55,926 nucleotides of DNA from an uncultured Clostridia bacterium (GTDB lineage: Bacteria; Bacillota; Clostridia; Christensenellales; UBA1242): NCBI GenBank assembly GCA_944377825.1, contig CALWGA010000010.1, positions 1-55,926 on the forward strand. The letters run 5' to 3'. Below the pieces are notes generated by a model that saw only the letters and a program-made list of their open reading frames with translations, did no database searches and had not been told where the DNA came from. The first letter of the stretch is position 1. The number at the start of each line of letters is the position of its first letter. The translations under genes and the position numbers were made by a program. Of the stretch, positions 1-55,926 are shown piece after piece.

Positions 1-695
1 TAGTTGTCAAAGAACTATCGCTGACAGCCACATCAGTGGCCTTTCCCTGCGTCAGCATTCGTATTCTAACACATATGAAAAAAGATTGTCAACACTTTTT
101 CAAAAAAAATTTAACTTTTTTTAAAAAATTTTTTTGATTTTTTTTTAAATCTTAGGCGTCTTTCCGTGTGTTCGCAAAATAGCCCTAAAAATAGCCAAAT
201 TTTCGCCAAAAAAAGTAAAAAATTTTTTAGACTTTTTATAAATTTTGCCGAAAACTATCAATTTTAGACTAAAATTTAGATTACCTCGGTTAAAAATTTA
301 TATAAAATTTTTGTTATTGTTCGCAAATTTATTTAACTTTTCAATTTAAAAAGGATTTTATCTCTTTATAATCAATTATTGTTTCTTATATATAAAAGTA
401 ATCATATTAATAAGCCAAATTTTCCAAGAACTTTTTTCATTGCAAAAAGTAATAAACGAAAAGCATGTAGGCGTAATTAAAAATCTAAGACATTGGATGA
501 TGTTGATGGTAACTGTTTTGTATATCGTTTTGATTTTATTATTTACTTATATATTCATTTTATATAATTATTTTATATATTATATAATAATCACTTTCTA
601 TTTATATTCTTCCATATCTATTGTGATTAACCCTACTATAAGGCATACGCTTGTTTATCTTTTATTATGCTTAGAAAAATTTATAAGTAAAACAC

Positions 696-724
696 TTGCT
701 TTAAGTTTAAAATTATGATATACT
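696..724 (+). promoter_or_regulatory. sigma-70-type promoter for tRNA-Leu
   Basis: TTGCTT (696-701), a 17-nt spacer, then TATACT (719-724). It lies 24 nt upstream of the tRNA 5' end. Confidence 0.5.
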
Positions 725-748
725 CCTTTCTGTTACAAATAAAAATAT

Positions 749-831
<83 letters not shown>

Positions 832-872
832 GACAAGAATTCATGGGTAAAATTCGTGGTTTTCTTAATAAC

Positions 873-909
873 AAAAGGCATATCAAGTTTAATTTGATAT
901 GCCTTTTTT
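873..909. terminator. bidirectional rho-independent terminator between tRNA-Leu and the convergent giant gene
   Basis: Perfect hairpin AAAAGGCATATCAA / TTGATATGCCTTTT flanked by A-run and T-run. Confidence 0.6.
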
Positions 910-921
910 AATTTGATATTC

Positions 922-3900
922 TTACCAAATGAATAGGTCACCACATGTGCCACAAGTTGACGTGATGTTTGTCACATTTGTGTGCGTGTGAGTCTGCGAT
1001 ACTCCGCTTGAAGAGTATACGACACGTGCGCGAGATGTGTAGGAGTAAGTTATCGAACCGCCAGTCGCTCTGCCTACAAGTCCGCCTATCGTAGAATCAT
1101 CGGTGTTAGACTTTCTCTCGTAGCATGTGTCGATTGTGGAGTTGTTGAGATTTCCTGCTAGATCTCCCGCATAACCTGCTGTGTCTGATGAGTTTGTGAC
1201 GCTGTTGCTTATCATCACGCTTAACATGGTATACTGCGCACTGTTATTGCCAAGCGTGCTAGTAGTGTATGTTCCACTTGCCCTACTGACGCTTCTAACA
1301 CTATTTCCATTCGTGAAGAAGATGCCAGTTCCGGAATCTTGCGCTTCCATTATGGTGGTAGTGCTGTCATACACACCCACTCGCTCTAACGTTGTGTCGT
1401 TGCCATAGCCGACAACCGCGCCAACATTTCCTCTTCCGCTGACTGAAGAGTTCATAAGAGTGAGGTTTTTAATCGTCGCTCCATCAGTGTAACCAAACAA
1501 GCCCATGTTCACCGCATTTCCGCCCACGATGTTCATGTTTTCAATGCGATAGTATCCGCCATCATAGACACTTTCAAATGAATTGCTCGCTGTTCCAATA
1601 GGTAGCATGTATCCGCCTTCAAAGTCAATGTCCGCCGTTTGAACAATCTTCTTCGCAATCGTCAAGCCTTGATAATACATACGATATGCAATGTTTAATA
1701 GGTCAGCAGAACTATCCACTTCCCAAATGCTTGAACTGTAGTTTATTGGCGTGCTATCAACAAAGTCACTGCTTGACAGCGTAAACTCTTCCTTAAAGTT
1801 GATGTTGACAGTTATGCTTGAAACATCGTTTGTCGGTATCATTTGGAATGAATAGTCATCACTATCTGAAAGCACAGTGCTACCAAGCGTGATGTTATCG
1901 AAAGAATAAAAGGTTGTTTCTCCTCTTGCTGAATTATAGGTATACACAAGTTTATCTGTCACAGAAATATTAATTAAATCAAATGGCTCACATGACACGC
2001 TTGTGCTACTTCCACTCACACTTACACCATTCACTGCAAATAGATATTCACTACTGCCTGCTGGCATAGAAAAAGTTGTTGTGCTTCCATTCACCCTTGT
2101 TCTTACCGTAACTGTGTATGGATTTCGAATATGGAAGAAAGTGAACAAGGTCACAGTGTTTCCGTTCTCACTCAAATTTCCATATCTATTCATGATGCTA
2201 TATAGCGACCAGTCCGCTAAGTTTGTTGTGCTAGGATTACTGTAACCTGAAGAAAAGTAGAAAGCATTGTCTGCAGTGTAACCGACAATAGGGTCCTTTG
2301 TGGTTGATCTCACAACTCCGCCACTCAGAACACTGTTTATTGAGATACTCCTACCGCCAACTGTGGTGGAAGGCGTTTCTAACATATTTGTTGTGTCCAC
2401 TATACCATTGAAATCACTGCTAAGGATATTGTATCTATCGAAACTGAACTGCTCACGAAAGACTGCTGACATTGGAATTTCTGTCGCTGAAACGGTGTAA
2501 CCATCCACATCGATGTCCGTTTTACTAATCTGCGAAGTAGCGAAGTAGTTAGTTTCGCCCACCAACTGCCCTGGCAGATATGAATTAGAGCCATATACCT
2601 CATATGCGTCGGTTAAATACAAAGTGTAATCGTATTCATATCTTTCAGATTCACAATATTTGAATGTTATCGACACTCTCGATCTGGGCGCAACTCCATA
2701 AAAGACATTTGCCGGCAGAAGCAGCATTGTAGTGCCTGCAGGAGTAAACATGACAACATCATTAGACCATAAATTTGTGACCGCAGTGCTACTCGAAAAT
2801 CCCACAGAATACCAATATCCATTTTTTGCACCGCTGACTTCCGCAACGTATGCCACATAGTTATTGCTTGTGAAATAATTTCTGCCCGAACTTAAATTCA
2901 TATAAATAATTGCTGTGGATGACGGACCATTTGTTATGTTAAACATGCTTGCCGTGTATCTACTTCTCTGTCCATTTCGTGCCCTGCTTGCATATCCTTT
3001 TTGAAATATGTAACTATCTGAACCAGAATTAACATAAGTTATATCAAGATAATAATTTTGTCTATAAGGCACCAAAACAACATCAAAAGCAGAGGCGTAT
3101 TCGTATATAGTTCTCATCGGAGTTTCCGGCTCTTCAGAAGTTTCATTATCTTCCTCAGGAAGAATTTCCGGACCGATAGGAATCAACCTATTCGCCTCAA
3201 CCTCGCCTTCTTCTATCGGCTCTTCAGTTATGCTTAAAATAAGGTCTTCTAATTTAAACGAAACAGTTAAAATTGAGTTGCTAGCAGTCCAATTGGAGGT
3301 AACCCTCGTCCTCGCCGAGTCCTCACCTTCCACTCCTTCAAACACAACATTGTTAAAATTTTCAATCCGATTGTTAATACTGTTTGTTTCAAAGTTAGAT
3401 CTTTCATAGAAGCCAAGTATCTCATAGTTATCGGCGGCAGTTATTTCCACTCTTACATCAGATTCAATATTTATATTACTTAATTCATTTAATCCCGTCG
3501 AAGTGTCATATTTCAGCACGTTATCCACATAGATTCTCATGTTTTCTAAACCTTCAGTGCCTTGTTCTATGCTTAACTGGTTAGAGCCTGTTCCAAATCT
3601 CTCTTCTCCGGCATATAGCGAATCACTCGTCCAAACTCTGAAATCGGAGTTTATCGTAATTGGGATTTCCACTTCTTTTTCAAGCACAATTGTTATATCA
3701 GCAAATAACTCATCATATGTTCCACCTAAGCGATAATCATAACTTGACGAAAAATCTTCAATTTCTATAGGAGATCCAAGTTCATTTCCATCAGAGTAAT
3801 AGATTTCAACATCATAGCCACCATCATTATATAATGTAAAAGGTGTGAAAACGAAATTAGTTATTGTGGCATAGTAATCATAGTTACAACTCGAATTTCT

Positions 3901-5730
3901 ATGTAACCCCCTAATCTTTGAGTCAATAGAAAAATCATCGCCCTCAAAGTCAGAAAGCGTGCCATCAGAATTACGCACCTTAATTTTGATATTCATATCC
4001 TTAACAAACCAAGAGAGAGTGACAGGAAGTGACGAATATAGACATGTAGATTCTGTCACATCCTCTGACATAAATCCAACACCCGTCCAAGTTGAAGAAT
4101 TGCTACTTGAAGAATAGGAACTTAAAAGTGATGAATACAAACTAAAATTTCCAGAAAATGTTTTGTTATTTCGAGCAGTGCCTGTGTTATCTCCGAAATC
4201 ATCGTCTTTATCTGAACTATCAATGTTTGAACCATATTTACCAATCCAATAATTTAAAGATTTATCAGAATCTGTAGCCATAGCAAAACAGTAGTTTATT
4301 TGTGCCCCGTCACCTCCAACCCAACCAGCGATATGGCCATATCCACTACTACTATTCCAATTCCCAAATATACGCCCCATGTTTGCGCAATTGCTTATAT
4401 ATGAAAATTGCCAACTACCATCATTGCTTCCATAACTAAGTTGCCCGGCTATTCCTCCCACACAAGAAGTACTAGAATTTAATAAAATAAGTCCATAATT
4501 CAAACAATAAGTTATAGAAATAGTGCTATCTGGATCGCTTGGCCCTATCGCATTATGTCCTATAGTCAATCCTACAATACCACCAGCAAATTTTCCAGCA
4601 TAATTTCCAATATTGCCATAATTAACACTATTGCTAATACTTCCAAAAGTTAATTGTCCTACAAGCCCACCAATAGTCGAAAAGTCACCATGGGATGAAT
4701 ATGCTGTAATTTCCCCAAAATTTATACATTGATTTATAATAAATTCATCACTATATCCAGTACCTCCTTCTGTAACTCCTAAATTAAGACTTCCATAATA
4801 CCTGTCCACAATACCTACAACACCACCTACTGCTAACCCGCAAGACAAATTTCCTGTTAACCAAAAACCTGTATATTCACCCGTTAAATCTGCATAAATA
4901 TTTACCTTATTTACACAATTACTAATACTTACCGTATTGTCATCTTCGTCAAACAGAATGCCACCTACAATACCGCCTACACATAATGTAAATTTAGTGC
5001 TATTACTTGCTGTAATATTAAAATTTAAGTCTATGTCTCCTTCAACAATTATATTGCTAATTCGTGCCGAAGAACCTCTTATCACTCCAAACAAACCATA
5101 ATAAAGTTGAGATGGTTTTCCGTTTAATAAGTAATACGCATTTGGAAACCTAACCACTCCACCATTTTCTTCAAAACCATTATTTGTAATTTCTAAATCA
5201 TGGCTTTCGTCTATTGTTAATCCACTTATTGTGTAACCATTCCCTTCAAAAGTGCCACGAAAATTCATAATTGGCACCCAGTAGTGAGCGGAAAGGTCAA
5301 TGTTGGCAGTTAACCTGTAAGTGCCAGTTAAATAATCCCTAACAGCGGATTGATATGCTATCCAGGCAAGTTTTTTAGGGGTATCTATTATATAAACACC
5401 TCCTACCTGGGTTGGTTGTGTATAATTCCCTGAATCCGTCCAGTATTCATCATCTGCAGACACCGAAACATCGCTGGAATCGTCAGCAATATCAGAATCG
5501 ATGTTTTCTTCTGCATTTTCAGATTCTCCGCTTTCAGAACCGTCATCAGTTAAAGAAGAGCCATTTTCAGTGTTGGTTTCGTCTTGGTTATCATCAATCG
5601 TCTCTTCCTGGCTTGTGGTGTTCAACAGAACAGAGTAGTTTATTAAATTAATAGAGCATAGTGGAATGATTGCCACAAGTAAGAGGCACACTATGCTCAA
5701 ATAGAATTTTTTATTAAATATATTCTTCAT
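922..5730 (-). CDS. giant secreted or membrane-anchored surface protein with GLUG-type repeats (1602 aa from ATG 5730)
   Basis: Long ORF. The N-terminus MKNIFNKKFYLSIVCLLLVAIIPLC is a signal or anchor sequence, followed by an acidic D/E/S-rich linker. GLUG-like motifs recur (VGGIVGG, GGVVGIV, IGGLVGQ, AGGIVGL, VGGIAGQ, IGGLVGR) with N-x-[SC]-x-N spacing. No LPXTG motif. The ORF track starts at TTG 5766, but that TTG is part of a TTGACA -35 box. Confidence 0.8.
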   Translation of the reverse strand: MKNIFNKKFYLSIVCLLLVAIIPLCSINLINYSVLLNTTSQEETIDDNQDETNTENGSSLTDDGSESGESENAEENIDSDIADDSSDVSVSADDEYWTDSGNYTQPTQVGGVYIIDTPKKLAWIAYQSAVRDYLTGTYRLTANIDLSAHYWVPIMNFRGTFEGNGYTISGLTIDESHDLEITNNGFEENGGVVRFPNAYYLLNGKPSQLYYGLFGVIRGSSARISNIIVEGDIDLNFNITASNSTKFTLCVGGIVGGILFDEDDNTVSISNCVNKVNIYADLTGEYTGFWLTGNLSCGLAVGGVVGIVDRYYGSLNLGVTEGGTGYSDEFIINQCINFGEITAYSSHGDFSTIGGLVGQLTFGSISNSVNYGNIGNYAGKFAGGIVGLTIGHNAIGPSDPDSTISITYCLNYGLILLNSSTSCVGGIAGQLSYGSNDGSWQFSYISNCANMGRIFGNWNSSSGYGHIAGWVGGDGAQINYCFAMATDSDKSLNYWIGKYGSNIDSSDKDDDFGDNTGTARNNKTFSGNFSLYSSLLSSYSSSSNSSTWTGVGFMSEDVTESTCLYSSLPVTLSWFVKDMNIKIKVRNSDGTLSDFEGDDFSIDSKIRGLHRNSSCNYDYYATITNFVFTPFTLYNDGGYDVEIYYSDGNELGSPIEIEDFSSSYDYRLGGTYDELFADITIVLEKEVEIPITINSDFRVWTSDSLYAGEERFGTGSNQLSIEQGTEGLENMRIYVDNVLKYDTSTGLNELSNINIESDVRVEITAADNYEILGFYERSNFETNSINNRIENFNNVVFEGVEGEDSARTRVTSNWTASNSILTVSFKLEDLILSITEEPIEEGEVEANRLIPIGPEILPEEDNETSEEPETPMRTIYEYASAFDVVLVPYRQNYYLDITYVNSGSDSYIFQKGYASRARNGQRSRYTASMFNITNGPSSTAIIYMNLSSGRNYFTSNNYVAYVAEVSGAKNGYWYSVGFSSSTAVTNLWSNDVVMFTPAGTTMLLLPANVFYGVAPRSRVSITFKYCESERYEYDYTLYLTDAYEVYGSNSYLPGQLVGETNYFATSQISKTDIDVDGYTVSATEIPMSAVFREQFSFDRYNILSSDFNGIVDTTNMLETPSTTVGGRSISINSVLSGGVVRSTTKDPIVGYTADNAFYFSSGYSNPSTTNLADWSLYSIMNRYGNLSENGNTVTLFTFFHIRNPYTVTVRTRVNGSTTTFSMPAGSSEYLFAVNGVSVSGSSTSVSCEPFDLINISVTDKLVYTYNSARGETTFYSFDNITLGSTVLSDSDDYSFQMIPTNDVSSITVNINFKEEFTLSSSDFVDSTPINYSSSIWEVDSSADLLNIAYRMYYQGLTIAKKIVQTADIDFEGGYMLPIGTASNSFESVYDGGYYRIENMNIVGGNAVNMGLFGYTDGATIKNLTLMNSSVSGRGNVGAVVGYGNDTTLERVGVYDSTTTIMEAQDSGTGIFFTNGNSVRSVSRASGTYTTSTLGNNSAQYTMLSVMISNSVTNSSDTAGYAGDLAGNLNNSTIDTCYERKSNTDDSTIGGLVGRATGGSITYSYTSRARVVYSSSGVSQTHTHTNVTNITSTCGTCGDLFIW

Positions 5731-5736
5731 ATGTTT

Positions 5737-5766
5737 ATTGTAACTAATTTTTGCAAAAAATGTCAA
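5737..5766 (-). promoter_or_regulatory. promoter abutting the start codon of the giant gene (candidate leaderless mRNA)
   Basis: On the minus strand: TTGACA (5766-5761), 18 nt, TACAAT (5742-5737), 6 nt, ATG (5730). No Shine-Dalgarno sequence. Confidence 0.5.
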
Positions 5767-5841
5767 ATTATTTTTATATTTTATTTAAATATAAAAAATT
5801 ACTTTCTACGCCAGCGCCAATAAGAGTTCCGCCTAGTGCAA

Positions 5842-6306
5842 CTAAATTTCTTTGTGTAGCCATTTAAATTCATTCATTTGGTTGATTTTTATTATTATAT
5901 TAAAATTTGGACATAATTGAACTAGTGCTTTATACATTTTTTTAGTGATATCTACAGATATCTCTTGCTGACTAGAAATAAAAGATAAATAGAAACGGCC
6001 TTTTGCGACAGGAATACTATCAACATCTATTACTTCATTCCATGGAATTTTTTTTATTTCCTTTTTCATTCTTTCTAATGCTATATAATTTTCTGAAATT
6101 ACAACCCTTGATAGAAGTCGTTTATTAAATATTAGTGAACATAATAATATTATTAGAGCAATCAATCCTATCAACATTAAAGGGTAAAAAGATAAATCTG
6201 TAGACATTAAAATTGAACCAGTTAAAAATATTATGAAAGATATTGTAAAGAAAAGTGGATAAATAAATAATAACTCCATTTTATGAGCCCAAAATTTAAT
6301 TGTCAT
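5842..6306 (-). CDS. hypothetical small membrane protein (2 TM segments plus a soluble C-terminal domain)
   Basis: ORF with an AAGGAG Shine-Dalgarno upstream of the ATG. It has two hydrophobic segments (LLFIYPLFFTISFIIFLTGSILM and LMLIGLIALIILLCSLIF). Confidence 0.6.
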   Translation of the reverse strand: MTIKFWAHKMELLFIYPLFFTISFIIFLTGSILMSTDLSFYPLMLIGLIALIILLCSLIFNKRLLSRVVISENYIALERMKKEIKKIPWNEVIDVDSIPVAKGRFYLSFISSQQEISVDITKKMYKALVQLCPNFNIIIKINQMNEFKWLHKEI

Positions 6307-6392
6307 ACCTGCTCCTTAATTTTTAAAACCAAATGCACTTCTTAATGCTTTTAAGATTTCTTTAAAAATAGAACTAATAGCATAAAATCACC

Positions 6393-7619
6393 CTAAAAAT
6401 TCCACTTTTCAACCTCTTGAAGAAGTGCCTCGCGTTCGTTTGGAATTTTGCCGTCAAAAACAAGGCTTAGAAGGTGGTAGAGAATTCGGTTGTAACTTCG
6501 GTTGTCAATCTTAGGGAAATTGGTCTTGATGTCTTCCTTATTAATCTTCAAGTCATTGACGCGGATGTTGAGACCATAGCGGATGATATACTTATAGAAG
6601 AACATATACTTGTTCATCGTGTGTTTACTTTTTTTGGCAAGCAGTGGAAAGATAACGCCGACATCGTCGAAATATTTAAAGAAATATTCCTTATTTTTCA
6701 TCTTGCGAAGCGCGTTATAGTAGCCAGAAATGTATATGAAAACCTTTTGAAATTGTTTGGTGCTAAAGCCGAGTTGTTTTTTCAAAAATTCCTCTAAAAA
6801 GGTCTCCAAACATTCTGTTTTTGCGGTGTCGATAATGTCGATAAATAGCCCTAAAATGCGGTCATCCACCTTCTTCACCATTTTATACTTAACCTTTTTG
6901 AAAGGCAAGCCAAAATATTGCCAAACACCAAGTTGATTTAAAAGTATAAGCGCCTTCATGTAGTCACTTTTAATCTCTTTATAGCGCTTGTCGCAGTAAA
7001 CAATCTTCTCAAGTTCTGCAAACTTTCTAGTTGCCGACAAATCGCCGATATTTTTCGCCATTAAAAAGGCTTGTTTCAAGGTCTTTTTTTCGATTTTAAG
7101 ATTTAATTCGCCGACAATTCTGACCATTCTCAAAATTCGCTCGCCGTCATAGTTTAAGACCTCTTCTGGTGAACCGATACAGCGGAGAATTCTCTGTTTT
7201 GCGTCCACCACACCTTGATAGTAGTCGACTATCTCGTCTCGGTTTATATTATAGTAAATTGCATTGATTGTGAAGTCTCTGCGCTTAGCGTCCTCGCGAA
7301 TATCCGACGTTCGCTCCACTTTCACTGGGCAATGCTTGCCGTTTTCTGGATAAAAGTCCTTTCGAAAAGAGGTAAATTCATAGTTTTCCGAACCCTTGCT
7401 GATTGAAATAGAATTATACATCGAATTTTTGATCTTGACCTTATAGCCATTCTGTTTCAAAATATCAATAATCTCGTCGATGTCGACATCGCTAGCAAGG
7501 TCCACATCTCCGCCCTTTATGCCCATAAGGCAGTTTCTGACATACCCGCCCACAACATACAAGTCCTTAGGAAAGATTTTGGAAAGTTTAATTAAATTTG
7601 CTGAAACAGGAATAAACAT
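6393..7619 (-). CDS. cca: CCA-adding tRNA nucleotidyltransferase / poly(A) polymerase family
   Basis: GGYVRNCLMG...GDVDLAS head-domain motif and RRDFTINAIYY. A GGAGG Shine-Dalgarno precedes the ATG. Confidence 0.85.
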   Translation of the reverse strand: MFIPVSANLIKLSKIFPKDLYVVGGYVRNCLMGIKGGDVDLASDVDIDEIIDILKQNGYKVKIKNSMYNSISISKGSENYEFTSFRKDFYPENGKHCPVKVERTSDIREDAKRRDFTINAIYYNINRDEIVDYYQGVVDAKQRILRCIGSPEEVLNYDGERILRMVRIVGELNLKIEKKTLKQAFLMAKNIGDLSATRKFAELEKIVYCDKRYKEIKSDYMKALILLNQLGVWQYFGLPFKKVKYKMVKKVDDRILGLFIDIIDTAKTECLETFLEEFLKKQLGFSTKQFQKVFIYISGYYNALRKMKNKEYFFKYFDDVGVIFPLLAKKSKHTMNKYMFFYKYIIRYGLNIRVNDLKINKEDIKTNFPKIDNRSYNRILYHLLSLVFDGKIPNEREALLQEVEKWNF

Positions 7620-7698
7620 ACATCCTCCAAACTAAAATTACAATATAATAAAATATTAAATTAAAAAATAATAAAAGTCAAGAAAATTGATTTAATAA

Positions 7699-7727
7699 TT
7701 GACAAATCGGAGAAAAATAATTATATT
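7699..7727 (+). promoter_or_regulatory. promoter close to the ATPase start codon
   Basis: TTGACA (7699-7704), 17 nt, TATATT (7722-7727), 8 nt, ATG 7736. Confidence 0.5.
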
Positions 7728-7735
7728 ATTTAATA

Positions 7736-10378
7736 ATGAAAAACAAAAAATTTAGAAGTAAGAAACAAAATGTGAATGATGTTCCTGTGGTTCGCTATCA
7801 AACCGATGTCGAGCATGGTCTATCTGAGGAACAGATTGCCGAGAGAAAGGAACATAAACTTGTCAACGACACAAAGATTAAAACTTCCAATTCCTATCTT
7901 TCCATAATCTGCAAAAACATCTTCACAATCTTCAACTGCATTTGGCTTATTATCGCCATAGCGCTTATCTGCGTTCAAGCGTGGGGAGATTTACTCTTTT
8001 TGTTTGTGGTTATCGCCAACACCGCAATTTCCATAATTCAGGAGATTAAATCTAAAAAAGTGGTGGAAAAACTTTCGCTTGTCACCGCACCAAAGGTCAA
8101 AGTGATAAGAACTGGGCTTCTTCAAGAGGTAAAGGGCGACGATTTACTGCTCGACGACATCATAATTCTAGAAAATGGCAATCAAATTCCTGCCGACTGC
8201 ATAATCGTCAGTGGAAATGTGGAAGCAAACGAAAGTTTACTTACTGGCGAAAGTAACTCAATAAAGAAAAATATCGGCGATGTGCTTCTTGCAGGCTCCT
8301 TCCTGGTGTCTGGACAGTGCTACGCCCGCGTTGACAAAGTGGGCAAAGACAACTACATTCAAACGGTTGCCGAGCGCACCAAGGACTTTAAACCGCAGAC
8401 CTCCAACCTTTTTAAAGATTTGAACAACCTAATTAAAGTCATCATCCTTATTTTGATTCCAGTTGGAATTTTGACTTTCTTCAAAGAGAGCGTGCTTTTA
8501 GGCTCGTCCATCACCGACTCCATCACAAGCACAAGCGGAGCGCTCACAGGCATGATTCCAGCAGGCATGTATCTTCTCATCACGGTTGGACTTTCTGTCG
8601 GCGTCATCAAACTTGGCAAGAAAAAGACGCTCGTCAAAAATCTCTACTCCATCGAAATGCTCGCGCGTGCCAATGTGCTATGTCTCGACAAAACTGGCAC
8701 CTTAACCGACGGCACTATGAATGTTGTGGACGTCGTTCCTTTTGACACCAAAAAGTCGAAACTAGAAAGCGTCATGAAAGTTATCTTACAACATCAAAAG
8801 ACCATGAACGCCACAAGCATCGCATTACTACAACACTACGGCAAAGACACCGAAAGTATGGTCAAAGAGGTTGTCGAATTCTCTTCGCAACGAAAATACA
8901 GTGCCACAACGCTAAAAAACGGCAAAACTTACTATCTCGGCGCACCAACCTTTTTGAAATGCCCAATCTCGCCTGAGCAAAAGAAGATTATGACAAGCAA
9001 TATGGAAAAAGGACTCCGCGTGATCGGGCTTTGCGAAACAGACAGCGCGTATGACGAGAAAGTGGCAGGTAAAAATGGCAAACTTATCGCCTTCTTCGTC
9101 TTAGAGGACCATATTCGAAAGGACGCGGTTGAGACGATTGACTGGTTTAAGAAAAATAATGTGAAAATTAAAATCATCTCTGGCGATGACGCGATAACAG
9201 TCTCTAAAATTGCCATGCGCGTGGGCGTTGAAGGCTATGATAGGTATGTATCTCTTGAAAATGTCAGTTTGCAGGAAGTGGCACAACTTGCCAACAAATT
9301 CACCGTGTTTGGCAGAGTGACACCAGAGCAGAAGCATATTCTCATTAAAACCTTGAAAAATCAAGGCAACACTGTGGCGATGACCGGCGACGGCGTCAAC
9401 GACACGTTGGCGCTTAAGGAAGCGGACTGTTCCATCGCTATGGCTGACGGAAGCGAAGTGGCTAGAAATATCTCGCATCTCGTTCTTCTTGAAAGCAACT
9501 TTTCCGCTCTTCCAAGCATTGTGAAGGAAGGCAGACAGATTGTCAACAACGTGCAAAAATCGTCGGTGCTCTACCTTATGAAAACACTCTTCACCATTAT
9601 GCTCTGCGTGACAACTCTGGTGCTGAGAATATCCTATCCTTTCACACCGAGACAACTACTGCTACTTGAGATGTTTGTGATAGGGCTTCCGTCGTTCATC
9701 CTGACCTTCCAGCCGAACAACGACATCATACGCGGAAATTTCATACCGCAGGTTTTGAAAAAATCAATTCCGTGCGCACTAATCTTGTTTATCAACGTGC
9801 TTGTGGTAGTGCTACTCAATGCCAACACCGACACGCTGTCGCCTGACGAATTTTCCTCGCTCTCCACTCTTTTGGTGGTGCTGACAGGCTACATCAACCT
9901 TGTGTGGACGTGCTGGCCACTTAATAAACTTCGAACAATATGCGTCACACTTTCCGGCGTTTTGATTGCTGTGGCTCTTGCCAGCATGAGTAGGTTCTTC
10001 TCTATAACCACCTATTCTCCTCATGTTGTCATCACTCTTCTTGCCATGCTCCTATGCACCATTCTTGTTATCGTGCTTGCCTTCTATATCAAAGAATGGT
10101 ATATGCACAAAAAATATGGCTTAACACCAAACGAGAAAGGCGTCATTGAAGTTCCAGCGGACGAACTGACTGGCGAAACCGAGTTTGATAAGAAATTTAA
10201 TAAACTCTTAAGCAGTTTCAATCGTAAAAAGAAGAAAAAAGACGAAATTGCACCAGTCAGCGAAGAGCAAGTGGAAGAACTCTTAGAGAACCTAAAAGCA
10301 AGCGGAAAGGCGCACCTTGACGAAGATAAAGACAACGAGTTTTTGATTCGTCTTGACAAAAGAAAAATTGAAAGATAA
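7736..10378 (+). CDS. cation-transporting P-type (E1-E2) ATPase with a long charged C-terminal tail
   Basis: TGES, DKTGTLT and TGDGVNDTLALKEAD motifs, roughly 10 hydrophobic segments, and an N-terminal Cation_ATPase_N-like GLSEEQIAERK. Confidence 0.9.
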   Translation: MKNKKFRSKKQNVNDVPVVRYQTDVEHGLSEEQIAERKEHKLVNDTKIKTSNSYLSIICKNIFTIFNCIWLIIAIALICVQAWGDLLFLFVVIANTAISIIQEIKSKKVVEKLSLVTAPKVKVIRTGLLQEVKGDDLLLDDIIILENGNQIPADCIIVSGNVEANESLLTGESNSIKKNIGDVLLAGSFLVSGQCYARVDKVGKDNYIQTVAERTKDFKPQTSNLFKDLNNLIKVIILILIPVGILTFFKESVLLGSSITDSITSTSGALTGMIPAGMYLLITVGLSVGVIKLGKKKTLVKNLYSIEMLARANVLCLDKTGTLTDGTMNVVDVVPFDTKKSKLESVMKVILQHQKTMNATSIALLQHYGKDTESMVKEVVEFSSQRKYSATTLKNGKTYYLGAPTFLKCPISPEQKKIMTSNMEKGLRVIGLCETDSAYDEKVAGKNGKLIAFFVLEDHIRKDAVETIDWFKKNNVKIKIISGDDAITVSKIAMRVGVEGYDRYVSLENVSLQEVAQLANKFTVFGRVTPEQKHILIKTLKNQGNTVAMTGDGVNDTLALKEADCSIAMADGSEVARNISHLVLLESNFSALPSIVKEGRQIVNNVQKSSVLYLMKTLFTIMLCVTTLVLRISYPFTPRQLLLLEMFVIGLPSFILTFQPNNDIIRGNFIPQVLKKSIPCALILFINVLVVVLLNANTDTLSPDEFSSLSTLLVVLTGYINLVWTCWPLNKLRTICVTLSGVLIAVALASMSRFFSITTYSPHVVITLLAMLLCTILVIVLAFYIKEWYMHKKYGLTPNEKGVIEVPADELTGETEFDKKFNKLLSSFNRKKKKKDEIAPVSEEQVEELLENLKASGKAHLDEDKDNEFLIRLDKRKIER

Positions 10379-10379
10379 A

Positions 10380-10404
10380 AGCATATCGTTTTGATATGCT
10401 TTTC
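10380..10404 (+). terminator. rho-independent terminator after the ATPase gene
   Basis: Hairpin AGCATATC-GTTTT-GATATGCT followed by TTTTC. Confidence 0.6.
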
Positions 10405-10578
10405 TTGTTAATTTATCTTTTTTGTTGATTTGTATTTAAGTTATTAAAAATAGTTATTATTTATTATCTTTAATTTTAAATTTTTAGTATTTTTGATATG
10501 TTTTCAATATTATTTTTTTGTTTCTTTTAAAAAAACTTCACATAAAATTTAACCATTTTTGCTAATTTAACAAGACAA

Positions 10579-11982
10579 TCAAATTTTAGTGATTTCATAG
10601 CCGTCGCGCGTGTCTTTCACAAGATAGCCCTTGTTTTGAATTTCGTCGCGGAGACTGTCCGATAAAGCAAAATTTTTCTCTTTCTTCGCTTGCCAGCGCT
10701 TTTCTGCCAAATCTTTTATTTCGTTTGGAATATCAATCTTCATTTTTTCGTCAACTTGGCTTATGAAAGTTTTAGGATTTTCCTTAAATAAACCAAGAAG
10801 AGAATATGTGTTTATTACGCTATTCAAGGTTACCATCACGCTTTTATCGCCATTTTTTATCTTTTCTTTCACGTCTTTAAAGATGTTGAATAGATAGGAT
10901 ATTGCCTTTGATGTGTTCAAATCATCGCGCATAGCGTCATCAAAATTCTCGCCCACGCTCGCGTCCACGCCAGAAAATTCTCCAAACTTACCTTCCGCTT
11001 CGCTCAAAACCTTATAGAAATTGTATAGATGCTTTTCCGAATCTTCGAAAAGTTTGTCGGTGATGTTTATGTCGGTGTGGTAGGAATTTTGAAGAAGAGC
11101 AAACTTGATAACTTCAATATGGTAGTCTTTCCTTAAGTCTTTCATAAGCAGTGAATTTCCCAAACTCTTACTCATCTTCTGCCCGTTCACGCGGATAAGC
11201 CCATTGTGTATCCAATATTTCGCAAAAAGCTTGCCTGTCAAACTCTCCGTCTGCGCAATCTCGTTTTCGTGATGTGGAAAAAGTAAATCTCTTCCGCCAC
11301 CATGGATATCAATTTGCTCGCCAAAGGTCACATAGTTCATAACCGAGCACTCGATATGCCAGCCAGGTCGCCCTTTACCCCATGGCGACTCCCAAAAAGG
11401 TTCACCCTCTTTTGCCGATTTCCAAAGCGCAAAATCAAGTGGCGACCTTTTGAACTCGTCATTCTCAATTCTCACGCCGTCTAACGCCTCTTCCGTGCGC
11501 CTGCCAGATAGTTTTCCATATTCCCTAAAGGTGTCCACAGAAAAGTAGACATCGCCGTTAGGCGTCGAATACGCCTTGCCTTTTTCAATCAGTTTAGAGA
11601 TAAATTTAATCATGTCAGGTATGGTCTTTGTCGCATAGAGCCAAACATCAGGCTCGCCGATTTGAAAAGCCTGCATTTCCTTATCTATCTCTTCAATCAT
11701 CTTTTCAGCATACTCGTTTGCTGGAACATGTAACTCATTCGACTTTGCGATAATCTTATCGTCAACATCGGTGTAGTTTCTGGCATAGATGACCTTATAG
11801 CCTTCCTTCACGAGAAATTTTCTCATTATGTCGTAAATAAGTGCTTGATATAGATGCCCAATATGCGCCTCCGCCGACGGAGTTATTCCGCACGCATACA
11901 TCTTGACATTATGGTCATCTAATGGCACAAAATCTTCCTTTTGTCGCGAGAGAGAGTTGCAAAATTTGATATTTTTGTTCAT
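10579..11982 (-). CDS. cysS: cysteinyl-tRNA synthetase
   Basis: HIGH motif (AHIGHLYQ), KMSKS motif (QKMSKSLGN), and WHIECS typical of CysRS. Confidence 0.95.
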   Translation of the reverse strand: MNKNIKFCNSLSRQKEDFVPLDDHNVKMYACGITPSAEAHIGHLYQALIYDIMRKFLVKEGYKVIYARNYTDVDDKIIAKSNELHVPANEYAEKMIEEIDKEMQAFQIGEPDVWLYATKTIPDMIKFISKLIEKGKAYSTPNGDVYFSVDTFREYGKLSGRRTEEALDGVRIENDEFKRSPLDFALWKSAKEGEPFWESPWGKGRPGWHIECSVMNYVTFGEQIDIHGGGRDLLFPHHENEIAQTESLTGKLFAKYWIHNGLIRVNGQKMSKSLGNSLLMKDLRKDYHIEVIKFALLQNSYHTDINITDKLFEDSEKHLYNFYKVLSEAEGKFGEFSGVDASVGENFDDAMRDDLNTSKAISYLFNIFKDVKEKIKNGDKSVMVTLNSVINTYSLLGLFKENPKTFISQVDEKMKIDIPNEIKDLAEKRWQAKKEKNFALSDSLRDEIQNKGYLVKDTRDGYEITKI

Positions 11983-12154
11983 AAAATTCCTTTAAAAAGT
12001 TAAATTTATTAAAAAATTAGATATTTTATTATATTTTATCTATTAAGAATTGTATTTTTCAATTTGATTATTTGAAATATTTTCCATTAAAATGTTTTTG
12101 AATTTTTTTCTAATTTAAAAAACATAATTAGACACAAACTTATGCAACTGCGCC

Positions 12155-12538
12155 TTAAATTTTCTTATTCAAATAATAGTTTAATTGTTCAATCGCCTTG
12201 TCGACGTCGTGGTTATCATCATTAAAATATTTGTTTAGTTCATTTTTGTAACACTCAAGTTCATTTTTGCCTTTTTCGGTCAAAAAAAGCATGCGATTAC
12301 GCTTGTCTAACTCGCCTTGCTTTGCGATTATCACACCTTCTTCTTCCAACTTTTTGCTCATAAGGGCAAAATTGCTCTTTTTCACGCCGAGTTTTGAGAT
12401 AATCATGCCAACGGACAAGTTTTGATACTCACTGACGAAATACAAAAACTTCATCCTTAAAAGGTTGTTTTTCGCAAAATGCTTTGTTATGTTTTCAAGT
12501 AGTGCTTCTATCTCAAGCAGTTTATCAATGTTTTTCAT
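12155..12538 (-). CDS. MarR-family transcriptional regulator
   Basis: 127 aa with a winged-helix pattern: LGVKKSNFALMSKKLEEEGVI...DKRNRMLFLTEKG. Confidence 0.8.
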   Translation of the reverse strand: MKNIDKLLEIEALLENITKHFAKNNLLRMKFLYFVSEYQNLSVGMIISKLGVKKSNFALMSKKLEEEGVIIAKQGELDKRNRMLFLTEKGKNELECYKNELNKYFNDDNHDVDKAIEQLNYYLNKKI

Positions 12539-12547
12539 AATACTTTT

Positions 12548-12576
12548 ATTATAACAATATCCCCTTTTTTTTGCAA
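12548..12576 (-). promoter_or_regulatory. promoter abutting the MarR start codon
   Basis: On the minus strand: TTGCAA (12576-12571), 17 nt, TATAAT (12553-12548, with TGT extension), 9 nt, ATG 12538. No Shine-Dalgarno sequence. Confidence 0.55.
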
Positions 12577-12603
12577 CTAAAAAACCATTATATTAAAAAA
12601 TCA

Positions 12604-13620
12604 TCAACAATTTTTAAGAGCATCAACAAAATCATCAACCTCATTTTTTGTCATTTGGAAGTTTGTCCTAAGCCTTACTGTATGTTTTGCCTTATCATTA
12701 TAATCTATCTTGTATGTCTTTTTAAGTTTGTTTAACTTTTCAAAAGGCAATTTGATGAAAACCGTGTTACCTTCAATAGGATAGATAGATTGATAACCAA
12801 TCTTCAAAAGTTCTTCGCTTAAGTATCTTGCCATTTCGTTAGCATGCTCGGCATTTTTGAGCCAAAGATCATTTTTGAAGTATTCGACAAACTGGCATGA
12901 GAAAAATCTTGTTTTAGAAAAGGTTAAAGCAAGTTGTTTTTGTTCTGGACTTAAATCTCTTTGAAAATTTTCATTTAAAAAGATTAAAAGTTCGCCAAAG
13001 AGACAACCATTTTTGTTCCCACCTATTGTGAAAGCATCCACACCTGTGTCTTCCATCAACTCTTTTAGAGAGCATTTAAGATATGCAAGCGCATTTGCCA
13101 TTCTTGCTCCGTCAACATAAACATACATGCCCTGAGCGTGAGCAAAATCGCAGATTTTTTTAATTTCTTTTGGAGTATAACACGTTCCAACTTCAGTTGT
13201 TTCAGAAAAAGCAACAACCTTTATCGGTGGCATATGTCCGCCTAAAGTTGCCAGCGCTTTTTTAATTTTATCTACAGTTATCTTACCATTTTCTCCATTT
13301 ATAGTTAATATCTTCGTGTTTAAAACATATTCTGTCGCACCCATTTCAGACTTAGCAATATGAGTGCCCTCTTCACATAAAATAGAAGAAACTGAGCCTT
13401 GAAGTAGCATTCTCAAGCCTAAAACATTGACCGCTGTTCCATTTGAAACAAAGAGTGTGTTAGTTTTTTTGGTGAACATGCCTTGCACTATTTCTCGCAC
13501 TTTTTTTGTGTATTCATCCTTAAAATATCCTATTGAATAACCCTTATTGGCATCAGCAATCGCATCAATGATTTCCTGATTTACGCCACTATATGTATCG
13601 CTCAAAAAATTAATCTTCAT
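12604..13620 (-). CDS. PLP-dependent threonine aldolase-family (beta-eliminating lyase fold) enzyme
   Basis: N-terminus INFLSDTYSG, NGT..N motif, and GGNKNG (PLP lysine context as in GATKNG-type threonine aldolases). Start chosen at ATG 13620, downstream of GGGAG. Confidence 0.6.
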   Translation of the reverse strand: MKINFLSDTYSGVNQEIIDAIADANKGYSIGYFKDEYTKKVREIVQGMFTKKTNTLFVSNGTAVNVLGLRMLLQGSVSSILCEEGTHIAKSEMGATEYVLNTKILTINGENGKITVDKIKKALATLGGHMPPIKVVAFSETTEVGTCYTPKEIKKICDFAHAQGMYVYVDGARMANALAYLKCSLKELMEDTGVDAFTIGGNKNGCLFGELLIFLNENFQRDLSPEQKQLALTFSKTRFFSCQFVEYFKNDLWLKNAEHANEMARYLSEELLKIGYQSIYPIEGNTVFIKLPFEKLNKLKKTYKIDYNDKAKHTVRLRTNFQMTKNEVDDFVDALKNC

Positions 13621-13695
13621 AAACACTCACTCCCATAAATTCAACTCAATTCTATCATATATATTAAAAAATAACCAAACAATTTTCCATTTTGC

Positions 13696-13724
13696 TTGCA
13701 TTTTAAGCGCCAGTTTTTTAAAAT
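13696..13724 (+). promoter_or_regulatory. promoter abutting the recD2 start codon
   Basis: TTGCAT (13696-13701), 17 nt, TAAAAT (13719-13724), 6 nt, ATG 13731. Confidence 0.5.
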
Positions 13725-13730
13725 ATAAGC

Positions 13731-15968
13731 ATGGCATTAGTTGGAACTATTGAAGATATTGTCTTTCGTAACGAAGAAAATGGCTACACCGTGGCAAAAC
13801 TTGAAAAAGACGGCTCACTTGTCACAGTGGTGGGCAAGTTTATTGATGTTAAAGTGGGCGCAATGGTCACTTTGGAGGGTAAATTTGAGCGCTCAAAGTT
13901 TGGCGTGCAATACGCCTTCACGTCCTACGAACTCACTCAGCCAAAGACGATTGCAGGTATTGAAAAATATTTGGGAAGCGGACTCATCCGCGGTGTCGGG
14001 CCGATAACGGCAAAGCGCATTGTGGAGACCTTTGGCACGGACACACTGGAAATTATGGAATACGCGCCTGAAAAACTCGCTTCCATTAAAGGTATAAGCG
14101 AAAAGAAGGCGCTTGAAATTGGCATGAGCTATCGCGAGCATAAGGAAGTGGAAAACACGATAATACTACTCCAGTCCTACAACATCTCCACAAATATGGC
14201 ACTGAAAATCTACAATGTCTACCACGAAAAGACGGCTGACATAGTTAAAAACAACCCATACAAACTGATTGAAGATATCGACGGCATCGGCTTCACCACC
14301 GCGGATAGAATTGCAAAGAACATCGGCATCCCTTCCGACAGCGCTTTTCGTGTGCGCGCTGGGCTTATCCATGTGCTTAAAACAAGTTGTGAAAAGAATG
14401 GAAACACCTATTTACCAAAAAATATGCTCTTTAATGAAGCATCAAGAGCGCTTGACCTATCATATGAAGGGAACACCGACCTATTTAACAACACCTTCGA
14501 CACGCTGTGCCTAGATAAGACCTGCGTCACCCTTTGGAACGACAATGTGGAGATTGTTATGCTTTCGCGATATTACTACTACGAAAACTCCATCGCGCAA
14601 AAACTCACTTGGCTTAAAAACGTCAGCAAAAGTGTGGATGTCGATGTTGATGCGGACATACAGAACTTTCAAGAGCGAAATAAGATTGAACTCCACGAAG
14701 AGCAGATTAAGGCGATTAAAGGCGCGGTTAATAACGGCGTGTATGTGATAACAGGTGGGCCAGGAACAGGAAAGACCACGATCATCAAGTGTATTTTGGA
14801 GATTTTTGAGAATATGAAACTCCGCGTTGCGCTCGTTGCTCCGACAGGGCGTGCTTCCAAGCGCATGAGTGACAGCACAGGGCGTGAAGCAAAGACCATT
14901 CATAGACTTCTTGAAGTCAATGTGATAAAGACCGATGAAAGTTATTTTATGCACAACGAAAGCAACCCACTTAAAGTGGATGCGGTGATTTGCGACGAGG
15001 TGTCCATGGTGGACTGCGCCCTTATGTGCAACCTTTTGAAAGCCCTTCCGCGTGACTGCAAACTCATCCTTGTTGGCGATAAAGACCAACTTCCAAGCGT
15101 TGGCGCTGGCAACGTGCTTGCCGACATATTGGGAAGCGGAACAATTCCATACTGCATGCTGACAAAAATCTTCAGGCAGGGCGAAAAAAGTTTGATTATC
15201 ACAAACGCCCACCTTATAAACGATGGCAAGATGCCACTTATCGACAACACCAGCACCGATTTTTTCTTTGAAAGCAAGGGCGACCCAGAGAGCATCAAAA
15301 ACACGATTGTCAACCTTGTCACCACACGCCTACCAAAATTTCTCAAAACCGATCCACGCGAAATTCAAGTGCTTGCGCCGATGAAGGTTGGAGTGTGCGG
15401 AATTGAAAGTTTGAATAGAATCTTGCAAGAGGTCATCAATCCGCCTAGCCCAAACAAACCGCAAGTTGAGGTTGGACAGACGATTTTTAGGCTCGGCGAC
15501 AAGGTGATGCAGATAACAAATAACTATGACCTTGAGTGGAAAAAGTTTGGAAAATACGCCGACGAACTCGGTCAAGGTGTGTTTAACGGAGATATTGGCT
15601 ATATCACCCTTATCGACCAAAATAGTGGCGAGGTTAATGTGGAGTTTGAAGATGGCAGAAACTGCCTATATTCTCGCCCAGACCTACTCGACCTATCCCT
15701 GTCCTACGCGATAACCATTCACAAAAGTCAGGGCTCGGAGTTTGACACGGTCATTATTCCAGCGATTGCAGGGCCAAGCATAATCTTAACACGAAACTTA
15801 ATCTACACCGCAGTCACTCGCGCAAAGAAGATGGTGATAATAGTCGGCGAAAAGCAATATTTAAAGCGCATGGTGGCAAATAAATACACAGCAACTCGCT
15901 TCACGCTCCTAAAAAAACTACTTATCACCGCCGAAGAAAAAATGGCAAAGTTATTCGATGAAAACTAA
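13731..15968 (+). CDS. recD2: RecD2-type SF1B 5'-3' DNA helicase
   Basis: Walker A GGPGTGKTT, Walker B CDEVSMVD, plus LVGDKDQLPSVGAG, IHKSQGSEF and YTAVTRAKK. An N-terminal OB/HhH region is present (GIGFTTADRIA). Confidence 0.9.
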   Translation: MALVGTIEDIVFRNEENGYTVAKLEKDGSLVTVVGKFIDVKVGAMVTLEGKFERSKFGVQYAFTSYELTQPKTIAGIEKYLGSGLIRGVGPITAKRIVETFGTDTLEIMEYAPEKLASIKGISEKKALEIGMSYREHKEVENTIILLQSYNISTNMALKIYNVYHEKTADIVKNNPYKLIEDIDGIGFTTADRIAKNIGIPSDSAFRVRAGLIHVLKTSCEKNGNTYLPKNMLFNEASRALDLSYEGNTDLFNNTFDTLCLDKTCVTLWNDNVEIVMLSRYYYYENSIAQKLTWLKNVSKSVDVDVDADIQNFQERNKIELHEEQIKAIKGAVNNGVYVITGGPGTGKTTIIKCILEIFENMKLRVALVAPTGRASKRMSDSTGREAKTIHRLLEVNVIKTDESYFMHNESNPLKVDAVICDEVSMVDCALMCNLLKALPRDCKLILVGDKDQLPSVGAGNVLADILGSGTIPYCMLTKIFRQGEKSLIITNAHLINDGKMPLIDNTSTDFFFESKGDPESIKNTIVNLVTTRLPKFLKTDPREIQVLAPMKVGVCGIESLNRILQEVINPPSPNKPQVEVGQTIFRLGDKVMQITNNYDLEWKKFGKYADELGQGVFNGDIGYITLIDQNSGEVNVEFEDGRNCLYSRPDLLDLSLSYAITIHKSQGSEFDTVIIPAIAGPSIILTRNLIYTAVTRAKKMVIIVGEKQYLKRMVANKYTATRFTLLKKLLITAEEKMAKLFDEN

Positions 15969-16719
15969 AGAGAAAACAAAAAATTTAACAAAAGTGATGG
16001 ACAATTTCTTAAGGTTGATTTTTCCGCCTGATATCAAATGTATCTTCTGCGGATGCGACATCAACCACTTTTATGACCGCCCGTTTTGCGATAAGTGCGC
16101 TAAAACCTTGAGTTTTAACATAGGCAACCGCTGTCGAATTTGCGACGAGCCGATTGAAAACGAAGCGATAATTTGCGACAACTGCCAAAAACGCAAGCAT
16201 TATTTCAAACACGCCTATTGTCCGTTTGTATATAAGGATAAAGTGAGAGAAAGTTTGCTTTCCTATAAAATGGACAACAAACGCTATCTCTCGCTCGCCT
16301 ATGCGATTATGATAACAAAATATATCGGCGAGGACATCAAAAATTTTGACGCGATAACCTTTGTGCCGATGACAAGAAAGAGAGAAAAAGAACGCTCTTT
16401 CAACCAGTCGAAACTGCTCGCCGAAGAAATCGGCAAAATTGTCAAACTTCCAGTTGTTGAATGTTTGAAAAAGAATTTTGACACAAAAGAGCAAAAGGTA
16501 TTAAACTACAAAGAGCGATTGACTAACCTTGACAATAAATTTTCGGTCATCAACAGCGAAAAGATAAAGGGCAAGAAAATATTGCTTGTCGACGATATAA
16601 TAACCACCTGCGCCACGGTCGACGCCTGCGCAAAACTTCTTTCAAAACACGCCAGCGAAATCTTCGTCTGCGCAGTGGCACGAAATAAACTCCATAAAAA
16701 TATAGTTGATAGGATTTAA
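15958..16719 (+). CDS. comFC: ComF-family protein (ComFC-like phosphoribosyltransferase with N-terminal Cys4 zinc fingers)
   Basis: CIFCG...CDKC...CRIC...CDNC cysteine pairs, and a PRTase loop ILLVDDIITTCATVDAC. The start overlaps the recD2 stop by 11 nt. Confidence 0.85.
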   Translation: MKTKEKTKNLTKVMDNFLRLIFPPDIKCIFCGCDINHFYDRPFCDKCAKTLSFNIGNRCRICDEPIENEAIICDNCQKRKHYFKHAYCPFVYKDKVRESLLSYKMDNKRYLSLAYAIMITKYIGEDIKNFDAITFVPMTRKREKERSFNQSKLLAEEIGKIVKLPVVECLKKNFDTKEQKVLNYKERLTNLDNKFSVINSEKIKGKKILLVDDIITTCATVDACAKLLSKHASEIFVCAVARNKLHKNIVDRI

Positions 16720-17028
16720 AGAGCAAAAAAGTAAAGTGACAAAAAGTAATGATTTTAATAAAATTGGTAATTAAAAACACATTTTAAAATTTAAAATAAT
16801 TTCTAAAAATATTTAAAAAATCATAAAAATAGTGAAAAAAATGCTATTTTTCGCTATTTTTTAATAAAAAATTGATTTTTTGAGTATTTTTTCGCATTTT
16901 TTGTTATTTTTTCTTTTTTTATCAATCTTCCGTTTTCTAATATTTTATCTAATTATCTATTTTCCCCCTTTTGTTTTTATAAACTTTTTAATTTTGTAAT
17001 TTGCAAACTTTTCGCACTTTACAACTAT

Positions 17029-18588
17029 CTATTTTTCCTCTTCGAGTAAAACCTTTTCTTCCACTTTTTCATCCTTTTTCTCTAGTTCCTTTATTTGCAC
17101 TTTAAGGATGTCGGCGCGTTTGATGTTGTATTTTGAAAAGATGATGATTGCCAGCGCTATCGCAATGCTACTTCCAAAGAAAACAATCTTCCCTAAGCCT
17201 GCTTGAACGGATAACGCCTGCAGTGGCATGGTGGAATCAAACTTGATTAAATCTAATAGCACGCCGATAATGAGAAGCGTTATCGAGTTTGTGAAATTGT
17301 AGGTAAAGGTGTAGTAGCCAGTGAAGCGCCCTGCGTTATTCTTCTTCGTCTTATACTGCTCCATTGTCACCACATCGGCATACATCGAGTGTGGCAGAGA
17401 GTAGAGCGCGCCCGAGCCGAGTCCGCAGATAAAGATACACGGAAGCACAAACCAAAAGATGAAATCGCTTGTGCAGTAGGTGCGGAAAAGGAAGGTGACG
17501 CTGGTCAGCGCAATGCCGACGAGTAGCAAACAAAGCGCGAAGATGAGAGTTTGTTTTTTGTCATATTTTTTCACTAAATTCACCCAAATAAGTTGCGAAA
17601 GAATCGCTCCGCCAAATAGACATATCATAATAACTGAAATTTGCGTGGAAGAAAAGTGGTAGCAGAATGTGAAAAGGTGCATACCGACCGAAGTTATGAA
17701 AATCGACGCAATAAGCGAAACGGAATAGCCCAGCATGACCGTTCTAAATTCTTTCTTTTTAAGCGTTTCCACATATCCGCCTATTATCTTTTTGAAACTA
17801 TGCTTTTCTTTCGTTTTTCCCTCTTCTTCCACTGCACTTTTATCATAATTTGGCATGGAAATCACTCGCTTTCGCGTTCCGAACACCGAGATAAGTCCGC
17901 AGATGATGACAAGCGCGGAATTGACAAGCGCGATATAGATATATCCTTCCTTATTAAACTGCGTTTGAACGCCGATGCTTGCCGATGGCATGAAGATATA
18001 CATCAAAATGCTTGGCATAATCATACCCAAAATGTAGAAAACCGACTTAAAACTCTGCATCTTTGTTTGGTCGTTGTAGTCCGGTGCGATGTCGATACAA
18101 AGTGCGGAATATGGCGTGGCGAAAAAAGTGTTGAAGGTCTCTTGCAAAAGCAAAAAGCCCATAAGCCAAATAATGGCAAGGTTTGAGCCCTTTTCAATCG
18201 GGCATGTCCAAAGAAGAATGTTGCACACCGCAAGCACAAAAGAGGCAATCAGCATATGGAGAAGGCGCCTGCCAAAAAACTTGTTTTTTGTTCTATCCGA
18301 CAGATAGCCGATGATTGGGTCAGACACGCCGTCCCAAAGCGAAGTGAGCGCTATAGTCGCACCGACCAGCACACCAGAAAGCCCCATAACGCTTGTGGCA
18401 AAGAACATGATAAAGGAGTTGACAGTTTGTCCCATACTGCCATAGCCTAGATTTCCAATCCCATAACAAAGTTTTGTCCAAAACGATAGTTTCTTCTTTT
18501 CCACAAAGTAGTATATGAAAGAAAACGCCTTTTTTAGAATTTTAATTTTTAAAACTAAAATTGAAGTAAAAATCGCAAAAAATAACAA
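17029..18588 (-). CDS. MFS transporter, glycoside-pentoside-hexuronide (GPH) cation symporter-like
   Basis: YGIGNLGYG...DPIIGYLSDRTKNKFGRR signature and about 12 hydrophobic segments. The start is uncertain: TTG 18588 or GTG 18504. Confidence 0.75.
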   Translation of the reverse strand: MLFFAIFTSILVLKIKILKKAFSFIYYFVEKKKLSFWTKLCYGIGNLGYGSMGQTVNSFIMFFATSVMGLSGVLVGATIALTSLWDGVSDPIIGYLSDRTKNKFFGRRLLHMLIASFVLAVCNILLWTCPIEKGSNLAIIWLMGFLLLQETFNTFFATPYSALCIDIAPDYNDQTKMQSFKSVFYILGMIMPSILMYIFMPSASIGVQTQFNKEGYIYIALVNSALVIICGLISVFGTRKRVISMPNYDKSAVEEEGKTKEKHSFKKIIGGYVETLKKKEFRTVMLGYSVSLIASIFITSVGMHLFTFCYHFSSTQISVIMICLFGGAILSQLIWVNLVKKYDKKQTLIFALCLLLVGIALTSVTFLFRTYCTSDFIFWFVLPCIFICGLGSGALYSLPHSMYADVVTMEQYKTKKNNAGRFTGYYTFTYNFTNSITLLIIGVLLDLIKFDSTMPLQALSVQAGLGKIVFFGSSIAIALAIIIFSKYNIKRADILKVQIKELEKKDEKVEEKVLLEEEK

Positions 18589-18759
18589 AATTTGACATTT
18601 TTTCTATTTTTAAAACATTTTTTTCGTAATTTTTGTTAATTTATTGATTTTTTTCTTATAATTTAAACAAATTTAAAAATTATTTTTTAAGATATTTCTT
18701 AAAATTTATCTTCTAAAATCCAACACTTATAATAATGGTTTAAAACAAAAAGAAGAGGA

Positions 18760-19545
18760 TTAATAATTCTCCTCTTCTGCTCTTTTTTGTTCTTTCTTTT
18801 TCTTCTTTGCTTCAAGTTTTTTCTTTTTCTCTTCTGCCTTGTCTACAACTTTGGCTCGCACCAAAGTTTCTGCAATTTCAAACCTATTTTTCATCACAGG
18901 CACAAGTTCCTTGCAATATCTTTCAATAACCGCCTCAATATGCTCGCGCTCTTTTTCATAATCAGGGTCATCTTCCATTTCCAGTGAGAAAATGCGCTTT
19001 TCTCCCTTCCTACCACTTCTCAAATCGCGAATACTTAGATTTTCAAAAGTTGCCACCACCTCATATCCTGTTCCGCTGACAATCTTATACCTATTACCAC
19101 CTATCCCTATCCTAATATAAGGCGTCGTGTGTTTGACAACGTCCACTAAGTTGATTGTGAAAACATTGTTGAAGATGTTGTTGATTGTGTCGGCTATCTG
19201 CACAGGGAAGTCGCTAGGCTGGTCATCCTTTTCGCATTCGCCCAAAAAGGACTTTTTCTCGTGCAGTTGATAGGTGTCCGTAAGACTATTTATCCTAACA
19301 AGCGAGAAATAAACGCGCTCTGGTGTTATCTTCTTTCTCAGTTCCAACCCAACACCTGTGAGAAGATTTTTGTCGGTGTCGTAAACAATCTCTTCTTCTT
19401 TAATAACGCCGTCATCCACAATGCTGTAAAACCCAAGGTTATTTCTAAGTTTTCTTGTGGTCATTCGTTCGTTATCGATAATGATGTAATAGTTTTTTCT
19501 AATTGTATGGAATTTTGTCGGCTTACCCTTATTTGGTAAAAGCAT
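18760..19545 (-). CDS. hypothetical protein, possibly a CYTH/triphosphate-tunnel-like fold, with a lysine-rich tail
   Basis: Strong AGGAGG Shine-Dalgarno. Weak resemblance to the CYTH pattern (VYDTDKNLL..GLELRKK ... FSLEME). The C-terminus is AEEKKKKLEAKKKKKEQKRAEEE. Confidence 0.6.
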   Translation of the reverse strand: MLLPNKGKPTKFHTIRKNYYIIIDNERMTTRKLRNNLGFYSIVDDGVIKEEEIVYDTDKNLLTGVGLELRKKITPERVYFSLVRINSLTDTYQLHEKKSFLGECEKDDQPSDFPVQIADTINNIFNNVFTINLVDVVKHTTPYIRIGIGGNRYKIVSGTGYEVVATFENLSIRDLRSGRKGEKRIFSLEMEDDPDYEKEREHIEAVIERYCKELVPVMKNRFEIAETLVRAKVVDKAEEKKKKLEAKKKKKEQKRAEEENY

Positions 19546-19667
19546 ACCTTCCTCCTTTTAATATTTCAATCGCGATTTAGTTAGATATATTGTAAACAAA
19601 AAAAAGAAAAAAAGCAAATGAATAATAAAAATAAAAACTGGCAATATTCCTTTCGAGGAGAAAAAAT

Positions 19668-20264
19668 ATGGATTTTAATGAAAGTGTAACAAAAATAAAT
19701 CTTGCAAGAGGCTTCGCTGCCGAGTGTCAGGCAGGAGCGCGCTATCAATTTATGAGCAAAATGGCGCTTAAGGACAATCAAAAATTTTTATCCGACACCA
19801 TGAAAACGCTCGCCAAAAACGAGATGGCACACGCCAAACTCTTCTATGACTACATCATAGAAAAAGGGAGTTCCAAAAATATCGCGATAGAAGCAGGCTA
19901 TCCTTTCGAGTCGCCAGAACTTAAAACATCTCTTTTGGGCGAGTCGATGATTGAACTATCGGAAGCAAAAAACATCTATCCGTCCTTTGCAAAAATCGCA
20001 CAGGATGAGGGTTTCACGGATATTGCCAAGTCCTTTGAAATGGTGGCACGCGTGGAAGAAACGCATCACAAAATACTGAAATACTTAGGCAACCTATACA
20101 AAAGTCACACCATGTATAAGAGAAACAAGCCGACCAAATGGAAATGCTCAAACTGTGGATTTGTGGAAATCGCAAAGGAAAGTTACAAAACTTGTCCGCT
20201 CTGCCACTTAGAGCAAGGATATGTCATCATCAACCTTGAGGACACAGACGAAGCAAAATGCTAA
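19668..20264 (+). CDS. rbr: rubrerythrin
   Basis: Ferritin-like diiron ligand pattern (E..E..H repeats: EMAHAK, EETHHK) plus a C-terminal rubredoxin-like CSNCG...CPLCH. Confidence 0.9.
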   Translation: MDFNESVTKINLARGFAAECQAGARYQFMSKMALKDNQKFLSDTMKTLAKNEMAHAKLFYDYIIEKGSSKNIAIEAGYPFESPELKTSLLGESMIELSEAKNIYPSFAKIAQDEGFTDIAKSFEMVARVEETHHKILKYLGNLYKSHTMYKRNKPTKWKCSNCGFVEIAKESYKTCPLCHLEQGYVIINLEDTDEAKC

Positions 20265-20430
20265 TTTTTAGCATTTTTACATATTTTTATCGTTTTTTGC
20301 TGTTTTTTGATTTTTATTTATTTTTAATTATATTTTCATTTTGATATTTTTTCAACGCTTTCAATTATTTTTAAAACAAAAGCAAAATAAAAATTTACAA
20401 ATAATCTCGACCTTTTCGTATTTTAACTAT

Positions 20431-21084
20431 TTATCCTTTTCCTTTATCTTGCGAATCTGGCTTACCTTGGGTTCGTTCAATGCTTTGAGTGCTTAGGCTG
20501 TATCTGGTTTTGAATTCCTTTTTGTAACTATTGAAAGCCTTATCTATCTCAGCACTTGCATCTTTTGCTGATTTGACATCTGTCTTTGCAACCTTCCATG
20601 ACTTTTTGTCGCAATATGGATATGGCAAAAATGTGTATCGATTGCCTTTTTTCACTAGCATATGTTGCCCGTCGGTGGCAATTAATGTGTATATATTATG
20701 CTCTGGATACAACTTTGCAAATTTAAATCTTTTGCTTCTATACATGCCATTAAGATAACTTTTTAATTCTGTCGACTCCAACAACTCGGCGTCCTTCATG
20801 ATAGGCTTAGCATTCTTCTTGAACTCTTCCGCGCTATAAAATTCGTTTTCAATTTCTTCCTTTGTTAATTCTAACTTATTTATCCCCGCCAAATTTTCAA
20901 AACTCTCAAGGTCAACAAAATGCCCTTCAGCACCAACTGACAACGCTAAAAGATAGAAAACTATTGTTCCACTTTTTCTCATTGAATAAACCACTTCGTC
21001 GCAATATTCCGTCGGTCTTACCATATGCCCTTCTTTGGAAAGATAAGGTATTTGTTTCCTTAGGTATAGATTTCTTAATGACAT
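20431..21084 (-). CDS. hypothetical protein
   Basis: ORF with no recognised motifs. Start moved to ATG 21084 because GGAGG lies 5 nt upstream; the track start is TTG 21096. Confidence 0.6.
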   Translation of the reverse strand: MSLRNLYLRKQIPYLSKEGHMVRPTEYCDEVVYSMRKSGTIVFYLLALSVGAEGHFVDLESFENLAGINKLELTKEEIENEFYSAEEFKKNAKPIMKDAELLESTELKSYLNGMYRSKRFKFAKLYPEHNIYTLIATDGQHMLVKKGNRYTFLPYPYCDKKSWKVAKTDVKSAKDASAEIDKAFNSYKKEFKTRYSLSTQSIERTQGKPDSQDKGKG

Positions 21085-21233
21085 ATATTCCTCCAATTAC
21101 TTTTTTATTTTAACATCAAAATCATTCTATGTCAATACCGAATTTGATATTTGCTAAAACAATTTGAAAATTAAATAAAAAAACTCTATCGCATATTCGG
21201 ATAGAGATTTTTAAAATTTAAAGACAAATTTTC

Positions 21234-21446
21234 TTAGTTTGATTGTCTATTGTATTTCTTGTTGAACTTTTCAACGTTACCGCTGGCATCAACCACTTTC
21301 TTCTTACCTGTGAAGAATGGATGGCACTTGTTGCAGATGTCGATTTTAAGAGTGTCGCCCTTAACGCAAGAACCAGTCTTGAAAGTGTTTCCGCATGCAC
21401 AAGTCACGGTAACTTCGTGATAGTCTGGATGTATTTTCTCTTTCAT
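21234..21446 (-). CDS. rpmE: 50S ribosomal protein L31 (Zn-ribbon type A)
   Basis: [16 protein letters not shown] and [10 protein letters not shown]. Confidence 0.95.
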
Positions 21447-21458
21447 ATTCTTCTCCTT

Positions 21459-21719
21459 TTAGTCACCAAGGTATGGAAGAAGTGCCATGTTTCTTGCTCT
21501 CTTAATGGCGTTTGCAAGTTCTCTTTGATGATAAGAGCAAACACCTGTTTGACGTCTTGGCAAAATCTTCCCCTTTTCTGTGACATATTTTCTTATTTTT
21601 GCAACATCTTTATAGTCGATTGTCTTTTCGCCAGCCACGCAGAAAGCACAAACTTTCTTCTTTGATGGCTTACGATATTTTTTTGTGACAACCTTCTCTT
21701 CGGTTTTAACTTCGCTCAT
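21459..21719 (-). CDS. rpsR: 30S ribosomal protein S18
   Basis: IDYKD...[18 protein letters not shown]...QR.L..AIKRAR..ALLPY. Confidence 0.95.
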
Positions 21720-21741
21720 TTTTTACTCCTTTTAATAAATT

Positions 21742-22170
21742 TTAAAATGGTAAACTGTCGTCTTCAATCTCTTCAAGTTCGGCAGTTTGTTTTTGTGTTT
21801 CGCGTTTTGGTTCGCTTGGCATCATTGCGTCGCCATCGCCGTCGCCCATTCTTGAGCCCGATGTGATAAATTCCACTTCGTCGGCAACGATGTCGGTTGT
21901 GTAGCGTCTTGCACCTTCTGGAGTTTCATAACTTGAAGTTTGAATTCTTCCAACAACCGCACACTTTGAACCTTTCTTTAAAAACTTAGCGCAATTCTCC
22001 GCTTGATTTCTCCAAACAACGATATTTAAGAAATCAGTTCCTCTTTCTCCATCAGCGCTTGCATATCGTCTTGAGACTGCAAGTGAAAATCGGCAAACTG
22101 AAACGCCACCATTTGTGGTTGAGAGTTCTGGGTCTCTTGTTAAGTTTCCAATTAGTATAACCTTATTCAT
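21742..22170 (-). CDS. ssb: single-stranded DNA-binding protein
   Basis: MNKVILIGNLTRDPEL OB fold and an acidic C-terminal tip DDSLPF. Located between rpsF and rpsR. Confidence 0.95.
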   Translation of the reverse strand: MNKVILIGNLTRDPELSTTNGGVSVCRFSLAVSRRYASADGERGTDFLNIVVWRNQAENCAKFLKKGSKCAVVGRIQTSSYETPEGARRYTTDIVADEVEFITSGSRMGDGDGDAMMPSEPKRETQKQTAELEEIEDDSLPF

Positions 22171-22179
22171 ATTTTTCTC

Positions 22180-22461
22180 CTATTTTCTAACAAACATTTG
22201 ACGAACAACACCTTCGGTGATTGTCATAAGTTTATTCATCGCCTCAACTTCGCTTGGCTCCATGTTCATGTTGAAGATAACATAGTAGCCTTCATTTGTG
22301 AAGTCGATTGGATAAGCAAACTTTTTCATGCCAATTTTATCAACACCATCAACAGTTCCTTTGTGGGCTTCAACATAGGCTTTGAACTTGCTAATGAGTT
22401 CTTCGCGCTTTTCTTCGCTCACCTTTGATGAGATGATAAACATAAGTTCATACTTATTCAT
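22180..22461 (-). CDS. rpsF: 30S ribosomal protein S6
   Basis: YELMFII...; first gene of the conserved rpsF-ssb-rpsR operon, with an AGGAGG Shine-Dalgarno. Confidence 0.95.
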   Translation of the reverse strand: MNKYELMFIISSKVSEEKREELISKFKAYVEAHKGTVDGVDKIGMKKFAYPIDFTNEGYYVIFNMNMEPSEVEAMNKLMTITEGVVRQMFVRK

Positions 22462-22701
22462 CTTTCTACCTCCTTTTGGACTAAATGGTTTTGGTCAATG
22501 CCAAAAACAAGGACAGCACTATACTGCTCCCTATAATTTATCACAATCTTACAAATTTGTCAAGCGATAATCTTTATATTTTTTATATATTTTAATATAG
22601 TGGCGTTAAAAATTTGATGAAGAGATATAATTTGAACACGAAAAAGATAGTGAAGTCAAATATTTTCACTATCTTTCATAATCAAAAACTATATTCCACT
22701 T

Positions 22702-25413
22702 TTATTGTTCTCTTCCGTGGCAGTTTTTGTATTTCTTTCCGCTTCCGCATGGGCAAGGGTCATTTCTGCCCACCTTCTTTTCGGTGTTGACAACCGTCTT
22801 TTGAATTTTACGCTCTTGCGTTTGATTGTCTTTTTGCGGGTCATAGGTCTTTGCCTCGGTGTTTTTCATATTGACGCTCGGGCTTGGCTCTCTACGCCTT
22901 ACCTCAACGTTGGTGTTAAGAAGAAGTAGGCAGGTGGTTTCTCGAATTCTATCCACCATTTTGTCGAACATCTCAAATCCGTCTTTCTTATACGCAAGCA
23001 CAGGGTCTTGATTACCAAATCCACGCGCAAAAATCTCGTTTTTCTTAATCTGCATATCGTCGATATGGTTTGTCCAGTTGGTGTCGACAACTTTTAAAAG
23101 GAAGAACTTTTCAATCTCGTCGAAATTCGCACCGATTTTTTTGACCTCTTCAATCTTCTTAAGGTAGCGGTCTTTGACCATTTCCAAAAGTTTCTCGTTG
23201 AAATCGTCGATGTCAAAACCTTCGCAAAGTTCTTCGGTTATCGCATTTTTGCCCTTCTCTAAAAGTCCGTTCTCCACTTCCTTATTTATTTTCTCATAGT
23301 CCCAGTCAAAATATGGCTTTTCCGCGTCCACACAGCGATTGACAATGGTGGAAACAAGGTGTGGAAACATATTCATAATCTCTTCATGCACGCTCTGTCC
23401 GTCTAGCACACGATTTCTTTGGTTGTAGATAATTTCTCTTTGCGCGTTCAACACATCGTCGAATTGAAGCACGGTTTTACGGATGGCAAAGTTTTGCATT
23501 TCAATCTTTTTCTGAGCATTTTCAATCTGTTTCGACATTATTTTAAGTTGAATAGGTGTGTCCTCTTCTAAGCGGAAGAAAGAAGCAAGTTTTTTAAACT
23601 TGTCGCCAGCAAAACGCCTAATTAAGTCGTCCTCAAAAGAGATAAAGAACACGCTTGAGCCAGGGTCACCTTGACGCGAAGCACGACCGCGTAACTGGTT
23701 GTCGATACGCCTTGACTCGTGACGCTCAGTGCCGATAATGTGAAGTCCGCCCAAAGATTTAACCTCTTCCTTCTCGGCGTCCGTCACCTTCTTATACTCT
23801 TCAAATAACTCTTGATAGCGCGCTCTCGCCCTTTCAAGTTCCTTGTCGTCAACAGTGTTAAAAGCGGTGGCGTAGGAGATTTGCTCGTCGGAGAAATTCT
23901 CGTCTTTCATCTTCTTTTTCGCCATAAATTCAGGGTTACCGCCAAGCAGTATGTCCGTTCCACGTCCTGCCATGTTGGTGGCAATGGTAACCGCGCCCTT
24001 TCTGCCCGCCTGAGCGACAATTTGGCTTTCCATTTCGTGATTTTTAGCGTTCAAAACGGTGTGTTTAATCTTCGCTTCTTTAAGCGCCTTTGAGATGAGT
24101 TCACTCTTTTCAATCGTGATTGTGCCGATAAGGATAGGTTGTCCGACCTCGTGACGACGCTTAATCTCTTCCACAATCGCCTTAATCTTTCCGCGCTCAG
24201 TGGAGAAGATGATGTCTGGCTCGTCCTTACGAATATTTGGAAGGTTTGGTGGAATTGTCACAACGTCAAGTTTGTATATCGCCCTAAATTCGCCCTCTTC
24301 CGTCTTTGCCGTTCCCGTCATGCCAGAGAGTTTGTTATAGAGCCTAAAGTAGTTTTGGAAAGTGATGGTGGCAAGGGTTTTGTTTTCATCCTTAATCTCC
24401 ACACCTTCCTTTGCCTCGATTGCCTGATGTAAGCCGTCGTTATAGCGTCTGCCTGGCATTAAACGCCCTGTAAACTCATCGACAATGACAACTTCGCCGT
24501 CTTTGACAATGTAGTTTTCGTCCTTAAACATGATGAAATTCGCCTTTAAGGCATTGTTGATGTGGTGGTTTAAGTCAAGGTTGTCGACATCGGAAAGGTT
24601 GTCAAGTTTGAAATATCTCTCCGCCTTCTCCACACCGCTCTCAGTGAGATTTATCGCCTTTGTCTTTTCGTCCTTCTCATAGTCTTCTGGCTTTAAAGTT
24701 TTGGCGAACTTTTGAGCGGAAATATACTGCTCGCTCGACTTCATTCCGCGCCCAGAGATAATGAGCGGAGTTCGCGCCTCGTCAATCAAAATTGAGTCCA
24801 CTTCGTCGACAATGGCAAAACTGTGTCCGCGTTGCACACGCTGAGCCTTGTTGATTGCCATATTGTCACGAAGATAGTCAAATCCAAGTTCGTTGTTTGT
24901 GCAGTAGGTTATGTCGCACGCATACGCCTTCCGCTTGTCCGCTTCCTGCATGCCGGAAACCGCAATGCCGACCGTGAGTCCTAAAAAGCGGTAGACTTTG
25001 CCCATCCACTCGGCGTCACGCTTGGCAAGGTATTCATTGACTGTGACAACATGCACGCCTTCGCCGGTCAGAGCGTTGAGATATGCAGGCAAGGTCGCCA
25101 CAAGCGTTTTACCTTCACCAGTTGCCATCTCGGCAATACGCCCTTGGTGGAGCGCAATTCCGCCCAAAATCTGCACATAGAAATGGCGCATCTTCAAAAC
25201 TCTATCTGACGCCTCACGCATAACCGCATACGCCTCAGGAAGAAGGCTTATTAAACTCTCGCCGTTTTTATAACGTTCCTTAAAGTCGATGGTGCAGTTT
25301 TTAAGTTCTTCGTCGGAATAGGCACGATATTTATCTTCAAGCGCCACAACCTTGTCTGCAATCTTTTTTAATTTTTTTATTTGTGATTTATTTTCACTAC
25401 CAAAAAGTCCCAT
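22702..25413 (-). CDS. secA: preprotein translocase ATPase SecA
   Basis: MATGEGKTL, DEVDSILIDEARTPLIISG, and a C-terminal zinc motif CPCGSGKKYKNCHG. Start set to ATG 25413 (MGLFGS...) behind GGGAG. Confidence 0.95.
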   Translation of the reverse strand: MGLFGSENKSQIKKLKKIADKVVALEDKYRAYSDEELKNCTIDFKERYKNGESLISLLPEAYAVMREASDRVLKMRHFYVQILGGIALHQGRIAEMATGEGKTLVATLPAYLNALTGEGVHVVTVNEYLAKRDAEWMGKVYRFLGLTVGIAVSGMQEADKRKAYACDITYCTNNELGFDYLRDNMAINKAQRVQRGHSFAIVDEVDSILIDEARTPLIISGRGMKSSEQYISAQKFAKTLKPEDYEKDEKTKAINLTESGVEKAERYFKLDNLSDVDNLDLNHHINNALKANFIMFKDENYIVKDGEVVIVDEFTGRLMPGRRYNDGLHQAIEAKEGVEIKDENKTLATITFQNYFRLYNKLSGMTGTAKTEEGEFRAIYKLDVVTIPPNLPNIRKDEPDIIFSTERGKIKAIVEEIKRRHEVGQPILIGTITIEKSELISKALKEAKIKHTVLNAKNHEMESQIVAQAGRKGAVTIATNMAGRGTDILLGGNPEFMAKKKMKDENFSDEQISYATAFNTVDDKELERARARYQELFEEYKKVTDAEKEEVKSLGGLHIIGTERHESRRIDNQLRGRASRQGDPGSSVFFISFEDDLIRRFAGDKFKKLASFFRLEEDTPIQLKIMSKQIENAQKKIEMQNFAIRKTVLQFDDVLNAQREIIYNQRNRVLDGQSVHEEIMNMFPHLVSTIVNRCVDAEKPYFDWDYEKINKEVENGLLEKGKNAITEELCEGFDIDDFNEKLLEMVKDRYLKKIEEVKKIGANFDEIEKFFLLKVVDTNWTNHIDDMQIKKNEIFARGFGNQDPVLAYKKDGFEMFDKMVDRIRETTCLLLLNTNVEVRRREPSPSVNMKNTEAKTYDPQKDNQTQERKIQKTVVNTEKKVGRNDPCPCGSGKKYKNCHGREQ

Positions 25414-25621
25414 ATTTTCTCCCAAAATTCCACTCATTTGTAAATGTTTAGTCTTTGCTATTGTCAAACTTACAAAAAAACATGCAAAACGAGTGTCTTT
25501 TAAAAAATCATATCCATTTTAGCAAAAAAAAGAAAAAAACACAACAGTTTTGTTTTAATTTTTCTTGAATTAATAATTAAACAACAAAAAAATATATAAA
25601 TCCATATTTTTTAGCCAAAAT

Positions 25622-25651
25622 TTGACAATTAATTTAGTATTGTGTTATACT
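25622..25651 (+). promoter_or_regulatory. promoter for the 1278-aa gene (divergent from secA)
   Basis: TTGACA (25622-25627), 18 nt, TATACT (25646-25651). A leader follows, carrying a strong GGTGGAGG Shine-Dalgarno. Confidence 0.5.
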
Positions 25652-25673
25652 AAACGAAATAGGTGGAGGTTAT

Positions 25674-28600
25674 ATGGCAGAGAAAAAGAAATGGTCCGAT
25701 TTTATAACACTGGGATATAATATATTTGATTACTTATCAAAAGGTGAAAAGACCGACTTGAACGATAAAGAAAAAGAGGAAGTCGAGACTGCTATTAAGT
25801 ATGCAGAGCACTATTCTAGCGAATATAATGCTTATGTAAATCAAGCTATTGATTCTATGGCGCCAATCGACAAGATAAAATTTGACATAAAAAACCTTCA
25901 AGCAAATCAAAAAGCTCAATTTATAGCTAGATTCTTTACAGGCGAAATCCTTAAAGAAAACTTTAACGACAAATTAAAAGATGTTGAAAATGTAGAAACA
26001 GACAAAAGAGAAGAGCAAGAAGCTAACAAACAAAACATATCTAAGCCAGACAAAATAAATGCAGAGCAACAATCTAGCGAAAAGGTCAAAGAAGAAGAGA
26101 AAAAAGACGCTTTGAAAGGCAGAATGACAAGGAACAAGGGTGAAACAAGCACGTATAGTAATGGTCGTGGCACCGCAAATTTCACAAGCCAAAATATCAG
26201 TTTGCCAAATTTTCCAGGCGAAACAAAATTTCAAAAAGTAGCAGTGTCGAATTATACAACGGACGACCCTAAAAACTCAACTCTTATTAAAATAACAACA
26301 AATGGTAATAATATCGCTACTTTTTACACAGAGGAAGGCAAAATCTTCTTAGAAATTCACGAAATAAATCTCGCTTTGACCTTATTATTAAAAGAAAATG
26401 TCGACATTAAGAAGATACCCATCGAAACCCTTTGCCTTGACAAAAAGATGGATATCCAGGTTAAAGGCTTAGGCAAAAGTTCGCGTAAAAATGCTCAAGA
26501 TAAAAATTTAGGGTTTCTTTTTTCCGCATATGGTTTTCAAATGAAAACTGATGACAATAATGTTATATTTAAAAATGATACTCCTTTCAATATTGAAATT
26601 GACGAAAAGTTTTTGGATATAGCACTCGCAAATGAATTAAGCGCAGAAAAATCGGATAAAGGCTGTATCTTAGGCAAAGATATGAAACTTGACTCGTCAA
26701 CCATGCAAAGTTTGCTTCGAATGGTTTCAATTAATAACACCGCCATCTCTAGTATATCTGGCAAAACAAGTTTAGCAAATGGCAGAATTAAACTCACAAC
26801 CGAAAATTATCAGTTCGAGCAAACCGAAGTAGTGAATGGGCGAACAATAAAAAGGCGAGCGCGACGCCCTATGGAATTTATGGAAATAGATGGCAAGCCG
26901 TATGTCTATCTATCAATTATTGAAAATAGAACAAATAATGAACATGCTGGCAGATTTTATGAACTAAACGGCATCAATATAACAGATGATAAACACATCT
27001 TTTTCACAATTAAAGATAGAAGTTTAGTAACACTTCCAAATGAACCTGCAAATTCAAGAGTTGTAGAAATTCCATATGCAGCAAAAGATTTTGTGGAAAA
27101 ATTGGCTACTAATGAGAAAATAGTATTTAGCAAAAACTCACTTGAAGCAAATGCCACCCTTTCAAACAAAACGTATGGAAGAAGAGCATATAATGACGCA
27201 TGGGCTCAAGCATGGGATAATAAAGATTTTTCGTCAGAGGTTTACAACTACGACAGCGCTGGCTTTGTAAGGCGCGATGATGCCGAAAGTGTGCTTAGAA
27301 AGGATAATGCAAAAGAGACTGCGCCTAATATAGAACCAAAGTCACAACCTGAAAACACTGAAGAACAAGCAGAAATGAGCGTACCATACGAAAACACTGC
27401 ACCTCAATTCGAAGATTACGATATTGTTTCCGAAAGCGAAGCCACATCTGACATCTCTCTTAATGAAAATAATAATTCAACCGCTGGCGACAGCGAACAA
27501 CCGCTGGTTGACACCGACGGAACTGGAGATGAGGGAAATCCAACACCCGAACCTGCGCCGCAGTCTGAACATCAACCCGCGCCTGAACCTCAACCAGAGC
27601 CTGAACCTGTGCCTAAACAACCTCAAGAACCACAAACTGAACAAGAATCGGCTCATGATCAAAATACCCCTGCTGATGGCGGAGGAAATCCTACCGCTCC
27701 GCAGGAGGAGGAAGAGATTGAAACTCCAAAGAAGAAAAGTGCGCTCGATATTCCGTTTATCGAAAATAAAGAGATAGGCAAATTAGATAAAGACGCACAA
27801 GCAAAATCAAACGAAATTGCCGCAAAGGTAGGCACCGGGATTTTAGGCGTTGGTGTTGTGCTTATGGCATTCAGCGTGATCATACCTTTCCTTGCACCAT
27901 TTGTCATTGCCGCCTTTGCCACAAGCACCATCGTTTTCACAAAGCCATGGGAATGGGTGCAAGTTTCTAAATCTAACGCCATTGACCGAGCAAACGCCAA
28001 ACTTGCCAAGGAAAAACTGAAAGAACTAAAGCGTGAAAGGATAGAAGAAAACGAAAGACTAATCATCGACAAAAATCAACAGCGCATCGCCGCTTTGCAA
28101 AATGAGAATGCCGGGATAGACGCTAGAATCAATATGCTTGAAACACGCAAAAGTGAATTACAAAAACAAAACGGCATACTTTATATGTCAGCAGACAGCG
28201 GAGAGGATGTTCTTCCAGATATCAAACTTAAAAACCCAAAAACTCTTGATGAACTTGAAACGATGAGCAAAGCGGATAGGCGAGCCTATGAAACTCATTT
28301 CGCCGCCTTACTCTCTTTAGGCATAACTGACGAAACAAATATGACCGAAGAGCAAGAAAAGCAGTTAGAGTTCCTTGAAAGAAGCATGAAAAGAGACTAT
28401 AGTCTTTCAAGTGACAGTCGGATAGCAGCGGCTCACAGAGAGGACCTTGTGACCATCATGGCTGCATTGCAGGAAAAAAATATCGCTCTTGATAGCGCAC
28501 AAAAGCAGTTTGATGAAAAAAGTTTAGACTATGAAAATGAGTTAAAAATTGCAACCGAGTTAGCAAACGATCCTAATGTTGTAAATTATATAAAATATAA

Positions 28601-29510
28601 AGACGAACGTGAAAAGGTAACAAATGAACTTAAAACCATTAAATTAGACTCGTCACTAGCACCTGAGGTATATAAAACATTATTAGATAGAAAAACGAAA
28701 TTAGACGAACAAGCAGCAGATTATAAAAAGAAAATTGATAACCTATTTGCAGACGAAAAGACAGGGAAACAAATAACCGATTATCTCACATCAACTGACA
28801 AATTGGTTGATTTAGACAAAGAAAAAAACACAAGTGAAGAAGCATTAAAAACCCTTAAAGCAGAGATAAATGACCTTGCTCTTAAAGGAGAGATTGCAAA
28901 AACAATATTTATCAACGACAAAATGGCTGAGGCACACAAAAATGATAAGCCGATCTTAATCGAAGAGCAACGCAAGGCAGCAATTCGAACTAACTCTGGC
29001 ATTATACAATCAATTGACAATCAGATATCTGAACTAAAGAAAATTCAAACTCAAAATAACAAACTTTCTGATAAAATTTTTGAAAAATCTAAAAAAGACT
29101 ATGAAGAACAGACTACTCGACGTAAAGAAAAAGGCGATGAAGCATACACCGCGTCTAGAGTGCTAACAGAAAATGTGGACGAATATCTTAGAACTTCCAC
29201 CACAAGCGCCGCAGTTCAAGCCGAGCAGGATTATATCAAAGCCCAACAGGAAGAGGCGAAGGAATTTGCCGACAAAGTCCTTAAAGAATATGATAGAATT
29301 GCAGAACAAGGACTTCAAGGTAAAGAACTTAAGGAAGCGCTTGATTATGCATTCTTAAATATCAACAACGTAAAGAGAATGTCAGCACCTGAACTTGGCA
29401 CTGGATTTAACAAACTTACAGAAGAAGCCAAAGAAAGATTTGGTTATACACCGCCTGAAAAAGACGCTGAGCGTGGCATCGCAACTCCCCCCCCGCAAAG
29501 GGTGGTATAG
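25674..29510 (+). CDS. large hypothetical protein: N-terminal globular region, acidic and proline-rich linker, TM hairpin, long C-terminal coiled coil
   Basis: Strong Shine-Dalgarno and no N-terminal signal peptide. Contains PEPAPQSEHQPAPEPQPEPEPVPKQPQEPQ and a roughly 36-residue hydrophobic block (GILGVGVVLMAFSVIIPFLAPFVIAAFATSTIVF), followed by about 480 aa of heptad-like K/E/L/Q-rich sequence. Confidence 0.8.
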   Translation: MAEKKKWSDFITLGYNIFDYLSKGEKTDLNDKEKEEVETAIKYAEHYSSEYNAYVNQAIDSMAPIDKIKFDIKNLQANQKAQFIARFFTGEILKENFNDKLKDVENVETDKREEQEANKQNISKPDKINAEQQSSEKVKEEEKKDALKGRMTRNKGETSTYSNGRGTANFTSQNISLPNFPGETKFQKVAVSNYTTDDPKNSTLIKITTNGNNIATFYTEEGKIFLEIHEINLALTLLLKENVDIKKIPIETLCLDKKMDIQVKGLGKSSRKNAQDKNLGFLFSAYGFQMKTDDNNVIFKNDTPFNIEIDEKFLDIALANELSAEKSDKGCILGKDMKLDSSTMQSLLRMVSINNTAISSISGKTSLANGRIKLTTENYQFEQTEVVNGRTIKRRARRPMEFMEIDGKPYVYLSIIENRTNNEHAGRFYELNGINITDDKHIFFTIKDRSLVTLPNEPANSRVVEIPYAAKDFVEKLATNEKIVFSKNSLEANATLSNKTYGRRAYNDAWAQAWDNKDFSSEVYNYDSAGFVRRDDAESVLRKDNAKETAPNIEPKSQPENTEEQAEMSVPYENTAPQFEDYDIVSESEATSDISLNENNNSTAGDSEQPLVDTDGTGDEGNPTPEPAPQSEHQPAPEPQPEPEPVPKQPQEPQTEQESAHDQNTPADGGGNPTAPQEEEEIETPKKKSALDIPFIENKEIGKLDKDAQAKSNEIAAKVGTGILGVGVVLMAFSVIIPFLAPFVIAAFATSTIVFTKPWEWVQVSKSNAIDRANAKLAKEKLKELKRERIEENERLIIDKNQQRIAALQNENAGIDARINMLETRKSELQKQNGILYMSADSGEDVLPDIKLKNPKTLDELETMSKADRRAYETHFAALLSLGITDETNMTEEQEKQLEFLERSMKRDYSLSSDSRIAAAHREDLVTIMAALQEKNIALDSAQKQFDEKSLDYENELKIATELANDPNVVNYIKYKDEREKVTNELKTIKLDSSLAPEVYKTLLDRKTKLDEQAADYKKKIDNLFADEKTGKQITDYLTSTDKLVDLDKEKNTSEEALKTLKAEINDLALKGEIAKTIFINDKMAEAHKNDKPILIEEQRKAAIRTNSGIIQSIDNQISELKKIQTQNNKLSDKIFEKSKKDYEEQTTRRKEKGDEAYTASRVLTENVDEYLRTSTTSAAVQAEQDYIKAQQEEAKEFADKVLKEYDRIAEQGLQGKELKEALDYAFLNINNVKRMSAPELGTGFNKLTEEAKERFGYTPPEKDAERGIATPPPQRVV

Positions 29511-29598
29511 AAGCCAAGATTTAGGCGAAGATAAAAAAATATTCAACGATGAGAGAGCGGTTATGTTTGAAAAGTAAGTTGATGAGGATCTCAATGAA

Positions 29599-29778
29599 AT
29601 GGACAGAACAGAAAACAAACAAGAAGCCGCCAGCGCAATTATTAATGAGATTGAAGAACGTGAAATAGCAACTGGAAACGCCTCGGAAGAGTCTGAATAT
29701 CACGACTATTTTGAAGAACTGAAAGATGATGTAAGAAACAAACGCGGACGTGATAATAATCTTGAAAGAATTAGATAG
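29599..29778 (+). CDS. possible small acidic protein (59 aa) or a decayed C-terminal remnant of the upstream gene
   Basis: ATG-initiated ORF just below the track cut-off. It lies between the 1278-aa gene and the first terminator. No clear Shine-Dalgarno. Confidence 0.25.
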   Translation: MDRTENKQEAASAIINEIEEREIATGNASEESEYHDYFEELKDDVRNKRGRDNNLERIR

Positions 29779-29795
29779 TCAAACTAATATAAAAG

Positions 29796-29816
29796 CAGAG
29801 AACATTCTCTGTTTTT
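29796..29816 (+). terminator. rho-independent terminator
   Basis: CAGAGA-ACAT-TCTCTG followed by TTTTT. Confidence 0.6.
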
Positions 29817-29945
29817 ATCATTATAATTTTGAAATTCTGATTTGTTTTTATTAATGTTATCCTTTTATACGATGTTTTTATTAATATTTCTTGATATTTG
29901 TTTGGAAAGTTGATATAATTATGAGCGAAATTACGGAGAAAATAT

Positions 29946-31040
29946 ATGAAAATGGGTGTTGTGGGACTTCCTAATGTGGGTAAAAGTTCCCTATTTAATG
30001 CGATCACAAGTGCTGGTGCAGAGAGCGCCAACTATCCTTTCTGCACGATAGAACCGAACGTCGGCGTGGTGGATGTGCCAGATGAAAGGCTGGAAGCGCT
30101 CGGCAAGATGTATAACACGCAGAAAATCACGCCAGCAAGCATAGAATTTGTCGATATTGCGGGGCTGGTTGCTGGCGCAAGTCATGGCGAAGGCTTGGGC
30201 AACAAGTTTTTAAGCCATATCCGCGAAGTTGACGCGATTGTGCATGTTGTTAGGTGTTTTGAGAACGACAAGATTATCCATGTCAGTGGCAGTATTGACC
30301 CAAAGCGCGACATTGAAACGATTGAAACAGAACTCGCCCTATCAGACCTAGAACAAGTCGACAAATTTTTGGAGAAAAACTCTAAACTCGTCAAGACCAC
30401 CGGCGATAAAAGTTTGCTTGTCACTGTCAATATGCTTGCGCGCATTAAGGAGTGCTTGGAAAAAGGCGGACAGGCAAGAAATTTGACCTACAGCGAAGAC
30501 GAAGAGAAGATTCTCAAAAATTTCGCCCTTCTCACCAACAAACCAGTCATCTATGTGGCAAACATCGGAGAGGATGATTTACAACGCGAAACAAACAAGT
30601 ATGTTGAAGTAGTCAAAGAAATTGCTGAAAAGGAAGGCGAAAAAGTGATTGTGCTTTGCACCAAAATTGAAGAAGAACTTGCAGGACTTGATAAGGAAGA
30701 ACGCGACATGTTCAAGGAAGAACTCGGCATAAAGTCGAGCGGACTTGAAAAACTTGTGAAAGCAAGTTACGACCTTTTAGGACTTATGAGTTATCTCACC
30801 GCTGGCGAAAAAGAGGTGCGCGCGTGGACAATTAGAAAAGGCACAAAGGCACCAGAAGCCGCAGGAAAAATCCACAGCGATTTTGAAAAAGGCTTCATTA
30901 AGGCAGAGATCGTCTCCTATGATGACCTTGTGGAAGCCGGCTCCTTTTTGAAAGCAAAGGAAAAGGGCAAGGTTCGCATGGAAGGCAAAGAATATGTTAT
31001 GCAAGACGGCGATGTGGTGCTTTTCCGATTCAATAACTAA
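29946..31040 (+). CDS. ychF: redox-regulated ATPase YchF (Obg-like)
   Basis: [19 protein letters not shown], a DIAGLV..AS.GEGLGN motif, and a C-terminal TGS-like domain ([27 protein letters not shown]). Confidence 0.95.
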
Positions 31041-31157
31041 CAAAAATCTTTGATTTTTGAGTGAAGAGTGAAGAAAAATTTTCGATTTTTAAGTGAAGGA
31101 ACGCCCATTGGCATTCAAGTGAAGAGTAGTGGATTTATATATTAATAAGGGAATAAT

Positions 31158-31532
31158 ATGGAGAAAATTGACATGCTGTCACCGCTTGCGCTTGCCTTTA
31201 TCGGCGATGCGGTGCACACAAAATTTGTGCGAGAATATGTGCTTTTAAATAGCGAAAATTCTAAAATAAGTAACTATCACAATTTAGCGAAAAAGTTTTG
31301 CAACGCGTCTTGCCAAAAGGAAGTGCTAGAGAAAATCACACCGCTTTTAACCGAAGAAGAAAAAGTTATTGTAAGGCGAGCAAGAAACGCAAAATCGAAG
31401 CACAAAGCCAAGAACTATGATGAAGAAGAATACAAAAAAGCCACCGCCTTTGAAGCGCTAATTGGCTACCTATATTTAAGTAAGCAAAACGAAAGATTGA
31501 ATGAAATTTTGAATTTTTCAGTGGAAGAATAA
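31158..31532 (+). CDS. mrnC: Mini-ribonuclease 3
   Basis: LALAFIGDAV, RRARNAK and ATAFEALIGYLYL. Located upstream of rlmB as in Bacillus. Confidence 0.9.
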   Translation: MEKIDMLSPLALAFIGDAVHTKFVREYVLLNSENSKISNYHNLAKKFCNASCQKEVLEKITPLLTEEEKVIVRRARNAKSKHKAKNYDEEEYKKATAFEALIGYLYLSKQNERLNEILNFSVEE

Positions 31533-31682
31533 TAAGTGCAATCCCCTTAATTATCAAAAAATGTTTTAATTTTAAAAATATTTTTTCAACACAAATTTTC
31601 TGGCGAAAAAACATATAAAAATTAAAAAAAATAACTAAAATTAGCGAAAAATGCGAAAAAATCGAAAAATAAAGGAGAAAAA

Positions 31683-32411
31683 ATGTTAATTGAAGGAAGA
31701 AATCAAGTTGTTGAAGCGATAAAAAATGGCAAAACGATAAACCAACTGTATGTCGATTTGAACTATGCGCATCGCAAGGATGAGGTCATCTCGCTTGCAA
31801 AACAATTTAAAATCAAAGTGGAGTTTATGCCGAAAAAGGCACTTGATGGCATATCAAAAACGGCACATCATCAAGGCTATATTGCCGAAACGGTCGACTT
31901 TGAATACTGCGAAGTGAGTGATATTCTCGCGAAGGCAAAAGCTAAAAATGAAGATGCCTTTGTGGTGCTACTAGATGGCATAGAGGACCCACACAACCTT
32001 GGCGCAATCATCCGCTCGTGCGAGTGTGCTGGCGTGCATGGAATAATTCTTCCTAAAATGCGCTCATGCCAAGTGAACGAAACAGTGGTGCGAACAAGTG
32101 CTGGCGCAATTTCTAATATGCTTATCGCGCGAGTCACCAACCTGAAAGACGCCATGGAAGAGTTAAAGGAAAACGGACTTTGGATATACGGCGCGGAAGT
32201 CGGCGGAGACGACATCTATTCCACAAATCTCACAGGACCTATCGGCATCGTCATCGGTTCAGAAGGCAAAGGCACAAGAGAAAGCGTGAAATCTCACTGC
32301 GACAAAATCATCTCGCTTCCGCTCTTCGGTTCGGTCAATTCACTTAATGCAAGTGTCAGTGCTGGAATTGTTGTCTATGAGGTTGTTAGACAAAGATTAA
32401 AAAGAAAATAA
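31683..32411 (+). CDS. rlmB: SpoU/TrmH-family 23S rRNA 2'-O-methyltransferase (RlmB-like)
   Basis: LDGIEDPHNLGAIIRS, IGSEGKGTRE and SLNASVSAGIVVYE. Confidence 0.85.
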   Translation: MLIEGRNQVVEAIKNGKTINQLYVDLNYAHRKDEVISLAKQFKIKVEFMPKKALDGISKTAHHQGYIAETVDFEYCEVSDILAKAKAKNEDAFVVLLDGIEDPHNLGAIIRSCECAGVHGIILPKMRSCQVNETVVRTSAGAISNMLIARVTNLKDAMEELKENGLWIYGAEVGGDDIYSTNLTGPIGIVIGSEGKGTRESVKSHCDKIISLPLFGSVNSLNASVSAGIVVYEVVRQRLKRK

Positions 32412-32412
32412 A

Positions 32413-33165
32413 ATGGAAAAATTAATAAAAAATAGCAAAAAATCATTAAAAAATCAAAAAAATAGGAATTTTTTAATAAAATTTCTATTTTTCTTAACAA
32501 ATACATTTTTCCTAACGATTTTAAATGCATATTTTGTGGAAACGATATTGTAAATTTTTGCGAAAAACCATATTGTGAAAACTGCGAAAAAATCTTACCT
32601 TTTATCTCCAAAAATAGATGTCTAATCTGCTCAAACGAGATAAACAATGATGCGATAATTTGTGATTTTTGTCAAAAACATCCGCCACGCTTTAAAAAAC
32701 TTTTTTCACCTTTCCGCTATGACAGGGATTATCAAAAAAAGTATATTAAACTATAAATATAATAATTCAAAATACCTAGCCAAAGGTTACGCCATTATTT
32801 TGTCTAAACTTCTACGCAACCTCGACATCGACCTTATCACATTTGTGCCGATGAGCAAAAACGAAAAGCGATGTTTCAATCACTCAAAACAACTTGCCGA
32901 GGAACTTTCAAAAATATTAAAAACTCCATGCATAGAACTACTTAAAAAGGTAAAGGACACAAAAGCACAAAAATCGCTTGCCTTTAAAGAAAGAAGAGAA
33001 AATGTGAAAAATGCTTTCGCCTTAATTAAAAGCGTTAAAAATAAAAAGGTTCTTATAGTTGATGACATCGCCTCCACCTGCTCCACGCTTGACGCCTGCG
33101 CAGAGAAATTGAAAAGTTGCGTTGTGTATGCCGTGGTTATCGCAAGAAACATGATTAAATCTTAA
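32413..33165 (+). pseudogene. second ComF-family paralog disrupted by two frameshifts
   Basis: The N-terminus MEKLIKNSKKSLKNQKNRNFLIKF is in frame 1. The zinc-finger part FPNDFKCIFCG...CENC...CLIC...CDFCQ...FSPFRYD is in frame 0. The PRTase part GIIKKSILNYKY...VLIVDDIASTCSTLDAC is back in frame 1. The composite is colinear with the intact ComFC at 15958-16719. Confidence 0.7.
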
Positions 33166-33290
33166 TATTTTTCAAATTAATACGGATGTGTTTTTCAAGT
33201 TAATATGGGTGCATTTTTCCAAAATCAATAAAATAGAAAATCATTATGCATAAAATTTTTATAAGCGAAAGATAAAATTTGGAAAAACGC

Positions 33291-33319
33291 TTGACAATTT
33301 TGGTTTTACATATTATAAT
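33291..33319 (+). promoter_or_regulatory. consensus sigma-70 promoter for tRNA-Glu
   Basis: TTGACA (33291-33296), 17 nt, TATAAT (33314-33319). Confidence 0.7.
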
Positions 33320-33363
33320 ATCATCTGTCGAAAGTGCATTCTATTATATTTGATTAAATTTTT

Positions 33364-33438
33364 GGTCTCGTGGTCAAGCGGTTAAGACACCGCCCTTTCA
33401 CGGCGGTATCAGGGGTTCGAGTCCCCTCGAGATCACCA
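33364..33438 (+). tRNA. tRNA-Glu (anticodon UUC), encoded CCA
   Basis: Acceptor GGTCTCG pairs with CGAGATC. Anticodon stem-loop CCGCC-CTTTCAC-GGCGG, T-arm AGGGG-TTCGAGT-CCCCT, ending ACCA. Confidence 0.93.
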
Positions 33439-33466
33439 AAAAAACTGCACTCTTACTCGTTTTCGA

Positions 33467-33506
33467 AACAAGTTCGAAAAGCATCGTCTTTTCGCTTGTT
33501 TTTTTT
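33467..33506 (+). terminator. rho-independent terminator after tRNA-Glu
   Basis: AACAAG(TT)CGAAAAG-CATCGT-CTTTTCGCTTGTT followed by TTTTTT. Confidence 0.65.
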
Positions 33507-33707
33507 GTTTTCACGACCAAACGCAACTCGCACTGTGTTGGCGAGTTGGTCGTGACTTATTTGGATATGTTTTATAGCACTAGTTATAGTTATGGGACTC
33601 GAACGGGCGAAGTCACGGAGCCAGTGGCTCGATGAAGTGACAAGCCCCGGCGTGATAGGTTTGCGAAATTATGCTTATTTCTTAAAATTTGTTAAAGCAA
33701 ACCGGAG

Positions 33708-33728
33708 CGAGTCCCCTCGAGATCACCA
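33708..33728 (+). repeat. direct repeat of the last 21 nt of tRNA-Glu (att-like scar)
   Basis: CGAGTCCCCTCGAGATCACCA is identical to 33418-33438. No 5' tRNA half or T-stem partner lies adjacent. Confidence 0.8.
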
Positions 33729-34088
33729 GATTATTAGGACAGACACCAACTCCGCTTAACGCGGACACGGAAAATTAAAAATTTTCCTAACCGCTACTCC
33801 GTTGGTTTCTCCACCTAGTCCTCTTCCCAGTAGGTGATTTTTAATTTATGCTCGCCGGGCAAAGCCCTTCCCCAAACAAAATTGAAAATTTTTTTATAAT
33901 CTAATCCACTTTAAGTAGCGACAAAATCGCCAACGAAGTGCGATTTTCGTTTGGTCGCTAAAGGAGCAAACAAACAAATGATAAGGCTTTTGACATAAGA
34001 CAAAAGACGAAATGAAGTGCCGTTTGCGACGCAAAAGTGAAGAACGAAGAGTGAAGAGTTGTGGATTAAGCAAACGCATAGCGTTTGT

Positions 34089-34571
34089 TCACCCTTCACT
34101 TTTCAAAAAGTTGGTTTTTTCGTTTAAGATGATTTTGTAACTTTGCGGTTTGGCGTTTTTGTTCCATGTGATTTTGAAATTTGTTTCGCGTGAGTCTTCG
34201 CTAAAGGTTGGATATATGTAGAAATAGGTTTGCTCTTGCCCTTCAACCTTCTCTAAAAAATCGGTGTAGGATGTGCTATTCACTTCAAGCGTGGCATCTT
34301 CCACGCTATCAACATCGTTTGGCGCGGTCACCTTTATGCCAACGCGGTAACCTTCTTCAAGTCCACTCACTTCGTTGGCACTATAAAATTGGATATACTC
34401 GCCTTCTCCGCCGAAATACACGTGCCTATCGTGGCTGTCATAGACAAAACTTAAATCCCCGCCTGTGTTTGCCTCGTCACGCGTGATAATGGCAGAAGAA
34501 TACTCCTTTGATGAACAACCAGCACAAAGAAGGGTGACAAAAACCAAAATGATAACTAAAAATCTTTTCAT
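34089..34571 (-). CDS. putative lipoprotein
   Basis: MKRFLVIILVFVTLLCAGCSS: a signal peptide with a lipobox-like L-C-A-G-C. Confidence 0.7.
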   Translation of the reverse strand: MKRFLVIILVFVTLLCAGCSSKEYSSAIITRDEANTGGDLSFVYDSHDRHVYFGGEGEYIQFYSANEVSGLEEGYRVGIKVTAPNDVDSVEDATLEVNSTSYTDFLEKVEGQEQTYFYIYPTFSEDSRETNFKITWNKNAKPQSYKIILNEKTNFLKSEG

Positions 34572-35040
34572 AATTTTAGTTTGTGTTTTATTGATAAAAA
34601 TATTATAGAAAATTATTTAATAAAAAGTGAAAACTTTAATAACAAAAGAAAAAATTGAAAATTGAGAAAAAAATATAGAAAAATACGCAAAAAATGCAAA
34701 AAAAATTGAAAAATGCTGTTTTTTATATAAATTTTGGTTGAATGTGAAAATTTTTTATATTTTTTAAGGTTTATGTTTGCAAAATTATTTATATAAACTG
34801 ACTAAATTTTTAATGTGAAAAATACCTTTCTTTTATATCTTATATGCGCAAAAATCAATTTACCTATATAAATACTACCTTAAATTTTATATACTCATAA
34901 TTACCACCCGACAGCATATTCATGCCATCTAATTGTTCGTACCATCGATATCTTCTATGCATATACTCGCAACCTTAATTATTTACTCTATATAAATTTC
35001 GCAAAATTTTTGAGTAAACCACTTAATTTTTATTTTAAAG

Positions 35041-35069
35041 TTGAAAAATGTGTGAAAATATGGTAAAAT
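35041..35069 (+). promoter_or_regulatory. promoter abutting the sigH start codon
   Basis: TTGAAA (35041-35046), 17 nt, TAAAAT (35064-35069, TG-extended), 6 nt, ATG 35076. No Shine-Dalgarno sequence. Confidence 0.55.
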
Positions 35070-35075
35070 ATCAAC

Positions 35076-35666
35076 ATGATTGATGATGAGACGCTATTAC
35101 AAAAAGCAAATATGGGCGATGAAAATGCCGAAAATACGCTTTTAGAGAGATACAAAAGCCTTGTGGTTAAAATCGCGCGAGGTTACTTTATCCTTGGCGG
35201 AGAGATGGAAGATATTGTGCAGGAAGGCATGATTGGTCTTTACAAAGCAATCAAAGGTTACAACAAGTCGAAAAACACCACCTTTAAGACCTTTGCCACC
35301 ATGTGCATAAAACACCAAATTCAGTCCGCAATTAAAAAGGCAAACACGAAGAAAAACTCGCCACTTACAAATTCGGTTTCGCTTCAAAGTTTTTCAGAAA
35401 ATTCGGATGATGACGACTTTCTCCCTGTCAACCTTATCTTCCAGGTGTCGCCTGATGAGAAGATAATCAACAAAGAGAGATACAAAAGACTTCTCGAAGA
35501 GATAAGAAAGATGTTGTCGGAAAAAGAGATGCAGGTTTTGAGGCTTTACCTAAAAGGATATACATACAAAGAGATTGGCGAAATTTTGAAGATGCCATAT
35601 AAAAGCATCGACAACAGCCTGAGCAGAATTAAGGCGAAATTGAAGGAAAAAATTAAATCAAATTGA
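35076..35666 (+). CDS. sigH: RNA polymerase sigma factor, SigH-like (sigma-70 family)
   Basis: Region 2 DIVQEGMIGLYKAIKGYNKSKNTTFKTFATMCIKHQIQSAIK closely resembles Bacillus SigH. Region 4 HTH is YKEIGEILKMPYKSIDNSLSRIK. Confidence 0.8.
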   Translation: MIDDETLLQKANMGDENAENTLLERYKSLVVKIARGYFILGGEMEDIVQEGMIGLYKAIKGYNKSKNTTFKTFATMCIKHQIQSAIKKANTKKNSPLTNSVSLQSFSENSDDDDFLPVNLIFQVSPDEKIINKERYKRLLEEIRKMLSEKEMQVLRLYLKGYTYKEIGEILKMPYKSIDNSLSRIKAKLKEKIKSN

Positions 35667-35733
35667 TGTGCTAATTGCAATTTACTTGACTTTAGAAGAG
35701 CGAGAAGATAAAATGAAAAACATTGGAGAAAAT

Positions 35734-37428
35734 ATGAGTTTAAAAGATATTGACATTGATAAAATTGTGCCTGAAAACGAACTTGAAGAAGAGATTATCG
35801 CCGACATTAAGGCTGGCAAAACTAAGGAAGTCATCACTCGCTGTCCACCAGAGCCAAGCGGTTATTGGTATATTGGGCATGTTAAGGCATGGACCATCAA
35901 CTTTGAAACGGCGCAAAAATTTGGCGGAAAAACCTACCTAAGAATGGATGACTCCAACCCTACCAAAGAGGACGGCGAATTTGCCGACAGTTACATGGCT
36001 GACCTTGAATGGCTCGGCTTTAAGCCAGAAAAATTGGTCTACGCCAGCGAATCATATTTTGATGACATCTACAAAATCGCCGAAAAGATGATTAAAAATG
36101 GCGACGCGTATGTTTGTGATTTGTCCGCAGAAGAAGTGTCGAAAACACGCGGAACACTGACCGAGCCTGGAACCAGTAGCCCATATCGTAACCGCACACC
36201 AGAAGAGAATTTGGAACTTTTTAGAGGTATGCGCGACGGAAAATATCCAGACGGCTCACGAACACTCCGCGCAAAAATCGACATGTCGCACCCTAACATC
36301 AACATGCGTGACCCTGTTATGTATAAAATTGCCAGACAACATCACTACCGCGTTGGCGACAAGTGGTGCATTTGGCCACAATACGATTTTGTTCATCCTA
36401 TGGAGGATTGTTTGGAAGGCACAACCTACAGCCTGTGCGACAAAGGTTTTCAAGACCATCGAATTGTCTATGAATGGTTTGTTGAACATGGCTGGGGTAA
36501 AAAATACGCACCAAAGCAACGCGAATTTAGTCGTCTTGTGATTGAAAACATATTGTCGGGAAAACGATATCTAAAACAACTTGTAAATAACGGCGTGGTC
36601 AGTGGCTGGGATGACCCTAGATTTCCTACCCTTGTCGGCATACGAAGAAGAGGCTATACTGCAAAGGCTGTAAAAGACTTTGTAAAGTCTGTCGGCTGGG
36701 GAAGCACGATTGAAGTTACCGTGCCACTCTCCGCACTTGAACACTACGTGCGCGAAGACTTGAACAGGATTGCCACACGCGCCATGGTGGTTCTCGACCC
36801 GCTTAAAGTGGTTATCACAAACTACGATAAGGACTTTGAAGAGATTGAGATTGAAAACAATCCTAACGACGAAAACGCTGGCACGCACAAGGCACTTTTC
36901 AGCAATGAAATTTACATTGAAATGGAAGATTTCAGCCTTAATCCGCCACCAAAATACAACCGACTTGTTGAAGGCGGAATTGTGAGACTTAAAGGCGCGT
37001 ATATCATCAAGTGCAACAAAGTTATCTTTAAGGAAAATGGCGAGATTGACCACCTCGAGTGCGAGTATATACCGAACACCAAGAGCGGTCAGGACAATTC
37101 TGGAATAAAGTGCAAAGGCACTATCCACTTTGTTTCACTTAAAAACTGCTTTAAAGTGACAATTAGAGAATTTAAGAACCTTATAAAAAGCGAATATAAA
37201 AGCCCTGCAAAGGCACTCGCTGATGGCGTGGAGATAAGCGAACTTCTAGAGCCTAACTCGCTTGTCGAAAAAACCGCCTACGCCGAAAACTTCTTGAAAT
37301 CGGCGAAAGTGGAAGATAAATTCCAATTTATGCGTAAGGGCTACTACTGCGTTGATAAGGACAGCACCCCGGACAATCTTATCTTCAACTCCACAATCTC
37401 GCTTAAAGACTCATTTAAGGTGAAATAG
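35734..37428 (+). CDS. glnS: glutaminyl-tRNA synthetase
   Basis: RCPPEPSGYWYIGHVKA...LRMDDSNPTKED matches the GlnRS signature RFPPEPNGYLHIGH...RFDDTNP. A C-terminal anticodon-binding beta-barrel region is present. Start chosen at ATG 35734 behind GGAGA; ATG 35713 and GTG 35668 are alternatives. Confidence 0.9.
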   Translation: MSLKDIDIDKIVPENELEEEIIADIKAGKTKEVITRCPPEPSGYWYIGHVKAWTINFETAQKFGGKTYLRMDDSNPTKEDGEFADSYMADLEWLGFKPEKLVYASESYFDDIYKIAEKMIKNGDAYVCDLSAEEVSKTRGTLTEPGTSSPYRNRTPEENLELFRGMRDGKYPDGSRTLRAKIDMSHPNINMRDPVMYKIARQHHYRVGDKWCIWPQYDFVHPMEDCLEGTTYSLCDKGFQDHRIVYEWFVEHGWGKKYAPKQREFSRLVIENILSGKRYLKQLVNNGVVSGWDDPRFPTLVGIRRRGYTAKAVKDFVKSVGWGSTIEVTVPLSALEHYVREDLNRIATRAMVVLDPLKVVITNYDKDFEEIEIENNPNDENAGTHKALFSNEIYIEMEDFSLNPPPKYNRLVEGGIVRLKGAYIIKCNKVIFKENGEIDHLECEYIPNTKSGQDNSGIKCKGTIHFVSLKNCFKVTIREFKNLIKSEYKSPAKALADGVEISELLEPNSLVEKTAYAENFLKSAKVEDKFQFMRKGYYCVDKDSTPDNLIFNSTISLKDSFKVK

Positions 37429-37590
37429 TTATTATATAATTTAAAAATGGATAAAAATTTGCGAAAATATTAAAAACACTTAAAATTCCATAAAAATAGC
37501 GAAAAATTCGTAAAAATAAGGAAATGAAATCGAGTTTTTCGAAAATATCACACTTTAATTTTTAGAAAGAATAAAATTGCTAAAAATACT

Positions 37591-37618
37591 TTGCAATTTT
37601 ATTCTTTTTGTTTATAAT
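37591..37618 (+). promoter_or_regulatory. promoter abutting the start codon of the membrane protein
   Basis: TTGCAA (37591-37596), 16 nt, TATAAT (37613-37618), 6 nt, ATG 37625. Confidence 0.45.
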
Positions 37619-37624
37619 AAAAAT

Positions 37625-38407
37625 ATGTTATTGGCGTCGGTTATCATCTTGTTTGTGGCAAGCGCAATACTTATCATCATCTCTTCTTTCACCAAAAAGA
37701 GAGGTTTTTATTATGTCCTTTTCTCGTCGCTGACGATTGTTGCCCTTGCTGTGACCATGATACTGAGTGCGAACTACAACAACAACTTCTTCGGTTTTTC
37801 TATTATCTCCATGATTTCACTTGCTCCGCTGTTTCTCACTCTCTTCGATTTTAAATCTAAAATAAGCGAAAGCGATGTGGAATATCAAAAACGCCTACGT
37901 GATAGTGACTTAACTTATATTGCGCAAACTGAAAAACAAGAAGAGCAAATTGGCAAAAAAACTAGGAAAGTGAAAAATAAGAAAAATCTCACTCTTCTTC
38001 GGTTTTACGAAAGTGATGGTAGGCTCTTTGAGAGTTTAGCACTCTTTCTATCTTCTTTCTTTATCGCATTTGCCGGGCTATATCTTGGCAAACTCTCTCC
38101 GTTCGGCATGCTTGCGGGTTTACCTATGGGAATTATCGGGTTATCTATAACCTACCTAAAAGACAAAAAGGCAAACGTGTTTGACGTCATCTCCAACACC
38201 CTTTCCTATGTCGGCGTCGGCATGCTTTTAGGGCAAATTGTCTCCGTTGCAATTTACTCGCTTAACGCCGCGTCCATCCTTTATATGGTTGCCTGCCTTG
38301 CCCTTGCCTCCTATATGCTCGCCTGCATCTACACAAAGGAAAGGCGAATTAATGTGGTGCTATACTGCGTCTATCTCTTCCTATCCATTGCGATAATTTT
38401 GTATTAG
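37625..38407 (+). CDS. hypothetical polytopic membrane protein
   Basis: At least 6 hydrophobic segments with a central charged loop (KISESDVEYQKRLRD...KKTRKVKNKK). Start taken at ATG 37625 rather than the track's TTG 37577. Confidence 0.65.
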   Translation: MLLASVIILFVASAILIIISSFTKKRGFYYVLFSSLTIVALAVTMILSANYNNNFFGFSIISMISLAPLFLTLFDFKSKISESDVEYQKRLRDSDLTYIAQTEKQEEQIGKKTRKVKNKKNLTLLRFYESDGRLFESLALFLSSFFIAFAGLYLGKLSPFGMLAGLPMGIIGLSITYLKDKKANVFDVISNTLSYVGVGMLLGQIVSVAIYSLNAASILYMVACLALASYMLACIYTKERRINVVLYCVYLFLSIAIILY

Positions 38408-38467
38408 GCAAAATTAATTAAAAATAGTACTGAAAAGTTATTTTTGAAAAACTAAGGAGTTTTCAAC

Positions 38468-38869
38468 ATGAAAAAATCAACAACGCTAAAGAATCTATTT
38501 GTATTAGTAATATTGACATTCTCTTTATTTAGCATATTTTTTGTGACTGGATGCAATTCAGAAAACACCATTCTTACAAGAGACGCAACAAATAACGATA
38601 TTGATTTTGATTTGTCAAATGAGTTCTCGCTGAATATTGAATACGCAATAACTCCGAGAGTAGATATAAATAATTTGGAAATTACTTTTAAATATTATGA
38701 TAAAAATAATAACTTGCTTACTACAAAAATTAAAAATATTGGCAATGTTAAAGAAGATATTGAATATTCGGTAATAGTGAGTTTAACAGAATTTTCATTT
38801 TTAGATATCTTTAAGTTACACTCTGTTAGTGCAAGGGTGACAGGTGGAACTGTCTCATATTTTGCTTAA
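38468..38869 (+). CDS. putative lipoprotein
   Basis: AAGGAG Shine-Dalgarno. Signal peptide with lipobox: LTFSLFSIFFVTGCNS. Confidence 0.7.
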   Translation: MKKSTTLKNLFVLVILTFSLFSIFFVTGCNSENTILTRDATNNDIDFDLSNEFSLNIEYAITPRVDINNLEITFKYYDKNNNLLTTKIKNIGNVKEDIEYSVIVSLTEFSFLDIFKLHSVSARVTGGTVSYFA

Positions 38870-38941
38870 AAGAAATTTGTTTAACTATATAAAACTAAAT
38901 TATAACCAAAATATTATTAAAGATTAAATTATAATTTAAAA

Positions 38942-38977
38942 AGCGTAAAAAAGTATATTTACGCTTTCATTTTTTTA
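38942..38977 (+). terminator. rho-independent terminator after the lipoprotein gene
   Basis: AGCGTAAA-AAAGTATA-TTTACGCT followed by a T-rich run. Confidence 0.55.
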
Positions 38978-39026
38978 TTTAACTTTTTTTGTTCCGATAT
39001 ATCCCGAAGGTCGTTTATATCACAAT

Positions 39027-39054
39027 AAAAAAGTTAGGTCGCAAAACCTAACTT
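39027..39054 (-). terminator. terminator-like hairpin downstream of the degenerate tRNA copy
   Basis: On the minus strand: AAGTTAGGT-TTTGCG-ACCTAACTT followed by TTTTTT. Confidence 0.5.
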
Positions 39055-39059
39055 TACCT

Positions 39060-39112
39060 TGGTTACGAGGGCTCTGTTGAACCAACGACCGTGTTCGTAG
39101 GTTATATCTGCT
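39060..39112 (-). pseudogene. degenerate 3' fragment of tRNA-fMet
   Basis: The reverse complement reads ...GGTCGTTGGTTCAACAGAGCCCTCGTAACCA, versus GGTCGTTGGTTCAAATCCAACCCTCGCAACCA in the intact gene. The T-arm is broken and there is no 5' half. Confidence 0.6.
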
Positions 39113-39213
39113 ATTTACTCTTTTTGTTTTTAACAATATTTTTCTGTTTCAATCTTTCTAAAACTTAACTCTTTTTGTTTCGATATATCCCGAAGGTCTT
39201 GCCATATTGCAAC

Positions 39214-39237
39214 AAAAAACTAGGACTTAAGCCCTAG
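39214..39237 (-). terminator. rho-independent terminator after tRNA-fMet
   Basis: On the minus strand: CTAGGGC-TTAA-GTCCTAG followed by TTTTTT. Confidence 0.6.
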
Positions 39238-39244
39238 CCTCCTC

Positions 39245-39321
39245 TGGTTGCGAGGGTTGGATTTGAACCAACGACCTTCGGGTTATGAGCCCGACGAGCT
39301 TCCGAACTGCTCTACCTCGCG
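39245..39321 (-). tRNA. initiator tRNA-fMet (anticodon CAU), encoded CCA
   Basis: On the minus strand: CGCGAGG...CCTCGCA-A-CCA with a C1-A72 mismatch. The anticodon stem TCGGG/CCCGA carries three consecutive G-C pairs, the loop is CTCATAA, and the T-arm is GTTGG-TTCAAAT-CCAAC. Confidence 0.93.
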
Positions 39322-39334
39322 TCAAAACATTACT

Positions 39335-39363
39335 ATTATAGTCCATTATATGCCACTTGTCAA
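39335..39363 (-). promoter_or_regulatory. consensus sigma-70 promoter for tRNA-fMet
   Basis: On the minus strand: TTGACA (39363-39358), 17 nt, TATAAT (39340-39335), 13 nt before the tRNA 5' end. Confidence 0.7.
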
Positions 39364-39402
39364 GAGATATTGCAAAAAAAATGTTGTTTTTCAACTTTTG
39401 TA

Positions 39403-39431
39403 TTGCAAATTATAATTATTAGTGTTAAAAT
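39403..39431 (+). promoter_or_regulatory. promoter for the 407-aa orphan gene
   Basis: TTGCAA (39403-39408), 17 nt, TAAAAT (39426-39431). A leader with an AGGAGA Shine-Dalgarno follows. Confidence 0.5.
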
Positions 39432-39449
39432 GATTGTAGGAGAAAAATT

Positions 39450-40673
39450 ATGAAAGTGCCTAAACTTGAAATAACTTTTAAATCTGTTGAAGGATGGGAT
39501 TATTCTGGTGGAAGAAGTATGAATATTTGGGGACAAGTCCCTACAAAATATTTACCACTTGAAGAAATAAACGAAGCGATAGAAAAAGGCAAAAAATCTT
39601 GCATTTGGACTTGTTACGACAACAAGATTTATGGCAACACAGATGAAAACGGAAAAATTCTACCTATAACTGAGCAAGATTTGCCTAAAACAATTTCTGC
39701 AACATTTAAGCCGTGCTACGCAAAATATTCAGCGATTGCCGAAAACTTGGGCATGCGCATCGCCATGGCGCTTGATTTGCCAACTTCTTACAATTATATT
39801 GTGGAGTTCAATCCAAAAAATCCAAAATACAAAGACATTGTTCGTCACTTAAATGATAGAGATTTGAAAAAACTGCAAAAATATGGCATTGTCTCCATCG
39901 ATTTTTTAAAGCCTGCAACTTTGGAAAACGAAAGTTTGTCGCAAGCATATTCTGGCGATAGGCTTGTTTCTTTTGAAGAGAGTATTCAAATGGCACATCT
40001 TAGATTTTCAAGCGATCCAAGCAAACCACTCCTTGTTAAAACATGGATTGAGAGCCTTAGAGATTTTGTTGTTTCTAAAATGGACTTTGCACTTCAATAT
40101 ATGTCAAAGGAAAAATTTGTTGACCAAATTAAAAAAATTGAAAGTCGAATTGTCCGCTCATATCTTTTGCGCGAGTTTATCGGCGACTGTGATTTCACTG
40201 ACATGAACAGCGGACTATGTTACGACAGCAAAGCGCACACAATTATGTATGCTCCTAACTTTGACTATGGCGAATGTTTTAATTCTCTCATTAAAACTAA
40301 ATTAGATTTTATGCCGCCTGACGAAGAATTGGAAGTGATTGTAAAGTGGGATAAAAATTATATCGAGAAAAAATTAGAAAAAAGTAAAACGCCGATAAAT
40401 GAATTAGCAAAAAGTTATTCCACCGCCACCAGCGAAGAAAATGTCAGATTTATTATGAGCAAATACCCAGAAGACGCTAAAGAATTTTTTGAAAGTTTGA
40501 AACTTGCACTGAAAGAAGGAAGATTGACAAATCTTGTCGATGCCTACACAAAATGCGATGAACCGCTTTTAACTAAGGAAGAAGCGGATATGTTTAAAGA
40601 ATATATCTCAAGCCGTGCCGATTTCTTTGTGAATGCCTTGGAACTTGGGCTTAATGGAAAAGAAAAACAATAA
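39450..40673 (+). CDS. hypothetical protein with a HipA_C-like / kinase-like catalytic motif
   Basis: Monocistronic, with its own promoter, Shine-Dalgarno and terminator. FIGDCDFTDMNSGL...YAPNFDYG resembles the HipA-type GN.D.H.KN ... aP.YD catalytic and Mg-binding loops. Confidence 0.75.
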   Translation: MKVPKLEITFKSVEGWDYSGGRSMNIWGQVPTKYLPLEEINEAIEKGKKSCIWTCYDNKIYGNTDENGKILPITEQDLPKTISATFKPCYAKYSAIAENLGMRIAMALDLPTSYNYIVEFNPKNPKYKDIVRHLNDRDLKKLQKYGIVSIDFLKPATLENESLSQAYSGDRLVSFEESIQMAHLRFSSDPSKPLLVKTWIESLRDFVVSKMDFALQYMSKEKFVDQIKKIESRIVRSYLLREFIGDCDFTDMNSGLCYDSKAHTIMYAPNFDYGECFNSLIKTKLDFMPPDEELEVIVKWDKNYIEKKLEKSKTPINELAKSYSTATSEENVRFIMSKYPEDAKEFFESLKLALKEGRLTNLVDAYTKCDEPLLTKEEADMFKEYISSRADFFVNALELGLNGKEKQ

Positions 40674-40679
40674 CGAATA

Positions 40680-40706
40680 AAAACTTATGTTTAATCATAA
40701 GTTTTT
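40680..40706 (+). terminator. rho-independent terminator
   Basis: AAAACTTATG-TTTAAT-CATAAGTTTT followed by T. Confidence 0.55.
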
Positions 40707-40737
40707 TCTTTAAATTTTCTCATATTCTTTACATTTT

Positions 40738-42792
<2,055 letters not shown>

Positions 42793-42822
42793 TTATATTT
42801 ATTCAAAAATTTAGGAGAGAAA

Positions 42823-43134
42823 ATGATTAAAATCAAAAGGAAAAGCCCTTATCAAATTTTTTTAGATACCTATGGCGAAGAAGCACAACTTGATATGGCA
42901 ATCGAAGAGATGAGCGAACTAATTAAGGCTATATGTAAGTATAAAAGATTTTATAAGACTGCCAATGCAAGCGAAAAAGAAAAGCTAGTTAATGATATAA
43001 TCGAAGAAACGGCAGATGTCACTCTCAATATTGAAAAACTTGCATATATTTTCGGCACGCAAAAGGTGGAAGAGATGAAGGAGTTTAAGTTAACTAGAGG
43101 ACTTGAACAAGCAAAATCGGCAAAAAAGGAGTAA
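42823..43134 (+). CDS. small MazG-like all-alpha NTP pyrophosphohydrolase-family protein
   Basis: 103 aa with an EExxE ... ExxD metal-ligand pattern (AIEEMSELIKA ... IIEETADV ... KLTR). An AGGAGAG Shine-Dalgarno is present. Confidence 0.6.
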   Translation: MIKIKRKSPYQIFLDTYGEEAQLDMAIEEMSELIKAICKYKRFYKTANASEKEKLVNDIIEETADVTLNIEKLAYIFGTQKVEEMKEFKLTRGLEQAKSAKKE

Positions 43135-43137
43135 GAT

Positions 43138-43677
43138 ATGAAAACTTCCTACTATGCAAACTTAAAAAACATTGACAAGGCAAAGTTTACACCTATCGCT
43201 ATCTCTGGTGACTGCGGAAAACTTGTTGGCTTTGAAGGAGTGGCTTTAAGGGAACTCTCGCCCTACCCTTTCTTTAAAAAGTGGAAAACGATTGATGATA
43301 AGATTGATGATATGTATGACGCCGGCGAAATTTCTTTAAACGAATATTGTGACTATAAAAATCTTAATCAAAACTCATATATAAAACAATTTTACCAAAA
43401 AGTTTTGAAAAAATTAGACCCGCACGAGGTTTATTCAAAATTAGGAGATGACGCCGTTCTACTTTGCTTTGAAAAACCAACCGATTTTTGTCACAGATTT
43501 TTGGTGGCGGGCTGGCTGGAATATAACCTTAACATTGAAGTCAATGAGTTAGGTTATGAAAATGACAAACAGGTGCAAGAAAACCGCGCTAAACTAAAAA
43601 GCAAAATTATCAATGAAATTGAAAAAGATAGGATGACTAATAACATTAAAGGAGAAGAGAATGGAAAAGAAAACTAA
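43138..43677 (+). CDS. DUF488-like protein
   Basis: N-terminus MKTSYYANL, an ISG...P region, and the hallmark AVLLCFEKPTDFCHRFLVAGWL (LLC-E....CHR). The AAGGAG Shine-Dalgarno lies inside the preceding stop region. Confidence 0.55.
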   Translation: MKTSYYANLKNIDKAKFTPIAISGDCGKLVGFEGVALRELSPYPFFKKWKTIDDKIDDMYDAGEISLNEYCDYKNLNQNSYIKQFYQKVLKKLDPHEVYSKLGDDAVLLCFEKPTDFCHRFLVAGWLEYNLNIEVNELGYENDKQVQENRAKLKSKIINEIEKDRMTNNIKGEENGKEN

Positions 43678-43972
43678 AAATCCTTACAAAAACTTTATGG
43701 AAACCTTTGGCGATGACTACATTATGAGAATAAGCATTGAAGAGTTAAGCGAACTTATTAAGGCGATTTGCAAGTATAAAAGAAAATGCGAAGATGTTGA
43801 CACTGATGAAAAAGAACTTCGCTATAAAATCTTAGACGGAATTGCCGATGTCGAAATCTGCATTGAAGAACTTGCATATATGTTTGATGGTTTTGACGAA
43901 ATCAACAAAATCAAACAAGAAAAAATCGAAAAAGGTACAGAAAGAGCGTTGAAATATAAGGAGAAAAAATAA
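43661..43972 (+). CDS. second small MazG-like protein (paralog of 42823-43134)
   Basis: 103 aa. It shares the identical string SELIKAICKYKR plus ADV and IE.LAY.F with the first copy. The second metal motif reads DGIAD instead of EETAD. It overlaps the DUF488-like ORF by 17 nt. Confidence 0.55.
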   Translation: MEKKTKNPYKNFMETFGDDYIMRISIEELSELIKAICKYKRKCEDVDTDEKELRYKILDGIADVEICIEELAYMFDGFDEINKIKQEKIEKGTERALKYKEKK

Positions 43973-44388
43973 TGACATTTCAAGAATATATCACAGAAAA
44001 TGCGATTAAGGTGACTAAAAACAAAGGTTTTGTAGAGGTAAACAATATTAATCGCTTTGGAAGAATTGAAAATATTAAATTGAAATATGTTTCAAAACAA
44101 GAATTTGAATACTTATCAGTTTTGTATGACTACTTGACAAAAAATAAAGATGTCAAATTATCGGCAGTTTACAGCGAACTTGCTTCAAACAAAAAACTTA
44201 AAGATTATTTTACATTGGTTAAGCAAAGTTCTATTGAACAAACGCTGGAAAGTATAGATGAATTAAGTTTTCACGGACCTATGTATTTAGCAATTAGAAT
44301 TAATAGTCGCCGAAAATTGGAAGATGCTGTAAATAAAGATGAAAAGCTTAAAAAAAATAGAGTGTTTCTTGAAAAACAAAAAGACTAG
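43972..44388 (+). CDS. hypothetical protein (138 aa, orphan)
   Basis: AAGGAGA Shine-Dalgarno and a TAATG stop/start overlap with the preceding ORF. No motif recognised. Confidence 0.6.
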   Translation: MTFQEYITENAIKVTKNKGFVEVNNINRFGRIENIKLKYVSKQEFEYLSVLYDYLTKNKDVKLSAVYSELASNKKLKDYFTLVKQSSIEQTLESIDELSFHGPMYLAIRINSRRKLEDAVNKDEKLKKNRVFLEKQKD

Positions 44389-44403
44389 AAAAGAGGAAAA
44401 ACA

Positions 44404-46986
44404 ATGAGCAATAAGAAAGAAGAAGAAAAGAAAAGTTTAAAAGAGTTAATGGAAAATGAAAAAGTCGAAAAGGTGGAAGTGATTGGAGAACTTAAAAAGT
44501 CCTTCATATCCTACGCTATGGCGGTCAATGTCAGCCGTGCCATTCCTGATGTTCGCGATGGCTTAAAGCCGGTGCATAGAAGAATACTTTTCAGTATGGG
44601 CGAACTAAATAATTTCTACGACAAGCCTCACAAGAAGAGTGCGAGAATTGTCGGTGAAGTTATGGGTAAATACCACCCTCATGGCGACAGTTCCATATAT
44701 GACGCACTTGTGCGCTTAGCGCAAGACTTTTCCATTCGCTATCCACTTGTTGACGGACACGGAAACTTCGGCTCGGTCGATGGCGATCCACCAGCCGCTC
44801 AGCGTTACACTGAAGCAAGGCTCAGCAAGATTGCCTCCCTTATGCTTGAAGATATCGACAAGGAAACGGTAGATTTTTATCCAAACTTTGATGACACTTT
44901 GATGCAACCGACCGTGCTTCCAGCAAAATTTCCAAATCTTTTAGTCAACGGTGCGGACGGCATTGCGGTCGGCATGGCAACAAACATCCCGCCACACAAC
45001 TTAAGAGAGGTAATAAGTGGTGTGCAAGCGCTTATCGACAACCCAGATATCGACATTGACGAACTCATTAAGATTATCCCTGCCCCTGACTATCCAACTG
45101 GTGGAATAATCATGGGTAGAACCGCCGTTAAGCACGCCTATAAGACAGGACGAGGTGGTATCTTAGTTCGTGGTAGAGCCGAGATTGAGGAAACAAGCTC
45201 TGGCAGGCAAAGAATTGTCATCACGGAACTGCCGTATCAAGTGAACAAAGCGCGCTTTATCACGCAGATTGCTGATATGGTTAAAAACAAGAAACTTGAA
45301 GGCATAAGCGACATCAAGGAAGAAAGTGACCGCGAAGGACTTAGAGTTGTTGTGGACGTCAAAAAGGACGCCAACGCACAAGTCGTTTTGAACTCGCTCT
45401 ATAAACACACCATGCTTCAACAATCAAGTGGAATTATCATGCTTGCGCTTGTCAATGGCGTGCCAAGAGTTTTGAACTTAAAGGAAATGCTCTATTACTA
45501 CCTTGAACATCAAAAAGAGGTCTTAATACGCAAAACTAAGTTCGATCTTAAAAAAGCGAAAGAGCGTGAGCATATCGTTAAAGGCCTAGTGATTGCACTC
45601 GCCTCGATTGACGAAGTTGTTAGAGTTATCAAAGCATCAAAGGATAAGAATGACGCTAAGATTAACCTTGTCAACAACTTTGAACTTGACGAAATTCAAG
45701 CAACCGCCATCCTTGACATGACTTTAAGTAAACTTACCAATCTCGAAGTGGAAAAACTTAAAGAGGAACTAGCCGAACTAGAGCGAAAGATTGAAGATTT
45801 ACAAAATATTCTCGACACTCCTTCACGCGTCCTTCAAATAATCCGCGACAACCTTGAAGAGATTAAAAACACCTATGGCGACGAGAGAAGAACTGAGATA
45901 AGCATGGATATGGGCGGAATTGACATTGAGGACTTGATTGCCGAAGAGGATGTCATCGTCTCCATGACGCACATGGGCTACATCAAGCGCATGGCAATGG
46001 ACGAATACAAGGCTCAACATCGTGGAGGAGTTGGTATAACCGCGCATAAGACAAAGGATGAGGACTTTGTGGAGAAGATATTTGTCACCTCCACTCATGA
46101 TGACCTCTATTTCTTCACAAACTTAGGCAAAGTTTACTCGCTTAAAGCGTATGAAATTCCAGAGGCTCAACGTCAAGCAAAAGGAAGAGCGATGATTAAC
46201 CTTTTGCAACTTTCACTTGGCGAAAAAGTGGCAACAATCATACCTGTTAAAAAGGATGCGAAAGGCAACCTTATAATGGCAACAAAGAACGGGCTTATTA
46301 AGAAAACACCGCTTTCTGAATACGACAACATCCGCAAAGGCGGAAAGATTGCGATAAAACTACTCGACGGCGACGAACTTATCGGTGTGGACGTCACAAC
46401 TGGTCGCGATGACATTCTAATCGCCTCCCGCGAAGGAAAGTGTATCCGTTTCAACGAAACCGATGTGCGTCAAGTTGGCAGAGACAGTCAAGGCGTTAGA
46501 AGCATGAAACTTGGCGCTGACGACTGCGTTATCGACATGGCTATTGTTCACGAAGGAAAGAAGATTGTCACAATCTCCGAAAATGGCTATGGCAAACAGA
46601 CGGAGACTGACGAGTTTAGACTTCAACAACGTGGCGGTATGGGCGTGAAGGCTGGTGTGTTCAACGAAAAGACTGGCAAACTTGTGGCTTTAAAAGAGGT
46701 TGAAGAGGACTGCGACCTTGTTATGATTGCCGACAATGGCGTGATAATAAGAACGCACGTGTCCGACATCAGCACAATCTCGCGTGTCAGCCAAGGCGTG
46801 AAAGTCATGAAACTTCGAAACGGCTCACATATCGTCAGCGTGGCAGTCACCAAGCGTGATGAAGATGAAGAAAACGCTGAAAACGAAGAAAATATCGAAG
46901 GCGAAAAAGCAGATGAAATAGGAGAGCAACCTGAAATAGAAACCGCTGAAAGCGAAGAAGTCACAATAGACAACGAAGAAGAATAA
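44404..46986 (+). CDS. gyrA: DNA gyrase subunit A
   Basis: [25 protein letters not shown], the catalytic Tyr context [10 protein letters not shown], a GyrA-box-like QHRGGVG in the first CTD blade (gyrase rather than topo IV), and an acidic C-terminal tail. Confidence 0.97.
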
Positions 46987-46993
46987 AAGATAT

Positions 46994-47022
46994 GAAGTAA
47001 GGCAAACCTTACTTCTTTTTTT
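46994..47022 (+). terminator. rho-independent terminator of the gyrase operon
   Basis: GAAGTAAGG-CAAA-CCTTACTTC followed by TTTTTTT. Confidence 0.7.
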
Positions 47023-47146
47023 ATATTAAAATAAAATAGTGTAATTTTTTTGCTAATTTTCATATTTTTATTGATTTTTCTTTATTTTTTCATATGTTTT
47101 ATGCTATAATTTATGCGAAAAAAATTTTTACTGTTTTGGAGAGGAT

Positions 47147-49162
47147 ATGAACATTAAAATTTTGGAAAAAGAAAAGAAATATTTAAGTGCTGTTCAGAAG
47201 AATATCGATGAAAACTATGAGAAGTGTCAAATAACATATACTGACAATCTAAAGCAAATTCAAAACTATAAAAAATATTTCGCGGAAAATTTCTATGAGA
47301 TAAACAAAGACGGCGGAGAAATTGCAGAAATCAATGTTCAAATTGAAAGTTTAGAGCAGAACAACCTCGCTTTAACTAAACTTGCTAATCGCCTAAAAAA
47401 GCAAAAGAAAGCGCCATTCTTTGGCAAATTTGAGTTTAAGGCGGATGGCGAAAGTGAGGCAAAAAGTTACTACATCGGCATCGGTCACCTTCAAAACAGC
47501 GAGCATGTGAATATGGTCTATGACTGGCGTGCCGACATATCTTCGCTCTACTATGACGATATTTTAGGACGCACCTCTTACACCTGCCCTGAAGGCGAAA
47601 TACATGGCGAACTTTCACTTAAAAGACAGTTTAAAATTGAGCAAGGCGTGATGAAATACTATATCGACTCTAACCTTGTTATTGACGACAACATCTTAAT
47701 GGAGGAACTATCCAAAAACTCCTCCGCCAAGATGCATGACATCGTTTCCACTATACAAAAAGAGCAAAATACACTGATAAGAGAGAACGAACTTAAGAAC
47801 GTCATCGTGCAAGGGGTGGCAGGCTCTGGAAAGACCTCCGTTGCCATGCACCGCGTGAGTTACCTACTATATAAATATCGCAAGACGCTTAAGAATGAGG
47901 ATATCTTAATTCTCTCGCCTAGCGAACTTTTTGCCGATTACATCGATGAGGTTTTGCCATCACTTGGCGACGATAAACCTTTCACCACAACCTTTTCCAC
48001 CATGGCAAGAAAACTGCTCGGGCAGGACTTTATCTCGCGCGAACAACAACTTGATAAACTGATAACTTCGGGCTCGCAAAAGGACTTTGAAAACATCGCC
48101 ATAAAGTATAGTTTTGAATTTTTGGAGGACTTTAAAAACTTTTTAAACAACGATATTTGCAACCTTTTCATTCCTAAAACCATGGTTTTTGGCAAACTTG
48201 TGATTGCGGAAGAGGAAATTAGAGACATCTACTACAACAAACTTAAAAATTTACCTATCTACAAGCGAATTGAGGCGATTGCCGAACACATCGTCGACCT
48301 TTTCAATGTGCCTCGCGCAAAAAATATCGACTTCTATAACCGCGCAAAGAAACTCTTATACAACAAAATGATAACCACCGACTGCGTGAGAATATACAAC
48401 ATCTTTCTTCGCTCGGTGGAACTTGACGAAGTGCAAGAGATTAGCGCCTACGATATCGCACCGATACTCTTAATCAAAGAAAATTTATTCGGCTTTGACC
48501 ACAACTATGACGCAAAATATGTGGTTGTCGATGAGATGCAAGACTATTCGCCGTGCCACTTCTATCTCTTTGAAAAGATTTGGCACTGCCCTAAGATGTA
48601 TCTCGGCGATATCAATCAAAGCATCGACAAAAATCTATCCAAAGACTATTTAAGCCTGCTCGCGAAAGAAATCAAGGCAAAAATCTACTATTTGAATAAA
48701 TCATATCGAAGCACCATGCAAATCGCCAAATTCTCACAAAAGATACTCGGCAAAAAAGTGGCAAACAATGTCAATAGAAATGGCGATGAGGTTGAATTCT
48801 ATAGAACAAAAAACACCGTTCAAAAGATTGAAGAGATTGTCAAATTTCATAGAGACCAGACCGTCTGCGTGGTATGTAAGGATATGAAAGAGATAAAATC
48901 TCTACAAAAGGCCAGCAAATTTATTAACACCTTTGAGGTTTTGGACGAAGAGAAAGAGATGACCGAAAGCAAAACCCTTCTAAGCACCATCATAAATTCG
49001 AAAGGCGTGGAATTTGACGTGGTCATCATTCCATTTGCTAACGATGAAAATTATCATGACGAACTCGACCGCAACCTTCTCTATGTCGCCTCCACACGTG
49101 CGCTTCACAACCTATACTTCATAGCGGATAAAAAACCAAGTCGATTTTTAACAAAGAAATAG
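47147..49162 (+). CDS. helD: HelD-type (helicase IV-like) UvrD/Rep-family SF1 helicase
   Basis: The N-terminal FGKFEF...YYIGIGHL...VYDWRADISSLYY is typical of HelD. Also Walker A GVAGSGKTS, VVDEMQDYSP, YRST, KGVEFDVVII and YVASTRA. Confidence 0.8.
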   Translation: MNIKILEKEKKYLSAVQKNIDENYEKCQITYTDNLKQIQNYKKYFAENFYEINKDGGEIAEINVQIESLEQNNLALTKLANRLKKQKKAPFFGKFEFKADGESEAKSYYIGIGHLQNSEHVNMVYDWRADISSLYYDDILGRTSYTCPEGEIHGELSLKRQFKIEQGVMKYYIDSNLVIDDNILMEELSKNSSAKMHDIVSTIQKEQNTLIRENELKNVIVQGVAGSGKTSVAMHRVSYLLYKYRKTLKNEDILILSPSELFADYIDEVLPSLGDDKPFTTTFSTMARKLLGQDFISREQQLDKLITSGSQKDFENIAIKYSFEFLEDFKNFLNNDICNLFIPKTMVFGKLVIAEEEIRDIYYNKLKNLPIYKRIEAIAEHIVDLFNVPRAKNIDFYNRAKKLLYNKMITTDCVRIYNIFLRSVELDEVQEISAYDIAPILLIKENLFGFDHNYDAKYVVVDEMQDYSPCHFYLFEKIWHCPKMYLGDINQSIDKNLSKDYLSLLAKEIKAKIYYLNKSYRSTMQIAKFSQKILGKKVANNVNRNGDEVEFYRTKNTVQKIEEIVKFHRDQTVCVVCKDMKEIKSLQKASKFINTFEVLDEEKEMTESKTLLSTIINSKGVEFDVVIIPFANDENYHDELDRNLLYVASTRALHNLYFIADKKPSRFLTKK

Positions 49163-49396
49163 TTAAATATTAGAAACAATCAACTACAATTAGTGTAAAG
49201 AAAAAATTGTTTTTAATTATATGATTATCTTTTCATAACGAATTTTTATTCATGCAATTTTGCTATTTAAAATATTATAAATTATAAAACTTTTATTTTA
49301 TGCATAGTTTATTATCTTTATGCAAAAAGGTAGTTGAATAATTTTTGATATAAAACGCTTAAAAGCGCGAAAAATGTATAAAAACTTAAAAAACAA

Positions 49397-49498
49397 TGTG
49401 GAAATGTGGATAACTTATGTGGATTTCTCCACTTTTATCCACTTTTTTATGCAATGTATAAAGATAAACAGATGTGTATAAAAATTTATTGTGGATAA
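49397..49498. promoter_or_regulatory. cluster of DnaA boxes
   Basis: TGTGGATAA is perfect at 49405-49413 and 49490-49498. TTATCCACt (8/9, opposite orientation) is at 49435-49443 and TGTGtATAA (8/9) at 49473-49481. 7/9 boxes lie at 49397-49405 and 49418-49426. Confidence 0.65.
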
Positions 49499-49672
49499 AT
49501 TTTTGGCGAATTTTTATTGTGCGACGCTTATTTTTGCTAACAATAATTGACTTTTCCATGCGTTAGCGTTATACTTAATATATCGAAATTTGGCTATATA
49601 AAAGATTTTTTCGAAAGAAAATCTTTTGACCTATTTATGTTAAAATATCTATTAAAATTTTAGGAGTTTAAA

Positions 49673-50965
49673 TTGGAAAACAAATTGATTGCACCAAGAA
49701 AAATTCAAGGCTTTTGGGAACTTATGCCTAAGGAAGAGGTTTTATTTGAAAACATGCTTGCTCGCTTAAGAAAAGTGTTTGAAAATAACTGCTTCCTACC
49801 TCTCGACACGCCTGTTGCGGAGTTTAGCGAGATACTGCTAGCCAAAAGTGGCGGAGATGTGGATAAAGAAATCTATCGTTTCACAAAAGGGCATGCCGAC
49901 ATCTGCCTTAGATATGATTTGACCGTGCCACTCGCTCGTTTTGTGGCTGGAAATTACAACGTTTTAGATTTTCCGTTTAAACGCTATCAAATTGGTAAAG
50001 TTTATCGTGGAGAACGCCCACAAAAAGGTCGATTTCGTGAGTTTTATCAGTGCGATGCTGACATCATCGGCGAAGAATTGCCACTCACCTACGACGCCGA
50101 GTGCATAAAGTTATACGCGCCATGCTTTAAGGAACTTAACCTTGATGTTGTTGTGGAAATTTCCAACAGAAAAATTCTCGCTGGCTACTTTGAAAATTTG
50201 GGCGTAGATGTTGTTGACCTTATGACCATCGTCGACAAGATTGACAAATTGCCTAAAGAAGAGATTGTTTCGCTTTTTAAAGAAAAAGGCTTGTCAAGTT
50301 CAGACATTGAAAGAACATTAAAAATCATAAGCACAAGCGGAGATATTGACAAAATTAAACCGCTCTCCGTCATGTGCAACAACGAAACTTTCCAAAAGGG
50401 ATTTGAAGAACTTGGCGTTTTAGACGAAAGATTAAGAGCGCTAGGCATGGCAAACTACACCTACAACCTTTCCATCGTGCGTGGACATGACTACTACACT
50501 GGCACTGTATTTGAATGCTACATCAAGGGCAAGCGAAATCTTGGCGCTATCGGTGGTGGCGGAAGGTATGACAACCTTTGCAAAAACTTTATGGACATCA
50601 AGATGCAAGGCGTGGGCATGAGCATCGGCATCACTCGCCTGTTTGATATTTTGAAGAGCGAAAACTTGCTTGACACCGAAAATCTTAATAGTGCGGACCT
50701 AGGCATTATCACCTTTGACGAAACCTTAAACGCTGGACTCAGTCTTATGACTAAGTTTAGAGAGCGCGGAGTTAAAGCGGACATCATCAACGAAACCAAA
50801 TCTTTCAAGGCGAAGATGAAAGAGGCAAACAAGCGCAATCTTCCTTACATTTTAATCTTAGGCGAAGATGAAGTGAAATCATCCTGCTACACTCTAAAAG
50901 ATATGCGCTCCGGCGCGCAAGAAAAATTGAATTTTGATGAGATTTTACAAAAACTTAAAGTTTAA
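49673..50965 (+). CDS. hisS: histidyl-tRNA synthetase
   Basis: YRGERPQKGRFREFYQCD (motif 2) and GGGRYD (motif 3). TTG start, 7 nt after AGGAG. Confidence 0.93.
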   Translation: MENKLIAPRKIQGFWELMPKEEVLFENMLARLRKVFENNCFLPLDTPVAEFSEILLAKSGGDVDKEIYRFTKGHADICLRYDLTVPLARFVAGNYNVLDFPFKRYQIGKVYRGERPQKGRFREFYQCDADIIGEELPLTYDAECIKLYAPCFKELNLDVVVEISNRKILAGYFENLGVDVVDLMTIVDKIDKLPKEEIVSLFKEKGLSSSDIERTLKIISTSGDIDKIKPLSVMCNNETFQKGFEELGVLDERLRALGMANYTYNLSIVRGHDYYTGTVFECYIKGKRNLGAIGGGGRYDNLCKNFMDIKMQGVGMSIGITRLFDILKSENLLDTENLNSADLGIITFDETLNAGLSLMTKFRERGVKADIINETKSFKAKMKEANKRNLPYILILGEDEVKSSCYTLKDMRSGAQEKLNFDEILQKLKV

Positions 50966-51156
50966 TATGATAAAAATTAAATATGTTAAAAAATAAATTT
51001 TAAGTTTGGTAAAATTAAAATATTGGGAAAAATTAAAAAATAAAATTAAACCAAAAATATGAAAAAATCTAAAAATTTGAGAAAAATGCGAATAAATTAG
51101 CAAAAAAACGTAAAAATTAAAAAATTTATTAAAATTTGATAAAAAAAGAGGTAAAT

Positions 51157-52851
51157 ATGGAAAAGAAAAAAATTTTAGTCACATCCGCTCTTCTATACAT
51201 CAACGGACTTCCACACCTCGGCCATGTGGCTGGATGTTGGCTTCCCGGAGACATCTTTGCGCGTTTCAACCGCACCTACGGCAATGACACCATCTATGTC
51301 AGCGGAACGGATGACTACGGCACAACAAGTTATATAAGCGCTAAAAAACTCAACATGGAGCCGAGCGACTACATCAAGATGATGAACGATAAGATGAAGA
51401 CCATCGCCGACAAACTCAACATCAAGTTTGATATCTTCAGTGGCACAAACACCAAAGAGCACGCTGAGATAACCTGCGAAATCTTCAACGATTTAAATAA
51501 AAATGGCTACATCTCCGAAAAGGAAAGTAAGATGTGCTATTGTGAGCATGACAAAACCGCCCTTGCTGACAGGTTCGTCTATGGCACCTGCCCATATTGT
51601 GGATATGACAAAGCGTATGGCGACCAATGTGACAACTGCGGAAAGACCTACGATATTGAAGAACTTAAAAATCCTAAGTGCTATTTCTGTGGCAACGATG
51701 CCGTGTTTAAGAACACCAAGCACCTATACATCCGTCTCGACAAATTGCAAAATGAACTTAAAAAGTGGCTAGACACCAAGAAAGACATCTTCCGCCCATA
51801 CGTTTACAACATGGCAATGAAGTGGATAAACGAAGGGCTTAATCCTAGATGTATCACGCGTGACATCCAATGGGGAATTAAAGTGCCACTTAAGGGCTTT
51901 GAAGATAAAGTCTTCTATGTGTGGTTTGACGCGCCTATCGGCTACATCTCCATAACCAAGGAACTTGGCGGAGATGAAATGGTTAAAGACCGCTGGCAAA
52001 ATAAGGACTGCGAGATATACAACTTTATCGGCAAGGACAACATCGATTTTCACGCTGTTTTCTTCCCATGCGTGGAACTAGGAAGCAAGAAATATAACCT
52101 TGCTCACAACGTTGTCGGCTTCAACTTTTTGAACTTTGAAGGGCAAAAGTTTTCTAAGTCTAAAAAGGTGGGCATTTTCTGCGAAAGTTTGCTGAATTCT
52201 GACATCGACATCGACTCGCTTCGCGCATATCTTCTTTCCATCTTCCCTGAAAATAAGGACAGCGACTTCTCATACGAAGGTTTCAAACTCAACACCAACG
52301 CCGAACTTGTTGGAAAGTATGGCAACTTCTTTAACCGCACCCTAAACATGATAAACAAAAATTTTGGTGGCGAAATCGGCATTGATTTTGAGGATATAAA
52401 AGATAAATTGGACGAAAACGATAAGGAAATGATGGACGCCATCACAACCTGCCCAACAACTATCGCAGACCTATTCAAACAGACAGAATTTAGAGCGGCA
52501 TTCAAAGAGATTATGCGTTTCGCATCCATTGGAAACACCTATCTTGAGAAAACTGCTCCATGGTCACTTATCAAAAACGGCGATGTTGAAAGTGCCAAAA
52601 AGGTGCTTTATCTGTGCTTAAATATGGCAAAATCGCTTGCCATTGTTGGAAGCCCAATCATGCCAACAAAGACCGCGGAAATTTGGAAACAACTCGGCTT
52701 CTCTGGTCGCCCTGATGAAAACGGACTTTGGAAAGAAGCCTCCAAAATCAATATTCCAAAATCGCATAAAACAAATTCTCCAAAACCACTCTTTATGCGC
52801 CTAGACGACGAAACCATCGAGCGTTACAAAAAAGAGTTGGAAGGGAAATAA
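51157..52851 (+). CDS. metG: methionyl-tRNA synthetase (no C-terminal tRNA-binding appendix)
   Basis: PHLGHVAG (HIGH), KFSKSKK (KMSKS), and zinc knuckles CPYCG...CDNCG. Start at ATG 51157 behind AGAGG. Confidence 0.93.
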   Translation: MEKKKILVTSALLYINGLPHLGHVAGCWLPGDIFARFNRTYGNDTIYVSGTDDYGTTSYISAKKLNMEPSDYIKMMNDKMKTIADKLNIKFDIFSGTNTKEHAEITCEIFNDLNKNGYISEKESKMCYCEHDKTALADRFVYGTCPYCGYDKAYGDQCDNCGKTYDIEELKNPKCYFCGNDAVFKNTKHLYIRLDKLQNELKKWLDTKKDIFRPYVYNMAMKWINEGLNPRCITRDIQWGIKVPLKGFEDKVFYVWFDAPIGYISITKELGGDEMVKDRWQNKDCEIYNFIGKDNIDFHAVFFPCVELGSKKYNLAHNVVGFNFLNFEGQKFSKSKKVGIFCESLLNSDIDIDSLRAYLLSIFPENKDSDFSYEGFKLNTNAELVGKYGNFFNRTLNMINKNFGGEIGIDFEDIKDKLDENDKEMMDAITTCPTTIADLFKQTEFRAAFKEIMRFASIGNTYLEKTAPWSLIKNGDVESAKKVLYLCLNMAKSLAIVGSPIMPTKTAEIWKQLGFSGRPDENGLWKEASKINIPKSHKTNSPKPLFMRLDDETIERYKKELEGK

Positions 52852-52959
52852 AAAAGATTTTATCTTTTAAAATTTAAAACGTTTAAAAATTTCTTATGAT
52901 TTTTAAAAATAATGAGAATTGATATTACTATTTTATAAACCAAACATATTAATACAAAA

Positions 52960-52985
52960 AAATAAACACCACTTGGTGTTTATTT
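52960..52985. terminator. bidirectional terminator between metG and the convergent giant gene
   Basis: AAATAAACACC-ACTT-GGTGTTTATTT flanked by A-run and T-run. Confidence 0.6.
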
Positions 52986-52987
52986 TT

Positions 52988-55926
52988 TTATGCAATTACG
53001 CTATTCATATATTGATTTCGATAGTAGTTATTTGTATAAATTAATCTTCCGCCAGCGATACCACCACTGTTGTCCTCATAGGAAGATTTTAGTTGATATG
53101 ATGTTGTGTTATAACTATCTGCGTCGTTATTTGAATATAAATCTAAGGAAACTAATATACTTGATAAATCAATCGTAAGCCCCGTCATGCTGTCAATGAA
53201 CGAATATGTTTTCTCTATTTGAGTGCCATCATCATCTATATAATATCCTGAGTATTGCTTAGCACCCAAATTAACATTCATATCTGCAGCACCATCATCG
53301 CCTAACAAACTTGAACCATCGAGAGTGAGTGTCATATTTTCGCAAGTTTCGTCGGTTGAAAAGGCAACTAAAGTTTCCTCAAGCGATGGATTTGCCTCTA
53401 TTGAATTGATAATGTCTATTATCATATCTGGTAAATTTATTCCTAAGAAAGATTCTTTCACTCCAAACGCATCCAAAATAATTTGCGTCAAGTTAGGCAT
53501 GATTTCTGCGCTTGAATATGTGTTTCTGCTAACAGAATCTTCCACAACTTTTGTCCAATCAGCAATGGTCCATAGCCAACCATATTTCCAATATCCACTT
53601 TCTGCAGTTTTTGAATATCTATGGAAAGTTAAATTGTTGTCTTTAAATTCAAAGGTCACCATTCTGGTATCAAAATCTCCATCAAATACCAACGACGCAA
53701 GTGTGCTGGTTTCAAATTCAATTTGTGCAAATATATAAGGATTATTAATATCTTCAATGTTTGCATATAAGTCAATTGACATATCCATCGTTATAATATC
53801 TATTATATTAATAGTCACAGTTCCTTTGAAATTAAAGTTCTTCGTATTCAACGTGTTCACTGCGATGTCCATAAACTCTGGCAGACTGCTTAGGTCGTGA
53901 TGTGTGGCTGAAGTGTTGTAGGTAAATTCAAAGTTATCTTGAACTCCATTCGAGTTAGTGTCTGTCTGTTGGTCGTCCGCTGGCTCTCCATATTCAAAGT
54001 TGATGTTTGCATACATATCACCAAGCGTAAAACTGATGCTTGTTGGCGAGCAGACTGTTACGCCATCTACAATCTCTTTTGTGAATAAGATTGTTAAATT
54101 GCCAACATCTTCTCCGCTAACTATGCTGATGATAAGGCTGGATGTGCTATCTTCGTTCACAAAAGAGATGTTATCAAGCATCTTTAAAATGTTGGAAACG
54201 CTTAAAAGTGTGGAGTCAACAGTTGTGACAACATCGTCGCCTTCCTCTTTATTTAAGCCCATAAGTTCACGCAAGAAACTGAAATCGATGGTCGACTGCT
54301 CAAACGAAGTGGTCAAATCCCAACTTTCGAGCATTGCAGGGTCAAGTTTAACATTCGTTATTCCCAAAATCATGGCAATTAGGTCACTCATGCTAGCATT
54401 TTCTATATGTCCACGGAATTTTGTGTCGGAATTTATGAAATTGTCATGCGCATAGGTAATGTAAAGTCCGCTTGTGTTCGGGGTATTCTCATCTTCGTAT
54501 TCATTGCTATTATAGTAGATGGATGCCTCATGTGCTGTGGTGGTAGATGTGTTATCTTCTGAAACGCTTGTTGTTGTAATATTCATGTCGCCTTGCACCT
54601 TCAGTGACTTACCACCAAACAAAGTGGAAACAATCTTCCTATCTTCTTCCGCCTTATTTTCAGCGTTAATCTCTTCCGCAAGTTCCACAAGAACATTGCT
54701 GTCTGTGAATTCTGTGTTGCCCAACTTTGCATTTAGTGAAAGTTTATAGAGCGTGGCAGTGATATCTTCAGTGGTATAAGAATAGGAGCCGTTGTTTAAA
54801 TAATCAAGCAATCCTTTCGCAAGAGATAAAAGTCCCTTGATGTTTTCAAAGTTGTTTAAGGAATACATACCGTCTTTGCCTTTGAGGCTTGCAACATTGC
54901 CTAGTTCGTCAAAGACAATGTCGTCCATGAACAGGCTGTTCGTTCCTATCGCCACATTTGAAAGGTAGATTGCGAAGTTCTTATCTTTCGTTATCGCCTC
55001 TTCATTTTCAAGCCACCACTCTTCGTAACTGTCATAGATGTCGGTGTTAGGGTCGACTATGTTTGCGCCAATCACAACTTTTGTTGGATAAATCTTTCCG
55101 TTTGCACTTTCGCCAAAGGCTTGCATAACGATGTCGGCAAATTTAGCGGTTTCGGTGTATTTCAAATCTTCGCCGATATTGATTTGCACGCCACCGTCAA
55201 TCCAGTTTGAACTTATGCTATTTAGTGCTGGTAAAATCACGTTAAATGTGGCGGTTAAATTTTCCATGCCAGAGATAGTCAACTTTAAGTCATCGCTGAC
55301 AAATGTCAAAATTTCGTCTATGGTCGACTCTGATAAATTAAAGGTAAGTCTTAAGCCTTGAAGGTCAAGATAGATGTCATCATCAAGTAGATAGATATAG
55401 GTTTCAATGTTCATAGCGCTTGTGTAGACGCGAACATATGGCACATATTCCTCGCCCTTACGCACAATCATGGCAAGCATATCGCCATAGAAAGAGGTTG
55501 TGCTGTATCTAACTGCCAAATCGCCAGAGATTGCATAGGTGTAGTCATCCACCTTGATATCTTCCACAATGTCAAATATTGGAGTTATATCCTCTTCGTC
55601 GCCAGTTGGTGCTGTTAAAGCAAAGTCGCTTGCATTGATTTGAAGGTCTGCGACATTCAATGTAACATCATAACCTGAAATATTCTTGGCAAAATTCAAG
55701 CCAAAGGTGTTTGTGTTTTTGTTGTAAGTTAGAATTAGGTCGATAAGATTTTCGTTGCTTGTAACTTCATTTGAATTGATAGCGGTTAACTCTTCATTTT
55801 CGCTTGCAAGCAAGGATATTGTGTAGGTCAAAACGCCGTTCTCTTCACTCTCAGTTAAGGTCAAGTTCCTTAATATCTCTAAAATATCGATGTTTTCAAA
55901 GTCCACTCCAAGTTCGGCACTGACCT
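52988..55926 (-). CDS. large hypothetical protein, 5'-truncated by the window edge (more than 978 aa)
   Basis: The frame stays open upstream of the track's GTG 55906 to the last base of the window. The sequence is D/E/N/S/T-rich with no motif recognised and no hydrophobic segments in the visible part. Confidence 0.75.
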   Translation of the reverse strand, partial: VSAELGVDFENIDILEILRNLTLTESEENGVLTYTISLLASENEELTAINSNEVTSNENLIDLILTYNKNTNTFGLNFAKNISGYDVTLNVADLQINASDFALTAPTGDEEDITPIFDIVEDIKVDDYTYAISGDLAVRYSTTSFYGDMLAMIVRKGEEYVPYVRVYTSAMNIETYIYLLDDDIYLDLQGLRLTFNLSESTIDEILTFVSDDLKLTISGMENLTATFNVILPALNSISSNWIDGGVQINIGEDLKYTETAKFADIVMQAFGESANGKIYPTKVVIGANIVDPNTDIYDSYEEWWLENEEAITKDKNFAIYLSNVAIGTNSLFMDDIVFDELGNVASLKGKDGMYSLNNFENIKGLLSLAKGLLDYLNNGSYSYTTEDITATLYKLSLNAKLGNTEFTDSNVLVELAEEINAENKAEEDRKIVSTLFGGKSLKVQGDMNITTTSVSEDNTSTTTAHEASIYYNSNEYEDENTPNTSGLYITYAHDNFINSDTKFRGHIENASMSDLIAMILGITNVKLDPAMLESWDLTTSFEQSTIDFSFLRELMGLNKEEGDDVVTTVDSTLLSVSNILKMLDNISFVNEDSTSSLIISIVSGEDVGNLTILFTKEIVDGVTVCSPTSISFTLGDMYANINFEYGEPADDQQTDTNSNGVQDNFEFTYNTSATHHDLSSLPEFMDIAVNTLNTKNFNFKGTVTINIIDIITMDMSIDLYANIEDINNPYIFAQIEFETSTLASLVFDGDFDTRMVTFEFKDNNLTFHRYSKTAESGYWKYGWLWTIADWTKVVEDSVSRNTYSSAEIMPNLTQIILDAFGVKESFLGINLPDMIIDIINSIEANPSLEETLVAFSTDETCENMTLTLDGSSLLGDDGAADMNVNLGAKQYSGYYIDDDGTQIEKTYSFIDSMTGLTIDLSSILVSLDLYSNNDADSYNTTSYQLKSSYEDNSGGIAGGRLIYTNNYYRNQYMNSVIA

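Follow-up and report, generated by a model that had tools for sequence, protein, structure and literature searches.

A probable recombination-driven, hypervariable accessory gene slot between gyrB and gyrA in a lineage of gut Clostridia

Introduction

Few essential operons are as well conserved, or have been studied as intensively, as the gyrB-gyrA pair. In a 55,926-nt stretch of DNA from an uncultured Clostridia bacterium (contig CALWGA010000010.1; hereafter the window), four small genes lie between the two gyrase subunit genes, which raises the question of what these genes are, how they came to be there and whether they have anything to do with gyrase. An earlier note on this DNA had read them as one horizontally acquired nucleotide-hydrolase module hard-wired into the gyrase transcript. 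The comparisons reported here make it reasonably likely, in our judgement, that the gyrB-gyrA junction of this gut Clostridia lineage is instead a hypervariable accessory slot that is driven by recombination and expressed by read-through.

No published description of such a slot was found in the literature. A 4.7-kb gyrB-gyrA spacer carrying transport and regulator genes has been described in Caldalkalibacillus thermarum TA2.A1 as unique to that one strain (PMC7561548). Both cases have unrelated genes separating gyrB from gyrA; unlike the TA2.A1 spacer, the present slot is lineage-wide and polymorphic, and it holds small, putatively nucleotide-directed enzymes.

Gene order, signals and composition of the gyrB-gyrA interval

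The features of the window that bear on the question are as follows.

40728..40756, + strand: presumed operon promoter 5' of gyrB; TTTACA-17-TATAAT with extended -10 TG, 11/12 match
40795-42792, + strand: gyrB, 665 aa; conserved 5' flank of the slot
42823-43134, + strand: orf1 (M1), 103 aa; putative MazG-like all-alpha NTP pyrophosphohydrolase
42901..42948, + strand: 48-nt direct repeat, 85% identical to 43736-43783
43138-43677, + strand: orf2 (D), 179 aa; long-form DUF488-N3a
43661-43972, + strand: orf3 (M2), 103 aa; MazG-like paralog of orf1
43880..44415, + strand: variable patch with sharp edges, covering the orf3 3' end, the whole of orf4 and the orf4-gyrA junction
43972-44388, + strand: orf4, 138 aa; orphan of a tiny, lineage-restricted family
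44404-46986, + strand: gyrA, 860 aa; conserved 3' flank of the slot
46994..47025, + strand: first intrinsic-terminator-like hairpin and T-run after gyrA; 9-bp stem, then TTTTTTTATA

As the earlier note described, four same-strand open reading frames fill the 1.6-kb gap, with junctions of +30, +3, -17, -1 and +15 nt, and an AGGAG-type Shine-Dalgarno sequence precedes each gene (AGAGGA ahead of gyrA). Neither a terminator-like hairpin nor an inverted repeat was found in 42792-44404, and the first terminator-like site lies after gyrA (46994-47015), in agreement with the terminator-free cassette proposed before. A promoter upstream of gyrB was also recovered, but its best site is 40728-40756, presumed to be the gyrBA operon promoter, and not 40738-40766 as first placed. 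The cassette itself had been called promoter-free; it holds one 10/12 promoter-like match within orf4 (44134-44161), which is at the level expected by chance for such AT-rich DNA (31 sites found, 23.5 +/- 5 in shuffled sequence). Geometry is the basis on which the cassette is placed inside the gyrase operon. Judging from this geometry and from the consensus scans, the cargo would have neither promoter nor terminator of its own, would be transcribed by read-through from the gyrB promoter and would be partly coupled in translation, so that its expression would follow that of gyrase.

The foreign composition noted earlier holds in so far as the cassette genes (GC 0.28-0.34, GC3 0.23-0.36) are AT-richer than gyrB and gyrA (GC 0.44-0.46, GC3 0.47-0.51); but genes that are equally AT-rich occur elsewhere in the window (5842-6306, 38468-38869 and 39450-40673), the mean GC of which is 0.383.

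A lineage-wide slot with variable contents

Relatives with GyrB 65-97% identical, close to Candidatus Caccovivens, were compared. Their gyrB orthologs carry the HATPase_c, DNA_gyraseB, Toprim and DNA_gyraseB_C domains, and their gyrA orthologs the DNA_topoisoIV and DNA_gyraseA_C domains. In the outgroup and in the ancestral state gyrB and gyrA are adjacent, 0-18 nt apart. Within the lineage the junction holds zero to four small co-directional genes, 0.3-1.8 kb of cargo in length, with very short or overlapping junctions (median 9 nt; 104/138 at or below 30 nt). The cargo lies on the gyrase strand, except for antisense ORFs from a greedy gene caller, at least some of which are spurious. More than 10 architectures were counted among the relatives, several of them within one species. 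The arrangement is not a one-off insertion; what the window shows is a single state of a slot that varies across the lineage.

How often each state occurs was estimated from two samples, anchored on DUF488 and on GyrB respectively, that carry different biases. The GyrB-anchored sample, which is independent of the cassette, gave 49 junctions that could be evaluated, of which about 21 have no gene in them (gaps of at most ~108 nt, mostly 0-18), about 19 carry a MazG-like gene and none carries DUF488. The other occupants in this sample are the orf4 family, GNATs (PF13302, 8e-37), YhcG (6e-57) and NTP_transf_2. The 20 GTDB species representatives with a long-form DUF488 homolog were found by searching for that very gene, and 19 of them have a copy between gyrB and gyrA, with varying partners. 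A single MazG-like gene of ~100 aa is the commonest occupant, and long-form DUF488-N3a, GNAT acetyltransferases, the YhcG nuclease and an MNT-type nucleotidyltransferase are further ones. A ~95-aa family ('cl2') also occupies relatives' slots and is sometimes fused to a PQ-loop membrane domain; its motif pattern hints at nucleoside 2-deoxyribosyltransferase-like proteins, but Pfam, PHROG and PDB profile searches with this family gave nothing.

Gene-by-gene turnover and the mode of exchange

Closely related strains differ through the precise replacement or loss of single genes. The locus L001 is 100% identical to the window in the flanks and only 55-88% identical at the nucleotide level within the patch 43880-44415, where its orf4 allele shares 60% amino acid identity with that of the window at a dS of about 1.0. 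In L002 orf4 is absent, and in L104 an orf4-family gene replaces DUF488 between M1 and M2. L030 and L107 share 95-97% nucleotide identity, and L107 is without 461 nt of the DUF488 gene, the last ~58 nt being kept; disrupted DUF488 genes were seen in L036 and L037. The 48-nt direct repeat consists of the paralogous IEEMSELIKAICKYKR segments of M1 and M2, which flank the DUF488 gene, and is a possible recombination anchor.

Differing content in close relatives and sharp mosaic boundaries make this junction a variable hotspot flanked by core genes. Horizontal-transfer and defence hotspots between core genes are a general concept of pan-genome biology, and the slot shares with them the variable content, the presence or absence of genes at strain level and the sharp-edged replacement of alleles. 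Unlike the usual hotspots, it is bordered by the genes for both subunits of a single essential enzyme, within one operon, and its cargo is tiny, promoterless, probably co-transcribed and contains no recognised defence system. The mosaic boundaries suggest that cargo is exchanged through homologous recombination, for which the 3' end of gyrB and the 5' end of gyrA, both highly conserved, would serve as anchors; cargo paralogs, M1 and M2 for example, may provide further ones.

With its row of promoterless, co-directional, individually exchangeable small genes behind one upstream promoter, the slot also resembles an integron cassette array, and the closest solved relative of orf1 is the integron-borne MazG (iMazG). 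An integron-like mechanism was nevertheless ruled out, as no attC-like inverted repeats occur in 42600-44600; no integrase was noted among the annotated ORFs of the window, and the slot junctions, at only -17 to +30 nt, are too short to accommodate recombination sites. Unlike in integrons, exchange here apparently proceeds by homologous recombination through the gyrB and gyrA flanks.

These observations bear directly on the idea of a single acquired module. In its favour, the four genes adjoin one another in close order with some overlaps, the cassette is AT-richer than the gyrase genes, both enzyme families have phage relatives, and the closest species representative (L018) likewise has M1-DUF488, there followed by two orf4-family genes. 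Against this, each gene occurs without the others: the MazG-like gene and the orf4 family are found alone, and DUF488 alone or with other partners, and strains that are nearly identical differ by the exchange or loss of individual genes. The earlier note had further proposed that small MazG-like and DUF488 genes travel together in phages. Searches near phage DUF488 genes for MazG-like proteins, with a cassette-specific HMM and a broader one (alignment A2), contradict this for the present family, since a homolog of these MazG-like genes lay within 5-6 kb of DUF488-N3a in 0/146 phage, prophage and other loci; in phages DUF488-N3a has GNAT, DAM-like, Tad3 and ParB genes beside it instead of MazG. 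The single module is thus largely refuted by the combinatorial occurrence of its parts, and we regard it as very improbable.

That the cassette is an assembly chimera, or that its ORFs are not real genes, is next to inconceivable. In one short chimeric contig a 5' portion of orf4 is indeed fused to the 3' end of gyrB (P0143, L240, L241), but the same gene order recurs in independent assemblies from different samples (L001-L003), homologous arrangements exist in dozens of species, dN/dS is far below 1, and the predicted folds of orf2 and orf4 are both confident. The independent assemblies and the selection signal already refute an artefact.

The recombining, read-through slot that we favour means that an essential operon can host an accessory compartment with fast turnover, and that the gyrB-gyrA junction here resembles, in its behaviour, a cassette array on a small scale. 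Read-through expression and recombination anchored in the flanks could both be studied in this natural experiment.

The MazG-like pair

The assignment of orf1 and orf3 as MazG-like was corroborated by profile searches, in which they matched PHROG 2245 ('nucleoside triphosphate pyrophosphohydrolase') at 3.2e-20 and 6e-16, respectively. In Pfam, orf1 reached MazG (PF03819) at an E value of 0.078 (13.7 bits, under the curated cut-off of 22 bits) and orf3 gave no PF03819 match, and in a PDB profile search the matches were weak (2q73, 2q5z, 4qgp and 5ie9, E 0.009-0.065), the integron MazG 2q73 being found for orf1 at E 0.009 with aligned motifs. Because the PHROG match is strong, the Pfam score sub-threshold and the PDB matches weak, membership is assigned at the level of the superfamily and the PHROG, and not to Pfam MazG sensu stricto.

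The acidic EExxE...ExxD motif had been ascribed to both products. It is complete in orf1, where E28, E29, E32, E61, E62 and D65 are invariant or near-invariant (alignment A2). In orf3, which is ~42-46% identical to orf1, the EExxE half is present but DGIAD replaces EExxD, E61-E62 being exchanged for D-G, a variant shared with the loci L004 and L104. All six acidic residues are kept in 34/39 slot MazG-like proteins. Measured against L104, dN/dS is 0.09 for orf1 and 0.03 for orf3, compared with 0.03 for gyrB, and orf3 is thus under strong purifying selection despite its changed motif. Distances among the MazG-like proteins follow those of GyrB with moderate co-divergence only (r = 0.56); strict vertical inheritance of the gene was rejected, with distances of up to 0.71 between loci whose GyrB differ by less than 5%.

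The pair resembles the small phage-type MazG-like NTP pyrophosphohydrolases (PHROG 2245; PDB 2q73/2q5z) in its size of ~100 aa and, for orf1, in the acidic motif, and a 'nucleoside triphosphate pyrophosphohydrolase' of the Clostridium phage phiCT19406B is among the closest known MazG-like proteins; related genes occur in replication modules of Firmicutes phages. Unlike these phage-type enzymes, orf1 and orf3 sit between both gyrase subunit genes on a bacterial chromosome, and orf3 has D-G instead of the glutamates of the second motif half while remaining strongly conserved. As to function, orf1 may hydrolyse non-canonical or phage-type (d)NTPs, and orf3 could be a specialised or regulatory paralog, possibly a partner in a hetero-oligomer.

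The long-form DUF488-N3a protein

For orf2, the DUF488 assignment drawn earlier from a motif is supported by homologs bearing PF22751, by the invariant LLC.E....CHR residues and by a structure model that resembles viral DUF488. The protein itself matched DUF488-N3a (PF22751) at E 1.1e-4 with 23 bits, against a curated cut-off of 27 bits, PF04343 (DUF488) at E 0.068 and PHROG 2450 at 6.8e-18, and many of its homologs that are 55-89% identical carry precomputed PF22751 matches. In an alignment of 37 forms, both long and short (A1), T3, C110, E112, C118, H119 and R120 do not vary. The AF2 model (pLDDT 96) had its best BFVD matches in the DUF488 protein of Halogranum tailed virus 1 and in PhiPA3 gp174 (probability 0.99, TM 0.40-0.52), and orf2 is accordingly predicted by its model to have the DUF488 fold. 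Foldseek gave no match to the PDB at E<0.001, and a PDB sequence-profile search with the DUF488 alignment gave nothing meaningful; a phosphatase or rhodanese kinship was set aside, the top PDB match, PtpB, being too weak (probability 0.69, TM 0.45). The dN/dS of orf2 against L018 is 0.15. Like orf1 and orf3, orf2 is thus under purifying selection and keeps its catalytic residues.

DUF488-N3a is a mostly phage-borne subclade of DUF488 (PF04343), the family of E. coli YeaO, and orf2 shares with it the N-terminal T-S-Y strand and the LLC.E....CHR block, in addition to the profile similarities given above. In comparison with the phage forms of 111-135 aa, orf2 is extended by a helical hairpin (~residues 43-88) and by a long helix at the C-terminus (144-176); the long forms (166-186 aa) have these additions, and they stand in the gyrB-gyrA interval, not in phage early or anti-defence neighbourhoods. 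The short DUF488-N3a has at least 560 matches in IMG/VR, including jumbo phages and Lak megaphages, with GNAT-like, DAM-like, Tad3, ParB_N and amidoligase genes as neighbours, and the outgroup homologs of the MazG-like genes lie in siphophage replication modules and in Clostridium and Terrisporobacter phages. Phage ancestry of both families, as first proposed, is therefore supported. A general link between DUF488 and topoisomerases was discarded, as genes for gyrase or topoisomerases are absent from the surroundings of short-form DUF488 in the 146 loci.

The literature search returned no paper on DUF488-N3a (PF22751) and no described function for DUF488 or YeaO, and one preprint states the absence of literature on yeaO; apparent DUF488 matches in a review of SGNH hydrolases concern DUF4886. 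The orf2 protein might be a Cys/His/Arg enzyme whose substrate is a nucleotide or a nucleic acid.

The orf4 family

The orphan status of orf4 was confirmed by the lack of any Pfam, PHROG, NCBIfam, PADLOC or PDB sequence match. In a set of 1.84 billion proteins its family amounts to six cluster representatives, and all members for which the genomic context was readable lie in the gyrB-gyrA interval. The exact orf4 protein was found on 7 contigs of up to 84 kb. It has a pI of 9.3 (8.6-9.5 in the family) and a confident AF2 model (pLDDT 90), for which a structure search of the PDB returned no fold match; the protein is basic and probably binds nucleic acids. Its 5' part gave a dN/dS of 0.85 against L104, a value that cannot be relied on, as the copy in L104 carries a frameshift.

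Three poorly understood families thereby come to stand in one defined and comparable setting, open to genetic and biochemical tests: DUF488-N3a, which is abundant in jumbo phages, the MazG-like paralog whose active site is altered, and an orphan family so far seen in the slot alone.

Possible roles of the cargo

Under the reading that we favour, the cargo would be a dispensable set of phage origin that watches over nucleotide pools or takes part in phage conflict, and its members would be neither subunits nor obligatory regulators of gyrase. Action on nucleotide pools or in conflict with phages is probable for the cargo; a direct link to gyrase is conjectural. The near-exclusive slot location of long-form DUF488 and the orf4 family could reflect a gyrase-specific role rather than generic cargo, and two further explanations start from the position of these genes.

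On the one hand, the slot-confined families (orf4, perhaps also long-form DUF488) could bind gyrase or shield it, for instance from inhibitors of phage or toxin origin, while evolving fast in an arms race, with the placement between gyrB and gyrA ensuring matched amounts and co-assembly. The rarity and sole location of the orf4 family, its basic character and confident fold without a solved counterpart, the allelic replacement at a dS of about 1 in one strain background, and the clade-specific helical additions of a DUF488 form that occupies the slot in 19/20 species all fit this explanation, as does a Fic gene found divergently upstream of gyrB in several relatives, FicT toxins being known to AMPylate GyrB. 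However, both orf4 and DUF488 are dispensable at strain level, the junction is empty in many relatives, and there is no Pfam similarity to known gyrase binders: at E values up to 1, no pentapeptide Qnr/MfpA, GyrI/SbmC, YacG, CcdB, ParE or Fic family was found in orf1-orf4. Slot-only location can also be explained by the birth of a family in the slot and its flank-anchored spread, and we consider a gyrase-directed role of this kind unlikely. On the other hand, the slot could be a miniature anti-phage defence island on a relaxation-inducible gyrase promoter, the expression of which would rise when a phage changes DNA topology. The turnover of genes and alleles between strains is typical of defence hotspots, the slot cargo elsewhere includes GNATs, the YhcG PDDEXK nuclease and an MNT nucleotidyltransferase, the cargo is of phage ancestry, orf2 weakly matches the PADLOC candidates PDC-M45C (4e-6) and PDC-M19A (9.5e-5), and an upstream gene of 407 aa matches PDC-M03A at 9.5e-7. 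Yet no component of an established system was matched by orf1-orf4 in PADLOC-DB 2.0, where orf1 had one non-significant match (Cas10_Id, E 0.004) and orf3 and orf4 had none at all; the commonest cargo is a lone enzyme of ~100 aa without a recognisable sensor or effector partner, its purifying selection, as strong as that of gyrB, fits a housekeeping role at least as well, and relaxation-stimulated gyrBA transcription is an assumption in this organism. A defence island, too, is in our view improbable.

Taken broadly, it is doubtful, if conceivable, that the slot is a functional extension of gyrase, with orf4 or long-form DUF488 acting on gyrase or gyrase-bound DNA (by shielding it from phage or toxin poisons, or by reversing a nucleotide-type modification, as examples), or a set of anti-phage enzymes wired to a supercoiling-sensing promoter. 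If true, either would reveal an unrecognised layer of gyrase-linked conflict biology and give the first functional handle on DUF488, and cargo that acts on gyrase or defends against phages would matter for gyrase biology, for quinolone and toxin susceptibility and for phage-host conflict in gut Clostridia.

In keeping with a nucleotide theme, one long-form DUF488 copy that lies outside the slot overlaps an NT5C deoxyribonucleotidase gene, and genes for an ADP-ribosylglycohydrolase and a PnuC transporter adjoin this pair.

Organization of the gyrase operon

The window is ordinary bacterial chromosome (mean GC 0.383), with genes for SecA, RecD2, a class I Glu/Gln-type tRNA synthetase, a P-type ATPase and three tRNAs. 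Three long ORFs at 922-5766 (-), 25674-29510 (+) and 52988-55906 (-), encoding 1614, 1278 and 972 aa, respectively, had no Pfam match at E<=1e-5. Four genes, together called the cassette, separate gyrB from gyrA:

40795-42792, gyrB, 5' flank of the four-ORF interval
42823-43134, +, orf1 (M1, MazG-like), 103 aa
43138-43677, +, orf2 (DUF488), 179 aa
43661-43972, +, orf3 (M2, MazG-like), 103 aa
43972-44388, +, orf4 (orphan), 138 aa
44404-46986, gyrA, 3' flank of the four-ORF interval

As an earlier sequence-only note had described, the successive junctions from gyrB to gyrA measure +30, +3, -17, -1 and +15 nt, and an AGGAG-type Shine-Dalgarno sequence lies ahead of each gene. A consensus scan detected no terminator-like hairpin within the cassette, the first being located at 46994-47015, 3' of gyrA. 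A promoter-like site does occur upstream of gyrB, but its best match (40728-40756) is ten bases upstream of the position proposed in that note. The scan also returned a 10/12 promoter-like match inside orf4 (44134-44161), and promoter-like matches across the region were only slightly above those in shuffled sequence. The cargo, i.e., the genes inside the gyrB-gyrA slot, would be transcribed by read-through, with translational coupling. Relative to gyrase, the cassette is enriched in AT (GC3 0.23-0.36 versus 0.47-0.51); several other window genes are equally AT-rich. Two small ORFs without a Pfam match, at 5842-6306 (-) and 38468-38869 (+), deviate more in composition than the slot cargo does (GC 0.245 and 0.274; GC3 0.18 and 0.23).

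The same arrangement recurs in independent metagenome assemblies (homologous loci L001-L003), and orf4 is found on seven contigs of up to 84 kb; therefore, the interval is not an assembly chimera, an objection that the earlier note had itself raised. Candidatus Caccovivens faecavium is the name on a GyrA and an orf4 protein drawn from the same 90% clusters.

A variable slot between gyrB and gyrA

Homologs of orf2 (52-83% identity) were collected from 20 GTDB species representatives, all of them uncultured gut Clostridia or Eubacteriales MAGs, and in 19 of the 20 the DUF488 gene was situated between gyrB (78-96% identical) and gyrA (72-96%). Its companions varied: zero, one or two MazG-like genes on either side, a degenerate subfamily included, one or two orf4-family genes, and a family of ~95 aa. 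Because this set had been found through orf2, a second sample was drawn by GyrB alone, which gave 49 evaluable junctions. About 21 of them were empty, including those of all distant relatives (mostly 0-18 nt; 44 and 106 nt in two), and an empty gyrB-gyrA junction is the normal state. A MazG-like gene was present in about 19 of the 49, often as the sole occupant (gap about 290-360 nt), and other junctions held orf4-family genes (by themselves or accompanied by a MazG-like gene), GNAT acetyltransferases that were either small or RimJ/L-type, a PDDEXK nuclease (YhcG) or a nucleotidyltransferase of the MNT type. DUF488 occurred in none of these 49 junctions. A variable slot exists within gyrBA across the lineage, and its cargo is co-directional and tightly packed (all real cargo in the direction of gyrase, median junction 9 nt), without recognisable signals of its own.

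The RimJ/RimL-type GNAT genes directly after gyrB (PF13302, up to 8e-37; L125:2790-3350, L127:7914-8474, L128:7918-8499, L145:7929-8489) belong to more distant relatives (GyrB 75-76% identical), with or without a MazG-like gene. The ~95-aa family (ICGSMRF...GYIGES..EI.YAK; L010:5686-5982, L021:6498-6797, L023:5104-5688, L024:6504-6788, L026:1696-2268, L027:3937-4227) had no Pfam, PHROG or PDB match, and some members carry a fused PQ-loop (SemiSWEET-like) membrane domain at their N-terminus (PF04193, 2.9e-10). Its homologs also occur near short DUF488-N3a genes at L087 and L222.

Gene-by-gene turnover

Individual slot genes are dispensable, and their turnover is recent. Locus L001 matches the window at 100% except in a patch with sharp boundaries (about 43880-44415), within which orf4 is only 60% identical with a dS of about 1, indicating an imported allele; in L002 orf4 is absent altogether. 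In L104, at 87-92% nucleotide identity to the window, an orf4-family gene replaces exactly the DUF488 gene between M1 and M2. L030 and L107 are 95-97% identical, and in L107 the DUF488 gene is missing 461 nt, with its last ~58 nt left as a scar; L036 and L037 carry disrupted DUF488 copies. The earlier note had read the cassette as a single acquired four-gene module, and this reading is essentially refuted, with companions differing among relatives and single genes swapped or lost between near-identical strains.

Divergence of the MazG-like genes tracked that of GyrB only moderately (r = 0.56), with MazG-like distances of up to 0.71 between loci whose GyrB differed by <5%. The DUF488 gene is flanked by a 48-nt direct repeat (85% identical) derived from M1/M2. 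Integron-type exchange through attC-like sites was rejected, the repeat search having found no inverted repeats in the cassette, which also has no room for such sites. Based on the strain-level turnover, the only moderate tracking of GyrB by the MazG-like genes, the lack of inverted repeats and attC room, and the M1/M2 repeat, exchange probably proceeds by homologous recombination, via the conserved gyrB/gyrA flanks and via paralogous cargo.

Protein families of the cassette

The slot enzymes add new members to known families of phage ancestry, and orf4 represents an orphan family; orf1, orf2 and orf3 are under purifying selection with conserved catalytic residues. The MazG-like assignment of orf1 and orf3 was borne out by PHROG 2245 'nucleoside triphosphate pyrophosphohydrolase' (3e-20 and 6e-16, respectively); both score under the Pfam MazG cut-off. 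A profile built from 32 homologs gave a weak best PDB match to the integron MazG 2q73/2q5z, followed by weak matches to other small nucleotide pyrophosphohydrolases, one unrelated protein among them, and the IEE..EL and EE..DV motifs were aligned in the MazG matches. The EExxE...ExxD signature attributed to both products is intact in orf1, which has all six conserved acidic residues, but in orf3 D-G replaces E61-E62. Even so, orf3 is constrained as strongly as gyrB by purifying selection (dN/dS 0.03 against L104). Replication modules of siphophages (ERF, SSB, G39P, RecU) harbour outgroup homologs of the MazG-like gene, as do Clostridium and Terrisporobacter phages.

The DUF488 identity of orf2 was likewise supported by a strong PHROG 2450 match, by homologs carrying PF22751 (DUF488-N3a) and by the predicted fold; orf2 itself falls just below the PF22751 cut-off. 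The T-S-Y and LLC.E....CHR residues were invariant in the 37 sequences aligned. AF2 modelled it confidently (pLDDT 96), and the model is matched by viral DUF488 proteins (probability 0.99), with no solved structure matching; no assigned function for DUF488 was found in the literature searched. The short form of DUF488-N3a (111-135 aa, 28-42% identical) is abundant in viral contigs, with at least 560 matches, many of them from 230-540-kb jumbo phages and Lak megaphages. Directly adjoining the short-form genes are phage GNAT-like, DAM-like, Tad3, ParB_N, amidoligase and methylase genes and, in single phage lineages, dNMP kinase, FolD or PRA-PH-type pyrophosphohydrolase. The idea that MazG-like and DUF488 genes travel together was not supported for this MazG-like family, no homolog of which was within 5-6 kb of short DUF488-N3a at 146 loci, nor was any orf4 or gyrase homolog. 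The sole long-form DUF488 copy found outside the slot (L036:4591-6449) is frameshifted. It comes after an ADP-ribosylglycohydrolase gene and overlaps an NT5C-type 5'-deoxyribonucleotidase gene at that gene's end, and a PnuC-type NMN transporter is encoded nearby. This neighbourhood is a possible clue, hinting at a nucleotide or nucleoside substrate for DUF488-N3a.

orf4 proved an orphan as the earlier note had stated, without a match in any profile library searched, and phmmer, run exhaustively against 1.84 billion representatives, recovered only six clusters. The family is basic (pI 8.6-9.5). The AF2 model, made from seven sequences, is confident (pLDDT 90) and comprises a helix, a beta-hairpin and five helices, with no fold match in the PDB. 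Protein P0143 (L240:117-494 and L241:117-494, on contigs of only 0.9 kb and followed by an orf4-family gene) consists of the N-terminal ~88 residues of an orf4 allele followed by the C-terminal ~37 of GyrB; co-occurring strain variants were probably joined here in assembly, but it could be a real recombinant. At L104:4074-4480 an orf4 ortholog is frameshift-split (94 aa + 54 aa), either a pseudogene or a sequencing error.

Possible roles of the slot

The cargo probably functions in nucleotide-pool surveillance or phage conflict. Alternatively, though less probably, gyrase may be the target of the two slot-confined families (orf4 and long-form DUF488), or the supercoiling-sensitive gyrase promoter may drive a defence hotspot in the slot. 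The exclusive location and fast turnover of these two families speak for these alternatives, as do the weak PADLOC candidate matches and the divergent Fic gene beside gyrB in relatives; however, the genes are dispensable, the junctions of relatives can be empty, and neither known gyrase binders nor known defence systems resemble the cargo.

No published polymorphic accessory slot between the two gyrase genes was found in the literature; the gyrB-gyrA spacer reported in Caldalkalibacillus is unrelated and from a single strain. Among known classes, the slot is best compared to a core-gene-flanked hotspot, or to a promoterless cassette array lacking integron machinery. The slot architecture is both surprising and testable, and the function of its cargo is putative.

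Genes flanking the gyrase operon

Directly upstream of gyrB, a 407-aa gene (39450-40673, +) has no Pfam family; in PADLOC it matches PDC-M03A, a candidate defence family (9.5e-7). Some relatives retain this gene (L030 at 71%, L102), and a divergent Fic-domain gene takes its place in L007-L010. After gyrA and the terminator lies a 671-aa UvrD-like SF1 helicase gene (47147-49162, +), with generic GajB-type helicase matches only in PADLOC. Its position 3' of gyrA is kept in most relatives examined (36-86% identical), and hisS comes next in those with annotated context.
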